Shown here: one piece after another, positions 1-64,000 of the stretch
Numbering within the stretch: position 1 is the stretch's first letter
How the letters are laid out: every line of letters starts with the position of its first letter
Assembly: GCA_964643685.1 (NCBI GenBank)
Contig: CAZXTN010000001.1
Coordinates: 1 to 64,000, forward strand
Direction: 5' to 3'
DNA length: 64,000 nt
DNA from: Candidatus Micrarchaeota archaeon
GTDB taxonomy: Archaea; B1Sed10-29; JAJRYS01
Translations under genes and position numbers: made by a program
Notes under the pieces: model-generated
Told to the model about the DNA's origin: nothing
The model's input: only the letters and a program-made list of their open reading frames with translations
The model's database searches: none

Positions 1-201
1 CCTCATCCATCACTCTATTATAATCGAACAAACAATATAAATCTTTCGATTACAACATAAAAAAAGTTTACTTCTATAAAAGAAAAATATTACTTACCTA
101 CAAAAATAAAAAAAACAAAACTTTCACCATACAACAAACAAATTAAACAAGAATGTCCAACACAAAAGGAAATATTAAAACAAAAGAAATAACTACACCA
201 C

Positions 202-858
202 TCACTTCACTAGAGTAGTGAATTGCATGGAGTCAGTCACCCAATTCCCAGCTAAGTCACTTGCTTTAAAAGTAACTACAAATGTTTCTCCTTGATTAGT
301 TGCAGTATAAGGAATTGTAACTGTTTGATCAGAATCGCTCCAAACAGGCGAACTGAACGTAATGTTACTTGAACCACTGCTAATACTAAAACTCGAAGTA
401 TTCATCGGCTCATCAAAAATAAGGGTAATGTTGCTCCCAGTCAAAGGCTCATTGTTTCCAGAAGGAGACTTACTAGAAACAGAAGGGGGGGAAGTGTCAA
501 CGATGAGAGAGATATTTGCAGAGTCAATCAAAGAGGTTGATAGACATAATTTATCTGTGTAAGCATCGACTTTATAGTAATAAACTGCTTCTCCTTTAGA
601 AGAATAAGATGAAAAATTAACAGGTTCATTATTTATATCTGATACAATAGTACTATCAGAAAAGCTACCATTAACTAGACTTTCTGATATTTTAAAACAT
701 TTCCAATCACCAGTATCATTATTCCATAACCAACCAATAGTGTAAGAAGAAGAATTATAATACTGCCCATCATACTCTGGAAAAGTAAAAGTAATAGTAG
801 ACAAACTAACACTAGCAAAAACTAACAAAAACAAAAGCAATACAAACTTTTTACTCAT
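202..858 (-). CDS. Secreted protein with C-terminal Ig-like (Big_5/SbsA-type) domain
   Basis: N-terminal signal peptide MSKKFVLLLFLLVFASVSLS; DTSPPSV...ITLIFDEPMN...ASDLAGN is the typical Ig-like pattern. Confidence 0.6.
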   Translation of the reverse strand: MSKKFVLLLFLLVFASVSLSTITFTFPEYDGQYYNSSSYTIGWLWNNDTGDWKCFKISESLVNGSFSDSTIVSDINNEPVNFSSYSSKGEAVYYYKVDAYTDKLCLSTSLIDSANISLIVDTSPPSVSSKSPSGNNEPLTGSNITLIFDEPMNTSSFSISSGSSNITFSSPVWSDSDQTVTIPYTATNQGETFVVTFKASDLAGNWVTDSMQFTTLVK

Positions 859-910
859 AGAATAAATAAAGACAATACAGTTTTTAAACTTAATTTACAA
901 ACAAGAAGAG

Positions 911-1234
911 TTATAACGAATAAATGAAAAGAATCACAAAAAAAGAGAGTAAAGACAAAGAGCTATATAAAAAACGAGACAAGAAAAAGAGATCCCTAGA
1001 AAATTTAACTCCAAGTAAAAAAGAAAATAAAGCCAAAATACCAACAATAATGCCAAAATCCAAGTAAAACTGAACAAAAAAAGGAAGCTTATTCCAAAAA
1101 GGATAAAAAATCTGCCACAACAAAAAAGCATTAGCAAACAAAGTAACCCTACTAGTCAATCTTCCCCTCAACTCAGAAACAGCAGTCAAAAAAATAACAC
1201 CAAAAGAAACAAACAAAGAAAAATCAGAAGGCAA
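911..1234 (-). CDS. Small integral membrane protein, unknown function
   Basis: 107 aa, 3-4 hydrophobic segments; TTG start uncertain; GGAG just upstream. Confidence 0.5.
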   Translation of the reverse strand: MPSDFSLFVSFGVIFLTAVSELRGRLTSRVTLFANAFLLWQIFYPFWNKLPFFVQFYLDFGIIVGILALFSFLLGVKFSRDLFFLSRFLYSSLSLLSFFVILFIYSL

Positions 1235-1374
1235 AAAAACAAACTCCTTCCATCAAAGGAACAACCATACCAATAAATAATAAAACAATACAACAATAAA
1301 AAAACCAACCCCAACACACAACCAAAAACACTAAATACTTACTAAGTGTAAAAAAATTATAACAAAAGACAACG

Positions 1375-1406
1375 TTTATAAATGTTGTAACTCACAATAA
1401 GGAACA
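1375..1406 (+). promoter_or_regulatory. TATA box plus 7-7-7 palindromic operator (copy 1)
   Basis: TTTATAAA at 1375-1382, then TGTAACT-CACAATA-AGGAACA at 1386-1406; AGGTGA RBS before ATG 1417. Confidence 0.7.
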
Positions 1407-1416
1407 AGGTGAGAGT

Positions 1417-3249
1417 ATGAAAAGGATTAAGATACTAAAAACATTTTTAATTTTGATAACTTTAATTCTCCCTACTCTTTCAATTGTAACCCCCTACTTC
1501 CACCATACAGAAATATTATATTATTCATCAGAAAATTACATGGATCCTTTAAATATACGTTCCGGGCTTTGTAATTCATCACAAGTTTCAACTTCAGATG
1601 CAGGGAATTGCACTCAAGTTTATTTTTATAATTCAACAGAACAGCAATGGAAGATATGGGATGTAAATACTCCTGATTCATCAAATAGCCTAACTGAATT
1701 CTTACCAGGGTATGCATATTTAATAAATGTAACAAAGGCAGGGTATATGAATGACATCACTGGCACACTTAAAATTGACCCTATTTCAGATGAAAAAGCA
1801 TGGAACACAACACAACTTGGCTGGAACTTAATGGGATGGACAGGGAATATAAATTATATGAATATCAGTGATGCTATCCCTCTTATTTATGGAAACTGGA
1901 GTAAAAACATTACAAGAGTATGGCATTATACAAACAATACTGATGTAATGGAACCATACTGGCCAGAAAACCAATCAGCACAATTCCACCCAATATCAGC
2001 AAACACAAGCGGAGAATGGACATATAATTTTGACCCTGGTTACTGGGTTTGCATTGAGAATGATTCTAACCGTGGTTATTGTGAAACTAGTGAGCCTCCT
2101 TTGATGCCTTGGCAGAATCAACGTCCGGAGTTATACAATGGGAGTGTGAATAATACGAATGCTAAAACAACAGATTCCCTAGAATTCACTGTTTATTATA
2201 AAGATGCTGACAACGACCCAGCAAACCCAATACAAGTAGTCATCGATGGAATACCATACGACATGAACCCACAAACAAACACATACGACACAGGAGTAAA
2301 AGCAACCACAGACACCAACCAAATAACAATCAAAAGCACAAGCCCAACAGCAAGCGGAGACCACTACTACTACTTCAAAGCAAACGACGGCACTGACCAC
2401 ATTTACTACGACGGAACAAACACAACAAAATACCCAAAAATACCTGTTGAAAATATGTTAATGTATCACATTAATTACTTGCCAACACCAATAATTACAA
2501 CACCAGACAACGCAAAAACAAACAAAACAATTAACTTTGACTCTTCAAACTCATTTGACGAAGACGGAACAATTACCAAATACTACTGGGACTTCGGAGA
2601 CGGAACAACAAGCACAGAACAAAACCCAACACACACATACACAAGCACAGGAAACTACACAATCACACTAACAATAACAGACAACATGAACGAAACAAAC
2701 ACAACAACAAAAAACATAGAAATAACAAACAACCAAGCGCCAACAGCAAAACTAGAATACAAAAGACTATACGGCTTAACATACCAATTCAACGCATCAA
2801 ACTCATACGACACAGACGGAGAAATAACTAATTACTACTGGGACCTCGGAGACGGAACAACCACAACACAACCAAACCCAAAACACACTTACAAAACACC
2901 AGGATACTACACAATAACACTCACAATCACAGACAACGACGAAGCAACAACCACAAAAACAACAACAATAAACACAACAATACACTTCACACCAAAAACA
3001 ACAATAACACACATACCAATAGACGACTACATACTACTACACATGAAAAAAAACTGGACAGGAACACAACCACACCCATGCACAACAACAAAAACAAAAC
3101 AAGCCATAAAACCAATTAAAACAACAAGCAAACAAAAAATAAAAACAATCAAAACAATAAAAATAATAGAAAAAGCAGATATAGAACCAGTCACTGCAAA
3201 AAAAGAAGAAAAACCTTTGACAAGAATTAAGGTAAGAAGATCAATTTAA
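1417..3249 (+). CDS. Secreted PKD-domain surface protein
   Basis: Signal peptide; GWNLMG and PGY(A)W-type motifs; two PKD repeats (YYWDFGDGT, YYWDLGDGT); Thr/Lys-rich tail. Confidence 0.8.
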   Translation: MKRIKILKTFLILITLILPTLSIVTPYFHHTEILYYSSENYMDPLNIRSGLCNSSQVSTSDAGNCTQVYFYNSTEQQWKIWDVNTPDSSNSLTEFLPGYAYLINVTKAGYMNDITGTLKIDPISDEKAWNTTQLGWNLMGWTGNINYMNISDAIPLIYGNWSKNITRVWHYTNNTDVMEPYWPENQSAQFHPISANTSGEWTYNFDPGYWVCIENDSNRGYCETSEPPLMPWQNQRPELYNGSVNNTNAKTTDSLEFTVYYKDADNDPANPIQVVIDGIPYDMNPQTNTYDTGVKATTDTNQITIKSTSPTASGDHYYYFKANDGTDHIYYDGTNTTKYPKIPVENMLMYHINYLPTPIITTPDNAKTNKTINFDSSNSFDEDGTITKYYWDFGDGTTSTEQNPTHTYTSTGNYTITLTITDNMNETNTTTKNIEITNNQAPTAKLEYKRLYGLTYQFNASNSYDTDGEITNYYWDLGDGTTTTQPNPKHTYKTPGYYTITLTITDNDEATTTKTTTINTTIHFTPKTTITHIPIDDYILLHMKKNWTGTQPHPCTTTKTKQAIKPIKTTSKQKIKTIKTIKIIEKADIEPVTAKKEEKPLTRIKVRRSI

Positions 3250-3308
3250 GTTCTTGTTTTATTGGACAGGAAAAAGTTCTTGCATTACTTCTCAAGCAAA
3301 ACAAAACC

Positions 3309-3352
3309 TTTAAATACCTTGTTACTCACAAATAGTTACATAATTGGAGGTG
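3309..3352 (+). promoter_or_regulatory. TATA box plus 7-7-7 operator (copy 2) plus RBS, with no substantial downstream gene
   Basis: TTTAAATA 3309-3316; TGTTACT-CACAAAT-AGTTACA 3320-3340; GGAGGTG 3346-3352. Confidence 0.65.
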
Positions 3353-3372
3353 TTTGGATTTGGTTGAATTAT

Positions 3373-4278
3373 TTATTTTGTTTGCTGCTCTTCTTTTAGC
3401 AGTTGATCCCATCTTTGAATAACTAGTTCTTGTATTGTTTGTATTTGTTTTTCTGTAAGGTGGGAGAACCTGCCTTGCATTTTAAGAAATTCAATTACCG
3501 GCTTTAGTTTTTTCGGCTTGTAGTTGATTATTACTTTTCCTTCTTTTGTTCTTTCATATAATGGCCAGAAGCCAGTGTCTAATGCTAGTTGTGATATTTC
3601 AATTGTCTTGTCAGGCGGAAAATGCCAGTTTGTAGGGCATGCTCCTAATAGTTCAATGTAGCCAAATTCTTCGCTTTCTTTGACTTTTTTAACTTTGTTG
3701 ATGTAGTCAACTGGCTGTGCAAGCGAAGCTGTAGCTGCATAGACTCCATGGTCGTTCATTATTTTAATCATGTCTTTCCTTGTTGAAGGGCTTCCACCCA
3801 TCTTCCTTGGGGTTGTTGAAGTAGCTGCATATTTTGGAGTTGAGGAGTCCCATTGGTTTCCAGTGTTTCCATAGCACTCATTATTATAACAGATGTAGAC
3901 AATCGGCTCGTTTAAGTAAGCAGCGTAAGCAAGTGAGCCGAATCCAATGTCATAAGTTGCTCCGTCTCCTGCATAGCACATTACTGTGCCTTTTTTGTTT
4001 CTTGCTTTCAAGCCGTGGACTATTCCAACTGCTGTTGAGGCAGCGTTTTCAATCGCGTTGTGAATCCAAGAAACTTTAAGTGGAGTGTAGGGGTAATTGC
4101 ATAGGAGGGTCATGCATCCAGCTGGATTGACTACTATTGCTCCTTCTCCTACTCCTTTCAAAGCAAGTTTCAAACCTAGTTCAGGCCCGCATCCAGCGCA
4201 TGTTGGACTTCCTCCTATCAAGTAATGTTTTTCAGGAATGTCTTTTATTGTCTTGATTTCCTTGTTTTGCTTAGCCAT
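3373..4278 (-). CDS. porB: Pyruvate/2-oxoacid:ferredoxin oxidoreductase beta subunit
   Basis: CAGCG motif; TPP-binding GDG...NNECYGNTG; CPTNW. Confidence 0.93.
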   Translation of the reverse strand: MAKQNKEIKTIKDIPEKHYLIGGSPTCAGCGPELGLKLALKGVGEGAIVVNPAGCMTLLCNYPYTPLKVSWIHNAIENAASTAVGIVHGLKARNKKGTVMCYAGDGATYDIGFGSLAYAAYLNEPIVYICYNNECYGNTGNQWDSSTPKYAATSTTPRKMGGSPSTRKDMIKIMNDHGVYAATASLAQPVDYINKVKKVKESEEFGYIELLGACPTNWHFPPDKTIEISQLALDTGFWPLYERTKEGKVIINYKPKKLKPVIEFLKMQGRFSHLTEKQIQTIQELVIQRWDQLLKEEQQTK

Positions 4279-4292
4279 TTAAAATCACTTTT

Positions 4293-5474
4293 TTATATGA
4301 ATCTTCTTTTGCCTGTTTTTGCTTTCTCGTCCTTCTTCAAGTATGCTAATATTGACTGGAATTTTTTAACGCTTGTTTTGCTTCCACCAAGCCCAGCTAC
4401 AAAGCCGGATACTACTGGCTTGTTTTCATTTTCATAAAGCACTGCCTTGATTTCAGGGTACATTATGCCTCCTATTCCAGGGGAGACGTTTTTGTCTATT
4501 ACTGCAACTGCTTTTGCGTTTTCAAGCGCTTTTGCTATCTGCTTCCATGGAAGTGGGCGTATTACTCTTAATCTCAGCAAGCCTGCTTTGACTCCTTGTT
4601 TTCTTAAGTCAAGCACTGCTTGTTTTGCTGTTGTTGAAATGCTGCCTTGTGTTACGAAAAAGTATTCAGCGTCTTCAAGCATGAATTCTTCAAACAAGCC
4701 GTATTCCCTGCCTGTGAGTTTTTTCCATTGGTTTGCAACTTGTTCAATTACTTTCAAGGAGTTTTGTGCTGCTGCAGTGTGTTGTTTTCTGAAGTAAGTG
4801 TAGTCTTCTCCTTTCAGGACAGCTGAGCCTTGGATTAAAGGATGCTTTGCGTCGAAGAAAGCGTGTGTTGGCTTGTATTTTGGAAGGAACTTGTCAACTA
4901 GTAATTGCGAGGGGATTGATGTCGGCTCGTCAGTGTAGGATAGGACATATCCGTCCATGTTAACCATTGTCGGCAGAAGCACTTTCTTGTTTTCTCCTAC
5001 TTTGTAGCTCATTATTATCGAGTCAAGTTCTTCTTGGTTTGTAGAGGCGTGTATCATTATCCATCCAGCTGGGAGGAATGATAAGAAGTCGTTGTGGTCG
5101 CTCCATAAGGTAATTGGAGCTGAGATTCCCCTGGATACTGTTGCCATTACTATTGGCAAACGCAAGCCAGAGGCAATGTACATTATCTCATTCATTAATA
5201 AGAGGCCTTGTGATGACGAAGCTGTGAATACTCTTGCACCTGAAGCACTGGCACCTACTGCTGCGCTCATTACCGAATGCTCTGAATCCATTTTAACAAA
5301 ATCAGTTTTCCATTCTCCATTCGCAACCCATTTTGCAATTGTTTCAATGCACTCTGTTTGTGGAGTGATTGGAAAATTAGGAACAACTTCAGCACGGGAC
5401 AAACGCGCGCCCCACGCAGCTGCTTCATTACCAGTAATAAGAGTTTCCATTGCTTTTTGTTTTTTCATAATCAT
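4293..5474 (-). CDS. porA: Pyruvate/2-oxoacid:ferredoxin oxidoreductase alpha subunit
   Basis: GNEAAA, FPITPQT, SEHS, TASSSQGL, GLGG motifs. Confidence 0.93.
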   Translation of the reverse strand: MIMKKQKAMETLITGNEAAAWGARLSRAEVVPNFPITPQTECIETIAKWVANGEWKTDFVKMDSEHSVMSAAVGASASGARVFTASSSQGLLLMNEIMYIASGLRLPIVMATVSRGISAPITLWSDHNDFLSFLPAGWIMIHASTNQEELDSIIMSYKVGENKKVLLPTMVNMDGYVLSYTDEPTSIPSQLLVDKFLPKYKPTHAFFDAKHPLIQGSAVLKGEDYTYFRKQHTAAAQNSLKVIEQVANQWKKLTGREYGLFEEFMLEDAEYFFVTQGSISTTAKQAVLDLRKQGVKAGLLRLRVIRPLPWKQIAKALENAKAVAVIDKNVSPGIGGIMYPEIKAVLYENENKPVVSGFVAGLGGSKTSVKKFQSILAYLKKDEKAKTGKRRFI

Positions 5475-5485
5475 TAATTACCACT

Positions 5486-5803
5486 TTATTTTCTCTTCTT
5501 TTTTTTAATGAATGCTGGTTCTTTTAGTTCAATTGCTTTCACTGGGCATACGTTTGAGCATATTCCGCATGACTTGCAAGTGTAGTGGTCGAATTCCGGC
5601 TGGTTTTTTCTTTTGTTCCAGTCAATTGCTGAAACTGGGCAGTAAGTAAAGCATAGCTTGCATGAGATACACTTGTTTGAATCAACGAACGGCTTTTTTT
5701 TGCCCCATAATCCAGTGTGGACTTTGATTGCGTTGCCTGGTTCTCTGATTACAGGTGTTCCTTTTGTTCCGTCGTATTTTAGTTTTTGAATTTCTTCAGT
5801 CAT
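5486..5803 (-). CDS. porD: 2-oxoacid:ferredoxin oxidoreductase delta subunit (2x4Fe-4S)
   Basis: TGLW...P; CISCKLCFTYCP and CKSCGICSNVCP; operon position. Confidence 0.9.
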   Translation of the reverse strand: MTEEIQKLKYDGTKGTPVIREPGNAIKVHTGLWGKKKPFVDSNKCISCKLCFTYCPVSAIDWNKRKNQPEFDHYTCKSCGICSNVCPVKAIELKEPAFIKKKKRK

Positions 5804-5804
5804 T

Positions 5805-6377
5805 TTAAAAAACCTTTTTTTTCATTAGTTTTTCAGTTTCAGAGTATGCTTTTCTCATTGCTTTTATGTTCGGCGCAACCCATTCTGAATACTTCTCGCC
5901 TAGCATGTTGTAAACTGCTTGCTCTAGGCTTTTCATGCCTATTTTTTTAGTGAATGCAGAGTATGCTCCTAGTATTGCAATGTTCACTACGTCTTCCCTG
6001 TTCATTGCTTGTTTTGAAATGCTGTTAACGTCAATTGCAAGTGTCTTGATTCCTAGTGGGCCTTTGAATTTTTTTTTCGTGTTTACAATGAGGCATCCTC
6101 CTTTTTTAAGTCCTTTGTAAATGCCTACTTCTTCCTTGACTTTTAAAAGGGAGTCGTCGAGCACGAAAACGCAGTCAGGGTCTTCAATGTATCCTCTTTC
6201 GTATATCTTGTTTTCATCTACTCTCAGGAAGCTTGCTACTGGCGCGCCTCTTCTTTCAGCTCCGTATATTGAAAAAGCCTGCACGTCCATGCCTTCCAAG
6301 TAAAAAGCGTCAGCTAACACTTTGATTCCTGTTTTTCCACCTTGTCCTCCTCTGCAGTGCATTCTTACTTTGTACAT
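5805..6377 (-). CDS. porC: 2-oxoacid:ferredoxin oxidoreductase gamma subunit
   Basis: RGGQGG, YGAERRGAPV, NIAILGA. Confidence 0.92.
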   Translation of the reverse strand: MYKVRMHCRGGQGGKTGIKVLADAFYLEGMDVQAFSIYGAERRGAPVASFLRVDENKIYERGYIEDPDCVFVLDDSLLKVKEEVGIYKGLKKGGCLIVNTKKKFKGPLGIKTLAIDVNSISKQAMNREDVVNIAILGAYSAFTKKIGMKSLEQAVYNMLGEKYSEWVAPNIKAMRKAYSETEKLMKKKVF

Positions 6378-6383
6378 TCAGCT

Positions 6384-6815
6384 TCACTTTTTTTTCTTGT
6401 TTTTAGTTGCTTGTTTTTTGTTTAAGTTTCTTATGAGTTGTTTTATTTCATCCAAATCCTGCTGCATGTTTAAAATTTCTTTCATTGTCCTCTTATCAAC
6501 ATAATAATCCCTTTCTGCCCTGCGCCTGTCCCTCTGAGCTTCCCTGTTCTCGCTCATTAAGATTATAGGTGCTTGGACTGCTGCAAGGCAGGAGAGAGTT
6601 AAGTTGAGTATTATGAATGGCCATGGGTCCCAGTGGTAAAACCAGCCTGCAATGTTAAGAGTCACCCATATTCCAATGTAAATGAATAATAGGATTATGA
6701 ATGTCCAGCTTCCTACAAATGCTGTCATCCAGTCAGCTGCTTTTTGCCCGAATGTTCTTTTTTCTTTTGGCATTCTCAGCAGTTTTTCAATTTCGTCTTT
6801 TTCTTTTTGATTCAT
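6384..6815 (-). CDS. DUF1003 family membrane protein
   Basis: GQKAAD...GSWTFI...DPWPFIILNLTLSCLAAVQAPIILMSENR. Confidence 0.88.
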   Translation of the reverse strand: MNQKEKDEIEKLLRMPKEKRTFGQKAADWMTAFVGSWTFIILLFIYIGIWVTLNIAGWFYHWDPWPFIILNLTLSCLAAVQAPIILMSENREAQRDRRRAERDYYVDKRTMKEILNMQQDLDEIKQLIRNLNKKQATKNKKKK

Positions 6816-7459
6816 TAGGCATCAACTATTAAACGCGCGTCTGCAACTAGGCACCCGTGTTTGTCAACGAAGCAGGGGTTTAAATCCATTTCCTTGATTG
6901 AATTGTTTTCCAGCATTAAGTGGGAAACTCTTAGGATAGCGTTTTCAAGTTCAGTGAAGTTTATTTTTTCCATTCCCCTGAATCCGTTCAAAAGAGGGTA
7001 TGCTTTTATTTCTTGAATCATTTCACGCGCGTCTTTTCTTGTGAACGGCGCTACTCTCATTGAAACGTCTTCAAATACGTTTACGTAAATTCCCCCTAAG
7101 CCGAATAGTATCACTGGCCCGAATTGAGGGTCTCTTTTGGCGCCTATTATTGTTTCTATTCCTTTTGCTTGTTTTTGCACTATGACTCCTTTTATGTCTT
7201 TTGTTATTTTTTCAGCGTTTTTCATTATGTTGTTGAATGCTTCGGAGACAGCAGTTGCTGTGTAGAGGTTTGTTTCCACGCATTTGTTGTCTGTCTTGTG
7301 GATTATTTTAGGAGAATCGATTTTAAGCACTACTGGAAACCCTGTTTTCTGTGCTATTTTAATTGCTTGGAATGAATTTGCAGCTGTTTCTGACTCAACT
7401 GTTTTTATCTTGTATTTGCTCAGCAGGTATTTTGCTTTGTTGAATTCAAGTTGTTTCAT
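6815..7459 (-). CDS. acdB: ADP-forming acetate/acyl-CoA ligase beta subunit (ATP-grasp)
   Basis: GFPVVLKI.SP.I.HKTD; RDPQFGPVILFGLGG; EMDLNP; DAR. Confidence 0.9.
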   Translation of the reverse strand: MKQLEFNKAKYLLSKYKIKTVESETAANSFQAIKIAQKTGFPVVLKIDSPKIIHKTDNKCVETNLYTATAVSEAFNNIMKNAEKITKDIKGVIVQKQAKGIETIIGAKRDPQFGPVILFGLGGIYVNVFEDVSMRVAPFTRKDAREMIQEIKAYPLLNGFRGMEKINFTELENAILRVSHLMLENNSIKEMDLNPCFVDKHGCLVADARLIVDA

Positions 7460-7577
7460 AACAATTAAGAAAAAAGAGGAGAGAGTATAAAAAACTGACG
7501 CGTTGTAAAAACTAAACTTATTTATACGCTGTTTTTGTAATGAAAAAGCAGTTAAAGAAAAAGGAGTTGTAGTTTGT

Positions 7578-8843
7578 ATGAAAATTGAGTTTCATGGAGC
7601 TGCTAGGGAAGTTGGCAGGAGCGGAGTGTTGATTGAAGAAGGGAACAAGAGGATTCTCTTGGATTACGGAGTGAAGCTAGGTGAAGAGAGGAATGAAGTG
7701 CCTTTGCCTGTTGACGGTTATGTTGATGCTGTTGTGCTTAGCCACGCTCACTTGGATCACAGCGGAGAAATTCCTTCTTTGTTTGTTAAGTCAGAGCAGC
7801 CTGTTTTCATGACTCCCCCTACTATTCCTCTTGCAAAAATGCTAATTGAAGATGGTTTGAAAGTAGGTAGGATAAAAGGAATTAAAATGAATTACAGCGC
7901 AAGCCATTTGAAGAGGATGATGAGGAATATTATTCCAGTGCCTTACAAGAAGCAGAGGAGCATTTATGACATTGAATTGACTTTCCAGGACGCAGGGCAT
8001 ATTCTTGGAAGCGCGTCAGCTGAACTTGTTTTCAGCGACAAAAAAATAGTGTACACTGGAGACATTAAATATGAAGAAACAAGGTTGCATAAGCCAGGGT
8101 TTCAGAAGTTTAAAGACGTGGATGTTTTGATAATGGAATCGACTTACGGAAATCGATTGCATGAGCCGCGTGAAAAGACAGAGAAAGAGTTTGTCGAAGC
8201 ATGCAACGAAGTATTGGATGACGGGGGAAACGTGGTAGTGCCTGCTTTTGCTGTTGGCAGAAGCCAGGAGGTCTTGACTGTTTTAAGCGAAAATCATTTC
8301 AATTACCCTGTTTATTTGGATGGAATGGGAAAAGCAGTGGCTGAAGTAATGATGGAGTTCCCTGAGCACTTGAAAGATTATGACAGTTTTTACAAGGCCA
8401 TGAAAAAAGCAGAGTGGGTTTATACTTCAAGGCAGAGGGACAGGGCTTTGAAAGAGCCGAGCGTCATTGTTTCAACTGCTGGAATGCTTTCAGGCGGCCC
8501 TATTATGAGTTACTTGTTGAAAATGAAAGAACTTGAAACAAGAAAAGCGATTTTTTTCACTGGATACCAAGTTGAAGGGACGCCGGGAAGGAAGTTGATT
8601 GACACTGGGCGGCTTACTTACATGGATTATGACTTGAATTTCAGCGACTATGAAATCAAGAAATTTGATTTCAGCGCTCATACTGACCAAAAGGGCTTGA
8701 TTGAATTGGTGAAAAAAGTTGACCCTTCGCTTGTGCTTCTAAACCATGGTGATAAAGAAGCAGAGAAGGAATTGAAAAAAGAGTTAACTGCCCTTGACTT
8801 TGAAGTGAAAACACCTAAATTCGGGCAGACGATAAAAGTGTGA
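7578..8843 (+). CDS. MBL-fold beta-CASP ribonuclease (CPSF-like, no KH domains)
   Basis: GAAREVGRS; SHAHLDHSG; AGHILGS; ESTYG; FSAH; HG motifs. Confidence 0.9.
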   Translation: MKIEFHGAAREVGRSGVLIEEGNKRILLDYGVKLGEERNEVPLPVDGYVDAVVLSHAHLDHSGEIPSLFVKSEQPVFMTPPTIPLAKMLIEDGLKVGRIKGIKMNYSASHLKRMMRNIIPVPYKKQRSIYDIELTFQDAGHILGSASAELVFSDKKIVYTGDIKYEETRLHKPGFQKFKDVDVLIMESTYGNRLHEPREKTEKEFVEACNEVLDDGGNVVVPAFAVGRSQEVLTVLSENHFNYPVYLDGMGKAVAEVMMEFPEHLKDYDSFYKAMKKAEWVYTSRQRDRALKEPSVIVSTAGMLSGGPIMSYLLKMKELETRKAIFFTGYQVEGTPGRKLIDTGRLTYMDYDLNFSDYEIKKFDFSAHTDQKGLIELVKKVDPSLVLLNHGDKEAEKELKKELTALDFEVKTPKFGQTIKV

Positions 8844-8850
8844 AGATAAG

Positions 8851-9543
8851 ATGAAAAAGTTTTGTCCAAAGTGTGGAAGAGAAGACGTTGACTTTTACAA
8901 GGGTTTCTGCGTCGACTGCTACAAGGAAATGAACTTGAAGCTCGAGTTTCCACGTAAAATTGAAGTAAGCGAATGCAGGTACTGCGGAAGATGGCTAGTT
9001 AAAAACAAGTGGATTAAGCCAAGTTACAACGAGTTAAACAAGTTGATAAAAAGCAAAATTAAAAGCAACTTGTACAACTTGAAAATTGAAACTGAGTTGA
9101 AAGAAGACAAGGTTAAAATAAAAGTGAAAGGAAGCTTGGATCCAGAAGGAGTCGTAAAAGTAGAAGAAGAAAAAGAAGTGCCGTTCAGGTTCAGGGAAAG
9201 GACATGCGATTACTGCATGAAAAAAAACAGCAATTATTATGAGACAAAAATACAACTGAGGAAATTGCCTGAATTTGACTTGCTGAAGTTTGAGAGGATA
9301 AAGAAGTTCATTGAAAAGGAGTATGATTATTTTCAGCATAAGGAACATAATGCTGGAAATTTTTGGATTGAAGAAAGAAAGGAAGGGCTTGACTTGTTTT
9401 TCGGGTCAAGCAGGATAGCTGAGAAAGTTCTGAAAGAAGTCAGGCGCAAGTACAAAGTTAAGACAGAAAAAAGCGTGAGGTTAAAGGGCTTGACTCAGAA
9501 GGGAAAGAAGAAAGCAAAAGTAACTTACTTAATAAGAGTATGA
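8851..9543 (+). CDS. nmd3: NMD3 family ribosome biogenesis protein
   Basis: CPKCG...CVDC, CRYCG, CDYC zinc knuckles; YYE.KIQLR. Confidence 0.85.
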   Translation: MKKFCPKCGREDVDFYKGFCVDCYKEMNLKLEFPRKIEVSECRYCGRWLVKNKWIKPSYNELNKLIKSKIKSNLYNLKIETELKEDKVKIKVKGSLDPEGVVKVEEEKEVPFRFRERTCDYCMKKNSNYYETKIQLRKLPEFDLLKFERIKKFIEKEYDYFQHKEHNAGNFWIEERKEGLDLFFGSSRIAEKVLKEVRRKYKVKTEKSVRLKGLTQKGKKKAKVTYLIRV

Positions 9544-9830
9544 AAAAAGGAGGTTTTGAAAAAATGATTGTTTCGCAGTATCCGCATTTTTACCAGGACA
9601 AGGAAGGAAAGAGCCACAGGAACATGCTTCAGGTTGAAATGGAGGAAGTGAAGGTTGTTAGCGGTTTTCCAAGGGACGGAAGCGTCATGATTCGCTTGCA
9701 AGATGAAAGCGTTAACAAAGCGTTTAAAATGACTCCGCAGGAAGCGCTTCAACTAGGAACTGAATTGAAGGAGATAGCCAAGGAGTTGATGAAGCAGAAA
9801 AGAGAGCATTGGAAAAGCAAAAACAGGTAA
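9540..9830 (+). CDS. Hypothetical protein
   Basis: Overlaps nmd3 stop; may start at second Met behind GGAGG; no recognised motif. Confidence 0.6.
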   Translation: MKKGGFEKMIVSQYPHFYQDKEGKSHRNMLQVEMEEVKVVSGFPRDGSVMIRLQDESVNKAFKMTPQEALQLGTELKEIAKELMKQKREHWKSKNR

Positions 9831-9897
9831 TTGGGGATTTGTTTATAATTTAAATGTTTAATCAATAAGTTTAAATTGTAAAGGTTCTTTTTGTTAT

Positions 9898-10236
9898 TTG
9901 ATGGCTCAGTTGAAAAAAGTTGATATTAAGGGAAATTCTCATTACGCTGAGTTTAAGCTTTCAAATGAAGAATTCAGTTCTTTGCAGAATGTTAAAAATG
10001 TCTTGATTGTTCCCCTGCATCCGAAAAGTTTCAACGAAGAATTGACAACAGGGAAGCTTGGGACAAGCTTTAGGATAATGCTTCCTAAAAGAACTCTTGA
10101 GAGGTATAACATAACTGAATTGCCTAAAAAGGCTCTTTCTAAATTTTTCAAAATAGGGAAGCAGAATTTTTTAATATCTTGTTTGAACAAATCGCCTTTA
10201 AACATACCTAGGTTTATGGAGGAGAGGAAAAAATGA
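9898..10236 (+). CDS. Hypothetical protein, possible AbrB-like swapped-hairpin regulator
   Basis: GKLGTSFRIMLPK..L resembles AbrB/MazE motif; ATGA-coupled to KaiC gene. Confidence 0.5.
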   Translation: MMAQLKKVDIKGNSHYAEFKLSNEEFSSLQNVKNVLIVPLHPKSFNEELTTGKLGTSFRIMLPKRTLERYNITELPKKALSKFFKIGKQNFLISCLNKSPLNIPRFMEERKK

Positions 10237-10901
10237 TAACAACTGGAATTAAATTGCTTGATAAAAAATTGAAAGGAGGATTGCCTGAAAACACTGTCGT
10301 GCTGCTGTCAGGTGGCCCTGGAACAGGTAAGACTTTATTTTCTTTGAATTACTTGAACGAAGGTTTGAAAAACAAGGAAAGATGCGTTTACGTGTCATTA
10401 AATGAAAACAAAGAAGAGTTAATAAGAGCAACAAAAGGAATTGAATCATTGAAGGAAATGAGCAAACAGCTTGGGAAAAAATTTTCAATAGAGTCAATTG
10501 AACTCGGGCAAATGATTGACTTGGATTACTTTGTCGACTTGTTTGATTCTTATCCTAAAGTAGATAGAGTGGCAATTGACAATGTTAACAAAATGCTTAT
10601 GTTTGCAGAGGATAAGAAGGAATTCAGGAAGCAGTTAAACAAGTTAATTAAAATCTTGAAAAGAAAAGCAAAAAGCACTTTGTTGATATGCGAAACAGTT
10701 GACCATGAGCTTGACACTGGAAACGGCGAGGCATATGAATGCGACGGAGTTATTAACATCAAGTTCATTGAAGTTGAAGAAAAGCCAAAAAGAATGATTG
10801 CAGTTTACAAAATGAGATACACTGACTTTGAAGAAAGAGTGCAGTATGAATTGAAGTTGAACAAGAAAGGGTTTAAGATGACTGAGGCGCATCTTATTTG
10901 A
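10233..10901 (+). CDS. KaiC/RAD55-family single-domain ATPase
   Basis: TGI..LD..L.GG; Walker A GGPGTGKT; Walker B VAID; DGVI; KMR finger. Confidence 0.9.
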   Translation: MITTGIKLLDKKLKGGLPENTVVLLSGGPGTGKTLFSLNYLNEGLKNKERCVYVSLNENKEELIRATKGIESLKEMSKQLGKKFSIESIELGQMIDLDYFVDLFDSYPKVDRVAIDNVNKMLMFAEDKKEFRKQLNKLIKILKRKAKSTLLICETVDHELDTGNGEAYECDGVINIKFIEVEEKPKRMIAVYKMRYTDFEERVQYELKLNKKGFKMTEAHLI

Positions 10902-10922
10902 TTTGATAAGTGTTTATAATTT

Positions 10923-11933
10923 ATGAAATTATCTTATCTTTTTTATAAAGGAATCCTTGAGACAGGGGTAGGTAGCTTAATTAACAAGTTTAAGATTCAT
11001 AGACGCAGAGACATCTTGTTTTTTGAAGAGTTAATCAGTGAGTATGTTAAAAAATGCGATGACAACAACTTAACTGAAAATTTACTTAAGATAGGTGAGG
11101 ATTGGGGAAAATTAGCTATTAAAACAATATTTCCAAAATCATTTTTTTATTTTCCATTAGAGGAAATGTATAATAAGATATTAAGAAAGGTTTGGATAAG
11201 CATTGATTTAGTTCATGATATTAAATTAGTAAAAAAGCAAAATGAAATTTTTTTAACAACAGAATATGAATCAGGTACGAGATTAATTGGAAAAAATCCT
11301 GTTTCCATAGGTTTTCATAAGGGAATGCTTGAGGGGATATTGGGAAAAAAAGTAAAATTAATTGAAGCAAAACAATCTAAAAAAAGATGCTCTTACAGAT
11401 TTAAGGTGTTAAATGAAAAAGCAGAGGAAGTGGAAGCAAAAGGTAAAAGAGAATATTTTTCTTTGAACAAGTTTAACAGGAAAGGTTTTACTACAAAAGA
11501 AGCTATCAAAAGCAAGGTAATAAGGATAAAAGACGACAAGTTATTTTTAAGGGGCAAGCGATTGCTTTTGTTTGAAAGCACTTACTTTCATTTATTTGGA
11601 ATTTATTCAAAAGGCATAGACTTATTGCCTCCTATTGCCGAGAAATTTTTCAATGAATTAGTTAACGCAGAGTCAACTGAGGATGAAAAACTAAGATTTT
11701 TAAAACACATGCTTCAGTTTATGGGCTGGGGGGAGATTAGTTTTTTAGTAACTAAAGATAAAGTGATTATGACTGTTAATCACCCAAATTATGGCTTTCA
11801 AAAAAAAGAGGATAATTGGCTTTTCTTAATAAAAATGGTTGAAGGGTTCATAAAAGCAATAAGGAAAAGGACAGTTCTTAAAAGCTACAACTATTCACAT
11901 GGAAAAGTCACAGCAGTTTATTGTAAAAAATAA
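10923..11933 (+). CDS. Tandem V4R-like ligand-binding domain protein
   Basis: Two repeats: IGEDWGK...GFHKGMLEGILG...C.YRF and LRGKRLLL...MGWG...MVEGFI. Confidence 0.6.
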   Translation: MKLSYLFYKGILETGVGSLINKFKIHRRRDILFFEELISEYVKKCDDNNLTENLLKIGEDWGKLAIKTIFPKSFFYFPLEEMYNKILRKVWISIDLVHDIKLVKKQNEIFLTTEYESGTRLIGKNPVSIGFHKGMLEGILGKKVKLIEAKQSKKRCSYRFKVLNEKAEEVEAKGKREYFSLNKFNRKGFTTKEAIKSKVIRIKDDKLFLRGKRLLLFESTYFHLFGIYSKGIDLLPPIAEKFFNELVNAESTEDEKLRFLKHMLQFMGWGEISFLVTKDKVIMTVNHPNYGFQKKEDNWLFLIKMVEGFIKAIRKRTVLKSYNYSHGKVTAVYCKK

Positions 11934-12669
11934 GAACATTTAAGATGAAAAACATCAAGCCTGAAACAAGATGAGCTTTTTCAGGTTTATTGAAAAAAAC
12001 AAGAGTAATCACAAGAAGTATGAAAAGAGAAGCAGGGGGGAAAATTTTAAAAGATAGATAAAAGGAAGCAAGCAGAAGAACAATGATGACCCATTTTGTC
12101 TTTTTAAAACCAATTGCAACCGGGATAGTTTTAATACCTGCTTCTTTATCCCCTTTGTAATCTCTTAAATCAGAGCAAATGGAAGCTGCAAGGAAGGTTG
12201 TAAAAATGAAAAATGAACTTGGCAATAAGAACCAGCCTAGATTAAACAAAGAAGCACCAAATAAAAAAATTAAAGTAATGCCAAAAGAGGTGTAAACGTT
12301 TTTTAGCAAGAAGAACCTTTTCAATCTTAAAGAGGAGTAAATCCAAGAGAGAATCACTGGAAGGGAATAAAGTAGAATGGAATGTAAGTTAAAATTGATT
12401 ATTAGAAATAAACCTAAGAAGAAAGAGAGCATAGGCCCTATTAAAAAAGTTTTGTTAATAATTAAGTCTCTTTTATTCACTTTATCCTCTTCATAATCAA
12501 AAAAATTGTTATGGGAATAACCAGCTATTCCTGCAAAAAAAGCAGCAGCAGATACAATCAACAAGTTAGAGTTAAGAGGGTTAAAAAGAAGGTAACCAAA
12601 AGCACTTACCATGCTGATATAAAACGCTATTTTTATTCTGAAAAATTTCAGTAAATTTCTAATTTTCAT
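11908..12669 (-). CDS. UbiA-family prenyltransferase
   Basis: NNFFDYEEDKVN (motif I variant), DLRDYKGD..AGIKTIP (motif II); multiple TM helices. Confidence 0.88.
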   Translation of the reverse strand: MKIRNLLKFFRIKIAFYISMVSAFGYLLFNPLNSNLLIVSAAAFFAGIAGYSHNNFFDYEEDKVNKRDLIINKTFLIGPMLSFFLGLFLIINFNLHSILLYSLPVILSWIYSSLRLKRFFLLKNVYTSFGITLIFLFGASLFNLGWFLLPSSFFIFTTFLAASICSDLRDYKGDKEAGIKTIPVAIGFKKTKWVIIVLLLASFYLSFKIFPPASLFILLVITLVFFNKPEKAHLVSGLMFFILNVLIFYNKLL

Positions 12670-13720
12670 AAAGTTTTAATACCTCCTGTTCAGTTAAATT
12701 CCTTTTTTTTCTAAGAGACTCTGTTTTTAGCTTATCAAGAAGAGGACCTAGCTCATCTTCTTTGTAAGGAATGCCATATTTTGATAACAAGTATTTCAAG
12801 TTTGATTTTCCAGAATGTTTTCCAAAAACAATTACTCTTGAATTACCAACAATAGAAGGATCAAAAGGCTCATAAATTGAAGATCCTTTAAGCAAAGCAT
12901 TAACATGGATTCCAGATTCATGAGCAAAAGCATTGCTCCCTACTATTGGTTTTTGAGGAGGAAGTGTTATACCTGCTACTTTTCCAACTTTTTCACATAA
13001 ATTTTTAATAACTTTATAATTTACATTAAGGTTTATGCCTTCAATAACTTTCAATGCAACCACTACTTCTTCTATTGCTGCATTGCCTGCTCTTTCACCA
13101 ATACCACAGAAAGTTCCGGAAAAAGCAGTTGCTCCTGATTTTATAGCCATTAAAGTATTAGCAGAGGCCATTCCAAGATCATTATGCCCATGAAATTCAA
13201 CATTAACTTTTTTAGAAATTCGTGAAATAACTTCTTTTGTTTTCCAAGGAGTTAATAACCCAGAGGTGTCACTGTAAATAAATTGAGAGACATTTTTAGA
13301 AATTTCAACTAATTCATCTAATTCTTCTAAATTAGAAGTTGAAGCTCCTTCACAAGCAAGTTCAACTTTCAAGCCAAAGTCTTTAGAATAATTTATTAAA
13401 TCAATAGCTTGAGAGGGATTTTTTAAAATTTCCTTGAATTTATGAAATAAAGCAATGCGTTTCACACCTAACTTAGCTACTTCTTCTATAAACTCCTTTT
13501 TCATAGGACAAACAGCACTTACCCTAATTCCTTCATCAGTTAACACTCTGGTTAAATCAGCTTCTTCAGCTGAAACAGAAGGCATAAGACGAATGTAATC
13601 CACCCCAAAATCACTTATCTCTTCAGCTAATTTTAACTTCTCATTAAAACTAAAAACCAATCCAGGCATCTGCTCTCCGTCTCTAAGAGTCTCATCAAAA
13701 ATTTGCAAATTCATAATCAA
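12659..13720 (-). CDS. Homocitrate/isopropylmalate synthase-family (DRE-TIM) acyltransferase without regulatory domain
   Basis: DETLRDGEQ, HGHNDLG, GIGERAGN, HESGIH, GKHSG; 353 aa. Confidence 0.88.
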   Translation of the reverse strand: MIMNLQIFDETLRDGEQMPGLVFSFNEKLKLAEEISDFGVDYIRLMPSVSAEEADLTRVLTDEGIRVSAVCPMKKEFIEEVAKLGVKRIALFHKFKEILKNPSQAIDLINYSKDFGLKVELACEGASTSNLEELDELVEISKNVSQFIYSDTSGLLTPWKTKEVISRISKKVNVEFHGHNDLGMASANTLMAIKSGATAFSGTFCGIGERAGNAAIEEVVVALKVIEGINLNVNYKVIKNLCEKVGKVAGITLPPQKPIVGSNAFAHESGIHVNALLKGSSIYEPFDPSIVGNSRVIVFGKHSGKSNLKYLLSKYGIPYKEDELGPLLDKLKTESLRKKRNLTEQEVLKLYEN

Positions 13721-13844
13721 AACAACTTAAAATGTATTTAAATAACTAACTAAAATTTAAATAATTGTATAAAATAGCTAAATTGGCAGTTAAAAAGCAT
13801 AAATAAATGTTAATTTTATAAGAGCAGCAAGAGTTTAGAACAAT

Positions 13845-14465
13845 ATGAGTTTATTAGTTGACATGAAAAATTTCATTAGCACTGGGCTTCGCTATGAAGG
13901 TGCTTATTTAATAAGAGGAGAGCCTGGGACAGGCAAAACTACTTTTTGCTTGACAGCTGCTTCTGAGTGGGAGAAAGAGAAGAAGAAAGTGATTTTTTCA
14001 ACAAAACACGCAAAAGATGAAATTGAAGAGAAAATAAAAAACTATGGGGAAATGAAGAATGTTAAGGTAATTACAATAAATCCTCTTGAAACAAGAAACT
14101 TGACAATGATTAGCCATAAAATAGCAGATGAAATGGAAAAAATGAGCAAAGGAGATTTGATTATTATTGATTCCTTGTCTTCTTTTCTTTTAAGCAATGA
14201 AGCAAAGCAAGTTGCCAAGTTTATACAGACGCAAGTAGCGCGTGTAAGAGCAAAAGAGATTACAATGCTGATGACAGTAGAGGAAGGAGTTAATGAAAAA
14301 CAAGTAATTGACCTTGTTTCATACTTCACTGACGCAATTTTTGAATTAAAAGTAGAAGAAAATAAGAGATTGTTTAGGGTTTACATGTGCAAGTTTGACA
14401 GCAACAAGCTGACTTGGAACCAATACAAGGTAACAAATAAAGGATTTAAATTTTTAAACAATTAA
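13845..14465 (+). CDS. KaiC/RAD55-family ATPase, partly degenerate
   Basis: GEPGTGKT and IIIDS present; catalytic Glu region (STKH) and K-x-R finger (MCK) altered. Confidence 0.8.
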   Translation: MSLLVDMKNFISTGLRYEGAYLIRGEPGTGKTTFCLTAASEWEKEKKKVIFSTKHAKDEIEEKIKNYGEMKNVKVITINPLETRNLTMISHKIADEMEKMSKGDLIIIDSLSSFLLSNEAKQVAKFIQTQVARVRAKEITMLMTVEEGVNEKQVIDLVSYFTDAIFELKVEENKRLFRVYMCKFDSNKLTWNQYKVTNKGFKFLNN

Positions 14466-15667
14466 AAAAAATACTTCAAGAAAATTTCTTTCCCTTTAAT
14501 TGTTTTTAATAACTCGGAATGCTTTTCCCATTTTCTTCCAGTGTTTAACTTGCTTCCTATGAACTCAAGCGCTTCGTCTAACGACTGGAATTTTATGCTT
14601 TTTCCCTTCACTGCATTGCGCACGTTTTCCCTCACTTCCCATACTCCAACAGGAGCGAAGTAGCCGCTGCCTATCTCTCTGATTATGAAGACTGTTGCTT
14701 GTTTTTTCATTTGCTTTAATTTTTCAAGCACGCCAAGCCGCCCTGCATAGTACCCTCCTTGCACGTTTTCAGCGTATTTTTTTCTTCCTTGAAACAATTC
14801 ATAATCAGACATAAATACTGTTTCTTCGTTTTTCTGCACCCAAATGCTTCCAGGAGAGTAAAACTCAACTTGTTCAAAACTCCACCTGCCAGGCAAAAAC
14901 AAGACAAAGAAGTGGTTGTCCAAGTAATTGCTTTCAAAAACAAGGTAGTCATTCAATTCAGGGAAATGCCTTACTTCTTCAAGCAATTGTTTTCCAAGAG
15001 TGTCATCAGTTGCTGTGATGCTCCACCTTGTCGGCACCAGCTTTTTTTTCAAGCCAAGCAAGCCAGTTGACAAAATCCTTTGAATAGAATCAAAAGGAAC
15101 TCCTTTCTCGTATAATTTTTTCATTCCTTCAACTGCTTTCAACTCGTCGTTAACTACTTTGTCAACTGCGCGTGGAATTGAAGGGTTTGATTCAAGAACA
15201 ACTTTTTTAGTTTCTCCTGTCGGGCCATAAGGAGCTGTAACTGAATCAAAACCAAGCTCCAGCTTCGGCTTTTTCTTGAACACGACGTCTGTTTCAATGT
15301 TTTTTTTACTCATTGCTATTTCTTGCACTACTTCTAGTTTTTTGCTTGGGTTGGCTGCTTCAGTTACTTTGACTGTATCTTTTCCTCTGAACAGGCTTGT
15401 GCGGTGCTGTATTATTTTAGTTAATGGAGTGCCTATCCATTTTTCAGTGTTTTCTTCAAGCGAAGGGTTTTTTCCTGTCAAAGGACCAATGTACACATTT
15501 GGGTAATTGTACCTGCCTATGAATATTGAAGGGCTTTCTCCTACTAGCTCGTTTTCTTCAAGGAGCTTGTCTAGGCTTTCAAAAGCTTTCATTTTAAGCA
15601 GTATTGGGCAGACTGGGCGCCCGCATAAGTGCTTTACTCCCTTGCATTTAACACATAGCTCTGACAT
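14462..15667 (-). CDS. nreA: Nre family DNA repair protein
   Basis: CVKCKG...LCGR..CP; SPSIFIGR..YP; LVPTRWSITA.DD; GGYYA; PVGVW.VRE; PIP-like tail LKYFF. Confidence 0.9.
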   Translation of the reverse strand: MSELCVKCKGVKHLCGRPVCPILLKMKAFESLDKLLEENELVGESPSIFIGRYNYPNVYIGPLTGKNPSLEENTEKWIGTPLTKIIQHRTSLFRGKDTVKVTEAANPSKKLEVVQEIAMSKKNIETDVVFKKKPKLELGFDSVTAPYGPTGETKKVVLESNPSIPRAVDKVVNDELKAVEGMKKLYEKGVPFDSIQRILSTGLLGLKKKLVPTRWSITATDDTLGKQLLEEVRHFPELNDYLVFESNYLDNHFFVLFLPGRWSFEQVEFYSPGSIWVQKNEETVFMSDYELFQGRKKYAENVQGGYYAGRLGVLEKLKQMKKQATVFIIREIGSGYFAPVGVWEVRENVRNAVKGKSIKFQSLDEALEFIGSKLNTGRKWEKHSELLKTIKGKEIFLKYFF

Positions 15668-15715
15668 TTGCAAAACCTTTGGTTTATTTAATAACTTAAT
15701 TCAGTAATATTAGTA

Positions 15716-16411
15716 ATGGCTAAAACGCATGAATTTAAAGGCATTTTGTTCACTGACATTCCTAAAGAAGTTGTTGAAAAGCTTGGGATAAAGCCAGGCG
15801 ACGAAGTGAATTTCATAATCAGCGGAGAGCAAGTTGTTTTTGAAAAAAAAGAAAAAAACAAGAACAGGTTAACCGAAGCTGAAAAGAAGCTGTTGAAGGA
15901 ATTGATGAAAATAAGGCACGTTGACAGGAAAACATCTGATCTTCAGAAGCTGATTGTTGAAAACAAGGAACAGTTAGACAGCTTGTTTAACAAAGGTGTT
16001 CTTTTCAAGTATTCAAGAGACGGCGAGGAGTTTATTGGAATTGACAGGAGTTATTATTCTGGCTTTTCAAAGCAAGCAGGTTCAAAGGGACTGCTGGGTA
16101 ACTTGGAGGAAAAAGGTTACTTGATTTTAGAAGACAAGAAGTTGATTTACAAGCTAAGCAGGGAAATTGAAGAGCAGAAAAAGCAAGTTAAAGGAGTCAT
16201 GGGTTTTGACAAGAAGTTGTATGTTGTTGATGAAAAAGTTTATTCAGAAGCAAAAAATAAGATTGAAAAGGAGATGAAGGAAGCTTTGACAATTGAAGAA
16301 GCAAGTGAAAGAACAGGGCTTGAGAAGGGGCTTGTGAAAGCTGTTGTTGAAGTGCTTAAAGAGCAAGGGGATTTGATTGAGAAGACAAAAGGAGTTTATC
16401 AGCTGGCATGA
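15716..16411 (+). CDS. AbrB/MazE-type N-terminal domain protein with winged-helix-like C-terminus
   Basis: IPKEVVEKLGIKPGDEVNF; C-terminal HTH-like TIEEASERTGL...L..QGDL. Confidence 0.6.
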   Translation: MAKTHEFKGILFTDIPKEVVEKLGIKPGDEVNFIISGEQVVFEKKEKNKNRLTEAEKKLLKELMKIRHVDRKTSDLQKLIVENKEQLDSLFNKGVLFKYSRDGEEFIGIDRSYYSGFSKQAGSKGLLGNLEEKGYLILEDKKLIYKLSREIEEQKKQVKGVMGFDKKLYVVDEKVYSEAKNKIEKEMKEALTIEEASERTGLEKGLVKAVVEVLKEQGDLIEKTKGVYQLA

Positions 16412-16422
16412 GGCGGTGAAAA

Positions 16423-16794
16423 ATGCTTGACTGGGTTTTGATTCCTTTAATGACAGGAGAAGAAGATGAACTTGTTTTGAAATTGAAAGACGCTGGAAAA
16501 ATAATCTTGCTGTTCGTGATTGACGAGAAGTTGAAGCAGAAGCCTGCTCTTGAAGTGCAGGACGAGATTAAGAAAGCAGAGGAGTACTTGGAGAAAATCA
16601 AGAAAGAAGTTGAAAAAACAAAACCGAACGCGCTTGTTGATGATTACTTGGAATGGGGAAAATGGGATGAGAAAATCACAAGCATTGCAAAAATAGAAGC
16701 AGTGAAAACAATTCTTGCTAAAAAAAATGATGAAATTGAGTTAATTGCACCGAAGTTAAAAGCAAGCGGACTAGAAGTAGAGTTAATGGATTAA
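16423..16794 (+). CDS. Universal stress protein-like protein
   Basis: VLIP...ILLFVID...EWG...I..IA pattern of the USP fold. Confidence 0.55.
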   Translation: MLDWVLIPLMTGEEDELVLKLKDAGKIILLFVIDEKLKQKPALEVQDEIKKAEEYLEKIKKEVEKTKPNALVDDYLEWGKWDEKITSIAKIEAVKTILAKKNDEIELIAPKLKASGLEVELMD

Positions 16795-17850
16795 TAGTTT
16801 TTCTGCTTTGTCTCTTAGTTTTTCCTTTTTCTCCTGATGCTGTTTCAAGAAAGAATTTATTTTTTCAATCAACTCTTTTTTACACTGCCCGCAAGTCAAT
16901 TCTCCCTTGAGGCATGCTTTTTTTCTCTCAAGCAATTTCTCATCATCTTCTTCAAAGTGATAAGCAAACAACTCGAACACTACGCACTTGTCAGGTTGTC
17001 CTCCTTTGACTTTCTGTTCTTGTATGGTGTCTCTTCCGCCAGTTAAAGCCCTGTTCACTTTCTTTTTTATAATTTTTTCATCATCTGAAAGTGAAATCAT
17101 TCCAAGCTCGTCGCGCTTGCTCATTTTATTGCTTCCTGAAAGCGAGCGCATGAATTTATGGTAAGTAGAAGAAGGAAGAGTTAATTTGTGCTTGAATGCA
17201 ATGTCTCTTGTAAGACGCATGTGAGGGTCTTGGTCTAATCCAATTGGAACTACTACGTGTTTTTTTCCGCCGAATTTTTCCATTTGAGGATAAAGAATAT
17301 CTCCTACTTGGAGAAGAGAAACCATGTTTTCTCCAATTGTTTTTTCGCCGTAAATTGCTTTCATCATGTTGTAAGTCACATTACGCGCGTATTTGTAGCC
17401 GAGTTGCATGACTTCTTTTTCCTCGCTTTGCTTGTAAAAGTAGTTAGTGTCTTTTATGCCTAAAGCAAGCAAGTCAGCTATGTTGTCAATTGCTGTTTCA
17501 TGCAATTCCTCCAAGCTCTTTTTGTTGACTTGATAAGCTTCCAAGTCAGCTACTGAGTAAAAGATTTCAGCTCCCATGTCTTGGTAAATTTTCATTTGGT
17601 CAACTACAAGCTTGGAGCCCAAATGAAAGTTGTTTGATGGCTTTATTCCTGTTAAGACTGCTATTGATTCTCCTTTTTCTTTTGCTTCAAGAAACTTGTC
17701 CAGGTCCCTGTGCGCGAAGATAATGTTTCTTCTGAATAGGTAGTGGTCAGGTAGCTTTTTTTTAAGCTCGTCGCTGATTAGTTTGATTCCAAATTCCTTG
17801 ATTGTTTTTTCATAATCTTCAGGCAGTTCTGAACTGAAAGGGTCTACCAT
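16783..17850 (-). CDS. trpS: Tryptophan--tRNA ligase
   Basis: RR.IIFAHRD; HLGS (HIGH); G.DQDPH.RLTRD; KMSK; TGGR. Confidence 0.95.
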   Translation of the reverse strand: MVDPFSSELPEDYEKTIKEFGIKLISDELKKKLPDHYLFRRNIIFAHRDLDKFLEAKEKGESIAVLTGIKPSNNFHLGSKLVVDQMKIYQDMGAEIFYSVADLEAYQVNKKSLEELHETAIDNIADLLALGIKDTNYFYKQSEEKEVMQLGYKYARNVTYNMMKAIYGEKTIGENMVSLLQVGDILYPQMEKFGGKKHVVVPIGLDQDPHMRLTRDIAFKHKLTLPSSTYHKFMRSLSGSNKMSKRDELGMISLSDDEKIIKKKVNRALTGGRDTIQEQKVKGGQPDKCVVFELFAYHFEEDDEKLLERKKACLKGELTCGQCKKELIEKINSFLKQHQEKKEKLRDKAEKLLIH

Positions 17851-17936
17851 AGTTCTTCAGTTAAATATTCACTTTAAGCAGGTATATAATATTGAGTAAA
17901 ATAAGCAAACAAGGCAGTTAAACCAAAACCGAAAGG

Positions 17937-17968
17937 TATATAAATGTTGTTACTTACAAATAGTAACA
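17937..17968 (+). promoter_or_regulatory. TATA box plus perfect 7-7-7 palindromic operator (copy 3)
   Basis: CGAAAGG BRE; TATATAAA 17937-17944; TGTTACT-TACAAAT-AGTAACA 17948-17968. Confidence 0.75.
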
Positions 17969-18017
17969 TTAAAAGTTATGATAAATAAAAACATATTTAA
18001 CGCGGAGGTAAGTTAAA

Positions 18018-20675
18018 ATGAAATTAAATCAAATGGCAATGCTTTCATTGGCTGTGATTTTATTCACAACAACAGTGAGCGCATTAACAGTAACAACAGA
18101 CAAATCAATATACAACCAAGGAGATACTGTGCAGATTACAACTAAACATGCATGGACAAGGTGGGCCAGAGTAATGGTGTTAGATGCTAATACAAACAAA
18201 TCAGTATTTTATGCATCTGGATATCCAAGCAGTTGGTCAGGTTATGGAACTTACATGCACTTTAATTGGACAATCCCTACAACTGTAAAGGCTGGATATT
18301 ATTATGTAGATGGGCGTATTTCAACAAATGGAATAGGACATCATGCAATTAGTGACACTTTTTACATCAACCAAAAGCCTGTTTTAAAAGAAATGAGCGA
18401 CAAACAAGTAATAGAAGACAAGGAAGCAATTTATGAATTGACTTCAAGCGATTACTTTGGAAGCAATGTAAAAAACATGGTAGGTGACAATCATCACACT
18501 TACAAGTGTGACATGGATTACCATGGAACATTTAACCCGAAAGTAACAAAAGTTTACAGCGTATCTGCTTATGGAAAAGATGAGATAACAACTCATTTCC
18601 AATATACTTACCATGAACCAGGCACATACACTGTTGCTTGCAAAGTATATGACGCAATGGGACAAGGATCAAGCTTGAAAACATTTAAGGTAACTGTATT
18701 GAAGTACACTCCAACTACAATCAATTCAATTTCAATACCTAATTCAATTGAAGAGGGAACAACTTTGACTTTAAGCGCAGTTGTTTCACCTGGAACAGAT
18801 ACAACTTTATCCACTTACACTTGGAAGATAACAAAAGACGGAACAGTTGTTAAAACTCTTTCAGGAGAATCACCAAGTTATACCTTCGCATCATCAGGAG
18901 TTTATGTAATTAAATTAACAGTTACAGACAGCGACGGAAACACAGCTGTAAAAACAAAAGCAATCACAGTAACTGAAAAAGAACAACCAGTTGAACAAAA
19001 CTATGCTCCTTCAAACTTGGAGATTGACGGAAGCTGCAGCGAACTAAGCTGTGTTTTCAGTGGCTCAGCTGACGACTTGAACGGAGATGCTTTAACTTAC
19101 TCCTGGGAAATAAGCCAAAATGGAGAAACATTAACAACTTTAACAGGACAAGATGTTTCATATGATTTTGAACAAGCAGGAAATTACAAGCTTACATTAA
19201 CAGTAAGCGATGGAAAAGCAACTTCAACAAAAACAAGGTATGTTACAGTTGAATCAGAAGAAGAGCCAGTGACACCTTCATCAGAAAACAACGCTCCAAC
19301 ATGTGAGATTGACGTTCAATGCGCTGATTTAACATGTAGTTTCATTGCATTGAAATACGACGCAGATAAAGACCCTTTAACAACAGCATGGAACTTAGGA
19401 GATGGAACACTTTCAAACGAACCTACAGTAATGCATGACTATGCAGAGTCAGGAAATTACATTGTTACTTTAACTGTAAGCGATGGACAAGAAGAATGCA
19501 CAGACACTGCAATAGTGGAAGTAACAGGAGAATCAACACCAGTAGAACCTGAAACAAATGACGAAACTGGAATAACAATTGATGCTGGTGAACTTGTAAG
19601 GACACAAGCTAATACACCTGTTGAGTTCACAGGAACAGCTGATGACTCAGATGGTTACATCATAAGCTTTGCATGGGACTTTGATGGAGACGGAACTTAT
19701 GATGTTGAAAGCATCAACCCAATTGATGCAAACTACACTTATACAGTGCCTGGAATTTACCACGCTGTATTCAAGGTAGTTGACAATGACAGCAATGTAA
19801 AAACAATGGAAAGAGTAATAATGGTTGGTGAAGAGCAAGGAGTTCCAACAGTTAATGCTGGAGATGACTTGACAGCAGAGACCCTTGAAAACGTAAACTT
19901 CCTTGGAACAGGAGAAGACTCTGACGGATACATAGTAAAGTACGAATGGGACTTCGACTATGATTCAGCAAAAGGATTTGAAGCTGATTACACTTCAATG
20001 AGAGACGGAAGCGCTTCACACATTTATTACAAAGCAGGAGCATACACAGCTGCATTCAGAGTAACAGACAATGACGGAAAAACAGCAACTGACTACATCA
20101 CAGTTACAATAACAGGAGAAGATGTAAATGAGTCAGACATGTCAGGCATTAAGGAATACTCTTACTTTGAAATGAAAGACCTTTCAGTTGTAAGAGAAAG
20201 CAACTATGACCCAAAAACTGCTTTGACTACAGTTGAATTGAAAGTGACAAACTTGGAAAACAAGGACAGGACATTCTTAATAAGAGATATAGTCCCTAAA
20301 TCAGCAGCAACCTACTACGACCAATTCCAAGTAATTCCAAGCTATGACGTGATTTACAAAGCAGATCCTGAACTAGGATGGAATGTGACAATAGGAGCTT
20401 ATGAAACAATTGAAATAAAATACACTTTCAACAAATTCATAAGCGCAGAAAACATGTCAAAAGAATGGGAAGCTCCAACAATAATTGAACAAACAGAAGC
20501 AAATGAAACAGCAACAGAACAACCTGAACAAACAAACCAAAATGGATTAACAGGTTTGGTTATTGGAGCAATGGACGCAGCTGGAATTTCAACAACAGCA
20601 CTTGCAATAATTGTAGTTCTTGCAATTATTGTATGGAAAAAAGAAGTCATTGTTGAAAAACTAAGAAGAGAATAA
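18018..20675 (+). CDS. Large multi-PKD cell-surface protein with C-terminal membrane anchor
   Basis: Signal peptide; about six PKD-like repeats (WNLGDG, WDFDGDG, WDFD); TG..-type motif and TM helix with basic tail. Confidence 0.85.
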   Translation: MKLNQMAMLSLAVILFTTTVSALTVTTDKSIYNQGDTVQITTKHAWTRWARVMVLDANTNKSVFYASGYPSSWSGYGTYMHFNWTIPTTVKAGYYYVDGRISTNGIGHHAISDTFYINQKPVLKEMSDKQVIEDKEAIYELTSSDYFGSNVKNMVGDNHHTYKCDMDYHGTFNPKVTKVYSVSAYGKDEITTHFQYTYHEPGTYTVACKVYDAMGQGSSLKTFKVTVLKYTPTTINSISIPNSIEEGTTLTLSAVVSPGTDTTLSTYTWKITKDGTVVKTLSGESPSYTFASSGVYVIKLTVTDSDGNTAVKTKAITVTEKEQPVEQNYAPSNLEIDGSCSELSCVFSGSADDLNGDALTYSWEISQNGETLTTLTGQDVSYDFEQAGNYKLTLTVSDGKATSTKTRYVTVESEEEPVTPSSENNAPTCEIDVQCADLTCSFIALKYDADKDPLTTAWNLGDGTLSNEPTVMHDYAESGNYIVTLTVSDGQEECTDTAIVEVTGESTPVEPETNDETGITIDAGELVRTQANTPVEFTGTADDSDGYIISFAWDFDGDGTYDVESINPIDANYTYTVPGIYHAVFKVVDNDSNVKTMERVIMVGEEQGVPTVNAGDDLTAETLENVNFLGTGEDSDGYIVKYEWDFDYDSAKGFEADYTSMRDGSASHIYYKAGAYTAAFRVTDNDGKTATDYITVTITGEDVNESDMSGIKEYSYFEMKDLSVVRESNYDPKTALTTVELKVTNLENKDRTFLIRDIVPKSAATYYDQFQVIPSYDVIYKADPELGWNVTIGAYETIEIKYTFNKFISAENMSKEWEAPTIIEQTEANETATEQPEQTNQNGLTGLVIGAMDAAGISTTALAIIVVLAIIVWKKEVIVEKLRRE

Positions 20676-20682
20676 AAACCCT

Positions 20683-20745
20683 AAAAGGCGTTTTCAAAAC
20701 GCCTTTTTAAAAACTTTTTTTAAATTACTTTTTTTTACTTACTTT
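20683..20745 (+). terminator. Inverted repeat followed by T tracts
   Basis: AAAAGGCGTTTT-C-AAAACGCCTTTT (20683-20707) then several T runs, just after PKD gene stop. Confidence 0.6.
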
Positions 20746-20852
20746 AATTACTTAATCTTCTTTTTTTAAAAAAATTATTTCTCTAATTGGTTTTATATTA
20801 TAGTTAAATTATAAACTTATTTTAAAGAAAGAGAATTAGAGGTGGGAATTAA

Positions 20853-21365
20853 ATGGCTTTATTAGCTAAAGAAAGAGTTCTCATAACAGATGAGAAGCTT
20901 GTAAGCGAGTTAGTGAACAAAGGGTATGGAGAAAAAGAAGGAAAAAACCTTCTTCTCTCCCCTGAAGAAACTCTTTATCTCAACGAAAAGAGAAAGGAGT
21001 TTCCTGTATTTGACGGCAGAGGAAAAGAATTGACTCACGAGCAATTGTGGAAGAAGTTCTTGAAACTTGACAAGGACTTCACAATGAAGTACGTAGTTTA
21101 TAGGGATTTGAGAGACAGGGGCTTCTGCGTAAAAACAGGCTTCAAGTTCGGCAGTCACTTCAGAGTGTATTCAAGAGGGGATAGGCCTGGAAAAGGACAT
21201 GCTATATGGCTGGTACATGCTGTTCCAGAAGAATACACAGTGCAGTTTCAAGTACTGTCAAGAGCAATACGCTTGGCGCAGAACGTGCGTAAAAAAATGA
21301 TTTACGCAGTAGTAGACAAAGAAGGGGACATCACTTACTACAGAATGGACAGGATAACCCCGTGA
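20853..21365 (+). CDS. endA: tRNA-intron lyase (splicing endonuclease), single catalytic unit
   Basis: VY.DLR.RG..VKTGFKFGSHFRVY; catalytic Tyr/His/Lys (RVY, GHA, RKK); 170 aa. Confidence 0.93.
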   Translation: MALLAKERVLITDEKLVSELVNKGYGEKEGKNLLLSPEETLYLNEKRKEFPVFDGRGKELTHEQLWKKFLKLDKDFTMKYVVYRDLRDRGFCVKTGFKFGSHFRVYSRGDRPGKGHAIWLVHAVPEEYTVQFQVLSRAIRLAQNVRKKMIYAVVDKEGDITYYRMDRITP

Positions 21366-21378
21366 GGTGTTTTTAGAA

Positions 21379-22128
21379 ATGCTTGTTTTGATTGGACTTG
21401 GGTTGTGGAATGAGAAGGACATTACTTTGCGTGGCTTGGAGGAAGCTAAGTCAAGCGACGTGGTTTTCCTGGAAAAATACACTTCCAAGTTAATGGGAAG
21501 CAACAAGGAAAAATTAGAGGATTTGATCGGAAAGAAAATTCAGTTTGCTGACAGAAACTTTTTAGAATCAGGTGAAGTCATAGCAACTGCTAGGAACAAC
21601 AAAGTCGCTTTGCTTGTAGCAGGAGACCCCATGGTGGCGACAACTCATTCGCAGTTGATTCTTGACGCTGAAAAGCAAGGAGTCAAGACAAGAGTGATTC
21701 ATAATGCTTCCATTTATTCTGCTGTTGCTGAAACTGGTTTGCAGATTTACAAGTTTGGAAGAAGTGCTACGATTACTTTCTGGCAGGGGGATTATAAGCC
21801 TACTTCTTGGTTTGACATTTACTTGGAAAACAAGGAAAGGGGTTTGCATACCTTGTTTTTCCTTGACTTGAATTTAGATGAAGGAAAAATGATGTCAGCT
21901 AAGGAAGGGCTTGAGAAACTAATTGAAATAGGAAAAGAGAAAGGTGGCTTTGATGAAAAAACTTATTGTGTTGTTGCTTCTCAAATCGGAAGCCTTGGCA
22001 GGGTAATTAAGGCTGGGGAAGCAAGTGAGCTTTTGAAAAAAGATTTAGGCGCGCCTTTGCAGGTTATTATAGTGCCTGGGAAATTGCATGAAGCTGAAGA
22101 GAATTTTTTGAAAATGCTTGAAGAGTGA
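21379..22128 (+). CDS. dph5: Diphthine synthase
   Basis: LIGLGL; E.YTS; GDPMVATTH; HNASI; GLQIYKFG; N..RGLHTL. Confidence 0.95.
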   Translation: MLVLIGLGLWNEKDITLRGLEEAKSSDVVFLEKYTSKLMGSNKEKLEDLIGKKIQFADRNFLESGEVIATARNNKVALLVAGDPMVATTHSQLILDAEKQGVKTRVIHNASIYSAVAETGLQIYKFGRSATITFWQGDYKPTSWFDIYLENKERGLHTLFFLDLNLDEGKMMSAKEGLEKLIEIGKEKGGFDEKTYCVVASQIGSLGRVIKAGEASELLKKDLGAPLQVIIVPGKLHEAEENFLKMLEE

Positions 22129-22135
22129 ATGAGAG

Positions 22136-22408
22136 ATGAGCGAATTTAAAATTGCTAAAGAAAAATATGAATACTGCTTGGGCATTACTGAAAAAGCTTT
22201 AAGGGACATGAAAGTAGTTGATGAAAAAAAAGCAAGGATTTTATTGAAATGGGTTGAGGATTATAAGAAGGATGCAGAGTATTATTTTAACAGGGGGGAT
22301 TTTGCAACTGCTTTGGAGGCAATTGCTTATGCTCATGGTTTTATTGACTCTGCGGTGCTTTTGGGTTTAGTTGAGATTAAGGATTATCATTTGGAAAAAG
22401 CATTTTAA
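22136..22408 (+). CDS. DUF357 family protein
   Basis: Y..DA.YY...GD...ALEAI.YAHG.ID; usual neighbour of dph5. Confidence 0.85.
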   Translation: MSEFKIAKEKYEYCLGITEKALRDMKVVDEKKARILLKWVEDYKKDAEYYFNRGDFATALEAIAYAHGFIDSAVLLGLVEIKDYHLEKAF

Positions 22409-22447
22409 AGTCCTGGTTCTTTTATTTAAAATTAAGGTGATGAGTTT

Positions 22448-22861
22448 ATGAAAATTTTTAGCAGAAGTTTTTTGATACTTGCAATTGTAATAGTATTGCT
22501 TGCTTCAATTGTTCTTCTTATACCTAAAACAACTGCAAGCAATGGCATTATAACAGCTGAATTCAGTGAAAAGACAGTTAGTTCAGGTGAAACTGTTTAT
22601 TTGACAGTGACTTTGAAGAATAATCTTGGAAGGGATTTGGAGGGTGTTGAAATAAGTGCTTTGCCTGTTGATAATAGCAGTTTGGTTGTTATGAACAGCG
22701 AACAGTTTGAGGACATTATTGGAATGGATGAAGTAAGGGAGTTCAAGTTTCCAGTGACAGTTAAAGATGATGCAAGGGCTGGTGTTTATTCTATAAAAAT
22801 AAACAGCAATTTAGAAGATTTTAAGGAGATTAGAGTTCCTTTGAAAGTAGTTGAAAAATAA
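22448..22861 (+). CDS. Membrane-anchored Ig-like (CARDB/COG1361-like) protein
   Basis: N-terminal TM; V..GE...LTVTLKN...F.V.V...A.AGVYSI.I. Confidence 0.6.
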   Translation: MKIFSRSFLILAIVIVLLASIVLLIPKTTASNGIITAEFSEKTVSSGETVYLTVTLKNNLGRDLEGVEISALPVDNSSLVVMNSEQFEDIIGMDEVREFKFPVTVKDDARAGVYSIKINSNLEDFKEIRVPLKVVEK

Positions 22862-23081
22862 GCCAATTAGTCTTGCAATTCCAGAAGTTTTATATAAGGA
22901 ATCAAAAAAATATTCTGAAAAGTATGCTTATAAGAGCCTGCAGGAGTTTATTTTAGACCTTTTAAGAAAAAAGGTTATTTTAAAAAACATTGAGAGGTAT
23001 GAAGAAATTGAAAAAAAAGCTAGGAGCAATGGAAGAAGAATGAGCCAAAAAGAAGCGGTTTCCTTTTTAGAAAAAATGTGA
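22851..23081 (+). CDS. Ribbon-helix-helix (CopG-like) protein, orphan antitoxin-like
   Basis: ISLAIPEVLY...Y.SLQEFILDLLRKKV; TTG start uncertain. Confidence 0.6.
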   Translation: MKNKPISLAIPEVLYKESKKYSEKYAYKSLQEFILDLLRKKVILKNIERYEEIEKKARSNGRRMSQKEAVSFLEKM

Positions 23082-23084
23082 CTT

Positions 23085-23852
23085 TTAAAACTTCCAAAGT
23101 GCTTCTTTGAAGAAGCTAACTGCATAGGCTTCGCCTTGTGGGGGAATCCATTCAACTAAGTCAAAATATTTGAAGTCAGTGTTCTTGATTGTTTCTATTA
23201 CTTGTTTTGGGTTTGCTCCAAATGCTTCTGGAGTTCCTGTTTCCATGTAGATTGGTTCAAGCACGTCGACGTCAAGGGAGAAGTAGTCTATTTTTCCAGA
23301 GTAAGTGAAATTTTTGCTCCAGTTAATTTTGTTTTTTAAGGCAAATTCATGTTCTTCTTTGCTTGCGTTTCTAACTCCCCTTATACTTACTCTTGCTTTT
23401 TGTTCATATGCTCTCCTGGTTGTACAAGCGTGTGAGTGCTTGTCTCCCTCATAGTCATTCATCAAGTCAAAGTGAGCATCAAGGGAGAGATAAGAAGTTA
23501 CTGCTAATGCTTTTGTTGTTATTTGAGTTATTGAATGGTCTCCTCCTATGAAGATTATTTTTGCGTTTGGGTTTTTTGTTTTCACTTCTTTTATTTTTTT
23601 AGTTAGGTTTTTTTCAAGTGTTTTGAATGAACTTGTTTTTGGAGTGTTTCCTAAATCTATTATTGGCTGGTCAAATAGGTCTTTTTGCTTGTTTAAGTCA
23701 TATGTCCATGAGTTGAGGAATGCTTTTCTCAGTGCGTCGGGTGCTTTTTCTGCTCCTTTTTTTCCAGTTACTTTTCCTGAGAAAGGAACTCCTATTATTA
23801 CTTTTTCAGCTTCTTGTATTTTGTATAAGGGTTTCCATATTTTCATGTGCAT
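23085..23852 (-). CDS. speB: Agmatinase/ureohydrolase family protein
   Basis: GVPF; GGDHSIT; DAHFD; SHAC; SLDVDV; TGTPE. Confidence 0.8.
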   Translation of the reverse strand: MHMKIWKPLYKIQEAEKVIIGVPFSGKVTGKKGAEKAPDALRKAFLNSWTYDLNKQKDLFDQPIIDLGNTPKTSSFKTLEKNLTKKIKEVKTKNPNAKIIFIGGDHSITQITTKALAVTSYLSLDAHFDLMNDYEGDKHSHACTTRRAYEQKARVSIRGVRNASKEEHEFALKNKINWSKNFTYSGKIDYFSLDVDVLEPIYMETGTPEAFGANPKQVIETIKNTDFKYFDLVEWIPPQGEAYAVSFFKEALWKF

Positions 23853-23885
23853 AACAACTCTTTTTTTAAAATTAGTTTTGTTGTT

Positions 23886-24674
23886 TTACCTTGCTAGGGA
23901 GTATACTTCGAATTCGCAGTATGAGTCTCCTACTTCCCATCCTTTTGTTTGGTTGACTGTTACTGATTCCATTCTTTTGAATTCTGCGAATGCTCCTCTT
24001 ATGAATCCTCTTGAAAAGTTTGCTGCTTTTTTTCCGAATGGGTAAGCTCCTACTGTGAATGCTTCTTCTTTTATTCTTAGAACTGTTTCTAATGTTGCTG
24101 TTTTTTTGCTTGGGTTTATTTCTTCAACAATGCCTATTTTCATTTTTAGAAGGGAGTCTTTTATTAGCTTTATTAGTTCTTGTTTGCTTGTTGGTTTTTT
24201 TTGTTTGATTATTTTTCTTGCTATTGTTTCTCCTGCTTGGGTTGCTATTCTTTCTGCTTGGAAGTCTCCGGCTATGTCGTAGGTTGAGTAGAAGAGGTAT
24301 CTTGCTACTTCAAGGGAGAATTCTTTTCCGAGTTTTTTTCTCAGCAGTGGGTCGAATGAGCCTACTTCTTCTCTTTTTCCTTCGCTTATTACTTCTTTTG
24401 AGATTATGTTTAGTTTTAGTTTTTTTCTTATGTCTTCTATTATTGAGTAGATTTCTATTCCGTTTAGCACTAGGTCGTTTTTTAGTTCTTCGAAGGAGGA
24501 GTCTGGCTTGTATACTATTAGTTTTCCGTTTGGCAGCAGTTTGAGACGTATGTCGTGTATTTTTGTTTCAAGTACTTCTTGGTTTCCTTCTGGATAATTG
24601 AAGTACTCTAACTCTTTTAATTTTTTTAAGTTTAGTTTTGTTTTCAAGTCATATACGAATGATTCTGATTTCAT
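23886..24674 (-). CDS. V4R domain-containing protein
   Basis: R..LG; AGE..A; MKIGI; F.RGFIRG; T..W..GD.YCEFEV C-terminal V4R signature. Confidence 0.75.
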   Translation of the reverse strand: MKSESFVYDLKTKLNLKKLKELEYFNYPEGNQEVLETKIHDIRLKLLPNGKLIVYKPDSSFEELKNDLVLNGIEIYSIIEDIRKKLKLNIISKEVISEGKREEVGSFDPLLRKKLGKEFSLEVARYLFYSTYDIAGDFQAERIATQAGETIARKIIKQKKPTSKQELIKLIKDSLLKMKIGIVEEINPSKKTATLETVLRIKEEAFTVGAYPFGKKAANFSRGFIRGAFAEFKRMESVTVNQTKGWEVGDSYCEFEVYSLAR

Positions 24675-24762
24675 TATCTTTTAAGCAACTCCCTTTTAAA
24701 TTTTCAAAATCTCTTCATTAGTGAAGTATGTTGGGTTGTAGAATCAAATGCCTGTTGCTTTT

Positions 24763-25443
24763 TCAAAGCATTTCTTCTGGAACTACCTCTAGTCCAATGG
24801 ATGTCATTTGAAGTGGGTAAATGCTTCTGGAGTGGTTTGTTCCTCTCATTTTTAGTATTTCAAGTGCACTTACTCTTTCGTTTCTTTTAGGAAGATTATA
24901 TAAAAGGATTACTCCATCTGCTATGAATTCTTCTAAGCCAAAACGTGCATCTTCTCTTAGTGAGTAGTCTCTTTCGCTTGTTAGGACAACTGTTGCGTCA
25001 AGTGAGCTTAGGAAGTCTAGTAGGTTGAATAGTCCTTTTCTGAATTCAAAGTTGTCTTTGAAGAATAAGCGTAGCATTGTTACTGTGTCAAGGACTACTC
25101 TTTTTACCCCTAGTTGGGTTACTGATGATTGGCAGATGTCAAGTAGGTTTTGGAAGTTGTATCTGTCAACTGATTGAACTATTAAGTTTTTGTTTTTTAC
25201 TTCTTTTTTTAAGTCCCATCCGTATGAGGATTCTAGGTCTTCTATTATCTTTTCTGGTTTTTGTTCCAGGCTGAGGAACAGGCCTTTTTCATTGTAGTCT
25301 TTTATGCCTTTGTATAAGTATTGCATGCCGAAGGTGGTTTTTCCTGTTCCTGGGCCTCCTGCTACTAGTATGTTGTGGTTTCTTGGTACTCCTCCTTGGA
25401 GCATTTCATCTAGTCCAGGTATGCCTAGTAGAATTTTTTCCAT
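24763..25443 (-). CDS. KaiC/RAD55-family single-domain ATPase (intact motifs)
   Basis: GIPGLD.ML.GG; GGPGTGKT; SLEQ; VVLD; EEFIADGVI; LKMRGT.HS. Confidence 0.92.
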   Translation of the reverse strand: MEKILLGIPGLDEMLQGGVPRNHNILVAGGPGTGKTTFGMQYLYKGIKDYNEKGLFLSLEQKPEKIIEDLESSYGWDLKKEVKNKNLIVQSVDRYNFQNLLDICQSSVTQLGVKRVVLDTVTMLRLFFKDNFEFRKGLFNLLDFLSSLDATVVLTSERDYSLREDARFGLEEFIADGVILLYNLPKRNERVSALEILKMRGTNHSRSIYPLQMTSIGLEVVPEEML

Positions 25444-25579
25444 ATTGTTTCATATAATTAATTGCAAGTTTATTAATGTTACGAATAGAGGTGTAGTATG
25501 GAGTTTTTTGTTCTTTGGTTAAAAATATAAACTTGAAGTATTTAATAAGAGATTAGGCAATTGTTTTAGAAGAGGAGAG

Positions 25580-26233
25580 GTGTTTTGGTTGATTAAAACT
25601 GGTCTTCGTTTTTTTGATAAGAATAATGGATTTTCGGAGAATGAAAAGGTGTTGGTGGAGGGCCCTACTGGTATTGGTAAAAAGATGCTTGTTTATTATT
25701 TTATAAATAATTGGATTAGGAAGAAGAAGAATGTTATTTTGATAAATGCGGATGGGACAGATGAGAGGATAAGAAGAATTTTTAAGAGGTATTTTAAGAC
25801 AGATGTTTTGGATTATCCTAATTTTATAATTGTAAATGCATATGAGACAAAAATGGATTTGAATACAATAAAGAAAATAATTAAGGGAATAAAGCTTAAG
25901 GACGTTGTGGTTGTATTTGATTCTCTTACTGGTTATTTTTTCAATACTGAGAAGACTTACTTGTATAAGCGAAAATCAAAGCAGAAGGAAAAAGAAGCGA
26001 TTAAACAATTAATTAACTTTTGTAAGAAATGCAGGCATTTGTTTATTTTAATTGCTAATAATGATTTGATAAGCGAAGATGCTTTGAAGTTGCTTAGGAA
26101 GAATGCCACGACAATTATTAAAATGGATTTTGAAGATGAGAAAGGAAGGTTAAGAAGGAAAATGAATTTGAAAAAAGGGGCAAAGAAGTTTGATGCAAAT
26201 TTTTTAATCACTTATTTAGGTATTAAAATTTAA
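25580..26233 (+). CDS. Degenerate KaiC/RAD55-like protein
   Basis: TGL..FD..GF; Walker A GPTGIGKK (Thr lost); VVFDSL; no KMR finger. Confidence 0.7.
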   Translation: MFWLIKTGLRFFDKNNGFSENEKVLVEGPTGIGKKMLVYYFINNWIRKKKNVILINADGTDERIRRIFKRYFKTDVLDYPNFIIVNAYETKMDLNTIKKIIKGIKLKDVVVVFDSLTGYFFNTEKTYLYKRKSKQKEKEAIKQLINFCKKCRHLFILIANNDLISEDALKLLRKNATTIIKMDFEDEKGRLRRKMNLKKGAKKFDANFLITYLGIKI

Positions 26234-26252
26234 AGAAGCGGGGAAGTGAAAG

Positions 26253-26987
26253 ATGATAAGAAGCAATAGTTTTGAAAAGGTGCAGAGGGTAAAAACAGGG
26301 GTCCCTGGCTTGGATTTTTTACTGCAAGGAGGCGTGCCTAGGTCAGCTAATGTGCTTTTGATGGGTGCTCCTGGTTCTGGCAAGACTACTTTGTCACGGC
26401 AGATTGTTTATAACAGTTTGAAGAGGGGGATGAAAGTGATTTATATTACTACTTCTGAACCTCCTTCTAATATTAAGAAGCAGATGGATGTAATGGGTTG
26501 GCCTATACAAAAGGAGGATAAGATTATTTTCATTGATTGTTACTCTTGGAGAATAAGCAATACCCAGAGAGAAGATGCAAAGTATCAGTTGTCAAATATT
26601 AACAGGTTGAATGAGCTTGATCAGTTGTTTAGGAAGGCTCTTGAGGAAATTAAAATGAACAAGGATGGCATTGTTATTTTTGATTCTTTATCTGATCTTC
26701 TTCTTCACACTGAAGAAAAGTCAGTTTTTAAGTTAGTGCAGTTGATAACAGGAAGAATAAAAGCTGTTGAATCAAACGGCATTTTTTTAATTGAAAGCGG
26801 AATACATGATGAGAGGCAAGTGGCTACTATTAATTACATAATGGATGGAACAATTGAAATGAGGATATATGAAGATAGGAGGCAGATGAGAATAAAGAGA
26901 ATGACTGACACTGTCCATCCTCTTCAATGGATTGATTTTGAAATCAAGAAAGGAGTAGAGCTTGAGGTTAAGAATTTTTTCAAATAA
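26253..26987 (+). CDS. KaiC/RAD55-family ATPase
   Basis: TGVPGLD.LL.GG; GAPGSGKT; IDCYSW; VIFDSLS; DGTI. Confidence 0.9.
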   Translation: MIRSNSFEKVQRVKTGVPGLDFLLQGGVPRSANVLLMGAPGSGKTTLSRQIVYNSLKRGMKVIYITTSEPPSNIKKQMDVMGWPIQKEDKIIFIDCYSWRISNTQREDAKYQLSNINRLNELDQLFRKALEEIKMNKDGIVIFDSLSDLLLHTEEKSVFKLVQLITGRIKAVESNGIFLIESGIHDERQVATINYIMDGTIEMRIYEDRRQMRIKRMTDTVHPLQWIDFEIKKGVELEVKNFFK

Positions 26988-27020
26988 AAAGTTGTTCAAA
27001 AGCTGTTTTTTAACAAGGGT

Positions 27021-27368
27021 TCATTTTCTGAATGCAAAGTAAGCTATCATTACAGATAATGAAGCAAATATTCCTGAAATTGAACTCCAAACTCCTGCTT
27101 TTTTATGAAAATTAACAGCTGTTAGGAACAAAGTGCCTGAGGCAATTGAAACCATTACAAGAAGCATTGAATAAAAAATAACTGCTACTCTAGAAGAAGG
27201 AGCATTGACGTATAAGAAGTTGAACAGAAGCCAGAATACAAAAGAAGAGACAGAAATGAAATAAAACTTTCTAGCCATGTTTTTAAGATTTCTGCTCAGC
27301 ACAAAAAGAAGAAAAATAAGAGGAACAATAATAAGCAAATGCAAGTAAGTCCAAGAGTAAATTTGCAT
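27021..27368 (-). CDS. Short membrane protein resembling the start of a 7TM sensor domain; possibly truncated
   Basis: Four hydrophobic helices with ...RN.K...F....F.W pattern; no cytoplasmic output domain. Confidence 0.45.
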   Translation of the reverse strand: MQIYSWTYLHLLIIVPLIFLLFVLSRNLKNMARKFYFISVSSFVFWLLFNFLYVNAPSSRVAVIFYSMLLVMVSIASGTLFLTAVNFHKKAGVWSSISGIFASLSVMIAYFAFRK

Positions 27369-27432
27369 GATTAAAAAAGCACCTCTTCTTTTTACAAAAA
27401 AAAACTTATGAAATTTAATTACACTTTAAAAC

Positions 27433-28887
27433 TTAGTGAAACAAAGTTTTTAAAGCTTTCACATCAATTCTTTCCTGTTGAGTTGAATCCCTTTTTCTTA
27501 AAGTAACAGTGTTATCCTCAAGAGTCTGATGGTCAATTGTAACAGCATAAGGCACGCCTATTTCATCTGCCCTAGCATACCTTTTTCCAATGCTCCCTGA
27601 ATCATCATAAAACACGTCAAGTGACTTTATTTCTTCATAAACTTCAATTGCTTTTTCTCTCAAGCCGTCTTTTTTCATCAAAGGAAACACTCCCAGCTTC
27701 CACGGAGCAATTTTTTCAGGCAAAGAAAGCCACATCCTCCCCCCTTCTTCTTTGTAATTCAAGTCAATTAAAGCAAACACGTTCCTGTCAACACCAAAAC
27801 TCAACTCTAAAACATGTGGAGTAAACTTTTCACCGTCTTTTGCAACTTCTAGTTTTGTTTTTGAAAACTCCTGATGCCTGCTCAAGTCGTGGTTTCCCCT
27901 GTAATGAAAACCAGCAACTTCCAAGTATTCCTCAAACATGTCAAACCATACTTCCACATCGAAGTGAAGCTTGTTGTAAAAAGCCCTTTCCTTTTCATTT
28001 TTTTCATAAAACCTCATTTTTTCAATTGGAACATTTAAGGACTCATAAAACTCCTGCACTTTCACCATGTAATAAACGCAGAACTTAGGGTAACCTTTTT
28101 CAACCAAGTCCCCTGCACTTACCAACTGTTCTTTTTTATTTCTTTCACTTGCAAGCACGACTCTTAACTTCTTGTTCAAATCAAATTCTCTTGACTCATT
28201 CAATTTATGAGGATTAAAGAAGATTTGAAGCTCTGCTTGAGTAAACTCCCTCATTCTGAAAAAGAACCTCCTCGGTGAAATTTCATTCCTGTAAGCTTTT
28301 CCAATTACAGCCAAGCCAAGTGGCAGTTTTTCCCTGTTAACTAAGTACTCTTTTTTGAAATCCAAGTAGGGCATTTGAGCTGTTTCAGGACGCAGAAAAA
28401 CCTGCACTGAGTTATCAAGCAAACCTGCCTTGAAACCAAACATCAAGTTAAGCACAGCTGCTCCGCTTAATTCACCGCCACACTTAGGGCACTTGATTCC
28501 CTTTTCTTTTATCACTTTGTCAAACTCTTTCAAATCAGCATTTTCATCCAATTCAACTCCTGTAACTGCTTTTATTAATTCATCTGCTCTTTCAGTGTTG
28601 CCGCATTTCTTACATTTCACAATAGGGTCTTCAAAATGCTCCAAGTGCCCGCTTGCCTCCCATACTTTTTTAGGAGTCACGTTGCTTGGTTCAATTTCAA
28701 AAAAGTTAGAGTCAAGGGACAAGAAGTAGTTCCTCCAGTAGTTTTCAAAATTCTTTTTTATTCTTGTTCCAACAGAGCCGTAATCATAAAAACCAGCTAA
28801 TGAACCGTAAATTTCAGCTGTCGGGTAAAAAATTCCCCTTCTTAAACTAAGCTCTGTTACCTTGTCATACTTCGTCTTTTCAGCCAT
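27433..28887 (-). CDS. glyS: Glycine--tRNA ligase (archaeal/eukaryal alpha2 type)
   Basis: EIYG..AGFYDYG; LRPETAQ; RNEISPR; REFTQAE; SFGVDR; SIGKRYARADEIG. Confidence 0.95.
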   Translation of the reverse strand: MAEKTKYDKVTELSLRRGIFYPTAEIYGSLAGFYDYGSVGTRIKKNFENYWRNYFLSLDSNFFEIEPSNVTPKKVWEASGHLEHFEDPIVKCKKCGNTERADELIKAVTGVELDENADLKEFDKVIKEKGIKCPKCGGELSGAAVLNLMFGFKAGLLDNSVQVFLRPETAQMPYLDFKKEYLVNREKLPLGLAVIGKAYRNEISPRRFFFRMREFTQAELQIFFNPHKLNESREFDLNKKLRVVLASERNKKEQLVSAGDLVEKGYPKFCVYYMVKVQEFYESLNVPIEKMRFYEKNEKERAFYNKLHFDVEVWFDMFEEYLEVAGFHYRGNHDLSRHQEFSKTKLEVAKDGEKFTPHVLELSFGVDRNVFALIDLNYKEEGGRMWLSLPEKIAPWKLGVFPLMKKDGLREKAIEVYEEIKSLDVFYDDSGSIGKRYARADEIGVPYAVTIDHQTLEDNTVTLRKRDSTQQERIDVKALKTLFH

Positions 28888-28959
28888 GGCAAAAAACCTA
28901 CTTTTAATTAGTATTAGTTTTTTAAGTAAAAAAAAGTATAATAAGCTTGTGATTTAACC

Positions 28960-29673
28960 ATGGATTATTCTGAATTAAAAAAACAAATGATTGAAAAAAC
29001 AAAACAAGACGTGAAAAAAGAGCTCCTAAGAAGAGACAAAGTAATAGTCCACGCAGTTAAAACAATTGACACAATTGACAAAACAGGAAACTTGTTAATT
29101 GAAAAATTAAGGGAATGGTACGGCGTTTACAACCCTGAATTCAAATCAAAAGACAATGAAAAACTATTTGAGGTCATTTCAAAACTTGAAAGAAAAGAGG
29201 ATTCAATGGGAGCTGACTTGACACAAGAAGACTTGAAACAAATACAGGAATACTCTTCAAAAATAAAAGCGCTTTACGACGAAAGAAAAAACATTTCATC
29301 TTATCTTGAAAAAATAATGAAAGAAGAAGCCCCTAACATAACAGCAATCACAGGAAGCATTTTAGGAGCAAGGCTTATTGCAACTGCAGGCAGTTTGGAA
29401 AAACTAGCTGAATTTCCTTCCTCTACGATACAAGTCTTAGGCGCTGAAAAAGCATTATTCGCTCACCTTAAAAAAGGAGTAAAGCCACCTAAATATGGGT
29501 TATTATTCCAATTTCCTTTGGTTAGAAAAGCAAGCAGGAAAAACAAGGGAAAAATGGCTAGAAAAACAGCTGCTAAAATTTCAATAGCAGCAAAAGTGGA
29601 TTTTTTCAAAGGAGAATTCATCGGAGACAAGTTAATGCAAGAACTTGAAAAAGAAGCAAAGGAATTAAAATGA
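28960..29673 (+). CDS. nop5: Nop5/Nop56 C/D box RNP protein (short form)
   Basis: LREWYG...PE; APN...G..LGARLI..AGSL..LA..PSSTIQVLGAEKALF; PPKYG. Confidence 0.92.
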   Translation: MDYSELKKQMIEKTKQDVKKELLRRDKVIVHAVKTIDTIDKTGNLLIEKLREWYGVYNPEFKSKDNEKLFEVISKLERKEDSMGADLTQEDLKQIQEYSSKIKALYDERKNISSYLEKIMKEEAPNITAITGSILGARLIATAGSLEKLAEFPSSTIQVLGAEKALFAHLKKGVKPPKYGLLFQFPLVRKASRKNKGKMARKTAAKISIAAKVDFFKGEFIGDKLMQELEKEAKELK

Positions 29674-30299
29674 AACAAACAAAATACCCCCTAGTTTTCG
29701 AAGATGAAAAAGGAAAACTATACACCAAATACAAAGGAGAGCACAGGTTTTGGGACGCTTATCATTCAAAAGCAGCAGCTGCGCTTAAAAAAAGAATCAA
29801 AAACTGGGTTTTTAAAAAAGATTCTAAAGTGCTTTACTTAGGAGCAGCTGAAGGCACGACAATTTCTCACTTAGCTGACATCATTCCAAACGGAGTAATA
29901 ATAGGGGTTGACATTTCACCAGAGCCGTTTAAAAAATTCCTGAAACTCTGCGAAGAAAGAGAAAACATCATCCCTGTTTTAAGCGACGCCAACCACCCTG
30001 AAAATTACAAAGAATTAATGAACAGCATAGGAAAAGTTGATGTGGTTTACCAGGATTTGGCGCAGAAAATACAAGCAGACATTCTCATAAAAAACGCCGA
30101 GCTTTTTTTGAAAAAAAATGGCTACGCAGTGTACATGGTAAAAGCGCTTAGCATTGACGTGACTGAAAAGCCAAGCAAGATATTCAAACAAGAGGAAGAC
30201 AAGCTAATCAAAGCAGGTTTTGAAATAATTGAAAAAAAGTCGCTTGAACCATACCAAAAAGGACACGCGGTAATAATAGCAAAATATGCAAAAAAATAG
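29670..30299 (+). CDS. flpA: Fibrillarin-like rRNA/tRNA 2'-O-methyltransferase
   Basis: W....SK.AA; VLYLGAA.GTT.SH..D; NIIPVL.DA; YQDLAQ; LEPY...H. Confidence 0.93.
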   Translation: MKQTKYPLVFEDEKGKLYTKYKGEHRFWDAYHSKAAAALKKRIKNWVFKKDSKVLYLGAAEGTTISHLADIIPNGVIIGVDISPEPFKKFLKLCEERENIIPVLSDANHPENYKELMNSIGKVDVVYQDLAQKIQADILIKNAELFLKKNGYAVYMVKALSIDVTEKPSKIFKQEEDKLIKAGFEIIEKKSLEPYQKGHAVIIAKYAKK

Positions 30300-30300
30300 C

Positions 30301-30330
30301 TTTATATACTTCAAATATACAAATGTATAT
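30301..30330 (+). promoter_or_regulatory. TA operon promoter with palindromic operator
   Basis: TTTATATA 30301-30308; ATATACA-AA-TGTATAT 30315-30330 just before antitoxin start. Confidence 0.55.
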
Positions 30331-30340
30331 GTGATGTAAT

Positions 30341-30568
30341 ATGGTGCAAGCTGTAATAAATATTCCAGATAAGGTAAACAGAACTTTGAATATTGTCAAA
30401 GCAAAATACGGACTAAAGGACAAATCACAAGCAATAACTCTTGTTGTAGAAGAATATGAAAAAGAATTTTTAGAACCTGAATTAAGACCAGAGTATATTA
30501 CAAAACTTGAAAAAATTTCAAAAGGAAAATATTACTCAAGAAAAGAATTTGAAAAAATGGTTTTATAA
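30341..30568 (+). CDS. DUF2683-type antitoxin
   Basis: MVQA.I...NR.LNIVKAKYGLKDKSQAI...LEPELRPEY; coupled to toxin. Confidence 0.8.
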   Translation: MVQAVINIPDKVNRTLNIVKAKYGLKDKSQAITLVVEEYEKEFLEPELRPEYITKLEKISKGKYYSRKEFEKMVL

Positions 30569-30843
30569 TGTATGAAAGTAGTTACTCTGAAGAGTTCGTT
30601 AAAGAAATACTAAAACTTAAAAAAAGAGACAAAAAAGCATTTTCAAGAGTGATGAAAAAAATTGATGAAATTTTAAAAACACCTAACCCTGATTCTTACA
30701 AGAATTTAAAAAATGAACTCAAATCATTTAAAAGAGTGCATATTGGACATTTTGTACTTATTTTTAAAGTAAATAAAAAAAAGAGAATAATTTATTTTGA
30801 AGATTACAAGCATCATGACAAAATTTACAAAACAAAAAAATAA
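30568..30843 (+). CDS. RelE/ParE/YafQ-family toxin
   Basis: KKIDEIL..P...YKNL...L...KRVHIG.FVLIF...F..Y.HHD.IY. Confidence 0.85.
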   Translation: MYESSYSEEFVKEILKLKKRDKKAFSRVMKKIDEILKTPNPDSYKNLKNELKSFKRVHIGHFVLIFKVNKKKRIIYFEDYKHHDKIYKTKK

Positions 30844-30851
30844 AAAAAGAG

Positions 30852-30869
30852 TTTCAGCGAAAGCTGAAA
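30852..30869. terminator. Hairpin between convergent genes
   Basis: TTTCAGC-GAAA-GCTGAAA flanked by A runs (T runs on minus strand). Confidence 0.45.
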
Positions 30870-30888
30870 AAATAACTTAAAGTTTGTT

Positions 30889-31965
30889 TTATCCACAGCT
30901 TCCTGAACTTGTTCCAGTACCTTCATAACCAAAACCAGGTGCTGGGGTTTCGCTTGACAATTGAGTGTTGCATGCTTCTGGCTCGTTGTTGAAAGCTGAA
31001 CAAATTATTTTCAGCAAACTTGCTGAATCCCTTTGCGTGTTCACTTTTTCTCCATTAATAACTAAAGTCGGACTTCCTCCAACTTCATACTTTTCATTGT
31101 CTTCTTTGAACACGTTGAAAAGAGGGAACCTTCCACTTAACCAAGTGCTTTGGTCATTGTAAAGCCCTGTTACATTATACTTGTTGTCAGTGTCTGTAAT
31201 GCACTGGGATAAGTCAGATTTAGTTAAACCAACTTTGTCCAAGCACCTTGTTGAATTGCCATCTTCTAAGAAGCAGCTTAAGTAATCCAAGTACTTGTCA
31301 TTGTACTCTGTCTCAATACAATATTGGGTTAGCTGTTCATCTAATTCTTTTTTGCCATGCATTGCGTAATAAACGAATTTAACGTCGAAGTTTATCTTAT
31401 CTTTTAAAGTTTCAACAACTGGCAAAATTCCTTTTTCAATTTGAGTTCCGAAAGGACAGTAAGCCATTACAAATAATTCAACATCTGGCTTGTCTGTCTT
31501 TAGAATTCCAGCTGGAACAATTGAACTGTCCTCTTGCTTTGGCTGGTATTCCTCTGGAATTTCAATTGCCTGTGGAAAAAACAACTCCCCTGATTTTGTC
31601 ACATAAGAAGTTACTTCTTGAGATTGACCATCTTTGCTTAAATTCAAAACAATTTTGTACAAACCTTGTTCTTCAGTGAAATTAATTAAGTCAACATTAA
31701 CTCCAGGGGCAACCATTTCTGCTTTTACAAATTTCAAAGTATTTGACTTAACTTGTTCTTTTGAAACCTGGTTACTGCCTGCAGTTGAACCTGAATAAAA
31801 AATAACCAAGCTGAATACAAACACTACAGCTAAAACAACGCTTAATGCCTGCCAAAACTGCTTCTTAGACACGTAAATTCTGATTCTTTCCCTTTTGCTT
31901 AACTTATTGTTGTCAATTGCTTTTTCAAGAATCTCAGTATCCATCTTTGCATTTTTTTTCTTCAT
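30889..31965 (-). CDS. Membrane-anchored thioredoxin/DsbA-fold protein
   Basis: N-terminal TM; VELFVMAYCPFG; V.GSPTLVING (cis-Pro loop); C-terminal GSCG. Confidence 0.75.
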   Translation of the reverse strand: MKKKNAKMDTEILEKAIDNNKLSKRERIRIYVSKKQFWQALSVVLAVVFVFSLVIFYSGSTAGSNQVSKEQVKSNTLKFVKAEMVAPGVNVDLINFTEEQGLYKIVLNLSKDGQSQEVTSYVTKSGELFFPQAIEIPEEYQPKQEDSSIVPAGILKTDKPDVELFVMAYCPFGTQIEKGILPVVETLKDKINFDVKFVYYAMHGKKELDEQLTQYCIETEYNDKYLDYLSCFLEDGNSTRCLDKVGLTKSDLSQCITDTDNKYNVTGLYNDQSTWLSGRFPLFNVFKEDNEKYEVGGSPTLVINGEKVNTQRDSASLLKIICSAFNNEPEACNTQLSSETPAPGFGYEGTGTSSGSCG

Positions 31966-32111
31966 TTGCTAAACGCCTCCGCTTAAAGAATTTTTTTAAA
32001 TAAAAGAATGTAAATTAAAAACAGGAGTTGAAAGTATAAAAAACTTAGCTAATCTAAAAAATTCACATAATCTAATCCCCCCTAAATACAAAAAAATAAT
32101 AAAAAGAAGAA

Positions 32112-32320
32112 GTTGATGGCCGTCACCCAAACCGAAACGCGAAGGGACAAACTTTAAAAGTTTGTATCAATTGACCATGTGCGCTTCGCTTAGTGGTCCC
32201 TTTTCCCCTCTCAGTTTTTCCTGTTAAGGAAAAACGTTTGAGCAGTCTTTGACTGCGATTGATTTTTAGGGAATTTCTGACCCCTCCTGGAAGCCACGTT
32301 CGGCTTCGCCGAAGTGCCTT
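32112..32320. ncRNA. Putative structured non-coding element, family unknown
   Basis: GC-richer than flanks, no ORF in track, at least five hairpins (ACAAACTTTAAAAGTTTGT; GACCA..TGGTC; GTTTTTCCT-GTTA-AGGAAAAAC; GCAGTC-TTT-GACTGC; TTCGGC-TTC-GCCGAA). Confidence 0.45.
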
Positions 32321-32368
32321 ATTTTTTTTGACCTTGTTTAACTAAGAGTATAAAACAAATGAAAAAAA

Positions 32369-32602
32369 TGGTGGCCCCACTCGGATTTTCACCAACCTCT
32401 CCGGCTGAAAGCGGACTTTTTTCTTCTTTTAAAGAAGAAAAAACCAGACGACTGGAACGAAGTGGGATGTCGTCTCAGCCCGCCAACCGGATACGGCTGC
32501 TTTGAACCAAGGACCTCCGGCTCTCTTAGGAGCCGTTGGCTAAAATATGCCAGAACGTGCCATATAAGACCGGCGCTCTGAACCAAACTGAGCTATGGGG
32601 CC
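32369..32602 (-). tRNA. tRNA-Ile (anticodon UAU) with two introns (37/38: 32523-32562; 59/60: 32386-32500) and encoded CCA
   Basis: Spliced sequence GGCCCCA TA GCTC AGTTTGGTTCA GAGC G CCGGT CT TAT A|A GCCGG AGGTC CTTGG TTCAAA|T CCGAG TGGGGCC A CCA folds to a full cloverleaf; both junctions form bulge-helix-bulge motifs. Confidence 0.92.
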
Positions 32603-32711
32603 AGTTTAAACGCATTAGTAATTTTTTTAATTACTCTAATTTAAACCTTTTTATTCAAAAAGTTCTTTAAAAGAAGTAAGTAGGTAAAAAGATAGTTGGG
32701 GAAATTTTGTT

Positions 32712-33266
32712 ATGAAGAAAGAGTTGCAGAGGAATATAATTCATTTGCTGTTGGGAACTGGAATAGCAGGGGTTATAACAAAAACAAGTCATGAGTTTTC
32801 TCTTGTTTTGTTTGGTTTGCTTTTGATAGTAAGTGCTTTGATTTCAGAGTTAATGGTGAGGGGTAGGAGTTTTCCTTTAGTAACTTGGTTTATTAGAAAA
32901 TTTGAGAGAAGAAAAGTTCGTCCAGGGTTGGGTGTTATAAATTTTTTAATTGGTGTTTTTATTTCTCTTGTTTTTTTTGATTCGCGTACTGTTTTTTTAT
33001 CAGTGCTGGTGCTTGCTTTTAATGATTCTTTTTCAACTGTTGTGGGGATAGCTTTTGGGAAGCATAGGGTTGTGGGTAAGAAAACGCTTGAGGGTTCAAT
33101 AGGTGGTTTTATTGGAACTGTGTTGATAATGAGTTTTTTTATAAGTTCTTTTGTAAATGTTTTTATAATTTCGTTGACAGCAACTTTTATAGAGTTGTTT
33201 ACAACTCTTGATGATAATTTAATAATACCGCCGACAATAAGCTTATTAATTAAGATAATCAAATAA
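32712..33266 (+). CDS. Dolichol/polyprenol kinase family (CTP-dependent)
   Basis: R..IH; LAF.DS.ST.VG..FG; KKTLEGS.GGF; DDNLIIP. Confidence 0.85.
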   Translation: MKKELQRNIIHLLLGTGIAGVITKTSHEFSLVLFGLLLIVSALISELMVRGRSFPLVTWFIRKFERRKVRPGLGVINFLIGVFISLVFFDSRTVFLSVLVLAFNDSFSTVVGIAFGKHRVVGKKTLEGSIGGFIGTVLIMSFFISSFVNVFIISLTATFIELFTTLDDNLIIPPTISLLIKIIK

Positions 33267-33295
33267 AAGAAAATGAAAGAAAAAGGAGTGTTTTA

Positions 33296-35710
33296 TTGAT
33301 GCGTAAGTTTTTGAAAAAAAATCAAGTTGAAGTTTTAATTGTTTTAACTTTGTTTTTGCTTGCTTTTGGAATAAGGACTATTCCAATGGATAAGTTTCCT
33401 AATATTTACGGGTTTGATTCTTTCTGGGCAGCTAGGATGACTAAGTACATGCTTGATGGTAATCACCCAGGGTGGCCTTTTACAGCAATAAAAGATAAGG
33501 TGACTGATTATCCTTGGGGGAGGTCTGGTTTAAGGCCAGTTGAACTTGGCTGGTGGAGCATAAACGCAGTGTTATACAAGTTACTTGGCGGAGGAGTTCC
33601 CTGGAATTATGACTTGTTTGGAAAAATAGCTTCTTGGACAACAGTTATTTTTGCTTCTCTTGCAATACCTGCGATTTACTTGTTTGGAAAAGAAGCATAT
33701 AACAGAGTAACTGGGCTTGCTTCTGCTCTTTTCTTGGCAGTTTCAGGAAATCATTTGTTTTATTCTATTTACGGGCATGCGGAAAACGACGGGCTTGGAT
33801 TATCCCTTTTCTTCTTTTCACTATACTCATTTGTAATGGCAGTGAAAAAAAAGAAGAGAAGGTACTTGTTGCTTAATGCTTTTTTCTTCTCATGGCTTTC
33901 TTTAGTATGGCAGTCATACACTGTTGTAACTTTTCTAGTCACTGGAACAATTGGCTTGTACTTCATAATTTATGCTTTAATGAAAAAAATGAACAATTAC
34001 AAGGATTCAGAAAAAAGAAAAGAGCATAGGAAGTGGATGATCTATTCCTTGATTTCAATCATTCCTTCAATAGTAATAAATTACTTATTCATAGGAAAAA
34101 CAGGAATGGGCGCAAGAGCCATACTTCCTTTGTCATTAGCAATAATCATTCCATTAATAATTGAAAAAACAATATCAGGAGAAAAGATGAAATTTAAAAA
34201 AGAAGATTTTTATGCAAAAACAGGTGGAATTGCAGCAATTTTGTTGTTCCTTGGATTAATTTTTTACGGAACAGCAATGGTAACATCACCTATAAGGTAC
34301 GTAGGGTTCAACTTTTTAGGAGAACAAAGGCAAGCACTGCCTTATGAAAAAAGAATGCTTTCAACAATAGCAGAGCAAAACCCAGTGCCAGGGAACAGTT
34401 TCTTTGAGAGAATAAGCAACTTGTCAGGCAATTTCGGTTTAATAATATGGCTGTCAATCGCATCAATATTAGCAATAATTATAAAATTATTTACAATTCC
34501 TTTCATAAAAAAAGACTTTACATATGAATGGGATTTGCTTGCATTAGCTTTCTTAACTTTTTCAATATACACTTTGACAGAAAAAGCAATAACAATGTTC
34601 TTCCTAGCAGGGGTAATTGCTTTCGGAGCAGGTTACTTCTATGGATTATTATGGAAAACAATAGATTATTACAAGCATAAGTTGAAAAACAAGGAAAAAA
34701 CACTGAAAGCAGCCTTACTACTATTATTACTTGTTTCATTTTCAGCTTACAGCGTCCCTGCAATACAGCAAGTAAACAACATGGCTTACGACATGCCGCA
34801 GGAATGGATGCAGACATACGATTTCCTAAACACTTTGCCAAAAGGAAGCGTGATAACAGCTTGGTGGGATTACGGACACTGGATGAATTACTTCAGCGGA
34901 GACAACATATACACAACACAAGACAACATACAAGACAGAAAAGATATAATATACACAGTCGCCTCTTCATTTACGCATGTAACAAACTGCCAGCAAGATC
35001 AAACAGGAGTGATAACCTGCGACTCCACGCCACAAGCACTTGAAAAACAAGAAATAGAATCACTGTCCCTCCTAAAACCGCTTAAAACAAATTACATATT
35101 AATAGACAAAGAAATAGTAGCAGGAAGCACAGGTGGAAAATACGGAGCATTAAAAAGAATAGCTGGAATAGAAACAGGATGCATACAAGAATTCACATGC
35201 AAACAGCAAGAAGATACAGTTGCATGCAATTTAGGTTACATAAACACTCAAAATGGACAGGAGGGAATTTACTTCAAATTCACGCAACAGCAATGGAATC
35301 AATTGACAAACATAACCTGGCCAGGAGTAACAATAAACATGCCAGTAATAACAAGCAGTGGACAGGCAGTTGGGCAAATACCAACAAGGTACTTTGCTAA
35401 AAACATGAACTACAGCGGAAAAACACTTTACGCAACAGCCTTAAACTGCGGAAATTACTTCTTCAGCGAACATGGTGCAAACCCAAACGCGCCTGCTCTC
35501 TATTCATTTGAAATGAGACTGTTCTTCAACGACCCTTCATTAAAACACGTGACAAAAGTTTATGATGACGGGTGGAACGTGATATACCAAGTAAACTGGA
35601 ATGGAATACCCGACCCTGAAAAATACGACACTTGGACAAAAACACACTCTGTGCTTTGTACAGGAGCAGCTGAAAAAATCTGCGAACAAAACCCAATTCA
35701 AACAAATTAA
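33296..35710 (+). CDS. aglB: Oligosaccharyltransferase AglB/STT3
   Basis: GFDSFW; END; TIAE; WWDYG; DK motif; multi-TM N-terminus and soluble C-terminus. Confidence 0.92.
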   Translation: MMRKFLKKNQVEVLIVLTLFLLAFGIRTIPMDKFPNIYGFDSFWAARMTKYMLDGNHPGWPFTAIKDKVTDYPWGRSGLRPVELGWWSINAVLYKLLGGGVPWNYDLFGKIASWTTVIFASLAIPAIYLFGKEAYNRVTGLASALFLAVSGNHLFYSIYGHAENDGLGLSLFFFSLYSFVMAVKKKKRRYLLLNAFFFSWLSLVWQSYTVVTFLVTGTIGLYFIIYALMKKMNNYKDSEKRKEHRKWMIYSLISIIPSIVINYLFIGKTGMGARAILPLSLAIIIPLIIEKTISGEKMKFKKEDFYAKTGGIAAILLFLGLIFYGTAMVTSPIRYVGFNFLGEQRQALPYEKRMLSTIAEQNPVPGNSFFERISNLSGNFGLIIWLSIASILAIIIKLFTIPFIKKDFTYEWDLLALAFLTFSIYTLTEKAITMFFLAGVIAFGAGYFYGLLWKTIDYYKHKLKNKEKTLKAALLLLLLVSFSAYSVPAIQQVNNMAYDMPQEWMQTYDFLNTLPKGSVITAWWDYGHWMNYFSGDNIYTTQDNIQDRKDIIYTVASSFTHVTNCQQDQTGVITCDSTPQALEKQEIESLSLLKPLKTNYILIDKEIVAGSTGGKYGALKRIAGIETGCIQEFTCKQQEDTVACNLGYINTQNGQEGIYFKFTQQQWNQLTNITWPGVTINMPVITSSGQAVGQIPTRYFAKNMNYSGKTLYATALNCGNYFFSEHGANPNAPALYSFEMRLFFNDPSLKHVTKVYDDGWNVIYQVNWNGIPDPEKYDTWTKTHSVLCTGAAEKICEQNPIQTN

Positions 35711-35719
35711 AAAAAAAGA

Positions 35720-36757
35720 GTGCTTAAAATGTATGAGAGGATAATAATTTCAACTGGAGTGACAGCTTTAACAGTACTATTACTAACACCTAAACTAATC
35801 AATAAGTTCAAATTAATTGGTTTGATTGGAATAGACCAAGCTAAGAAAGGAAAGCCAATAGTAGCTGAGTCAGGCGGAACAGCAGTCGCAGCAGGGTTCT
35901 TCGCAGGCATAATGACTTACCTTGCAATAACAACATTCGCCATGCCAACACAAATAAACATAACAATTCTCCTCGCAGCGCTTGTAACAGTGCAAACAAT
36001 AGCTTTAATCGGATTCTTCGACGACATAATAACCAAAAAAACACTCACAAAAGACATACACGGAGACAAAAACTACAGAATAGGCTTAAGGCAAAAAACA
36101 AAAGCACTCCTCGTCCTCCCAGCAGCTATTCCATTAATGGTAATCAATGCAGGACACTCTACAATGGCAATTCCATTCATAGGCATCATCAACTTCGGCA
36201 TAATCTACCCATTAATACTAATACCCATTGGAGTACTTTGCGTAGCAAACGCAGTAAACATGCTCGCTGGACTCAACGGCTTAGAAACAGGAATGACAAC
36301 AATAGCATTGACATCAATGGGCATCTACGCTTACTTGAACAACGCAATAGAAGCAAGCATAATAGCATTCATAGGAGCAACAGCCTTCCTATCCTTCCTA
36401 TACTACAACAAATACCCAGCAAAAGTATTCCCAGGGGACACAGGAACATACCTCGCAGGAGCACTAATAGCAACAGTGACAATAACAGGAAACATGGAAA
36501 AATTCGCAATCATAATATTCACACCATGGATAATAGAAGCATTCATAAAACTCAAAACAAAATTCAAAGGAACAAGCTTCGGAAAACTAACAAAACAAGG
36601 ACACCTCAAACCAAAAAACAACAAAACAGAATCACTAACACACGTGATAATGAACAGCGGAGATTACACAGAAAAACAAGTCGTCTGGATATTCTGGCTA
36701 ATAGAAGCAGCAATAGCAACAACAGCACTCATACTATGGAATACAGGGATAATTTAA
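35720..36757 (+). CDS. UDP-GlcNAc:polyprenyl-phosphate GlcNAc-1-P transferase (MraY/AglH/Alg7 family)
   Basis: ESGG; GFFDD; NAVNMLAGLNGLE; YNKYPAKVFPGDTG; GNMEK. Confidence 0.9.
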   Translation: MLKMYERIIISTGVTALTVLLLTPKLINKFKLIGLIGIDQAKKGKPIVAESGGTAVAAGFFAGIMTYLAITTFAMPTQINITILLAALVTVQTIALIGFFDDIITKKTLTKDIHGDKNYRIGLRQKTKALLVLPAAIPLMVINAGHSTMAIPFIGIINFGIIYPLILIPIGVLCVANAVNMLAGLNGLETGMTTIALTSMGIYAYLNNAIEASIIAFIGATAFLSFLYYNKYPAKVFPGDTGTYLAGALIATVTITGNMEKFAIIIFTPWIIEAFIKLKTKFKGTSFGKLTKQGHLKPKNNKTESLTHVIMNSGDYTEKQVVWIFWLIEAAIATTALILWNTGII

Positions 36758-36771
36758 AAGGATGTTAATAA

Positions 36772-37938
36772 ATGAAACTTCTTTATTTAGTACCTAAATT
36801 TGATATTTGTTATAATGAAAAAGGTTCAGCTGCAAAGCCCCATGGGGGAACTTCACATGCAAGAGGATTCATATTCAATATAGCTAACTACTTTGAAGAA
36901 GTTCACGTTATTTGCAAAAAAGAAGGGAAAGGAAGAAACAAAATAAAAAAAGGTAATGTTACAATACACAGAATTAACTTTTCAAACATAAAAGGAAACA
37001 AGACAAACCCCATATCTGCAATTATTAAAACATTTAAATATGCAAGACAGTTAGATAAAAAAAATAATTTTGAAGTAATTTATGAAAGAGAGGAGTTCAC
37101 TTCAGGAGCAGGTTCTCTTTTGAAATTGCTTAATTTTAAAAAAAAGCTAATTCTTGAAGTCAACAGCCCGCATGTCTCAGAAGCAGTTTGGAGAGGAGAC
37201 TTGCCAAAAATTGCTTCTTTTCTGTTCAGAGCAATAGAAGAATTGCAATTTTTAATAGCAGATAGGATAATAACAACAATACCTTCTCTTGTCCCAAAAT
37301 GGGCAGTTAAAAAAACATTCCTCACAGAATGGAGCGGTGGGGAAAACATAAAACTAGTAAAAATGAAAAAGAGCAAAGGAAAAAAACTTGTCTTGTTCAT
37401 AGGTTCTATGAGTTACTGGCACGGGGCTTACTTCTTTGCAAAAGCGGCTAAAAGAATACTGAAAAAAAGAAAAGATGTAAAATTTGTATTAATAGGAAAA
37501 GGAAGAGAATTTGAAAAAATAAAAAAAGAAATCAGAGGATTTGAAAAAAACATCATATTAACAGGAGGGGTAGATGATTCAAAAATTTCAGAATACTTGC
37601 AATTAGCAGACATATGCGTTGCTCCATTTGAATCAAAAAAATATCCTCCTTTGAAAAAATACGGCTTCTACTGGTCTCCAATAAAACTATGGGATTATAT
37701 GAAAGCTGGAAAACCAATAATCTCATCAAAAATAGCAAAGAGAATAGTTGATGAAAAGATAGGGCTTACTTTCAAAGAGGGGGATTTGAAGGATTTTGAA
37801 AACAAAATAATTTATCTAATTGAAAACGAAGAATTAAGAAAAAGGATGAGCAAAGAAGCTCAAAAAAAATGGAAAGAAAACAATTGGAAAGAACACACAA
37901 AGAAAATTTACAAAAAAGTAATTAAAAAATTGGTTTAA
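36772..37938 (+). CDS. GT4 family glycosyltransferase
   Basis: FIGS...WHG; ADICVAP...SPIKL.DYM.AGKPII. Confidence 0.88.
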   Translation: MKLLYLVPKFDICYNEKGSAAKPHGGTSHARGFIFNIANYFEEVHVICKKEGKGRNKIKKGNVTIHRINFSNIKGNKTNPISAIIKTFKYARQLDKKNNFEVIYEREEFTSGAGSLLKLLNFKKKLILEVNSPHVSEAVWRGDLPKIASFLFRAIEELQFLIADRIITTIPSLVPKWAVKKTFLTEWSGGENIKLVKMKKSKGKKLVLFIGSMSYWHGAYFFAKAAKRILKKRKDVKFVLIGKGREFEKIKKEIRGFEKNIILTGGVDDSKISEYLQLADICVAPFESKKYPPLKKYGFYWSPIKLWDYMKAGKPIISSKIAKRIVDEKIGLTFKEGDLKDFENKIIYLIENEELRKRMSKEAQKKWKENNWKEHTKKIYKKVIKKLV

Positions 37939-38747
37939 GAGGTTGGATGTAAGTCGTGAAGTGAAACTCCTTTATACTTCTCATTCTTTTTTATTGTTGT
38001 TTCAAGCAGTTCCATTTCGACACCAAGCTCTTTTGCCTTAAACAAAAGTGCTTTTGAATCTTTTGGCAAGCATGTTCCACCATAGCCTCTTGGACCACCA
38101 CGAGCATGCCAAGGAGTAACCCTTTTATCTAAATCAAAAAACAAGTTGAATGCACTTGAATCATAATTTATTCCAAGCTTTTCAGCTAAATCCTCTAGCT
38201 CAGAACACCATATTCTCTTAACTGCAAAAGAACTATTCTCCACATACTTTGCAAACTCAGCTTCTTTTGCACTGCACGTGATTATTCTTTGAGTAGGATT
38301 TATGAATTTCCTAATAAATTCAGATGCTTTTAAAGTGCTTTTCTTATCTCCACCAAAAATGAAAAAATCTTGTTGTAAAAAAGACTTCCCTGCTATCGGA
38401 TGATTAGCTGTTTCGCCATAATACTCAGGGCTAAAAACAATATTCTTATTAGGATACTTCTCAGCCAACTTATCAACAGTCCCTATCTTAATAGTCGAAC
38501 CAATAACAATTAAGGGAGTATCAAGCCAACTTATCACTTCTTCAACTATTGAAGTATTACAATCTCCATTTTCTAAATCTGGAGTGGGAACACAAACAAA
38601 AGAAACATCACATTTATTAATTTCATCTTTTGAACCTATCCCTTTAGGTCCATCATAAGAAAAAACAGTTACCTTTGGATTTTTCTCAAAAGACTCTTTA
38701 ATCCAACTTCCCAAATGGCCTATTCCAACAATACCTACCTTCATCAA
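37935..38747 (-). CDS. UDP-glucose/GDP-mannose dehydrogenase family, short form
   Basis: GIVGIGHLG; FVCVPTP; ST...GT; FSPE; AE.AKY..N; GYGGTCLPKD; lacks C-terminal UDP-binding domain. Confidence 0.85.
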   Translation of the reverse strand: MMKVGIVGIGHLGSWIKESFEKNPKVTVFSYDGPKGIGSKDEINKCDVSFVCVPTPDLENGDCNTSIVEEVISWLDTPLIVIGSTIKIGTVDKLAEKYPNKNIVFSPEYYGETANHPIAGKSFLQQDFFIFGGDKKSTLKASEFIRKFINPTQRIITCSAKEAEFAKYVENSSFAVKRIWCSELEDLAEKLGINYDSSAFNLFFDLDKRVTPWHARGGPRGYGGTCLPKDSKALLFKAKELGVEMELLETTIKKNEKYKGVSLHDLHPTS

Positions 38748-38811
38748 AAACCAACCTCCTAAATTATAAATTTAATGATTTTTTAAGCTTTAAAAGGATA
38801 TGCCAACCAAA

Positions 38812-39555
38812 TTATTTAAATACAATTACAGTAAATGAAGGCATGAAAAAGTTAACCAAACCCAGCTTCTTAAAAAAGGAATAAAAAACACCCTTGATTC
38901 CGGTTAAATTATGATATTTAAGAAAATACCTGGAAAAACCAGCTTTTTTACACATCATCATTAAACGAGGGTAACTAAATAAAAATTCAAAATCAGATTC
39001 TTTGGTTCCTTTTCCTCTTCTTATTCTATTTCTAATATGGCTATGTCCAGTCCAAAAAGCAAGAGTATTTGCAGCTGAAAAGTAACCTCCACCTCCCTTT
39101 TTTAAAACTCTGCTCATTTCATTAAGCATTTTTTGGGGATTCTTAACATGTTCAAGCACATCAATACTGACAACTAAATCAAAAGAACCATCTTCAAATG
39201 GAAGATTATCAGCACTTGCCTGTAAAAAAGTTCCTCTTAATTTACCGAATTTAAATCTTTCAATAGAATAATTAACTAGTTGCTTGTCTACTTCAATTCC
39301 AGTTAAAAAAGCACCCTTTCTCACTAATTCAGCAGCAAGCATACCTCTTCCTGAACCAATTTCTAAAATTTTTTTACCTGTTAAATCTCCAAAATACTTT
39401 TCAATCAAATCAGCTGTTTTTTTAACATGCCTTTTGTACCAAGAAACATACTCAGGCTTATTCTCATAAGAATTCAAATAATAACTAAGCCAAGTTTCTT
39501 CTCCTAATTTGCCCTCTTTTTTTAACTTAGATAGATAATATTTATCAAAATCCAT
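38812..39555 (-). CDS. Class I SAM-dependent methyltransferase
   Basis: ILEIGSGRG; LPFEDGSFDLV; VLEHV; RVLKKGG. Confidence 0.9.
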   Translation of the reverse strand: MDFDKYYLSKLKKEGKLGEETWLSYYLNSYENKPEYVSWYKRHVKKTADLIEKYFGDLTGKKILEIGSGRGMLAAELVRKGAFLTGIEVDKQLVNYSIERFKFGKLRGTFLQASADNLPFEDGSFDLVVSIDVLEHVKNPQKMLNEMSRVLKKGGGGYFSAANTLAFWTGHSHIRNRIRRGKGTKESDFEFLFSYPRLMMMCKKAGFSRYFLKYHNLTGIKGVFYSFFKKLGLVNFFMPSFTVIVFK

Positions 39556-39600
39556 AAGATCACAAACTAAGAATAATAAACAGTAGACATTAATAAATCT

Positions 39601-40503
39601 TTAATTATAAAAAATCAGACTTTTCCAAAAGCCAACTGTTTGAAACAAACCTCTTAAAAATTTTAAAACAGCAATTGAAAATGAAGAAGTTAAAAAAACA
39701 AGGAATAAAAGGTAAGCCAACCAAACAAAAAAAGCCAAAAGAAAATAATGGAAAAAGGCAAAAAACAAGCTTAGTAAAGCCAAAAAAGAATTTATAATAA
39801 TTGGTTTTGAAACCCATCCATAATACTTCAATGTATCAACATACCCCTTACCCCACCACACTTGTTGCCTAAACAATTGCTTAAGAGACTCTTTTTCATT
39901 ATGATACCATAAAGCATCATCAGCATAGCCAATTTTAAATCCTCTTTTTTTCATAAGCCTTCCAAGAATAACTTCATCATGCGCTCTTAAACGAGAATCA
40001 AAACCACCTAACTCATCTAAAACTTTTTTTCTAAACAGCCAAGCTGAAATTGGGGTATAATTCTTAAATTTTTTCTCGCGTTCTAAAAAAGCAGTCTTAG
40101 AAAACCATGACTTATCCTTATTAGGGACTATCAAATGCCCAATTGCACCCCCAACCCCCTTTTTATTCAAAAGAGGAAGAAGCTTTTCGAGATAATCACC
40201 TGCATAATAAGCATCAGCATCAGCTATGAAAACAAAATCGCCAGTAGCTTTTGAAAGAGCATAATTGATTGCTTTTGCTTTTCCTTTGCTTGGGTTCTTA
40301 TACAATTGAATTTTTTTTCCGAAAGTTCTTTTCAACACTTCATAAGAATTATCAGTGCTCTTATCATCAACACAAATAACCTCCTTATTTTTTATAGTTT
40401 GATTTAAAAGAGAATCAACACACCTTACAACCAATTTTTCATAATTAAAAACAGGCACAATAATAGATACTTTGCCTATTTTTTTCAAATCTTTTCTTTT
40501 CAT
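39601..40503 (-). CDS. GT2 family glycosyltransferase
   Basis: SIIVPVFN; VDDKSTD; DAD; GGFD; Q..WW.G; C-terminal TMs. Confidence 0.9.
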   Translation of the reverse strand: MKRKDLKKIGKVSIIVPVFNYEKLVVRCVDSLLNQTIKNKEVICVDDKSTDNSYEVLKRTFGKKIQLYKNPSKGKAKAINYALSKATGDFVFIADADAYYAGDYLEKLLPLLNKKGVGGAIGHLIVPNKDKSWFSKTAFLEREKKFKNYTPISAWLFRKKVLDELGGFDSRLRAHDEVILGRLMKKRGFKIGYADDALWYHNEKESLKQLFRQQVWWGKGYVDTLKYYGWVSKPIIINSFLALLSLFFAFFHYFLLAFFVWLAYLLFLVFLTSSFSIAVLKFLRGLFQTVGFWKSLIFYN

Positions 40504-40531
40504 AACAAAAACCTATAATCTTTTCAATTAT

Positions 40532-41272
40532 TTAAAACTCAGAATGGTATTTGAACTTAAACTTTTCGTTTGAAAGAACTTGCTTCAAATTTAAGTAAGT
40601 TTTTTCATCAATGCCGTTTCCTGTTTTTTCATCATAACAGTAGTTTTCAACATACCCGTGAAAAACAACGTACTTCTCAACATTTTTAATTTGCTCATAA
40701 GATGTTTTCTTCACATCTGCGTTTATTTTCAAATTTTTAAGTTTCCTTGTCTCCCCTTTGATTGAAACAACTTTGAATCCATTTGATTTTAAAACATCTT
40801 CTAAGTACTTATTCCAGCCCCAGCCAGGGGGGTGGAATACTTTTTTATAATTCAAGCCGACTTTTTCAAACAAGTCAAGAGAAGAGTTGATTCTCTCCTC
40901 TGTTTGCTTTTCGTTTAAAAAAGTGAATTCATCTGGGAATGGGTGTTTCAAGCCAAGGTGATAAAAACCGTGAACGCCTACTTCAAACAAGTTATTTGAA
41001 ATGCATTCATTCACCCAGTCAATCCAATCCAAATGCTTATCCAGCCTAAAGGGCTCTCCTTTCCATTGATTTGCCTTGTGAAATCCTAAAAATTTGCTAA
41101 GCCCTTTTCTAATTTTAGATTGCGATTTATAAACCCAGTTTGGGGTTAAGTAGAAAGTAGCTTTTAGCTTTGGAAACTCTTCTTTTAATTTGAAGAAATA
41201 AAACAAATCCTCTTCAAAACCAAAAGCCTTCTCAGGATGTAAGTCATCAAAATCTAGAAAAAAAGAACGCAA
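40532..41272 (-). CDS. Polysaccharide deacetylase-like (NodB/DUF2334) protein
   Basis: DFDDLHP; EVGVHGFYH; F.PPGW; FHG. Confidence 0.75.
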   Translation of the reverse strand: MRSFFLDFDDLHPEKAFGFEEDLFYFFKLKEEFPKLKATFYLTPNWVYKSQSKIRKGLSKFLGFHKANQWKGEPFRLDKHLDWIDWVNECISNNLFEVGVHGFYHLGLKHPFPDEFTFLNEKQTEERINSSLDLFEKVGLNYKKVFHPPGWGWNKYLEDVLKSNGFKVVSIKGETRKLKNLKINADVKKTSYEQIKNVEKYVVFHGYVENYCYDEKTGNGIDEKTYLNLKQVLSNEKFKFKYHSEF

Positions 41273-41275
41273 AAT

Positions 41276-42184
41276 TCAATGCCCCCTGTGTTTTTTACTT
41301 TTACCTAGTAAATACTCCCATATCCCAATTGCCATTGCTGGGAAGCTGATTGCTTCAAGCAAGGGAATTAAAATCACTCCTTGCGGGTACTGTTTTATCA
41401 CCCTTAATGAGTAGATAAAGCCTCTTGCCATTGGAATTAATATTAAGGGAAAGAATGGAATTGAAAAAAAAGCAAGCAGCATTTTAAGCAGGTGAATTTT
41501 GTCTTTTGACTTGTTATAATAAAGCATTCCTGTTCTGCCATACCATTTATACCTCTTCCAAACTTCACTTAAAGAAGAAGGACCTAGTACAAAATAAGAC
41601 AGGGATATACTTGATTTTTTGAAGGGATGCTTTTTGAAAATTTTTCTTACTTCCTCTTGAATAAGCTTATCTTCACCATAACCCAAACTTGAATTTTGAA
41701 GTGGAACAAGCTCTTTCTTAAAAATAAACAATCTTGGATTTACAATCCAACGTGAATAATCACGCCAATAATAAACTTTTTGAATTAATGAAGAAAACTT
41801 TGTCAAAGAAAGAGGAATAACTTTAAATTTTATTATTTTCCTTTTTTTCTCCCTTTTAAATTCTTTTATTATTTTTTCTGTAAACTTTTTTTCAAAAATA
41901 GTATCAACATCCGCCAAATGGATAACTTCTCCTATTGCTTTTTTCACTCCAATGTTTCTAGCGTTAGCTGGACTCCTATACTCACCAGTTTCAAAATACA
42001 ATTTTACATTCTTGTGCTTTTTCTGGTATTGCTTGATAAACTCAATTGTGCCATCAGTTGAACCACCATCAACCAAGACAATCTCCGGCTTGACAGTTTG
42101 CTTTTCCAACCTTTTCAAATACTCCTCTATTCTTTTTCTTTCATTGAAAACAGGAGTGATGATAGATAAGTTCATAGGAATCAT
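41276..42184 (-). CDS. GT2 family glycosyltransferase
   Basis: SIITPVFNE; VDGGSTDGT; ARNIG; DVD; GED. Confidence 0.9.
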   Translation of the reverse strand: MIPMNLSIITPVFNERKRIEEYLKRLEKQTVKPEIVLVDGGSTDGTIEFIKQYQKKHKNVKLYFETGEYRSPANARNIGVKKAIGEVIHLADVDTIFEKKFTEKIIKEFKREKKRKIIKFKVIPLSLTKFSSLIQKVYYWRDYSRWIVNPRLFIFKKELVPLQNSSLGYGEDKLIQEEVRKIFKKHPFKKSSISLSYFVLGPSSLSEVWKRYKWYGRTGMLYYNKSKDKIHLLKMLLAFFSIPFFPLILIPMARGFIYSLRVIKQYPQGVILIPLLEAISFPAMAIGIWEYLLGKSKKHRGH

Positions 42185-43657
42185 TTATTTTAATTTTTCA
42201 ATTAATTTCAAATCCTCTTTTGTCAAACCCTTTATTAAAAACAATGCTATGAAATAAAGCAAGGCGCTTGATGCTATTAAAACCAACCCGTTTATTAAAG
42301 AATTTGCTTTTATTACCCTGCTTAAAATGAACAAGGACATGATTATTGAAGCTACTGCTGGTTTCAAAAGCTGCCTTGTTAAATTTTCAAGAACCTTGGT
42401 TGAATTGAACATTAAAAGCATTAACATGTAATTTATTAAAACAAATGAAACTGCTCCTCCTTTTAAGCCAAAGAAAAAAGACAAAAGAAAAGTTAAAACT
42501 ATGCCAGTGATAGTCATCGCTGAATAAATTTTAGTTGTTTTTCTAAGCTTGTTTGAAGAAACAAGAACAGAAAAAAGGATTTTATTAGCAAATAGGGGGA
42601 TTAGTGAAAAAGAGAGTATTGAAAGAGGCAAAGCTGCTCCTGTATAAGTAGAGCCGTAAACAAGCTTGATCATTTTTCCTCCTAGGAGAAACAAGCCGAA
42701 TACAGCTGGCACTATGAAAATAAAACCATATTTTAAAACTTTTTCAACATATACTTTGAACTTCTTGCTGTCAGTCAACTTCAAGTTAACAAAGCTTGAG
42801 AACACCACTCCGTATGAAATTGGAACAACTGTTAAAACAGCTAAAATCCAGCTAAGCGAAATTTTGAAGAAAGCAACTTCAGTTGAAGAAGCAAACAAGC
42901 CAAGCACGAGCAAAACACCCCAGTTCAAAAAAATGTTTGAAAGAGATATTATTGAAAAACCTAAGACATTGGTTAAAACTGGTTTTTTAACCTCCTTTCT
43001 TGTTTTTGCTTTTATTTTTTTCAATTCCTTGAATGCAAAAATTGAGATGAATACAACTGCTATGAAGTAAGCCAATACAACTGAAAAAATTATCCCATTT
43101 ATTCTAAAGCCATTGAAGAAAAACAGTAACGGAAGGATGATTAAAAAGAAGGAGTTTAGGAATGTTGCTGCAAGAGAAACTTGATTTTTTTGAATTGCAG
43201 TGAAAAAAGATACGAAAAAAGTGAATATTGATGAAAAGATAATTAAGAATGAAGCTATTTGAATTCCAAGAACAGGAACGGAATAAGCTGATGAAAGCCA
43301 ATTAGCTGAAAAAAACAAAGCAATCGAAAAAAGAGATGCTATCAATAATTTCAGTTCAAACAGGTAAAAAACAGTGTTTTTCATTTCTGAATATTTTTTC
43401 TCAGCGTAGCTTTTTGAAACAAGACGCACCATCGTGTTGTTAAAACCAGTGCTCACTAACCCAATTAGAAAGTAAGCGAACCCTAAGGTAATTGACAACT
43501 GCCCGAATACAGCTGCGCCTAGGAAGATTGGCAAGGCGATGTTGAAAATCAAATTTGACACAAAGCCAGAAGCTTCTGCCAAGTAGCCAAACAAGTTTTG
43601 TTTCACAAATGAAGATGTAGTGATTTTAGAGGACATGTTAATCATAGTTTCCAGCAA
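42185..43657 (-). CDS. Oligosaccharide flippase (Wzx/MOP family)
   Basis: About 14 TM helices; LG...FG; G...A.LPL.IL; G..GGA; start probably near 43636-43645. Confidence 0.85.
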   Translation of the reverse strand: MLETMINMSSKITTSSFVKQNLFGYLAEASGFVSNLIFNIALPIFLGAAVFGQLSITLGFAYFLIGLVSTGFNNTMVRLVSKSYAEKKYSEMKNTVFYLFELKLLIASLFSIALFFSANWLSSAYSVPVLGIQIASFLIIFSSIFTFFVSFFTAIQKNQVSLAATFLNSFFLIILPLLFFFNGFRINGIIFSVVLAYFIAVVFISIFAFKELKKIKAKTRKEVKKPVLTNVLGFSIISLSNIFLNWGVLLVLGLFASSTEVAFFKISLSWILAVLTVVPISYGVVFSSFVNLKLTDSKKFKVYVEKVLKYGFIFIVPAVFGLFLLGGKMIKLVYGSTYTGAALPLSILSFSLIPLFANKILFSVLVSSNKLRKTTKIYSAMTITGIVLTFLLSFFFGLKGGAVSFVLINYMLMLLMFNSTKVLENLTRQLLKPAVASIIMSLFILSRVIKANSLINGLVLIASSALLYFIALFLIKGLTKEDLKLIEKLK

Positions 43658-44146
43658 TACCCTTTATTTTATTATTATAAGTTATTATTGGTTTTAGTTT
43701 TAAAAAGTAATCACATATTTCCTTTGTTTTTTCATTGTAGGAATTATATTTATAAGAGCTGAAACAGAAGTAATCTGCTTTTTCATGCATAAAAGATAAG
43801 GGATTAGTTGAATTTAATAACTTGTTGGAAATTCTGTTTGGAACAGGAAGCATTCCAATTAATGTGCAATTTGTGTAAAAGCCTATTTCAGGGGCAAATG
43901 AGAAAACTTTTTTGTTATCAACCACTGGAGAAATTGCATTGAAATAACTGATATCTGTTCAAACGAGTGATAAACAAAAGCGTAACCAAATGAAGCAAGA
44001 ACAAGAGAAAGTATGAAAAAGCCTAGAACAGAAAGCCAAAACAGCCTTGAATCAAAAAGCTTTCCAGCAAAAATAAGAGGCACAAAAACAATCAAATTTT
44101 TATACTACTGCTGAGGACGCATTAACTTAACATAATTAAAAAACAT
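43638..44146 (-). pseudogene. Chimeric pseudogene: 5' end of a UbiA-family (decaprenyl-phosphate phosphoribosyltransferase-like) gene joined to an unrelated gene tail
   Basis: ATG 44146 reads MFFNYVKLMRPQQ*YKNLIVFVPLIFAG; conserved RPxQWxKN has W replaced by TAG at 44105-44107; similarity stops before the NDxxD motif; frame changes near 43925. Confidence 0.75.
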
Positions 44147-44241
44147 GAAAAACCAATCCCCCTTTATTCAATTCAATAAAAAGAGATACTTTAATATAAA
44201 GCTTTATTCTCTTAATTATTCATAAAAAATGGGTAAAGAAA

Positions 44242-45357
44242 ATGAAAATTTTAATTGTTTCAAAATATTTCAAGCCATTTAAAGGGGGAATTGAAACAGT
44301 TGTGTATGAAAACGCTCGTTACTTAGTGCAAAAAGGGCATGAAGTTACTGTAATTGCCTCTGAGCATATAAAAGGCTTGAAAAAAGAAGAAATGATTGAA
44401 GGAATTAAAGTTGTAAGAAGCAAAACTTTGTTTAATTTAAGCGCTGCTCCAATCAGTCCAGGAATGTTTCTTAAAATTTTAAAAAGAGAATTTGACATAG
44501 GTCAGCTTCACGCTCCAAACCCCTTCAACAATACTCTTGCAGTAATTGCCTTCCTCTTGAAAAGAAAGCCGTGGGTAGTGACTTACCATTCAGATGTTAT
44601 TGGAAGAAAAGGAGTGTTTGGGCTGCTGTTTAAAATTTATAAAGATTTGATTCAAATTCCAGTTGTCTTGGGAAAAGCAAGGCAAGTAATGCCCACTTCC
44701 CCTCAGTACATTAAAATTTCAGACACTCTGCCTTTGATTGACAAAAACAAAATAACAATAATTCCAAATGGAGTTGACTTGTCAAAATTCAAACTGAAAA
44801 AAAAGAAAAGAAAAGAAAAAGAAGTATTTTATGTAGGCAGGCTGATTTACTACAAGGGGATTGATGTTTTAATAAAAGCAATGAAAAAAGTGATTCATGA
44901 AATTCCAGATGCTCACTTGTCAATAGGGGGCTCAGGAGAATTAAGAAAAGAGCTTGAAGACCTGGTTAAAAAAGAAGGACTTGAAAGAAGCATTTCCTTC
45001 CTTGGAAGAATTTCAAATGAAGAAATGGAAAAAAGATTCAATGAAAGCACAGTATTCGTGCTTCCTTCAGTTCACAGGTCAGAAGCTTTCGGCATAGTCA
45101 TTCTAGAAGCAATGGCTGCAGGCTGCCCAGTAATAACAACAGACATTTCAGGAACAGTATACGCAGCTGGGAACGCTGGAATAGTTGTGAAAAACAAAAG
45201 CGTTGAAGAGCTAGCAGACGCCATTGTAAAAGTTTTGAAAAACAAGAAATTGCAAGAGGAAATGAGCAGGAAAGGACTTCAACATGTCAAGAAATTCCAA
45301 TGGAAGAATATTGCAGAGATGACTGAAAAAATTTACAAAAAAGTCTTGGAAAAATAA
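44242..45357 (+). CDS. GT4 family glycosyltransferase
   Basis: P..GGIE; H.PNP; YHSD; VGRL..YKG; LPS..RSEAFGIV.LEAMA.G. Confidence 0.92.
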   Translation: MKILIVSKYFKPFKGGIETVVYENARYLVQKGHEVTVIASEHIKGLKKEEMIEGIKVVRSKTLFNLSAAPISPGMFLKILKREFDIGQLHAPNPFNNTLAVIAFLLKRKPWVVTYHSDVIGRKGVFGLLFKIYKDLIQIPVVLGKARQVMPTSPQYIKISDTLPLIDKNKITIIPNGVDLSKFKLKKKKRKEKEVFYVGRLIYYKGIDVLIKAMKKVIHEIPDAHLSIGGSGELRKELEDLVKKEGLERSISFLGRISNEEMEKRFNESTVFVLPSVHRSEAFGIVILEAMAAGCPVITTDISGTVYAAGNAGIVVKNKSVEELADAIVKVLKNKKLQEEMSRKGLQHVKKFQWKNIAEMTEKIYKKVLEK

Positions 45358-45361
45358 GAAT

Positions 45362-46594
45362 TTACTTCTCATCAGCCCATCTTATAAACTTCTTCCTTTT
45401 TTCAAGGACATCAAAAATTTTAGAAGCTGAATCCCCCTCTCCATAAAGAGAAGGAAATTTCTTCACAGCAAGCGCTTTTTCAACAACTTTTTTTATATTC
45501 AAACTTTCATCAGGCTCAGCTAAAAAATTAATGCCAGCTTCAACTGTTTCAGGCCTGTCAGTCACAAACCTTAAAGTAATGCAAGGCTTTTTCAAAGCAG
45601 CCATCTCCTCCTGCATGCTGCCAGAATCAGTTACTATAAACTCAGAGTTATTCATCAGCCAAACAATATCAGTATAATTAGGAATCTCCTCCACAGTCAA
45701 AATATTAGGATGACTAACGCTTATGCCATACTTCTCAAAATAAGTTTTAGTGCCTGTCCTAACAGACCAAATAACCTGATAACCCATATCAGCTAAATCA
45801 TAAGCAGCTTTCACAATCGCCTTGAATCTTTTTTCATGAATCAAATTTTCCCTCCTATGAGCTGAAAAATAAACCCATTTCTTGCTAGGATCAGCACCTA
45901 AATCTAAAAAAAACTGCTTATTCCCTTTATCCTTAGCCCATAAAACAGCATCAACAACAGAATTTCCAACAACAAAAATATCTCTCTCATCAAAACCTTC
46001 ATTTTTCAAAAACCCTGCATTTTTTTCAGTCGCAGCAAACTTCAAATCAGCGCAAGCATCAGCAATCCTAGTATTAGTCTGCTCTGGAAAAGGCTCCCTT
46101 GTTCCAGTCCTCAGCCCAGCTTCAATATGCCCGACTGGAATCAAATTCAAATGAGCAGCAAGAGAGCCAGCCATACAAGTCAAAGTATCACCATGAGTCA
46201 AGATAATATCAACATCCTTCAAATGATTCAAAAACAAGTCATTCAATCCAGAAATGATTTCAACAGCAGTCTTAGAAGCGTTAGGTCTGCTGCTTAAAAT
46301 TTTAGAACCTGCTTTTTTAACCTTCTCGCTTAAACTTGTCCCATGCTTTAAGTCATACAAATAAACTTTTTTTGAAACAATACGCGCCAATTTCTTAGCA
46401 ACGCCGTCATTCAAAATGAAATGAGGAGGATAAGGCAAATCCAAATCCCTATAAACAGATTCAAACAAGTCAAAAGGATAATGCTGGTTGCTGTGAACAA
46501 GAATAACTTCATGCCTCCTCTTTTTACCTTCCCAATACAAAGGAGCCATTTTAATAATATCAGGACGGGTGCCAGTCAACAAAACAATCTTCAT
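45362..46594 (-). CDS. wecB: UDP-N-acetylglucosamine 2-epimerase (non-hydrolysing)
   Basis: GTRPD.IK; HGDT; HIEAGLR; PFPE..N; GN.V.D; HRREN; TDSG..QEE; RPE. Confidence 0.92.
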   Translation of the reverse strand: MKIVLLTGTRPDIIKMAPLYWEGKKRRHEVILVHSNQHYPFDLFESVYRDLDLPYPPHFILNDGVAKKLARIVSKKVYLYDLKHGTSLSEKVKKAGSKILSSRPNASKTAVEIISGLNDLFLNHLKDVDIILTHGDTLTCMAGSLAAHLNLIPVGHIEAGLRTGTREPFPEQTNTRIADACADLKFAATEKNAGFLKNEGFDERDIFVVGNSVVDAVLWAKDKGNKQFFLDLGADPSKKWVYFSAHRRENLIHEKRFKAIVKAAYDLADMGYQVIWSVRTGTKTYFEKYGISVSHPNILTVEEIPNYTDIVWLMNNSEFIVTDSGSMQEEMAALKKPCITLRFVTDRPETVEAGINFLAEPDESLNIKKVVEKALAVKKFPSLYGEGDSASKIFDVLEKRKKFIRWADEK

Positions 46595-46678
46595 AAAAAA
46601 CCAATAAAGAATAAAAACAAAGGAGTATATATGATTTACTAATCTAAAAATTAAACAAAAACAGAGGCAAGATAAAAA

Positions 46679-48661
46679 ATGAAAAAACTAAAAGCACTAC
46701 TATTCGACATAGACGGCACGCTGATTTCACTTGAACCTGCAATAAAATCAATACAAGACACCTGCAGAGAACTCGGCTACAGGGTGCTGACAGAAGAGGA
46801 AATCAAAAAAAACATAATCAGCAAGCCATTAGCACAGCAAATTAAAAAAATTTTCAACATCACAGAAGAAAAAGCAGAGGAATTTTACCAAAAACAGCAT
46901 GAAAACATGAACAAAAACTACCCACCAATTTTAATCAAAAACTCCAAAGAAACTATTTCTTATTTTAAAAAACAAGGATACAAGATAGGGCTCGTGACAA
47001 CTAAAAGAAAAAAATCAGCTTTGACTGCTCTTGAAAAAACAGGATTGGAATACGATGCACTTGTAACTTCAGAAGACTGCGAGGAAAAAAAACCCTCAGC
47101 AGAGCCAATAATCAAAGCATGCAACTTGCTCGGAACAAAGCCAGAAGAAGTAATAATGATAGGAGACCATGATTACGACGTAGAAGCTGGAAAAAAAGCA
47201 GGGTGCTTGACAATAGCAGTTACAACAGGAATCAAAACAGAAAAAGAACTAAGCAAACTACAGCCAGATTACTTGATTGAAAACCTTGAAGAACTGAAAA
47301 GCATAATCGGAAAAAAAAGTTATGATGAAAAGATATTCAGAGCATATGACATAAGAGGAAAATACCCTGAAGAATTTGACAGCGACTTTGCAGAAAAACT
47401 CGGAAAAATTTACGCTTCATACATGAAAGCAGAGGAAGTGATAGTAGGAAAAGACGTCAGAAAATCATCTGAAGAACTATTCAAAAAACTAGCGCAAGGA
47501 ATCACAGAAGTAGGCGCAAATGTCCTGGATATAGGGACAGTGCCGAGCCCAGTGCTTTACTTCACAGTAAGAACTCAAAATAAAAAAGCAGGAGTAATGA
47601 TAACAGCTTCGCACAATCCACCTGAATACAACGGATTCAAGTTAAGCAATGGAAAATACGCCCTTACGTCAGAAAAAATACTTGAATTAAAAAAAGAAAT
47701 GGAAAAAAACAACTACGTCAAAGCAAATCAAAAAGGAAAAGTAATAAAAAAAGATGCAGTTGAAGGGTATAAAAAGTTCATGCTTGAAAACATAAAATTT
47801 GAAAAGCCCTTGAAAGTAGTTATTGACTCAGCAAATGGCACATGCGGAGCAATAGCTCCTGAAATATTCAGAAAAAAAGGATGCCAAGTAATAGAGTTAT
47901 ATTCAGAGCCAAATGGCAGTTTCCCAAACCACGCGCCTGACCCGCAGCCATTTGAAAACAGGAAAAAATTAATTGAAAGAGTAATTGAAACAAAAGCAGA
48001 CTTGGGAATAGCTTATGACGGAGACGGAGACAGAGTAGCTTTCGTAGACGAGCAGGGAAAACCATTAACAGGAGACGAAGCATTCGTAGTATTCATAAGA
48101 AGCATTTTAGAAAAAAAGAAAGGAAAAATAGTGTATGAAGGAAAAACATCAAAAGCAGTTATTGATGTCATAAAAAAAGAAGGGGGAGAGCCTGTTTTGA
48201 CAAGAACAGGAAACCCTTCAGTAAGGCAAGCAGTGCTGGATTCAAACGCCTTGCTTGGAGGAGAAATAGGAGGGCATTTTTATTTCAATGACAAATACTT
48301 TGGCTACGATGACGGCATATACTCCTCACTGAGAATGGCTGAAATAATTTCAAAAGGAAAAAAGCTGTCAGAACTAACTCAAAACATTCCAAAATATTAC
48401 ACGACACCTGAAATAAGAATAAAATGCAACAAGGAAAAACAAGAAGAAGTTCTTAATGCAGTGAAAGAAAAGTATTCAAAAGAGAAAATGAACTTGCTTG
48501 ACGGAGTAAGAGTAGAGTTTGAAAAAGAGTGGTTTTTAATAAGAAAATCAAACACAGAAAAAGCATTGACGCTGAGAATAGAAGCGGAAACAAGAGAAGG
48601 AAAAGAAGCTTTAGAAAAGGAATTAGCAGAGCTTCTGAAAAAAGAAGGCTTAAGCATATGA
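46679..48661 (+). CDS. Fusion: HAD-superfamily phosphatase plus phosphomannomutase/phosphoglucomutase
   Basis: N-term FDIDGTL...KP...IGD...D; C-term IFRAYDIRG, TASHNP, DGDGDR, GE..GH. Confidence 0.9.
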   Translation: MKKLKALLFDIDGTLISLEPAIKSIQDTCRELGYRVLTEEEIKKNIISKPLAQQIKKIFNITEEKAEEFYQKQHENMNKNYPPILIKNSKETISYFKKQGYKIGLVTTKRKKSALTALEKTGLEYDALVTSEDCEEKKPSAEPIIKACNLLGTKPEEVIMIGDHDYDVEAGKKAGCLTIAVTTGIKTEKELSKLQPDYLIENLEELKSIIGKKSYDEKIFRAYDIRGKYPEEFDSDFAEKLGKIYASYMKAEEVIVGKDVRKSSEELFKKLAQGITEVGANVLDIGTVPSPVLYFTVRTQNKKAGVMITASHNPPEYNGFKLSNGKYALTSEKILELKKEMEKNNYVKANQKGKVIKKDAVEGYKKFMLENIKFEKPLKVVIDSANGTCGAIAPEIFRKKGCQVIELYSEPNGSFPNHAPDPQPFENRKKLIERVIETKADLGIAYDGDGDRVAFVDEQGKPLTGDEAFVVFIRSILEKKKGKIVYEGKTSKAVIDVIKKEGGEPVLTRTGNPSVRQAVLDSNALLGGEIGGHFYFNDKYFGYDDGIYSSLRMAEIISKGKKLSELTQNIPKYYTTPEIRIKCNKEKQEEVLNAVKEKYSKEKMNLLDGVRVEFEKEWFLIRKSNTEKALTLRIEAETREGKEALEKELAELLKKEGLSI

Positions 48662-49674
48662 TAATAGGAGCAGGGATTGTCGGCACTTACTTAGGTAAGA
48701 TTCTCGGAAGCCAAGAAATATGGGAAGCGAAGGAAAAGCATTTTGAAAAAGCATGCGGCGGCTTGTTTTCAAAAAACATTAAAAAACTTGACGTGGATTT
48801 AAACGAAAGTTTGTTAAATGAAGTTAAAGGAGCAAAATTTTATTCAAACAAGGAAGAATTTGAAGTGAAGACAAATAAGACGCAGGCATTTGTAGTTGAC
48901 AGGTACAAGTTCGAAGAAGGATTAATACAAGATGCTGTCAGCGCAGGAAGCAAAATAAGATATGGAAAAAGATGGAAAGGAGAAGACGACGAGTTCATAA
49001 TAGGCGCTGACGGAGCCTTGTCCTCAGTAGCCAAATCAATGAACATCAAAAGAAATTACCTTTACACTTACCAAGAAATAGTGGAATTAAATGAAAAAAA
49101 AGACCCTGACTTTGTCGAGCTTCATTTCAACGACAAATACGCGCCTGGATTCTTTGCCTGGTGGATTCCCTTCAATGAAAAAAAAGGAAGACTGGGGCTC
49201 GGTACTACAACAGGAAACCCAGGAGAGGTGTACAAATTATTTTCAGAAAAGTTCAGCATCAAAAAAGTTGAGAAGAAACAAAGTGCATTAATTCCAATTT
49301 TCGACGGCAAAAAAACAGTGCAGGAAAACAAGGCCCTTGTAGGCGACGCTGCTGCCCAGGTGAAAGCAAGCACAGGAGGAGGAGTAGTGTTTGGATTGAA
49401 AGCAGCTGAACTGCTGAAAAAAGCAATTGACAGAAACAACTTGGACTACTATGAAAAAAAATGGAGAGAAGAATTGTTCAAAGATTTGAAAATGCATAAA
49501 TTCATTTGGAAATATTACAAGAGAGTAAACAAGGACAAATTATTCGCATTGCTTAATGAAAAAAAAGTAAACAAGCTGGTTTCTGAATACGGGGACATGG
49601 AAGACACTTCGTTCATAAAAAACAAGCTAATGAAAAACCCATCCCTGATAATAAGGCTCGGGCTTCTTATTTAA
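48658..49674 (+). CDS. Geranylgeranyl reductase-family FAD oxidoreductase
   Basis: IIGAG..G; KACGG; DR..F; GADG; VGDAA..VK..TGGG; start moved to ATGA overlap at 48658. Confidence 0.82.
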   Translation: MIIGAGIVGTYLGKILGSQEIWEAKEKHFEKACGGLFSKNIKKLDVDLNESLLNEVKGAKFYSNKEEFEVKTNKTQAFVVDRYKFEEGLIQDAVSAGSKIRYGKRWKGEDDEFIIGADGALSSVAKSMNIKRNYLYTYQEIVELNEKKDPDFVELHFNDKYAPGFFAWWIPFNEKKGRLGLGTTTGNPGEVYKLFSEKFSIKKVEKKQSALIPIFDGKKTVQENKALVGDAAAQVKASTGGGVVFGLKAAELLKKAIDRNNLDYYEKKWREELFKDLKMHKFIWKYYKRVNKDKLFALLNEKKVNKLVSEYGDMEDTSFIKNKLMKNPSLIIRLGLLI

Positions 49675-49680
49675 AAAAAA

Positions 49681-50271
49681 TTAAAGAATCCCCTCTTCTT
49701 TTAAAATTTCCAGGACACGTTCAAAAACATAATCAATCGAGCCATTAGCATTAACTTTTTTCCACCCTAACTTTTCACCTAATTCCAAATGAACTTGCCT
49801 GCATTTATTCATAAGCTCGTCATTTGATTCATGCAAATGATTCGCTTCCTTTGCTTGCATGAACCTCTCGCCGTCAAACAAAATAGCAACATCCTCTTTC
49901 AGCAAAGGCTTGTTCAAGTTAATAAGCCACTCTTCATCAGCTCCCTTCGCAGTGCCCCAAGCAACTCCAGTGCCAGAATAATCCTCAGCAACTACAAAAA
50001 CACCTTGCTCCAGCTTGTTTTTCAAAACCGGCTCATACTGGAACCTGTTAAGCACATACCACAACTGCAACTCTTCTTCAGCAATCTCCTGCTTCTCACT
50101 TCCCCTCAAAACTTTGTTAATAAAAGGACCTGTTGGCTCCAAGTCATAAACAGGATACTTCAAATACTCTGCTTCCAAACTCCTCTCGTTCAAGTAAGAA
50201 ACAAGCTTTTTTGCCTGAGTTGTCTTGCCAAGATTATTAATGCCATAAAAAACAATGAACTTTCCTTTCAT
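49681..50271 (-). CDS. tmk: Thymidylate kinase family protein
   Basis: KGKFIVF.GINNLGKTT; KYP; NR; EDY..TG.AWG. Confidence 0.78.
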   Translation of the reverse strand: MKGKFIVFYGINNLGKTTQAKKLVSYLNERSLEAEYLKYPVYDLEPTGPFINKVLRGSEKQEIAEEELQLWYVLNRFQYEPVLKNKLEQGVFVVAEDYSGTGVAWGTAKGADEEWLINLNKPLLKEDVAILFDGERFMQAKEANHLHESNDELMNKCRQVHLELGEKLGWKKVNANGSIDYVFERVLEILKEEGIL

Positions 50272-50286
50272 AAAAAACACCTTGGA

Positions 50287-50952
50287 TTATTTTCCAAAGT
50301 TTCTTTTAGTTGCTTTTAAAAATTCAAATGCTCTGTTGAATTCTTTTTTAGTCAGCTCAGGCCAAAGTTGTTTAGTGAAAAACAATTCAGCATAAGCACT
50401 CTGCCATAACAAGTAGCCGCTGAGACGCTGCACTCCTGAAGTTCTGATAATCAAGTCAACATCCCCTGGAATCATCAGGTTTTTTTCAACATCCTTTTCA
50501 GTTATTTTTTTCTTGCCTGCTAACTTGTTAAAAGCATTTAACAGCTCGTATTTTCCGCCATAAGCAAGAGCAATATTCAAATTGAACTTCCTGTGGCTCC
50601 TTGTTTTTTCATAAATTCCAGAAACAAGAGGCTCAAGTGTTTTCAGGAAATTAGGCTCACCAACTACCCTTACCTTGACTTCATTAGAGTAAAGCTTTTC
50701 AGAATTCAAAAGCTCATTCAGCTTCTGCTTAAACATCTTGTTAAGAAGCTTCAACTGCTTCTTGTTTCTCCTGAAATTTTCAGTGCTCAAACCCCATAAA
50801 GTAACTTCTTCAACATCTCCTCTTTCAAGGCACCAGTCAAGAACCTGCTCTGCTTTTTTGAATCCAAGCTCATAAGCCTCTTTTAAAGAAATTTCTTTTT
50901 TCCTGGCATATCTCCTGTTGCCATCTGGAATAACTGCAATTTTATAACCCAT
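50287..50952 (-). CDS. uppS: cis-prenyltransferase (undecaprenyl/dolichyl diphosphate synthase)
   Basis: IPDGNRR; STENF.R; YGG; DLIIRTSG..RLS.YLLWQ.AYAE; RNFG. Confidence 0.93.
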   Translation of the reverse strand: MGYKIAVIPDGNRRYARKKEISLKEAYELGFKKAEQVLDWCLERGDVEEVTLWGLSTENFRRNKKQLKLLNKMFKQKLNELLNSEKLYSNEVKVRVVGEPNFLKTLEPLVSGIYEKTRSHRKFNLNIALAYGGKYELLNAFNKLAGKKKITEKDVEKNLMIPGDVDLIIRTSGVQRLSGYLLWQSAYAELFFTKQLWPELTKKEFNRAFEFLKATKRNFGK

Positions 50953-51035
50953 AATCAAAACCTGTGAGAGTAAAAAGAATAAAAACAATTCAACATTATA
51001 TATCTTTTATATATCCAGAGTTCTTTTTAAACGAT

Positions 51036-51623
51036 ATGGAAAAAGGCATATCCCCCATAGTTTCATACGTAATGGTAATAGCAATAGTGCTTACAACAAC
51101 AATGGCAGCTTACATGTGGGCCCTGCCATTATCAAAAGAAATGGGAGAAAAAGGGAGAGTAACAAACCTACAGAGCCAAATGATAGGACTTGATTACATA
51201 ATAAGAACAACAGCACACGGAGACATCAACTTCCAGAACAAATACGAAATGTACCTACCTGACTGCTTCCTTCTGCTTGATGAAGGCAACAACTCAATAA
51301 AACTAAGGCTAAGTCAAAAAACAGGAGTAATTGGGACAAACACCACAGAAGTTGAAATAAGAACAGACTGCAACGAAACAAGCCAATGGCTCATAGACAA
51401 TGAAACAGGAATCAAAATGTACAGGCTCGGGAACAACTCAAATATCTTCAGGGGAGCAGTAGGGCCAGCAGCAGGAGACGCTGAAATAGCAATATGCTAC
51501 CATAACATAAACTTAAGATACAGCGGAGACTGCACCAAAGGAAAAGGAGGGCCATTTGCAACAATCATAACAAAAAAAACAGGATACGACACAAAACCAA
51601 TAGTAGAAGTATCAATATGCTAA
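51036..51623 (+). CDS. Archaeal type IV pilin-like protein
   Basis: Class III signal MEKG|ISPIVSYVMVIAIV; start moved to 51036. Confidence 0.82.
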   Translation: MEKGISPIVSYVMVIAIVLTTTMAAYMWALPLSKEMGEKGRVTNLQSQMIGLDYIIRTTAHGDINFQNKYEMYLPDCFLLLDEGNNSIKLRLSQKTGVIGTNTTEVEIRTDCNETSQWLIDNETGIKMYRLGNNSNIFRGAVGPAAGDAEIAICYHNINLRYSGDCTKGKGGPFATIITKKTGYDTKPIVEVSIC

Positions 51624-51636
51624 AAGTGATTAAAAA

Positions 51637-52086
51637 ATGGGAACAGTAACAATAAGCTTTGTAATAAAAATAACAATACTGCTAGTTGCATTCGTAACAA
51701 TATACTACTCAATATACGGCTATGTGAACACTGCAAAACAAGAATCATACTACCTGCAAATGAAACAAGTAGGAGAATATGTTCAAGCAAAAGCAGAATA
51801 CGGCTTGGAGAACACAAAATCGTACGGCAAAAACATGACGCAGAAACTTGACTTGCCTCAACTTGACTTCATATACACAGTGAAAATAAGCTGCGGAGAT
51901 AAGCTGAAAATAAGAACAAGTGCAGAAACAGCAACAAGCAGGTATTATGAAACAAACGATTACTTCAACTGCAGCAACATAAATGCTTCAGGAGAGATAT
52001 ACTCAGGAAAAAAATGCATGATAACAGAAAAAGTAAACGAGACATACATGAACATAAAACTGGTGAATGACTGTGGCTTGGAATAA
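51637..52086 (+). CDS. Minor pilin-like protein
   Basis: MG|TVTISFVI.. hydrophobic N-terminus; small Cys-containing globular domain; pilus locus. Confidence 0.6.
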   Translation: MGTVTISFVIKITILLVAFVTIYYSIYGYVNTAKQESYYLQMKQVGEYVQAKAEYGLENTKSYGKNMTQKLDLPQLDFIYTVKISCGDKLKIRTSAETATSRYYETNDYFNCSNINASGEIYSGKKCMITEKVNETYMNIKLVNDCGLE

Positions 52087-54061
52087 AAAAATACTCAGAA
52101 AATTATTCAAAAACTCTGTGAAAAAAGTAAGAGAAAAAGGAGGAAAAACAGCTTTTGAGCAATGGAAAAAAGAAGAAGAGGAGATTGAAAAAGCAACACC
52201 AACATACAAAGTAAAAGAAGTAGTTCACGAAACACCAGTAATCACACCAGTTGTAAAAACAGAAGGAGAGATGCCAATAAAATTAATAACACAAGCCCCA
52301 AGCCAAACAACAGTAGTGGAAAAATCAGGCGTAAAAAGAGTCATACAAAAACAAGAAAGCCAAACAGAAGAAACAAGCAAAAGCACAACACAAGCACCAA
52401 TAATCCTCAACTTTCCTGACATATCAGAAGCGCTAAGCAGAGAAAAGCAAGTCATTTCAATAAACGAAGCCAAATCAAAAGTAAGAGGAATCCCCCTCAT
52501 AGCTCACAAAATGCCAAAAGAAGAAGTATCTAAAAAAATATCAAGCGACTGGGAACCACCTAACTTAAAAGAAATAGACGTAAGATACCCATTAATAGAA
52601 CCATACGCCTACGCAGTAATCAAATGGAACAAAGAACTGCAAGCACTAAGCTACACAGTAATAGAACCGCCTCTTACAAAAAAAGAAAAAGAAAAACTAG
52701 AAACATTAAAAGAACTCATAATAGACCTGCTTGACGTCAACTTAATGGACGTAAAAAATATAAGAGAAGTGCAAAAATACCTAAAAGAAAAACTAAACCA
52801 AATGATAGCAGACTACGAAATAAACTTAACAGAAACAGAATACAACAAAATACTCTACTACATCTACAGAAACTTTCTAGGACTAGACAAAATAGAACCG
52901 TTAATGCAAGACCCAGGAATAGAAGACATTTCATGCGACGGAGAAAAAATACCAATATTCATATACCACAGAAAATACGGTTCCTTGAAAACAAACATAG
53001 TTTTCGAAACACAAGAAGAACTAAACAAATTCATCTCAAAACTAGCGCAAAGAAGCGGAAAACACATATCAGTAGCAGAACCACTACTAGACGGGGCTCT
53101 TCCAGACGGAAGCCGTCTTCAAGCAACATTCTCATCAGGAAAAGACATTGCAATGAGAGGCTCCACCTTCACAATCAGAAAATTCACAAAAGACCCCCTC
53201 ACAATAACAGACTTCATAAACTTCGGAACAATCCCTCCATTAATAGCAGCATACCTATGGCTCATAATAGAATACCACAACTCAATACTAATAGCAGGAG
53301 GAACAGCAACAGGAAAAACAAGCACATTGAACGCATTAAGCTTATTCCTGCCACCTGAAGCAAAAATAGTTTCAATAGAAGACACTCCTGAACTAAGACT
53401 ACCTCACGAACACTGGATAGCAAAAGTATCAAGGATGGGATACGGCCCAGAAGGAGCAACAGGAAAAAGAAAAGGAGAAGTGTCAATGTTCGACTTGCTG
53501 AAAGCAGCTTTGAGGGAAAGACCAGATGAGATAATAGTCGGAGAAGTAAGGGGAGCAGAAGCATACGTCTTGTTCCAAGGAATGGCAACAGGACACGCAG
53601 GACTCGCAACTATACACGCAGAATCAATAGAAGCAGTAATAAACCGTCTAACAACCCCTCCGATAAATTTGTCAGCAGGACTACTTCAACACCTAGACGT
53701 AGTAATGATAATGGGATTCTCAAGAATAAAAGGAATAGACGTAAGAAGAGTAAAAGCAGTAGTGGAAGTAATAGGAGTAGATGAAAAAACAAACAAGCCA
53801 ATAACAAACACCTTATTCAGATGGATACCAGCAGGGGACTACTTCGAATTCGCTTCAGACAGAAGCTACATACTAAACGAAATAATAGAAGAAAAAGGAA
53901 TACCTGAAAAAAGCGTATGGGAAGAAATACAAAGAAGAGTAACAATCCTAGAATGGATGAAAAAAGAAAACATCAGGTACTACAAAGATGTTGGAAAAAT
54001 AATAGCCCATTACTACAAAAACCCAGAAGAAGTAATCAAAAAAATAAACGAATCAAAATAA
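52067..54061 (+). CDS. Type IV pilus assembly ATPase (PilB/FlaI/VirB11-like)
   Basis: IEDISCDG; LPDGSR; TIRKF; GGTATGKT; IEDTPEL; LRERPD.IIVGEVRG.E; TGH; TIHA. Confidence 0.93.
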   Translation: MTVAWNKKILRKLFKNSVKKVREKGGKTAFEQWKKEEEEIEKATPTYKVKEVVHETPVITPVVKTEGEMPIKLITQAPSQTTVVEKSGVKRVIQKQESQTEETSKSTTQAPIILNFPDISEALSREKQVISINEAKSKVRGIPLIAHKMPKEEVSKKISSDWEPPNLKEIDVRYPLIEPYAYAVIKWNKELQALSYTVIEPPLTKKEKEKLETLKELIIDLLDVNLMDVKNIREVQKYLKEKLNQMIADYEINLTETEYNKILYYIYRNFLGLDKIEPLMQDPGIEDISCDGEKIPIFIYHRKYGSLKTNIVFETQEELNKFISKLAQRSGKHISVAEPLLDGALPDGSRLQATFSSGKDIAMRGSTFTIRKFTKDPLTITDFINFGTIPPLIAAYLWLIIEYHNSILIAGGTATGKTSTLNALSLFLPPEAKIVSIEDTPELRLPHEHWIAKVSRMGYGPEGATGKRKGEVSMFDLLKAALRERPDEIIVGEVRGAEAYVLFQGMATGHAGLATIHAESIEAVINRLTTPPINLSAGLLQHLDVVMIMGFSRIKGIDVRRVKAVVEVIGVDEKTNKPITNTLFRWIPAGDYFEFASDRSYILNEIIEEKGIPEKSVWEEIQRRVTILEWMKKENIRYYKDVGKIIAHYYKNPEEVIKKINESK

Positions 54062-54073
54062 AGGTAGGCAAAA

Positions 54074-54973
54074 ATGTTCGAATCAATAATATTTAAAAGA
54101 AGCTACAGGCTCCTAGCATACAAAATATTCCACAAGCTAGGAATAACAAAATACTTCAAGCCATTATTCAAAGACACAAAACAAATGCTGCATAAAGCAG
54201 AACTATACATGCCAGTTGAAGAATACATAGCAACAGCCCTCCTCACAATAACCCTCTCCTTCCCATTCATCTTCCTCATAAGCAGATTAATACTCATAAA
54301 CATATACGAATTAATACCGCTGGCAGCAACAATAATCAGCTTTCTCATATCAACATTCACAGGCCTTGGAATCTTCCTCGCTTTCATGATCTACCCATCA
54401 TACGAAGTAGACAACATAAAAAGAAACATAGAACTGAACATCCCATACGCAGCAACACACATGGCAACAGTATCAGGAACAGGAGTGCCAATATACCTCG
54501 TATTCAAAATAATAGGAGACTTTCCAGAATACGGAGAACTTGCAAAACAATGCAGAAGAATAGCAAGAAACATAGAAGTATTCGGCTACGACACAGTAAG
54601 CGCCTTATCAGAAGTAGCAACAGAAACACCCTCTCCTTCATTCAAAGACTTACTATGGGGAATTGTTTCAATAACAAGAACAGGAGGAGACATGAGAGAA
54701 TTTTTAATAGACAGGGCAAGAAAATACATGGACAACCAAAAAAACATGGAATCAGAATACCTCGACTCACTTGAACTAATGGCAGAATTATACACAACAC
54801 TATTCGTAGCAGGACCAGTGCTAGTAGTAATCATGGCAACAATAATGGGATCCATAGGCTCACTGCCAATAGGACTTGAAATCATCTTCCCATTATTCAT
54901 TTACATAATGATGCCCCTCATGGCAATAGGATTCATGATACTAATAGAAAGCTCAAAACCAGTAGGAGCATGA
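54074..54973 (+). CDS. Type IV pilus platform protein (TadC/PilC, T2SSF)
   Basis: YGEL...R.IEVFG.D...AL....TPS..F..LL.G......TGG. Confidence 0.9.
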   Translation: MFESIIFKRSYRLLAYKIFHKLGITKYFKPLFKDTKQMLHKAELYMPVEEYIATALLTITLSFPFIFLISRLILINIYELIPLAATIISFLISTFTGLGIFLAFMIYPSYEVDNIKRNIELNIPYAATHMATVSGTGVPIYLVFKIIGDFPEYGELAKQCRRIARNIEVFGYDTVSALSEVATETPSPSFKDLLWGIVSITRTGGDMREFLIDRARKYMDNQKNMESEYLDSLELMAELYTTLFVAGPVLVVIMATIMGSIGSLPIGLEIIFPLFIYIMMPLMAIGFMILIESSKPVGA

Positions 54974-54980
54974 TAAAAAA

Positions 54981-56162
54981 ATGAAGAAAAAAATCAAACT
55001 CACTCAAAAAGACGAAGCATTAATAGCAATCTCATTAATAGGCTTCCTCTTGCTAGTTATAAGCATACTTTTCCTGCAAGAAACAACCTACTTCGAAACA
55101 ACAGCAATAATTTCAATAATAATAATCGGACTACCTTTCCTAATAAACCAATACTTGATATTCAAAAAAGCAAAAGAAATAGAGGAATACCTCCCTGACT
55201 TCCTAAGAGACGTGGCAGAATCAATAAGAGCAGGCATGCCCTTGTCAAAAGCAATTGAAAACGCTTCACACGGAACCTATGGAGCGCTTACAGATGAAAT
55301 GAAAATAACCTCAGCTCAAATATCCTGGGGAGTAGACTTCGAAGAAGCCCTGCGAAAATTTGCAGAAAGAGTAAAAAGCAAACTAGTAAGACAAGCCATC
55401 TTAATAATCATCGAATCACATAAATCAGGAGGAGAAGTAGCAGACATACTTGAAACAGTATCCACTGACATCAAAACACTTAAAAGTATAGAACAAGAGA
55501 GAAAATCAAAACTAAAAGTATACCTCGTTTCAATGTACTTCATTTTCCTCCTATTCCTCGGAATAATAGTAGCCTTGACACAAGCATTCATACCAGCAAC
55601 CCCTCAATTAAACCAAGCAGCAGGACTACTAGGAGGACACCCTTCAAAACTAAGCGAAGAAGACTTCAAAACATACTTCTTCCACTTGACACTAATACAA
55701 GCATTCTTTGCAGGATTAATCGCAGGACAAATGGGAGAAGGAAGCGTAATTTCAGGGATAAAACACTCAATAACACTCGTAGTAGTAACCCTTGTAGTCT
55801 TCCAAATTTTCCTCCCTCCAATAACACTCGAACAAAAAATAGCTGACTTAATAACCAGGACACCTCCAACAGCAACAAAAATAGAATCAGCAGCAAACGC
55901 CTTCACAATATACAAGACAACAACCACAAACGACGTCATAAGAGAAGTTAAGAAAAAAGCATCTTCATCAGAAAGGCTTAAAATGTACGAGAACATGACA
56001 GCAAGCCAAATAAGCTTTGATAAAATGCCAGACTGCAAGCCATGCGAAAGGGGAGATATAGTCGTTTCAAACAATTCAGTAGTAGTAAACAACCCAGTGA
56101 AAATAACTTACTCAGTATTCATCTCAAACAAAAGATACTTAGTGAAAATAGGAGGGGACTGA
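54981..56162 (+). CDS. Second platform protein (TadC/TadB-like) with C-terminal extension
   Basis: LPDFLRD.AE..RAGM; YGAL..E; ISWG..F; SGG; Q.FF.GL..G.M.EG....G.KH. Confidence 0.88.
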   Translation: MKKKIKLTQKDEALIAISLIGFLLLVISILFLQETTYFETTAIISIIIIGLPFLINQYLIFKKAKEIEEYLPDFLRDVAESIRAGMPLSKAIENASHGTYGALTDEMKITSAQISWGVDFEEALRKFAERVKSKLVRQAILIIIESHKSGGEVADILETVSTDIKTLKSIEQERKSKLKVYLVSMYFIFLLFLGIIVALTQAFIPATPQLNQAAGLLGGHPSKLSEEDFKTYFFHLTLIQAFFAGLIAGQMGEGSVISGIKHSITLVVVTLVVFQIFLPPITLEQKIADLITRTPPTATKIESAANAFTIYKTTTTNDVIREVKKKASSSERLKMYENMTASQISFDKMPDCKPCERGDIVVSNNSVVVNNPVKITYSVFISNKRYLVKIGGD

Positions 56163-56168
56163 TAAAAA

Positions 56169-56651
56169 ATGAAAGGAACAGTTGACTACGACTTCATACT
56201 CTCAATAGGACTGTTTGCAGTAGCCTACATCAGCCTGTTCACACTCCTCCCTTACATAAACATAAGTTCAACAGACACGCAAGACACTTTCCTGCAAGAA
56301 ACAGATTACCTATCAACAGTGCTTGTAAAATACCCAGGATACCCAAAAAACTGGACAGCAACAGTAGACATGAAATCAATAGGACTCGCTTACTACGACA
56401 ACACAACAACTTACCCAAACGTACTTGAACTGACAAAAATAAAAGCAATAACAAGCACTTCCTGCGAATCACTCAAACCAAAAACAGGAACCACGATGAA
56501 CTTCATAATAAACATAAAACTAAACAATGGCAGCAATTACAACTGCACAGGAACAAAACCAAACTACTCACGTGAAATACAAAGACCAATAACAGCATAT
56601 GACGGAAACGGAAACTACTACCCAGGCACACTTCAGCTATACTGCTGGTAA
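56169..56651 (+). CDS. Pilin-like protein
   Basis: MKG|TVDYDFILSI; L...PG.P.NW...IGLA motif common in archaeal pilus accessory proteins. Confidence 0.72.
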   Translation: MKGTVDYDFILSIGLFAVAYISLFTLLPYINISSTDTQDTFLQETDYLSTVLVKYPGYPKNWTATVDMKSIGLAYYDNTTTYPNVLELTKIKAITSTSCESLKPKTGTTMNFIINIKLNNGSNYNCTGTKPNYSREIQRPITAYDGNGNYYPGTLQLYCW

Positions 56652-56674
56652 AAAAACAACAGAGGCAAATTGCA

Positions 56675-57586
56675 ATGAATAAAGGATTTGTAAAAATATT
56701 CGAAGTGATACTTGCAATAAGCATAATATTCATAGTAATAAACAACATCTACTCCGCACTGCCACCAGCATACCAAGACGCACAGGGAATAAACCGCCTG
56801 CAAAGATACGCAGGAGACATAGCATCCTCAATATGCTACAGCCAAACATTCAGAGAAAATACAATCAAAGGATACATACCAATAAACCTTACATTATACG
56901 CTGACGCCTGGAACAAAAGCAATTCAAGCAGATACTATGATACTTCAGCTGATTTAGAAGGAACAGCAAGGCAGACAACCTACTTCAACAGAAGCGCAAG
57001 CAAAATAAAAATATGCATTGAAACAGACGGAGCCATGAATTCAGACATTGAATTCTCAATATGCGAAAAAGACACTTCAAGCAACTACTACTGCAAAATA
57101 AACACACTATCAGAAGACCATGTAATAAGCGCGCCCACCTCAGCTGGATTATGGTGCACTGAATGGTTCAACTACTCAGTAAACAAAAACAAAGTATACC
57201 TAGTTAATGACTACGTTACAGACGGCGATTACCTTGCTTATTACACTAATGGACAAAATGGCTTCTGGTGGTGCGACGGAGCAGACACCACGCAACAAAG
57301 AGCCCCTTTAACCACTTGCTACGATTACAGCACATACCCTGAAACAATACACGTATACGGCTACTACGACTTAGGATTAAACCAAACACTCGCCAATGAC
57401 CTAAACTACCACATCTGGCTTTACTCAAACAATTCAGCAGACGGAAAACTAGATGATTTAATAAACGAAAGCGGAAAAGAAACAAGCTCTACACTGGCAA
57501 CAGCATCCTGCTTGATAAGCAGCTATGAAAAAGAATACTCTCCTAAAAAAATAGTAGTGGGAATATGGAACAGGAACGAAGAATAA
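56675..57586 (+). CDS. Pilin-like protein with inserted beta-rich domain
   Basis: MNKG|FVKIFEVILAI (Glu near +5/+6); Cys/Tyr-rich central region. Confidence 0.72.
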   Translation: MNKGFVKIFEVILAISIIFIVINNIYSALPPAYQDAQGINRLQRYAGDIASSICYSQTFRENTIKGYIPINLTLYADAWNKSNSSRYYDTSADLEGTARQTTYFNRSASKIKICIETDGAMNSDIEFSICEKDTSSNYYCKINTLSEDHVISAPTSAGLWCTEWFNYSVNKNKVYLVNDYVTDGDYLAYYTNGQNGFWWCDGADTTQQRAPLTTCYDYSTYPETIHVYGYYDLGLNQTLANDLNYHIWLYSNNSADGKLDDLINESGKETSSTLATASCLISSYEKEYSPKKIVVGIWNRNEE

Positions 57587-57882
57587 TGAAAAAAAACAAA
57601 ACAAGCAAAAGAAAAGGACAAATTTACTTACTAATAGCAGGCATGATAATACTAGCAATAAGCACTCTCGCAAACATAGCAATACACACCTCAATGCCAG
57701 TCGAGCAGAAGCAGATAAAAACAACAAGCATAGGAGAAATGGCAATGAACTTGAAGATAGAAATGAGTATGATGAAAAGGAACAACATCAGCTCAAGCAA
57801 CATAACAGACTTCCTGAACATTTTCAACAACTACTCAGCTGAAAAAAACTACGAATCACAAACAAGCGAAATAGATTCATGA
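57586..57882 (+). CDS. Pilin-like protein
   Basis: KRKG|QIYLLIAGMII class III signal; TAATG coupling. Confidence 0.7.
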   Translation: MKKNKTSKRKGQIYLLIAGMIILAISTLANIAIHTSMPVEQKQIKTTSIGEMAMNLKIEMSMMKRNNISSSNITDFLNIFNNYSAEKNYESQTSEIDS

Positions 57883-57937
57883 AATCAGTTAAAATTTTAA
57901 AACAAAAACGATTGAACATAAAAAGAGGAGCTAAAAA

Positions 57938-60361
57938 ATGAAAATAACTTTAAAGGCAATAGCAGTTCTTGCAGTGATAATAGCAGCTGGATTCTCAACA
58001 GCAAACGTAACTTATACCCATAATAGGCAGTATGGATATTATCATATTTACATTAATTCAACAACTGGTGAGGGAATTTATAACAACCCCTATGATTTTG
58101 ATGATTTAGCTGAAAAAATAAACTCAATGAATAAAGTATTTCAACAGCCATGGAATTCAAGCATGGAAGGGGATGTCTGGACAGAATCAGCAACAGGAAC
58201 AGATGCTTACAACACTGACTCAATAGGCTGGATATGGGAAGGCAACAATGTAAGCTGTTCAACTGAAACAACAGATGTAATAGAAAACACAGGAAGTGTA
58301 AAATGCACTGTAAACGGAACAAGCCCATACATTCAACTAAGATTCACAGACTCAACAGTAAACTCAAGATACATAGAAGCAATAAGAATATCAGAAGGAA
58401 GATACTTAAATGCAAGCCTAAAATCAAGCAATAACTTAAATGTAAGCAAGATATACATTTATACTTCCTATAATACTCCTCCTTCATCAACAAAACCCTC
58501 AATGGAAGTAGATATGATTGGCAGTTTTAGACACAACCCAAACTGGGAACTAAACACATCATGGCAGACATTCACACTTGACAGGTACAACATGTCAACA
58601 TTAGAAAGCGTCTGCAGTTACAGAGCATCATACGGGGGAGAAAACTGCAACGACTCAAAAAACTTCATGAACCACTTCTTTTTGTTAGGAGTGAGATTTT
58701 ATCTTGAAGGAGCAAACATAGGAGACAATGTAACAATAGACGGACTAAGATTCTGGCAAAAATTAAACATTGACCACACTGATTATGGAACTTATTTTGT
58801 AAACGCAAAAATATATAACCAAGAAGGAGCATGGATAAAAGACAAAAGAAAAGAAATATACTTCCTAGAATCAAATGAAATACACAACTTCATATGCGGA
58901 GAATACAACAGCACATACGACACAACAAAAAACGGATGCACAATAGGACTACAATCAATAAGCCCAGCAACATACTACACCTATCAACAAATAATACTAT
59001 CAAATTCAAGCTTCTACGACACTCTATTCAGGAACTACGAAATATACAGAAAATTCGGAGAAACAGCAATGAACATAATGGGAATGATACAACACAGCTC
59101 ATCTTCTTTAACAGACACCTTTATTGACTGCACTTTCGAAAACTCAAGAGGAGAAAGAGGATTTTTTACAATCTATAACCCTAATATTTTATTAAAAAGA
59201 GTTATTTTTAAAGCAATGTATGGGGAATCACAAGTATTCTTCCAAACAGAAGGAAAAATAACAGCAAGCAACATTAACATTTATTCTAATTTCAATGCTT
59301 CCTCTTCTAAGGGAATTAATTTGCATCATGGGTATTTTGACTTATACAACATAACAAAAAACGACGACATAAACTACATGTGGTACAACTATTACGGGCC
59401 AACAGCAGCAAACATAACAGACTACGAACTAAAAAAAGAACTAACAAACGAAGAATCAAACAGTTACAACACAAACACATACGCATTATGGAACAACAAA
59501 ACTTACTTCCAATCAATTGAATTTGAAGTAACAGACGAAGAAGGAAACCCACTGAATGTAACAGCTACAGCTACAAACGCCTTTGGAGAAAACGAGACAT
59601 TTGAAATAAACGGTAGTTTAAGAAAAAGATTCAAAACAGCGCAATTGCTTCATTCAAAAGTATACAGTTTTCTAACACAAGACGCTGTAAGCGGAAGCAA
59701 CATAGTCTACGTCCAAGATAACAGCCAATTTACAAGCGGCATGACAGTAAGCTTAATCGATTCAAAACCAGAATACTACTTATCAGGAAGCTACAGATAC
59801 GCAAGCTTAACAGTTGATTCAACAGGAGAAAACGCCACTGGAAAATGGGTAAACTTCACAAGCACTTACTCAGGCTCATACTGGAAAACAGCATGGGGAG
59901 CAGTCCTTGTAAAACGCCCTGTTGACTACGACGAAACAGATTACGCTCCTTACAACATTACAATAACAAAAAACGGCTACGAGCCATACAAAATACTAAA
60001 CTTGACTCCAACAGCAAACTACAAACTAAGAATAAAAATGCACGGCTCACGCAATCTCTATCCAATAAACGCAAGGATAATCAGCGGAACAGAATACTCT
60101 ACAGGAGACACAGCAGACTTAGAAGTTGAAGTGCTCGACGCCTACGGACAGCCAGTTGACTCAGCAACATGCACTTTCACAGCCTACTACCCTGACAAAA
60201 CAACCTGGCTAAGCGGAATAAGCACCACATACCTCAACTACGGAGTATACTACAACAACTCAAACACAGTGCCTTCAACAACAGGAGTATACACTTACTC
60301 AGCCAAATGCGACTACAACGGCTACTCAGCATACGCAAGCAAATACTTCCAAGTAAGGTGA
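57938..60361 (+). CDS. Large secreted adhesin-like protein
   Basis: Signal peptide; carbohydrate-binding-like segment (W.TFTL...IDGLRF); beta-helix-like middle; C-terminal Ig-like domain. Confidence 0.65.
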   Translation: MKITLKAIAVLAVIIAAGFSTANVTYTHNRQYGYYHIYINSTTGEGIYNNPYDFDDLAEKINSMNKVFQQPWNSSMEGDVWTESATGTDAYNTDSIGWIWEGNNVSCSTETTDVIENTGSVKCTVNGTSPYIQLRFTDSTVNSRYIEAIRISEGRYLNASLKSSNNLNVSKIYIYTSYNTPPSSTKPSMEVDMIGSFRHNPNWELNTSWQTFTLDRYNMSTLESVCSYRASYGGENCNDSKNFMNHFFLLGVRFYLEGANIGDNVTIDGLRFWQKLNIDHTDYGTYFVNAKIYNQEGAWIKDKRKEIYFLESNEIHNFICGEYNSTYDTTKNGCTIGLQSISPATYYTYQQIILSNSSFYDTLFRNYEIYRKFGETAMNIMGMIQHSSSSLTDTFIDCTFENSRGERGFFTIYNPNILLKRVIFKAMYGESQVFFQTEGKITASNINIYSNFNASSSKGINLHHGYFDLYNITKNDDINYMWYNYYGPTAANITDYELKKELTNEESNSYNTNTYALWNNKTYFQSIEFEVTDEEGNPLNVTATATNAFGENETFEINGSLRKRFKTAQLLHSKVYSFLTQDAVSGSNIVYVQDNSQFTSGMTVSLIDSKPEYYLSGSYRYASLTVDSTGENATGKWVNFTSTYSGSYWKTAWGAVLVKRPVDYDETDYAPYNITITKNGYEPYKILNLTPTANYKLRIKMHGSRNLYPINARIISGTEYSTGDTADLEVEVLDAYGQPVDSATCTFTAYYPDKTTWLSGISTTYLNYGVYYNNSNTVPSTTGVYTYSAKCDYNGYSAYASKYFQVR

Positions 60362-60372
60362 AAATAAAAAAA

Positions 60373-60957
60373 ATGAACAAAAAAACAGCTTTCATAATCT
60401 CATTGCTTCTTTTCTCTAGCACTGCCTTTACAACCAGCTTATGGAACTACAAAAACCCATACTCTTCATTTCTAGAAAAACAAGACGTAAAAGCAAATGC
60501 ACTGAAAGTAAAAATAACAAGCGGAACAAAATATGCAGTAAGCGACTACATGGACTTAGAAGTGCAATTGACAAACGAGTTAGGAGAACCTGTTTCAAAC
60601 GCAAACTGCCAATTCAACTTGTACTACCCAAACAAAACACTATTCAAGCAAATGACCTCAACTTACCTAGCTTACGGAGTATACTACAACAACTCAATAA
60701 AAGCACCAAGCCCAACAGGAACATACACCTACTCAGTAAACTGCGCATACAATTCAAAAAACGCCTACACTTCAAAATGCCTGCAAATCACAGGAACAAC
60801 AACCCCCTTTTCAGGAGCAGTTGTAGCCCCATGCGATTTCTACTTAAACGGCTCAGAACAAGACTACAACACATACAAAGAATACATAACAACAATAAAA
60901 AACAAAGAAAACAACGCAAAAGAAACAATAATCCTAAAAATATGCTGGAAGGAATAA
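60373..60957 (+). CDS. Secreted protein paralogous to the C-terminal domain of the upstream adhesin
   Basis: Signal peptide; I.SGT.Y...D..DLEV...G.PV..A.C.F..YYP.KT...TYL.YGVYYNNS shared with preceding gene. Confidence 0.7.
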   Translation: MNKKTAFIISLLLFSSTAFTTSLWNYKNPYSSFLEKQDVKANALKVKITSGTKYAVSDYMDLEVQLTNELGEPVSNANCQFNLYYPNKTLFKQMTSTYLAYGVYYNNSIKAPSPTGTYTYSVNCAYNSKNAYTSKCLQITGTTTPFSGAVVAPCDFYLNGSEQDYNTYKEYITTIKNKENNAKETIILKICWKE

Positions 60958-60960
60958 AAA

Positions 60961-61326
60961 ATGAAAAAAAAAGAAAAAATAAAAGTAAAAATAGAACTCG
61001 CAGACACAATGCTCAAAAAACTAAAAGGACTGATGTTCAGAAAAAACCTCAACCACGCCCTAGTTTTCATCCTTAACAAAAAAACAAGAATAGGAGCAAG
61101 CATACACTCCTTCTTCGTCTTCTTCCCATTTGACATAATCTGGCTGGACAACGAGAAAATAGTTGACTTGAAAGAAAAAGTAAAACCATTCACATTCAAC
61201 ATAACTCCTGAAAAACCAAGCAACATATTCATAGAACTGCCAGCAGGCACCATAAAAAAAGCAGGATTGAAAAAAGGAATGAAAATCAAACACAATGAAG
61301 AATACCTAAAACTAAGTAAAAAATAA
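60961..61326 (+). CDS. DUF192 family protein
   Basis: ELADT...GLMFR; IH.FFV.FP.DIIWLD; IELPAG. Confidence 0.88.
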   Translation: MKKKEKIKVKIELADTMLKKLKGLMFRKNLNHALVFILNKKTRIGASIHSFFVFFPFDIIWLDNEKIVDLKEKVKPFTFNITPEKPSNIFIELPAGTIKKAGLKKGMKIKHNEEYLKLSKK

Positions 61327-61361
61327 CATTTTATTAACTTAAAAAAACAATAAAAAAAGCA

Positions 61362-62177
61362 ATGGGATTCCTTCAAAACTTACGTAGAAAAAGAGCACAG
61401 AAAAAACAACTAGGAAAAATGCCTAAAGAAATCAACTTCTTATTCGAAAGACACTCAGCTAAAGGAGTAGCAGACAAAACAATAAAAGCAATGAAGGAAC
61501 ATGACATAATCTTACTAGAGTACACTCCAGAAACTATGAAATTAATTGAAAACCTAGGACCTACAAAAGCAGCTTCTCATGTAAGATACCCAGAGGAAGA
61601 AAACAAGTTATTCAGAGAAGTGCTAAAACAAAAAAGACTCCACGGCAAAAAAATAATTTTTTACGACAAGTGGAACAGGAAAATGAAAAGAAAAATGGAG
61701 GAAATAGAACAAAAAGCAGATGAAGGAGACATAATAGGCATGCAGAAAGCAATGGCTGAATTTGCTGAAATGCGAGACAAAGAAAACATAAAAAGAATAA
61801 GAAAAGCAATAGAAGAAAACCCAGAAAAAAAGATATTGATTTCAGCAGGAGCAACTCACAGCCCCCTTTACCACGAATTAAAAAAAGAACTAAAACCCTA
61901 TGAAAAACAAGGAAAAGTAAAAATAAACAGGTCATTTTCAGGAGGCAAATCAGAAAGAGAAATGAAGTTTAATCCATTAGAACAAATAGTAAGAATGTTC
62001 AGGTTCAAAAAAAACATAACACCAGAAGACTGGAAAAAAATACACCAAATGGAAAAAGAAGCAAGAAAATTAATAGAAAAACAAGAAAAATTAATTGAAA
62101 AGTATATGAAAGAAGAAGGATTAAGTAAAAAACAAGCAATTGCAAAAGCCCACTGGGAAACAATAAAAGAAGAATAA
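61362..62177 (+). CDS. Hypothetical protein (Lys/Glu-rich, possible TraB/ChaN-like fold)
   Basis: Long ORF; DIILLE and I.AGA.H motifs are only weakly suggestive. Confidence 0.5.
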   Translation: MGFLQNLRRKRAQKKQLGKMPKEINFLFERHSAKGVADKTIKAMKEHDIILLEYTPETMKLIENLGPTKAASHVRYPEEENKLFREVLKQKRLHGKKIIFYDKWNRKMKRKMEEIEQKADEGDIIGMQKAMAEFAEMRDKENIKRIRKAIEENPEKKILISAGATHSPLYHELKKELKPYEKQGKVKINRSFSGGKSEREMKFNPLEQIVRMFRFKKNITPEDWKKIHQMEKEARKLIEKQEKLIEKYMKEEGLSKKQAIAKAHWETIKEE

Positions 62178-62267
62178 CAACTAACTTTAAAAGAATTGAT
62201 TAAAACCAGTTAAAACCAAGCAAGGTTTGAATTTTTTTAAAAACTAATTCTTTCATCAAATTAATTA

Positions 62268-63980
62268 ATGAAAATTGAACTTGATAAAAACAAATGCGTG
62301 AACTGCGGAGAATGCATGAAAAACTGCCCTTACATGACAGACACTTACTCCTCAAACATTTTCAAATGCGACAACTGCGGAATATGCGCGAACGTATGCC
62401 CTGAAAAAGCAATATACCAAGTCAACGGAATATACAAAATAGACTATGACAAATGCACCAACTGCGGAATCTGCGTGGAAGCCTGCCCAAAAAACGCAAT
62501 CATACCCCAGAAAAACGGAAAGCCGGCAAAATGCGACTTGTGCATGGACAAAGGAAAACCACAATGCATGGCAGTATGCCCATACAATGCATTAAGCCTC
62601 TCTTACTCTGAAACAGAAAAAAAATTCATTGAAAAAATAATAGGCTGGAAAAAACTGAAAAAAGAACAAGGCACTTTAGTTGCAATTTATGAAAACAATG
62701 AAATCATAAAAATAGGAGAAGAAAGGCATTACATCACTCAATTAAAAGAAGTCAACTACGACGAAGCACTGTTAATTGAAAAAGCATTAAACGCATTCAG
62801 AAAAGAAAAAAACCCAGATGAAGCAACAGCAGAGGAAATAATAGAGCAATACTGCGACTTGAACAACATCACAATAACCCAGAAGCAAATTGAAAAACTA
62901 ACCAAAATAATAAAACAAGAAACAAAAGGATACTCAGCACTAGACCCCTTACTTGAAGATGAAAACCTTGAAGAAATAGCAATAGTTGGAAAACAAAAAC
63001 CAGTATTCGTCTACCACAAGCAATTCGGATGGCTGGAAACAGACATAATGTTCGCAAGCGACGACAAAATAAAAAACATAATAAACAAAATAGGAAGAAA
63101 ACTAGGGAGAAGAGTAAGCACAAGCAATCCAAGAATAAACGCAGACGTGGAATTCGGAAGAATACACGCTGCAATACCCCCAGCAAGCGAAGAGCCTTCA
63201 ATAACAATAAGAAAATTCAACTCAAAACCCTTTACCACCACAGAACTAGCTGAAAAAACAATAACCCCTGAAGCACTCGCATTCTTAAAAATGGCTTTAA
63301 ACAGCGACGCAAACCTGCTAATATGCGGAAACACAGGAAGCGGAAAAACAAGCACCTTAAACACCCTCTTATCCTTCCTTCCTGAAAAAGACAGAGTAAT
63401 AGCAATAGAAGAAACACCTGAACTGAAATTCTCAAACAAGAACGCAGTGAGGCTAATCGCAGATGAAAAAAACACAATGGCAGAACTCGTAGCAGACTCA
63501 CTGAGAATGCGACCAGACAGAGTAATAGTAGGGGAAGTTAGAAAACCAAGCGAAGCAAAAGCGCTTGTAAACACAATGCTTGCAGGGCAAGGCAAAAGCA
63601 GCTTCGCAACATTCCACGCTCAAAACTCAGAAGAAGCGCTGATAAGAATGAAAACAATGGGCATAAGCGACGTCGACTTAAACGCCTTCGACTTAATACT
63701 TGTCCAAAAAAGATGGACGAACGCTGGAAAAAACAAGATAGAGAGAAAAGTAACTGAAATTTCATACGTCAAAAAAAATTACAACAGCAAGCCGTCGATT
63801 GAAAAAATATTCAAATACGACTATGAAAAAGAGAAACTGCAAAGAACAGAATCAGAACCCAAAGAACTCATTGAGAGAATATGCAACTCATACGAGATAA
63901 AAAAAGATGAATTCAAAAAACAATTAGAAAAAGAAAAACAGGAGATTGAAAAAAATGCATTCATTAGAAAACTGGCTTGA
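62268..63980 (+). CDS. Fusion: four-cluster 4Fe-4S ferredoxin domain plus CpaF/TadA/VirB11 secretion ATPase
   Basis: Four Cys motifs in first ~110 aa; then GNTGSGKT, IEETPEL, LRMRPDRVIVGEVR, TFHA. Confidence 0.88.
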   Translation: MKIELDKNKCVNCGECMKNCPYMTDTYSSNIFKCDNCGICANVCPEKAIYQVNGIYKIDYDKCTNCGICVEACPKNAIIPQKNGKPAKCDLCMDKGKPQCMAVCPYNALSLSYSETEKKFIEKIIGWKKLKKEQGTLVAIYENNEIIKIGEERHYITQLKEVNYDEALLIEKALNAFRKEKNPDEATAEEIIEQYCDLNNITITQKQIEKLTKIIKQETKGYSALDPLLEDENLEEIAIVGKQKPVFVYHKQFGWLETDIMFASDDKIKNIINKIGRKLGRRVSTSNPRINADVEFGRIHAAIPPASEEPSITIRKFNSKPFTTTELAEKTITPEALAFLKMALNSDANLLICGNTGSGKTSTLNTLLSFLPEKDRVIAIEETPELKFSNKNAVRLIADEKNTMAELVADSLRMRPDRVIVGEVRKPSEAKALVNTMLAGQGKSSFATFHAQNSEEALIRMKTMGISDVDLNAFDLILVQKRWTNAGKNKIERKVTEISYVKKNYNSKPSIEKIFKYDYEKEKLQRTESEPKELIERICNSYEIKKDEFKKQLEKEKQEIEKNAFIRKLA

Positions 63981-64000
63981 GAAAAAAAGAAAAGAAAAGA

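Follow-up and report, generated by a model that had tools for sequence, protein, structure and literature searches.

Aromatic-responsive regulators such as XylR, DmpR, MopR, and PoxR combine a V4R-containing sensor, an AAA+ ATPase, and an HTH in a single chain. Their ATPase is of the sigma-54 AAA+ type and, to our knowledge, sigma-54 is absent from archaea. V4R and Bet3 are homologous, and V4R domains are believed to take up hydrophobic ligands (PMC2253512). Bet3 itself accommodates a fatty acyl chain within its hydrophobic channel. In archaea, KaiC-like ATPases have been called "signal transduction hubs" (Makarova, Galperin and Koonin 2017, mBio 8:e01959-17, as quoted in PMC5847659 and PMC6393860). 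The locus described here resembles these hubs, as outlined in the quoting papers, in encoding a single-domain KaiC ATPase beside small predicted sensor and DNA-binding partners, in the many KaiC paralogues per genome, and in a degenerate "iKaiC"-like copy nearby. It differs from the hubs so outlined in that the partner is a double Bet3/V4R-like protein without annotation, here called F336, and in that the module is tied to the operon of a UbiA prenyltransferase in every assessable locus. A literature search whose coverage did not extend to Makarova, Galperin and Koonin 2017 returned no published description of a KaiC-V4R-like-UbiA cluster.

The locus occupies positions 9898-14465 of the window, the 64,000 nt of the forward strand of Candidatus Micrarchaeota archaeon contig CAZXTN010000001.1 that were analysed, and all six open reading frames and three overlaps lie where a preliminary description had placed them. 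On the plus strand, the gene of a small AbrB-like candidate, o112 (9898-10236; 112 aa, likely true start ATG 9901), overlaps by 4 nt the gene of the ATPase KaiC1 (10233-10901), which is followed by the F336 gene (10923-11933; 336 aa). The minus strand encodes a homocitrate-synthase-like DRE-TIM enzyme (12659-13720; likely true start ATG 13714) and the membrane prenyltransferase UbiA (11908-12669), whose genes overlap by 11 nt (12659-12669). The UbiA and F336 genes converge and share 26 nt at their 3' ends (11908-11933). A second, degenerate KaiC-like P-loop protein, KaiC2 (13845-14465, plus strand), is divergent from the synthase-UbiA operon. Inspection of the AT-rich intergenic region between them (13721-13844) revealed several TTTAAAT/TATA-like runs by eye, and the promoters are presumed to be located there. 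The AT-richer core noted earlier is real, with GC contents of the core genes of 0.296, 0.308, and 0.325 (2nd, 5th, and 10th lowest of the 63 window genes; mean 0.362, sd 0.032), but it is modest, and other window genes, for example those of a glycosylation island, are equally low.

This locus represents a gene cluster that is conserved across DPANN-type archaea. Through the F336 family 28 related loci were fetched, which mostly carry labels of DPANN lineages, and the occurrence of UbiA was counted at F336 loci. KaiC1 is found upstream of F336 in 23/23 assessable loci, o112 directly before KaiC1 in 21/21 (with a gap or overlap of at most 12 nt in 19/19 maps), and UbiA downstream of F336 in 24/24, convergent in 23 of them. 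In 26 of 27 maps the gene after F336 runs in the opposite direction, and in 21 of the 27 it overlaps F336. The position ahead of o112 provides an internal control: it is occupied by a KaiC paralogue in 8 of 19 maps and by a gene of yet another family in each of the remaining 11. The core arrangement has been kept despite sequence identities of only about 30-38% and a star-like family tree, whose terminal branches measure about one change per site. The expected linkage thus extends to other genomes, and so does the proposed partnership of the V4R-like protein with KaiC. However, KaiC paralogues abound in these genomes, with 118 KaiC-family ORFs spread over 24 of the 29 mapped sources, so that some KaiC near F336 is partly expected. 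A KaiC family member is also the next ORF past the UbiA operon in at least ten loci, and another KaiC-V4R pair in the window (24763-23886, minus strand) recurs in the loci L001 and L017. Because the KaiC and UbiA operons are convergent they are not co-transcribed, and conserved convergent gene pairs are a weaker signal of coupling than shared operons.

KaiC1 is a single-domain, KaiC-type member of the RecA superfamily (PF06745, 4.8e-37, 128 bits against a cut-off of 26.6) with intact Walker A, Walker B, and catalytic Glu. The residues G30, G32, K33, T34, E58, and D116 are invariant in 21 orthologues, and the PDB profile matches are KaiC and the archaeal single-domain proteins SSO2452, PH0186, and PH0284. 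The product of the first gene of the operon, o112, is small and soluble, contains the conserved motif LTTGKLGNSNRIMLPKK, and is probably an AbrB/MazE-type (swapped-hairpin) DNA binder. The designation as AbrB-like is backed by matches of 6 of 20 orthologues to PF04014, but these are weak (best E 0.0014) and the window's own o112 does not match PF04014. KaiC2 matches PF06745 weakly (46.2 bits) and retains Walker A and B. It aligns to the KaiC1 profile with an hhalign probability of 93.7%, 'SLNE' standing opposite 'STKH', and carries a His in place of the otherwise invariant E58, which supports its description as degenerate. An orthologue with 31% identity occupies the same place in L001.

F336 does not match any Pfam or NCBIfam model, even at E<=10, and only one of 73 family members matches the V4R model (E=0.04). 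The family comprises 147 cluster representatives at E<=1e-3, mostly of about 335 aa. An AlphaFold2 model from an alignment of 73 sequences (pLDDT 94.9) consists of two mutually similar halves, and Foldseek searches of the PDB with this model returned Bet3 (1.1e-4) and the sensor domains of MopR (5kbh, 7.1e-3) and PoxR (5frw, 9.8e-3), in addition to H-NOX. The top matches are Bet3/TRAPPC3 chains (6aq3, which is palmitate-bound, 2pwn, 2j3w, and 7yh3), and some of the ESM Atlas neighbours carry V4R. At the sequence level the evidence for V4R homology is marginal: the profiles of the halves match each other and the window's V4R protein weakly and in register (E ~0.01-0.04 in one-to-one comparisons), and the Cys cluster of V4R, PoxR, and MopR was not found in F336. 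The family models are blank whereas the modelled halves resemble Bet3 and MopR/PoxR, and therefore the earlier designation as tandem V4R holds for the fold only. F336 shares its alpha/beta fold with Bet3/TRAPPC3 and the prokaryotic V4R proteins but fuses two such domains in one chain that PF02830 does not detect, and its context is KaiC and UbiA instead of a TRAPP complex. Based on the model, we propose F336 to be a soluble binder, either sensor or carrier, of a hydrophobic ligand. As a carrier it might be a lipid chaperone, comparable to BchJ or palmitate-binding Bet3, that feeds UbiA and the accessory enzymes with possibly host-derived substrates while KaiC powers extraction or hand-over. 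The palmitate-bound Bet3 match, the two pockets per chain suggested by the model, and the strict pairing with a membrane prenyltransferase would suit such a role, as would the suggestion, in the available portions of PMC8407114 and PMC11868695, that some DPANN are unable to build lipids and may modify those of their hosts. However, an operon that also encodes an AbrB-like DNA binder points towards gene regulation, the mevalonate-pathway and prenyl-diphosphate synthase genes at some related loci imply de novo synthesis, and the cluster does not contain a transporter; we regard a pure carrier role as improbable.

UbiA (PF01040, 92.1 bits) has both Asp-rich motifs, whose residues N54, D58, E61, D62, D167, and D174 are invariant in 24 sequences, and its hydrophobic stretches span residues 69-250 as in a membrane protein. 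Sequence comparison places it as a divergent member of the DGGGPS/chlorophyll-synthase sector of the UbiA superfamily. It could be a fast-evolving DGGGP synthase, with the synthase serving 2-oxoacid or amino-acid metabolism and the KaiC neighbourhood being an inherited gene order without any link to ligand sensing. The best NCBIfam models are indeed of the DGGGPS type (PRK12882 in 22 and PRK12884 in 23 of 24 members), and one database relative has been named 'Digeranylgeranylglyceryl phosphate synthase' by its source. All sampled archaea but three DPANN bins are reported to possess DGGGPS homologues (PMC6431249). In addition, a class I/II aminotransferase is encoded in four synthase-bearing loci, the loci share ancestry, and the correlated distance matrices are compatible with plain co-inheritance. 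But none of the 24 members reaches the curated DGGGPS cut-offs, of which the scores amount to roughly a quarter (69.3 bits against 296 for the window copy; best E-value of any member 3e-19), and a search of solved structures at E<=1 gave no archaeal UbiA or DGGGPS. Neither GGGPS nor G1P dehydrogenase was seen near UbiA among the window ORFs and the scanned neighbours of the related loci, and the core arrangement is retained in the assessable loci while the flanks are scrambled. UbiA is also paired with the synthase or a radical SAM enzyme, and we know of no DGGGPS with such companions. On balance, housekeeping appears unlikely, if less so than a pure carrier role.

The synthase (HMGL-like, 155 bits; HCS_D2, 69.7 bits) contains the motifs LRDGEQ, HxH, GERAGNA, and HESGIH, homocitrate synthase 6ktq ranks first among its PDB matches (8.6e-49), and all NCBIfam models score below cut-off. 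It has the DRE-TIM barrel and HCS_D2 in common with NifV, methanogen AksA, and LeuA/CimA, and like NifV and AksA it does not contain the LeuA regulatory domain (PF08502). In the tree, however, it belongs to a separate clade of 27 rows with 100/100 support, apart from NifV-named, methanogen, and long LeuA-type sequences, and unlike those enzymes it has UbiA as its genomic neighbour and lacks aconitase or dehydrogenase partners, none of which was found among the 63 window ORFs scanned. It is not an ordinary LeuA/AksA. It is a short homocitrate/isopropylmalate-synthase-like enzyme whose clade is confined to these archaea, and an accessory in the UbiA operon. The window's copy is divergent. The suspected shortening in mid-barrel is an in-frame deletion of 11 residues that is unique to the window's copy. 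This copy also carries S96K, D125G, and R128T in columns that are invariant in 43/43 other sequences, and because family-invariant residues are lost it may be inactive or altered.

These observations bear on the preliminary interpretation that a prenylated organic acid or unusual lipid is the joint product of the synthase and UbiA, and that the V4R-like protein senses this product and relays it through KaiC in a quorum-sensing-like or host-contact circuit. The conserved linkage, the overlap of both genes and their adjacency in 11 of 20 assessable loci, the separate synthase clade, and a fold suited to small hydrophobic ligands (PMC2253512, in its available text) are in its favour. However, nine of these 20 loci keep the rest of the cluster without the synthase, whereas UbiA is present in 24/24, and the window copy has lost the three invariant residues and the 11 deleted ones. 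The genes that accompany UbiA vary from lineage to lineage and encode enzymes of lipid or isoprenoid metabolism: a UPPS-type cis-prenyltransferase at L011, L012, and L018, a GGPP-synthase-type polyprenyl synthetase at L011, a GGR-like reductase at L001, a second UbiA at L007, L013, and L020, BacA at L025, IDI2-like, IPK-like, UbiX-like, and AcnX genes at L020, and the mevalonate-pathway genes mentioned above. Furthermore, a Pfam scan of the six cluster proteins of the window and 84 neighbouring proteins did not reveal an exporter or secretion gene by the UbiA operon; the sole transport-type match among the neighbours is an ABC substrate-binding protein, encoded in L006 at a distance of 2.7 kb from UbiA. 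Thus, the linkage, the V4R-like fold, the KaiC partnership, and the divergence of UbiA and synthase stand, but the prenylated-acid signal does not, and a secreted quorum signal from synthase and UbiA is unlikely. We consider the circuit as a whole very improbable.

A lipid pathway would also accommodate a radical SAM/SPASM enzyme of about 350 aa that is encoded between the F336 gene and UbiA in 14 related loci and not in the window. Its best models (NirJ2, AhbD, and GeoRSP) are all far below cut-off. In its position it recalls the archaeal lipid-modifying radical SAM enzymes Tes and Gms, as presented in the accessible sections of PMC8941075, PMC11214058, and PMC11186832, and is consistent with lipid tail chemistry, but its match to Tes is confined to the radical SAM core (76 bits).

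In our preferred reading, held with a little less than even confidence, a KaiC/AbrB/V4R-like module that acts as sensor or carrier is coupled to an isoprenoid-lipid operon. The UbiA operon would make or remodel an isoprenoid membrane lipid, of the ether or polyprenyl type, the pockets of F336 would hold a hydrophobic prenyl substrate or product, and F336, KaiC1, and the AbrB-like o112 would jointly adjust the UbiA lipid pathway. What the data show is the gene content, the conserved arrangement, the fold, and the catalytic motifs; the ligand, the contacts between these proteins, the direction of control, and the lipid product are presumed here. The module would then correspond, as an archaeal system of three proteins, to the bacterial one-chain regulators XylR/DmpR/MopR, with which it has in common the fold of a hydrophobic-ligand sensor, an ATPase, and a DNA binder. 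It differs from these regulators in being divided among three proteins, in its RecA/KaiC-type ATPase, in an AbrB-like instead of a Fis-type HTH DNA binder, and in the missing Cys cluster. The data agree better with a lipid pathway that has a sensor or carrier module of its own than with a diffusible signal, and in these archaea the role of the KaiC trio is most likely the control or service of isoprenoid lipid making.

The constant part of the cluster is a row of three genes that faces a gene for a UbiA-type prenyltransferase. In the window this row consists of o112 (9898-10236, plus strand), which encodes a protein of 112 residues and has its likely true start at the ATG at 9901, the KaiC-like ATPase gene KaiC1 (10233-10901, plus strand), and F336 (10923-11933, plus strand), the gene of a 336-residue protein without a family match. 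The UbiA gene (11908-12669, minus strand) runs towards F336 and is accompanied by the gene of a short homocitrate/isopropylmalate-synthase-like enzyme (12659-13720, minus strand; the synthase in the following), beyond which lies a second, weak KaiC gene (KaiC2; 13845-14465, plus strand). The genes flanking the cluster encode NMD3, Nre, an AbrB-wHTH protein, and a class I tRNA synthetase of the Trp/Tyr type. The six ORFs and three overlaps of the preliminary description were all found in place, and its observation as a whole was confirmed. Its interpretation, that the synthase and UbiA make a prenylated organic acid or unusual lipid that is sensed by F336 and relayed through KaiC, is partly supported.

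Scanning one genome per species with an alignment of 12 F336 sequences resulted in 28 related loci (L001-L028), a sample that is incomplete since the search pattern misses variants including the window's own motif. The loci are labelled Aenigmatarchaeota, Altiarchaeales/Altiarchaeota, Iainarchaeum, Nanoarchaeota, "Nanohaloarchaea", Nanobdellati, or unclassified archaea, with one short contig carrying a Hydrothermarchaeaceae label, and their F336 orthologues are 29-38% identical to the window protein. Neighbours were counted by tblastn with the window proteins, keeping the best query per interval. KaiC1 is located directly upstream of F336 in 23 of 23 loci (five loci starting at F336 were left out), o112 precedes KaiC1 in 21 of 21 (seven without upstream DNA left out), and UbiA is found downstream of F336 in all 24 loci that extend far enough (L003, L004, L014, and L018 break off before that point), where it is antiparallel to F336 with the exception of L011 (23/24). 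The synthase adjoins UbiA in 11 of 20 loci (L001, L002, L007, L008, L012, L013, L017, L019, L020, L024, and L026) and is missing from the other nine (L006, L011, L015, L021, L022, L023, L025, L027, and L028), the eight loci without DNA beyond UbiA being left out. The proposed linkage is thus conserved in all assessable loci for KaiC1, o112, and UbiA, and in about half of them for the synthase. According to the ORF maps the gene after F336 is antiparallel in 26 of 27; the deviating map, L027, reflects an artefact of ORF picking at a place where tblastn finds a radical SAM gene. This gene overlaps F336 in 21 of 27 maps, and in 19 of 19 KaiC1 begins inside o112 or at most 12 nt from its stop, although overlaps may be overestimated because the longest ORF was taken for each start. 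An internal control is provided by the gene that precedes o112, which encodes a KaiC paralogue in eight of 19 maps and a member of a different family in each of the other 11. The window's outer neighbours Nre and AbrB-wHTH were found again only in L001, and Nre additionally in L014. The tree of F336 is unresolved (two of 20 inner branches starred) and has the shape of a star, its terminal branches amounting to about one change per site, and the arrangement has therefore survived a long divergence. A reading in which housekeeping genes are held together by synteny is possible. It would fit the convergence of the two operons, the choice of the loci through F336, and the richness of the genomes in KaiC paralogues (of 29 mapped sources, 24 contain 118 such ORFs in total, and a KaiC family member is the first ORF past the UbiA operon in at least ten loci). 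The correlations among the protein distance matrices (Mantel r = 0.12 to 0.62), which cannot separate co-evolution from shared descent, also agree with co-inheritance.

F336 had been described as a tandem V4R protein. It matches no family of Pfam and NCBIfam even at E<=10, does not reach the gathering score of the V4R model PF02830, and has a single relative among 73 family members that matches V4R (E = 0.04). By exhaustive phmmer search the family has 147 cluster representatives at E<=1e-3, including 92 at E<=1e-30, and nearly all of them are about 335 residues long. Of 11 listed, two carry a source name, which is "hypothetical protein". AlphaFold2 gave a poor model for F336 alone (pLDDT 49.5) and a confident one with the 73 family members (pLDDT 94.9, pTM 0.93), in which one series of strands and helices occurs twice, in identical order in both halves. 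A Foldseek search of the PDB with this model resulted in 11 matches at E<=0.001, every one of the Bet3/TRAPPC3 family, the best being 6aq3_E (1.1e-4, TM by target 0.53). Weaker matches comprise the phenol-sensor domains of MopR (7.1e-3) and PoxR (9.8e-3) as well as H-NOX and BcsD. Bet3 and V4R are described as homologous in PMC2253512, where V4R domains are also thought to bind hydrophobic ligands. The ESM Atlas neighbours of F336 include clusters with PF02830 in 12-15% of their members, and full-length look-alikes (TM 0.74-0.75) are found in bacterial clusters without any Pfam family. These look-alike clusters have proteins of about 360 residues, contain up to 1123 members, and are mostly labelled Actinomycetota. 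Judged by these models, the double V4R-like architecture may be widespread in bacteria as well. At the sequence level the support is marginal, with E = 0.038 for the profile of the N-terminal against that of the C-terminal half over 135 in-register columns, and E of about 0.01 for either half against a V4R-like protein encoded elsewhere in the window (23886-24674). A weak match to TCA17 in the PDB profile search (E 0.014) was treated as noise. The Cys cluster that is said in PMC5847659 to be common to V4R, PoxR, and MopR is absent from the 73 family sequences, in which cysteine reaches at least 30% only at C45 (88%) and C156 (37%). The near-invariant residues include R28, R29, Y41, W61, W91, N125, and Y158, and further R210, E218, T220, H223, K261, and G268-W269-G270, and the protein has no long hydrophobic stretch. 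By its predicted structure F336 is a double Bet3/V4R-like protein outside PF02830, a name chosen because of the fold matches. Both halves of the model have the Bet3/V4R-type alpha/beta fold. The F336 gene is in two pieces in L023 (10001-11003), L025 (1981-2981), and L018 (9992-11011), a sign of a frameshift or pseudogene, or else of faulty assembly. The radical SAM gene of L025 is split too, and L023 contains an RNA polymerase Rpb1-domain-5 gene broken by an intein with a LAGLIDADG endonuclease (4037-6640).

KaiC1 is a KaiC-type ATPase (PF06745, 128 bits against a cut-off of 26.6) with PDB profile matches to KaiC domains and with Walker A, Walker B, and the catalytic glutamate after strand 2 all kept (all of 21 orthologues have G30, G32, K33, T34, E58, and D116). 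It also matches the archaeal single-domain proteins SSO2452, PH0186, and PH0284. It is not a circadian KaiC, having 222 residues and a single domain versus two tandem domains of about 500 residues, and scores far below the cut-offs of the clock models TIGR02655 (52.7 bits, cut-off 546) and NF006799 (90.5 bits, cut-off 408). KaiC2 is above the PF06745 cut-off of 26.6 with 46.2 bits and keeps Walker A and B. It was rightly called degenerate, since a histidine (in "STKH") is aligned to E58 of KaiC1 and the catalytic glutamate is missing. An orthologue in equivalent position is present in L001. The o112 proteins share the conserved motif LTTGKLGNSNRIMLPKK, and six of 20 orthologues match the MazE/AbrB family PF04014 (best E 0.0014). 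The window's o112 has no such match, and a PDB profile search with o112 gave none either. PADLOC detected no anti-phage defence system in the cluster, the KaiCs giving generic P-loop matches of at most 27 bits. A second KaiC/V4R module (23886-26987) consists of a KaiC gene (24763-25443, minus strand) followed by the gene of the V4R-like protein (23886-24674, minus strand), whose PF02830 score of 27.6 bits is under the cut-off of 31, and of two additional KaiC genes (25580-26233 and 26253-26987) that are divergent from the first. The pair of KaiC and V4R was found again in L001 (2799-4268) and L017 (9180-10618).

The UbiA protein belongs to the UbiA superfamily, as it has a Pfam match (PF01040, 92.1 bits, cut-off 34.2), the two Asp-rich motifs, and hydrophobic stretches from residue 69 to 250 that are consistent with a polytopic membrane protein. 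All of 24 sequences share a central YS..K..K motif and the residues N54, D58, E61, D62, D167, and D174 of the Asp-rich motifs. The protein does not reach the cut-off of any NCBIfam model. The orthologues match the "prenyltransferase" model PRK12884 in 23 of 24 cases (best E 3.2e-23), the DGGGPS model PRK12882 in 22, and ChlG/BchG models in 20-21. With the DGGGPS models the window protein obtains 69.3 bits for PRK12882 (cut-off 296) and 41.6 bits for PRK12883 (cut-off 353), and none of the 24 orthologues comes near a cut-off (best E-value 3e-19). Among solved structures, matches at E<=1 are confined to chlorophyll synthases (E = 1e-3). In a set of 5.8 billion proteins, only 17 word-sharing homologues were found, including the window's own, and the few names among them are automatic. 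The UbiAs of the cluster form one group, separate from the second UbiA of L007 and L013. PMC6431249 reports DGGGPS homologues for every archaeon sampled apart from three DPANN bins. In the DNA covered, which is 64 kb of the window genome and at most 10 kb of flanks of the relatives, the sequence would also be compatible with UbiA being the fast-evolving DGGGPS of these organisms.

What stands beside UbiA varies, and most of it acts on isoprenoids. A radical SAM/SPASM protein of about 350 residues is encoded between F336 and UbiA in 14 loci (e.g. L024 8184-9239 and L015 10950-12101, both minus strand) and is absent in the window. Its best NCBIfam models, NirJ2, GeoRSP, and AhbD, are all far under cut-off, and PADLOC gave generic radical SAM matches to pVip only. 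The synthase is missing in seven of the nine assessable loci with this gene. On the F336 tree at least five changes are needed for the synthase and four for the radical SAM gene, counts that are soft because the tree is unresolved. Further genes between F336 and UbiA or beside UbiA encode a UPPS-type cis-prenyltransferase (L011, L012, L018), a GGR-like flavoprotein (L001), and a second, distant UbiA (L007, L013, L020). A polyprenyl synthetase (L011) and BacA (L025) are encoded within a few kb of UbiA. Beside its operon of synthase, UbiA, and second UbiA, L020 encodes FMN_dh (IDI2-like), AA_kinase (IPK-like), Flavoprotein (UbiX-like), and AcnX (11567-15861), a set that we take to be the archaeal mevalonate pathway; the homocitrate-synthase-like gene is less than 5 kb from the aconitase-X gene and these presumed pathway genes. 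A class I/II aminotransferase is present in or beside the KaiC module of L007, L012, L013, and L020, all four of which carry the synthase. A tetrapyrrole reading with a BchJ-type V4R, a ChlG-like UbiA, and an AhbD/NirJ-like radical SAM enzyme was rejected because those matches are all far under their cut-offs and the accessory genes are isoprenoid enzymes.

The synthase is thus one of several accessory enzymes. It consists of an HMGL-like barrel (155.2 bits) and a post-barrel HCS_D2 domain (69.7 bits), with a homocitrate synthase as best PDB match (6ktq, 8.6e-49). It does not reach the cut-off of the NifV, LeuA, CimA, and LysS equivalogs, the best NCBIfam match being nifV (304.7 bits, cut-off 462.9), and LEU1_arch giving 284.4 bits (cut-off 484.75). 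As had been noted, the regulatory LeuA_dimer domain (PF08502) is absent, and the 63 window ORFs scanned contain neither LeuCD/LeuB partners nor any aconitase or isocitrate/IPM-dehydrogenase family. A NifV/NifB-type cofactor reading was rejected, nitrogenase genes being absent. The top 50 or so of 8000 scored candidates are short forms of about 320-400 residues with 37-47% identity, and the named ones are from Aenigmarchaeota or Nanoarchaeota, mislabelled "homoaconitate hydratase". We built a tree of 44 sequences, comprising 12 window and locus copies, 13 top database matches (each third entry, or picked by name), and 19 others (mostly picked by source name or LeuA_dimer, and a few unnamed short forms). 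A group of 27 sequences, defined post hoc after a quick tree had been seen, is split off with 100/100 support and includes all 12 UbiA-adjoining copies. It is apart from eight NifV-type sequences (seven named, one unnamed), three methanogen homocitrate synthases, and five long LeuA_dimer sequences. The window copy has a long end branch (1.09 versus a median of 0.42), deviates at three columns in which the 43 other sequences are identical (S96K, D125G, and R128T), and is the only one to lack 11 residues just past position 96, which agrees with the suspected shortening mid-barrel. It keeps 56 of 60 highly conserved columns and the motifs LRDGEQ, HGHND, GERAGNA, and HESGIH. Because of the three substitutions and the 11-residue loss its activity appears doubtful or altered. 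The idea of a secreted signal is weakened, because the synthase is dispensable (missing from nine of the 20 assessable loci), the window copy is damaged, and no export genes adjoin the UbiA operon, the sole transport-type neighbour being an ABC substrate-binding protein in L006.

The core of the cluster had been described as AT-richer than its flanks, which is true but modest. F336, UbiA, and the synthase gene have a GC content of 0.296, 0.308, and 0.325, the 2nd, 5th, and 10th lowest of 63 window genes with a mean of 0.362 (sd 0.032), and other window genes are as low. The GC3 of the synthase gene is 0.186 (z = -2.4). Several genes with the lowest GC and GC3 belong to a glycosylation island (33296-48661), which encodes an STT3-type transferase, GT4, GT2, and GT1 transferases, a Polysacc_synt flippase, a UDP-GlcNAc 2-epimerase, and a HAD-PGM/PMM fusion. 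The remaining window genes are archaeal (Nop5/fibrillarin, tRNA intron endonuclease, STT3-type oligosaccharyltransferase, pilus/archaellum-type ATPases, PFOR). The promoter and terminator scan used bacterial-type models and is uninformative for an archaeon. Two large PKD-repeat proteins, presumably at the cell surface, are encoded at 1417-3249 and 18018-20675, the one of 885 residues 3.5 kb away from the cluster. Downstream of one T2SSE ATPase gene and two T2SSF genes (52067-56162), another gene encodes a secretion/pilus ATPase of the T2SSE type that begins with a 2x[4Fe-4S] ferredoxin domain at its N terminus (62268-63980), a fusion that to our knowledge is not common.

The cluster is read most economically as an operon for membrane isoprenoid lipids that is coupled to a module based on KaiC. 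In this arrangement F336 would bind a hydrophobic prenyl compound and could act as a sensor via KaiC and the AbrB-like protein, as a split analogue of XylR/DmpR/MopR. Its other possible role is that of a carrier serving UbiA. Far more speculative, and in our estimate improbable, is a machine for handling lipids that would be lineage-wide in host-dependent DPANN archaea. Here a KaiC-driven F336 with two pockets would collect isoprenoid lipids or prenyl intermediates, possibly scavenged from the host, and deliver them to the new clade of UbiA enzymes, and the homocitrate-synthase-like, radical SAM/SPASM, and cis-prenyltransferase enzymes would rebuild them into an undescribed class of lipids.

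In the literature searched, neither the cluster nor the 336-residue family was found described; Makarova et al. (2017), on archaeal KaiC neighbourhoods, or its tables may already list KaiC-V4R-UbiA. Read as a KaiC hub, the cluster has a new partner family, F336, and a conserved candidate target among lipid enzymes, UbiA. The genes singled out by this analysis are the F336 family, which counts at least 147 clusters at 50% identity, and the distinct clades of the UbiA and of the homocitrate-synthase-like enzymes. KaiC-like ATPases have been proposed as the main signalling hubs of archaea, and we know of very few with a known input or output. The cluster provides a concrete and widely conserved set of one KaiC, a candidate DNA binder, a candidate ligand binder, and a membrane enzyme, and this pairing opens the hub idea to testing. 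It is also relevant to how DPANN archaea with their reduced genomes obtain, make, or remodel membrane lipids. If F336 does bind prenyl lipids, the fold from which eukaryotic Bet3 descends would have a function in prokaryotes.
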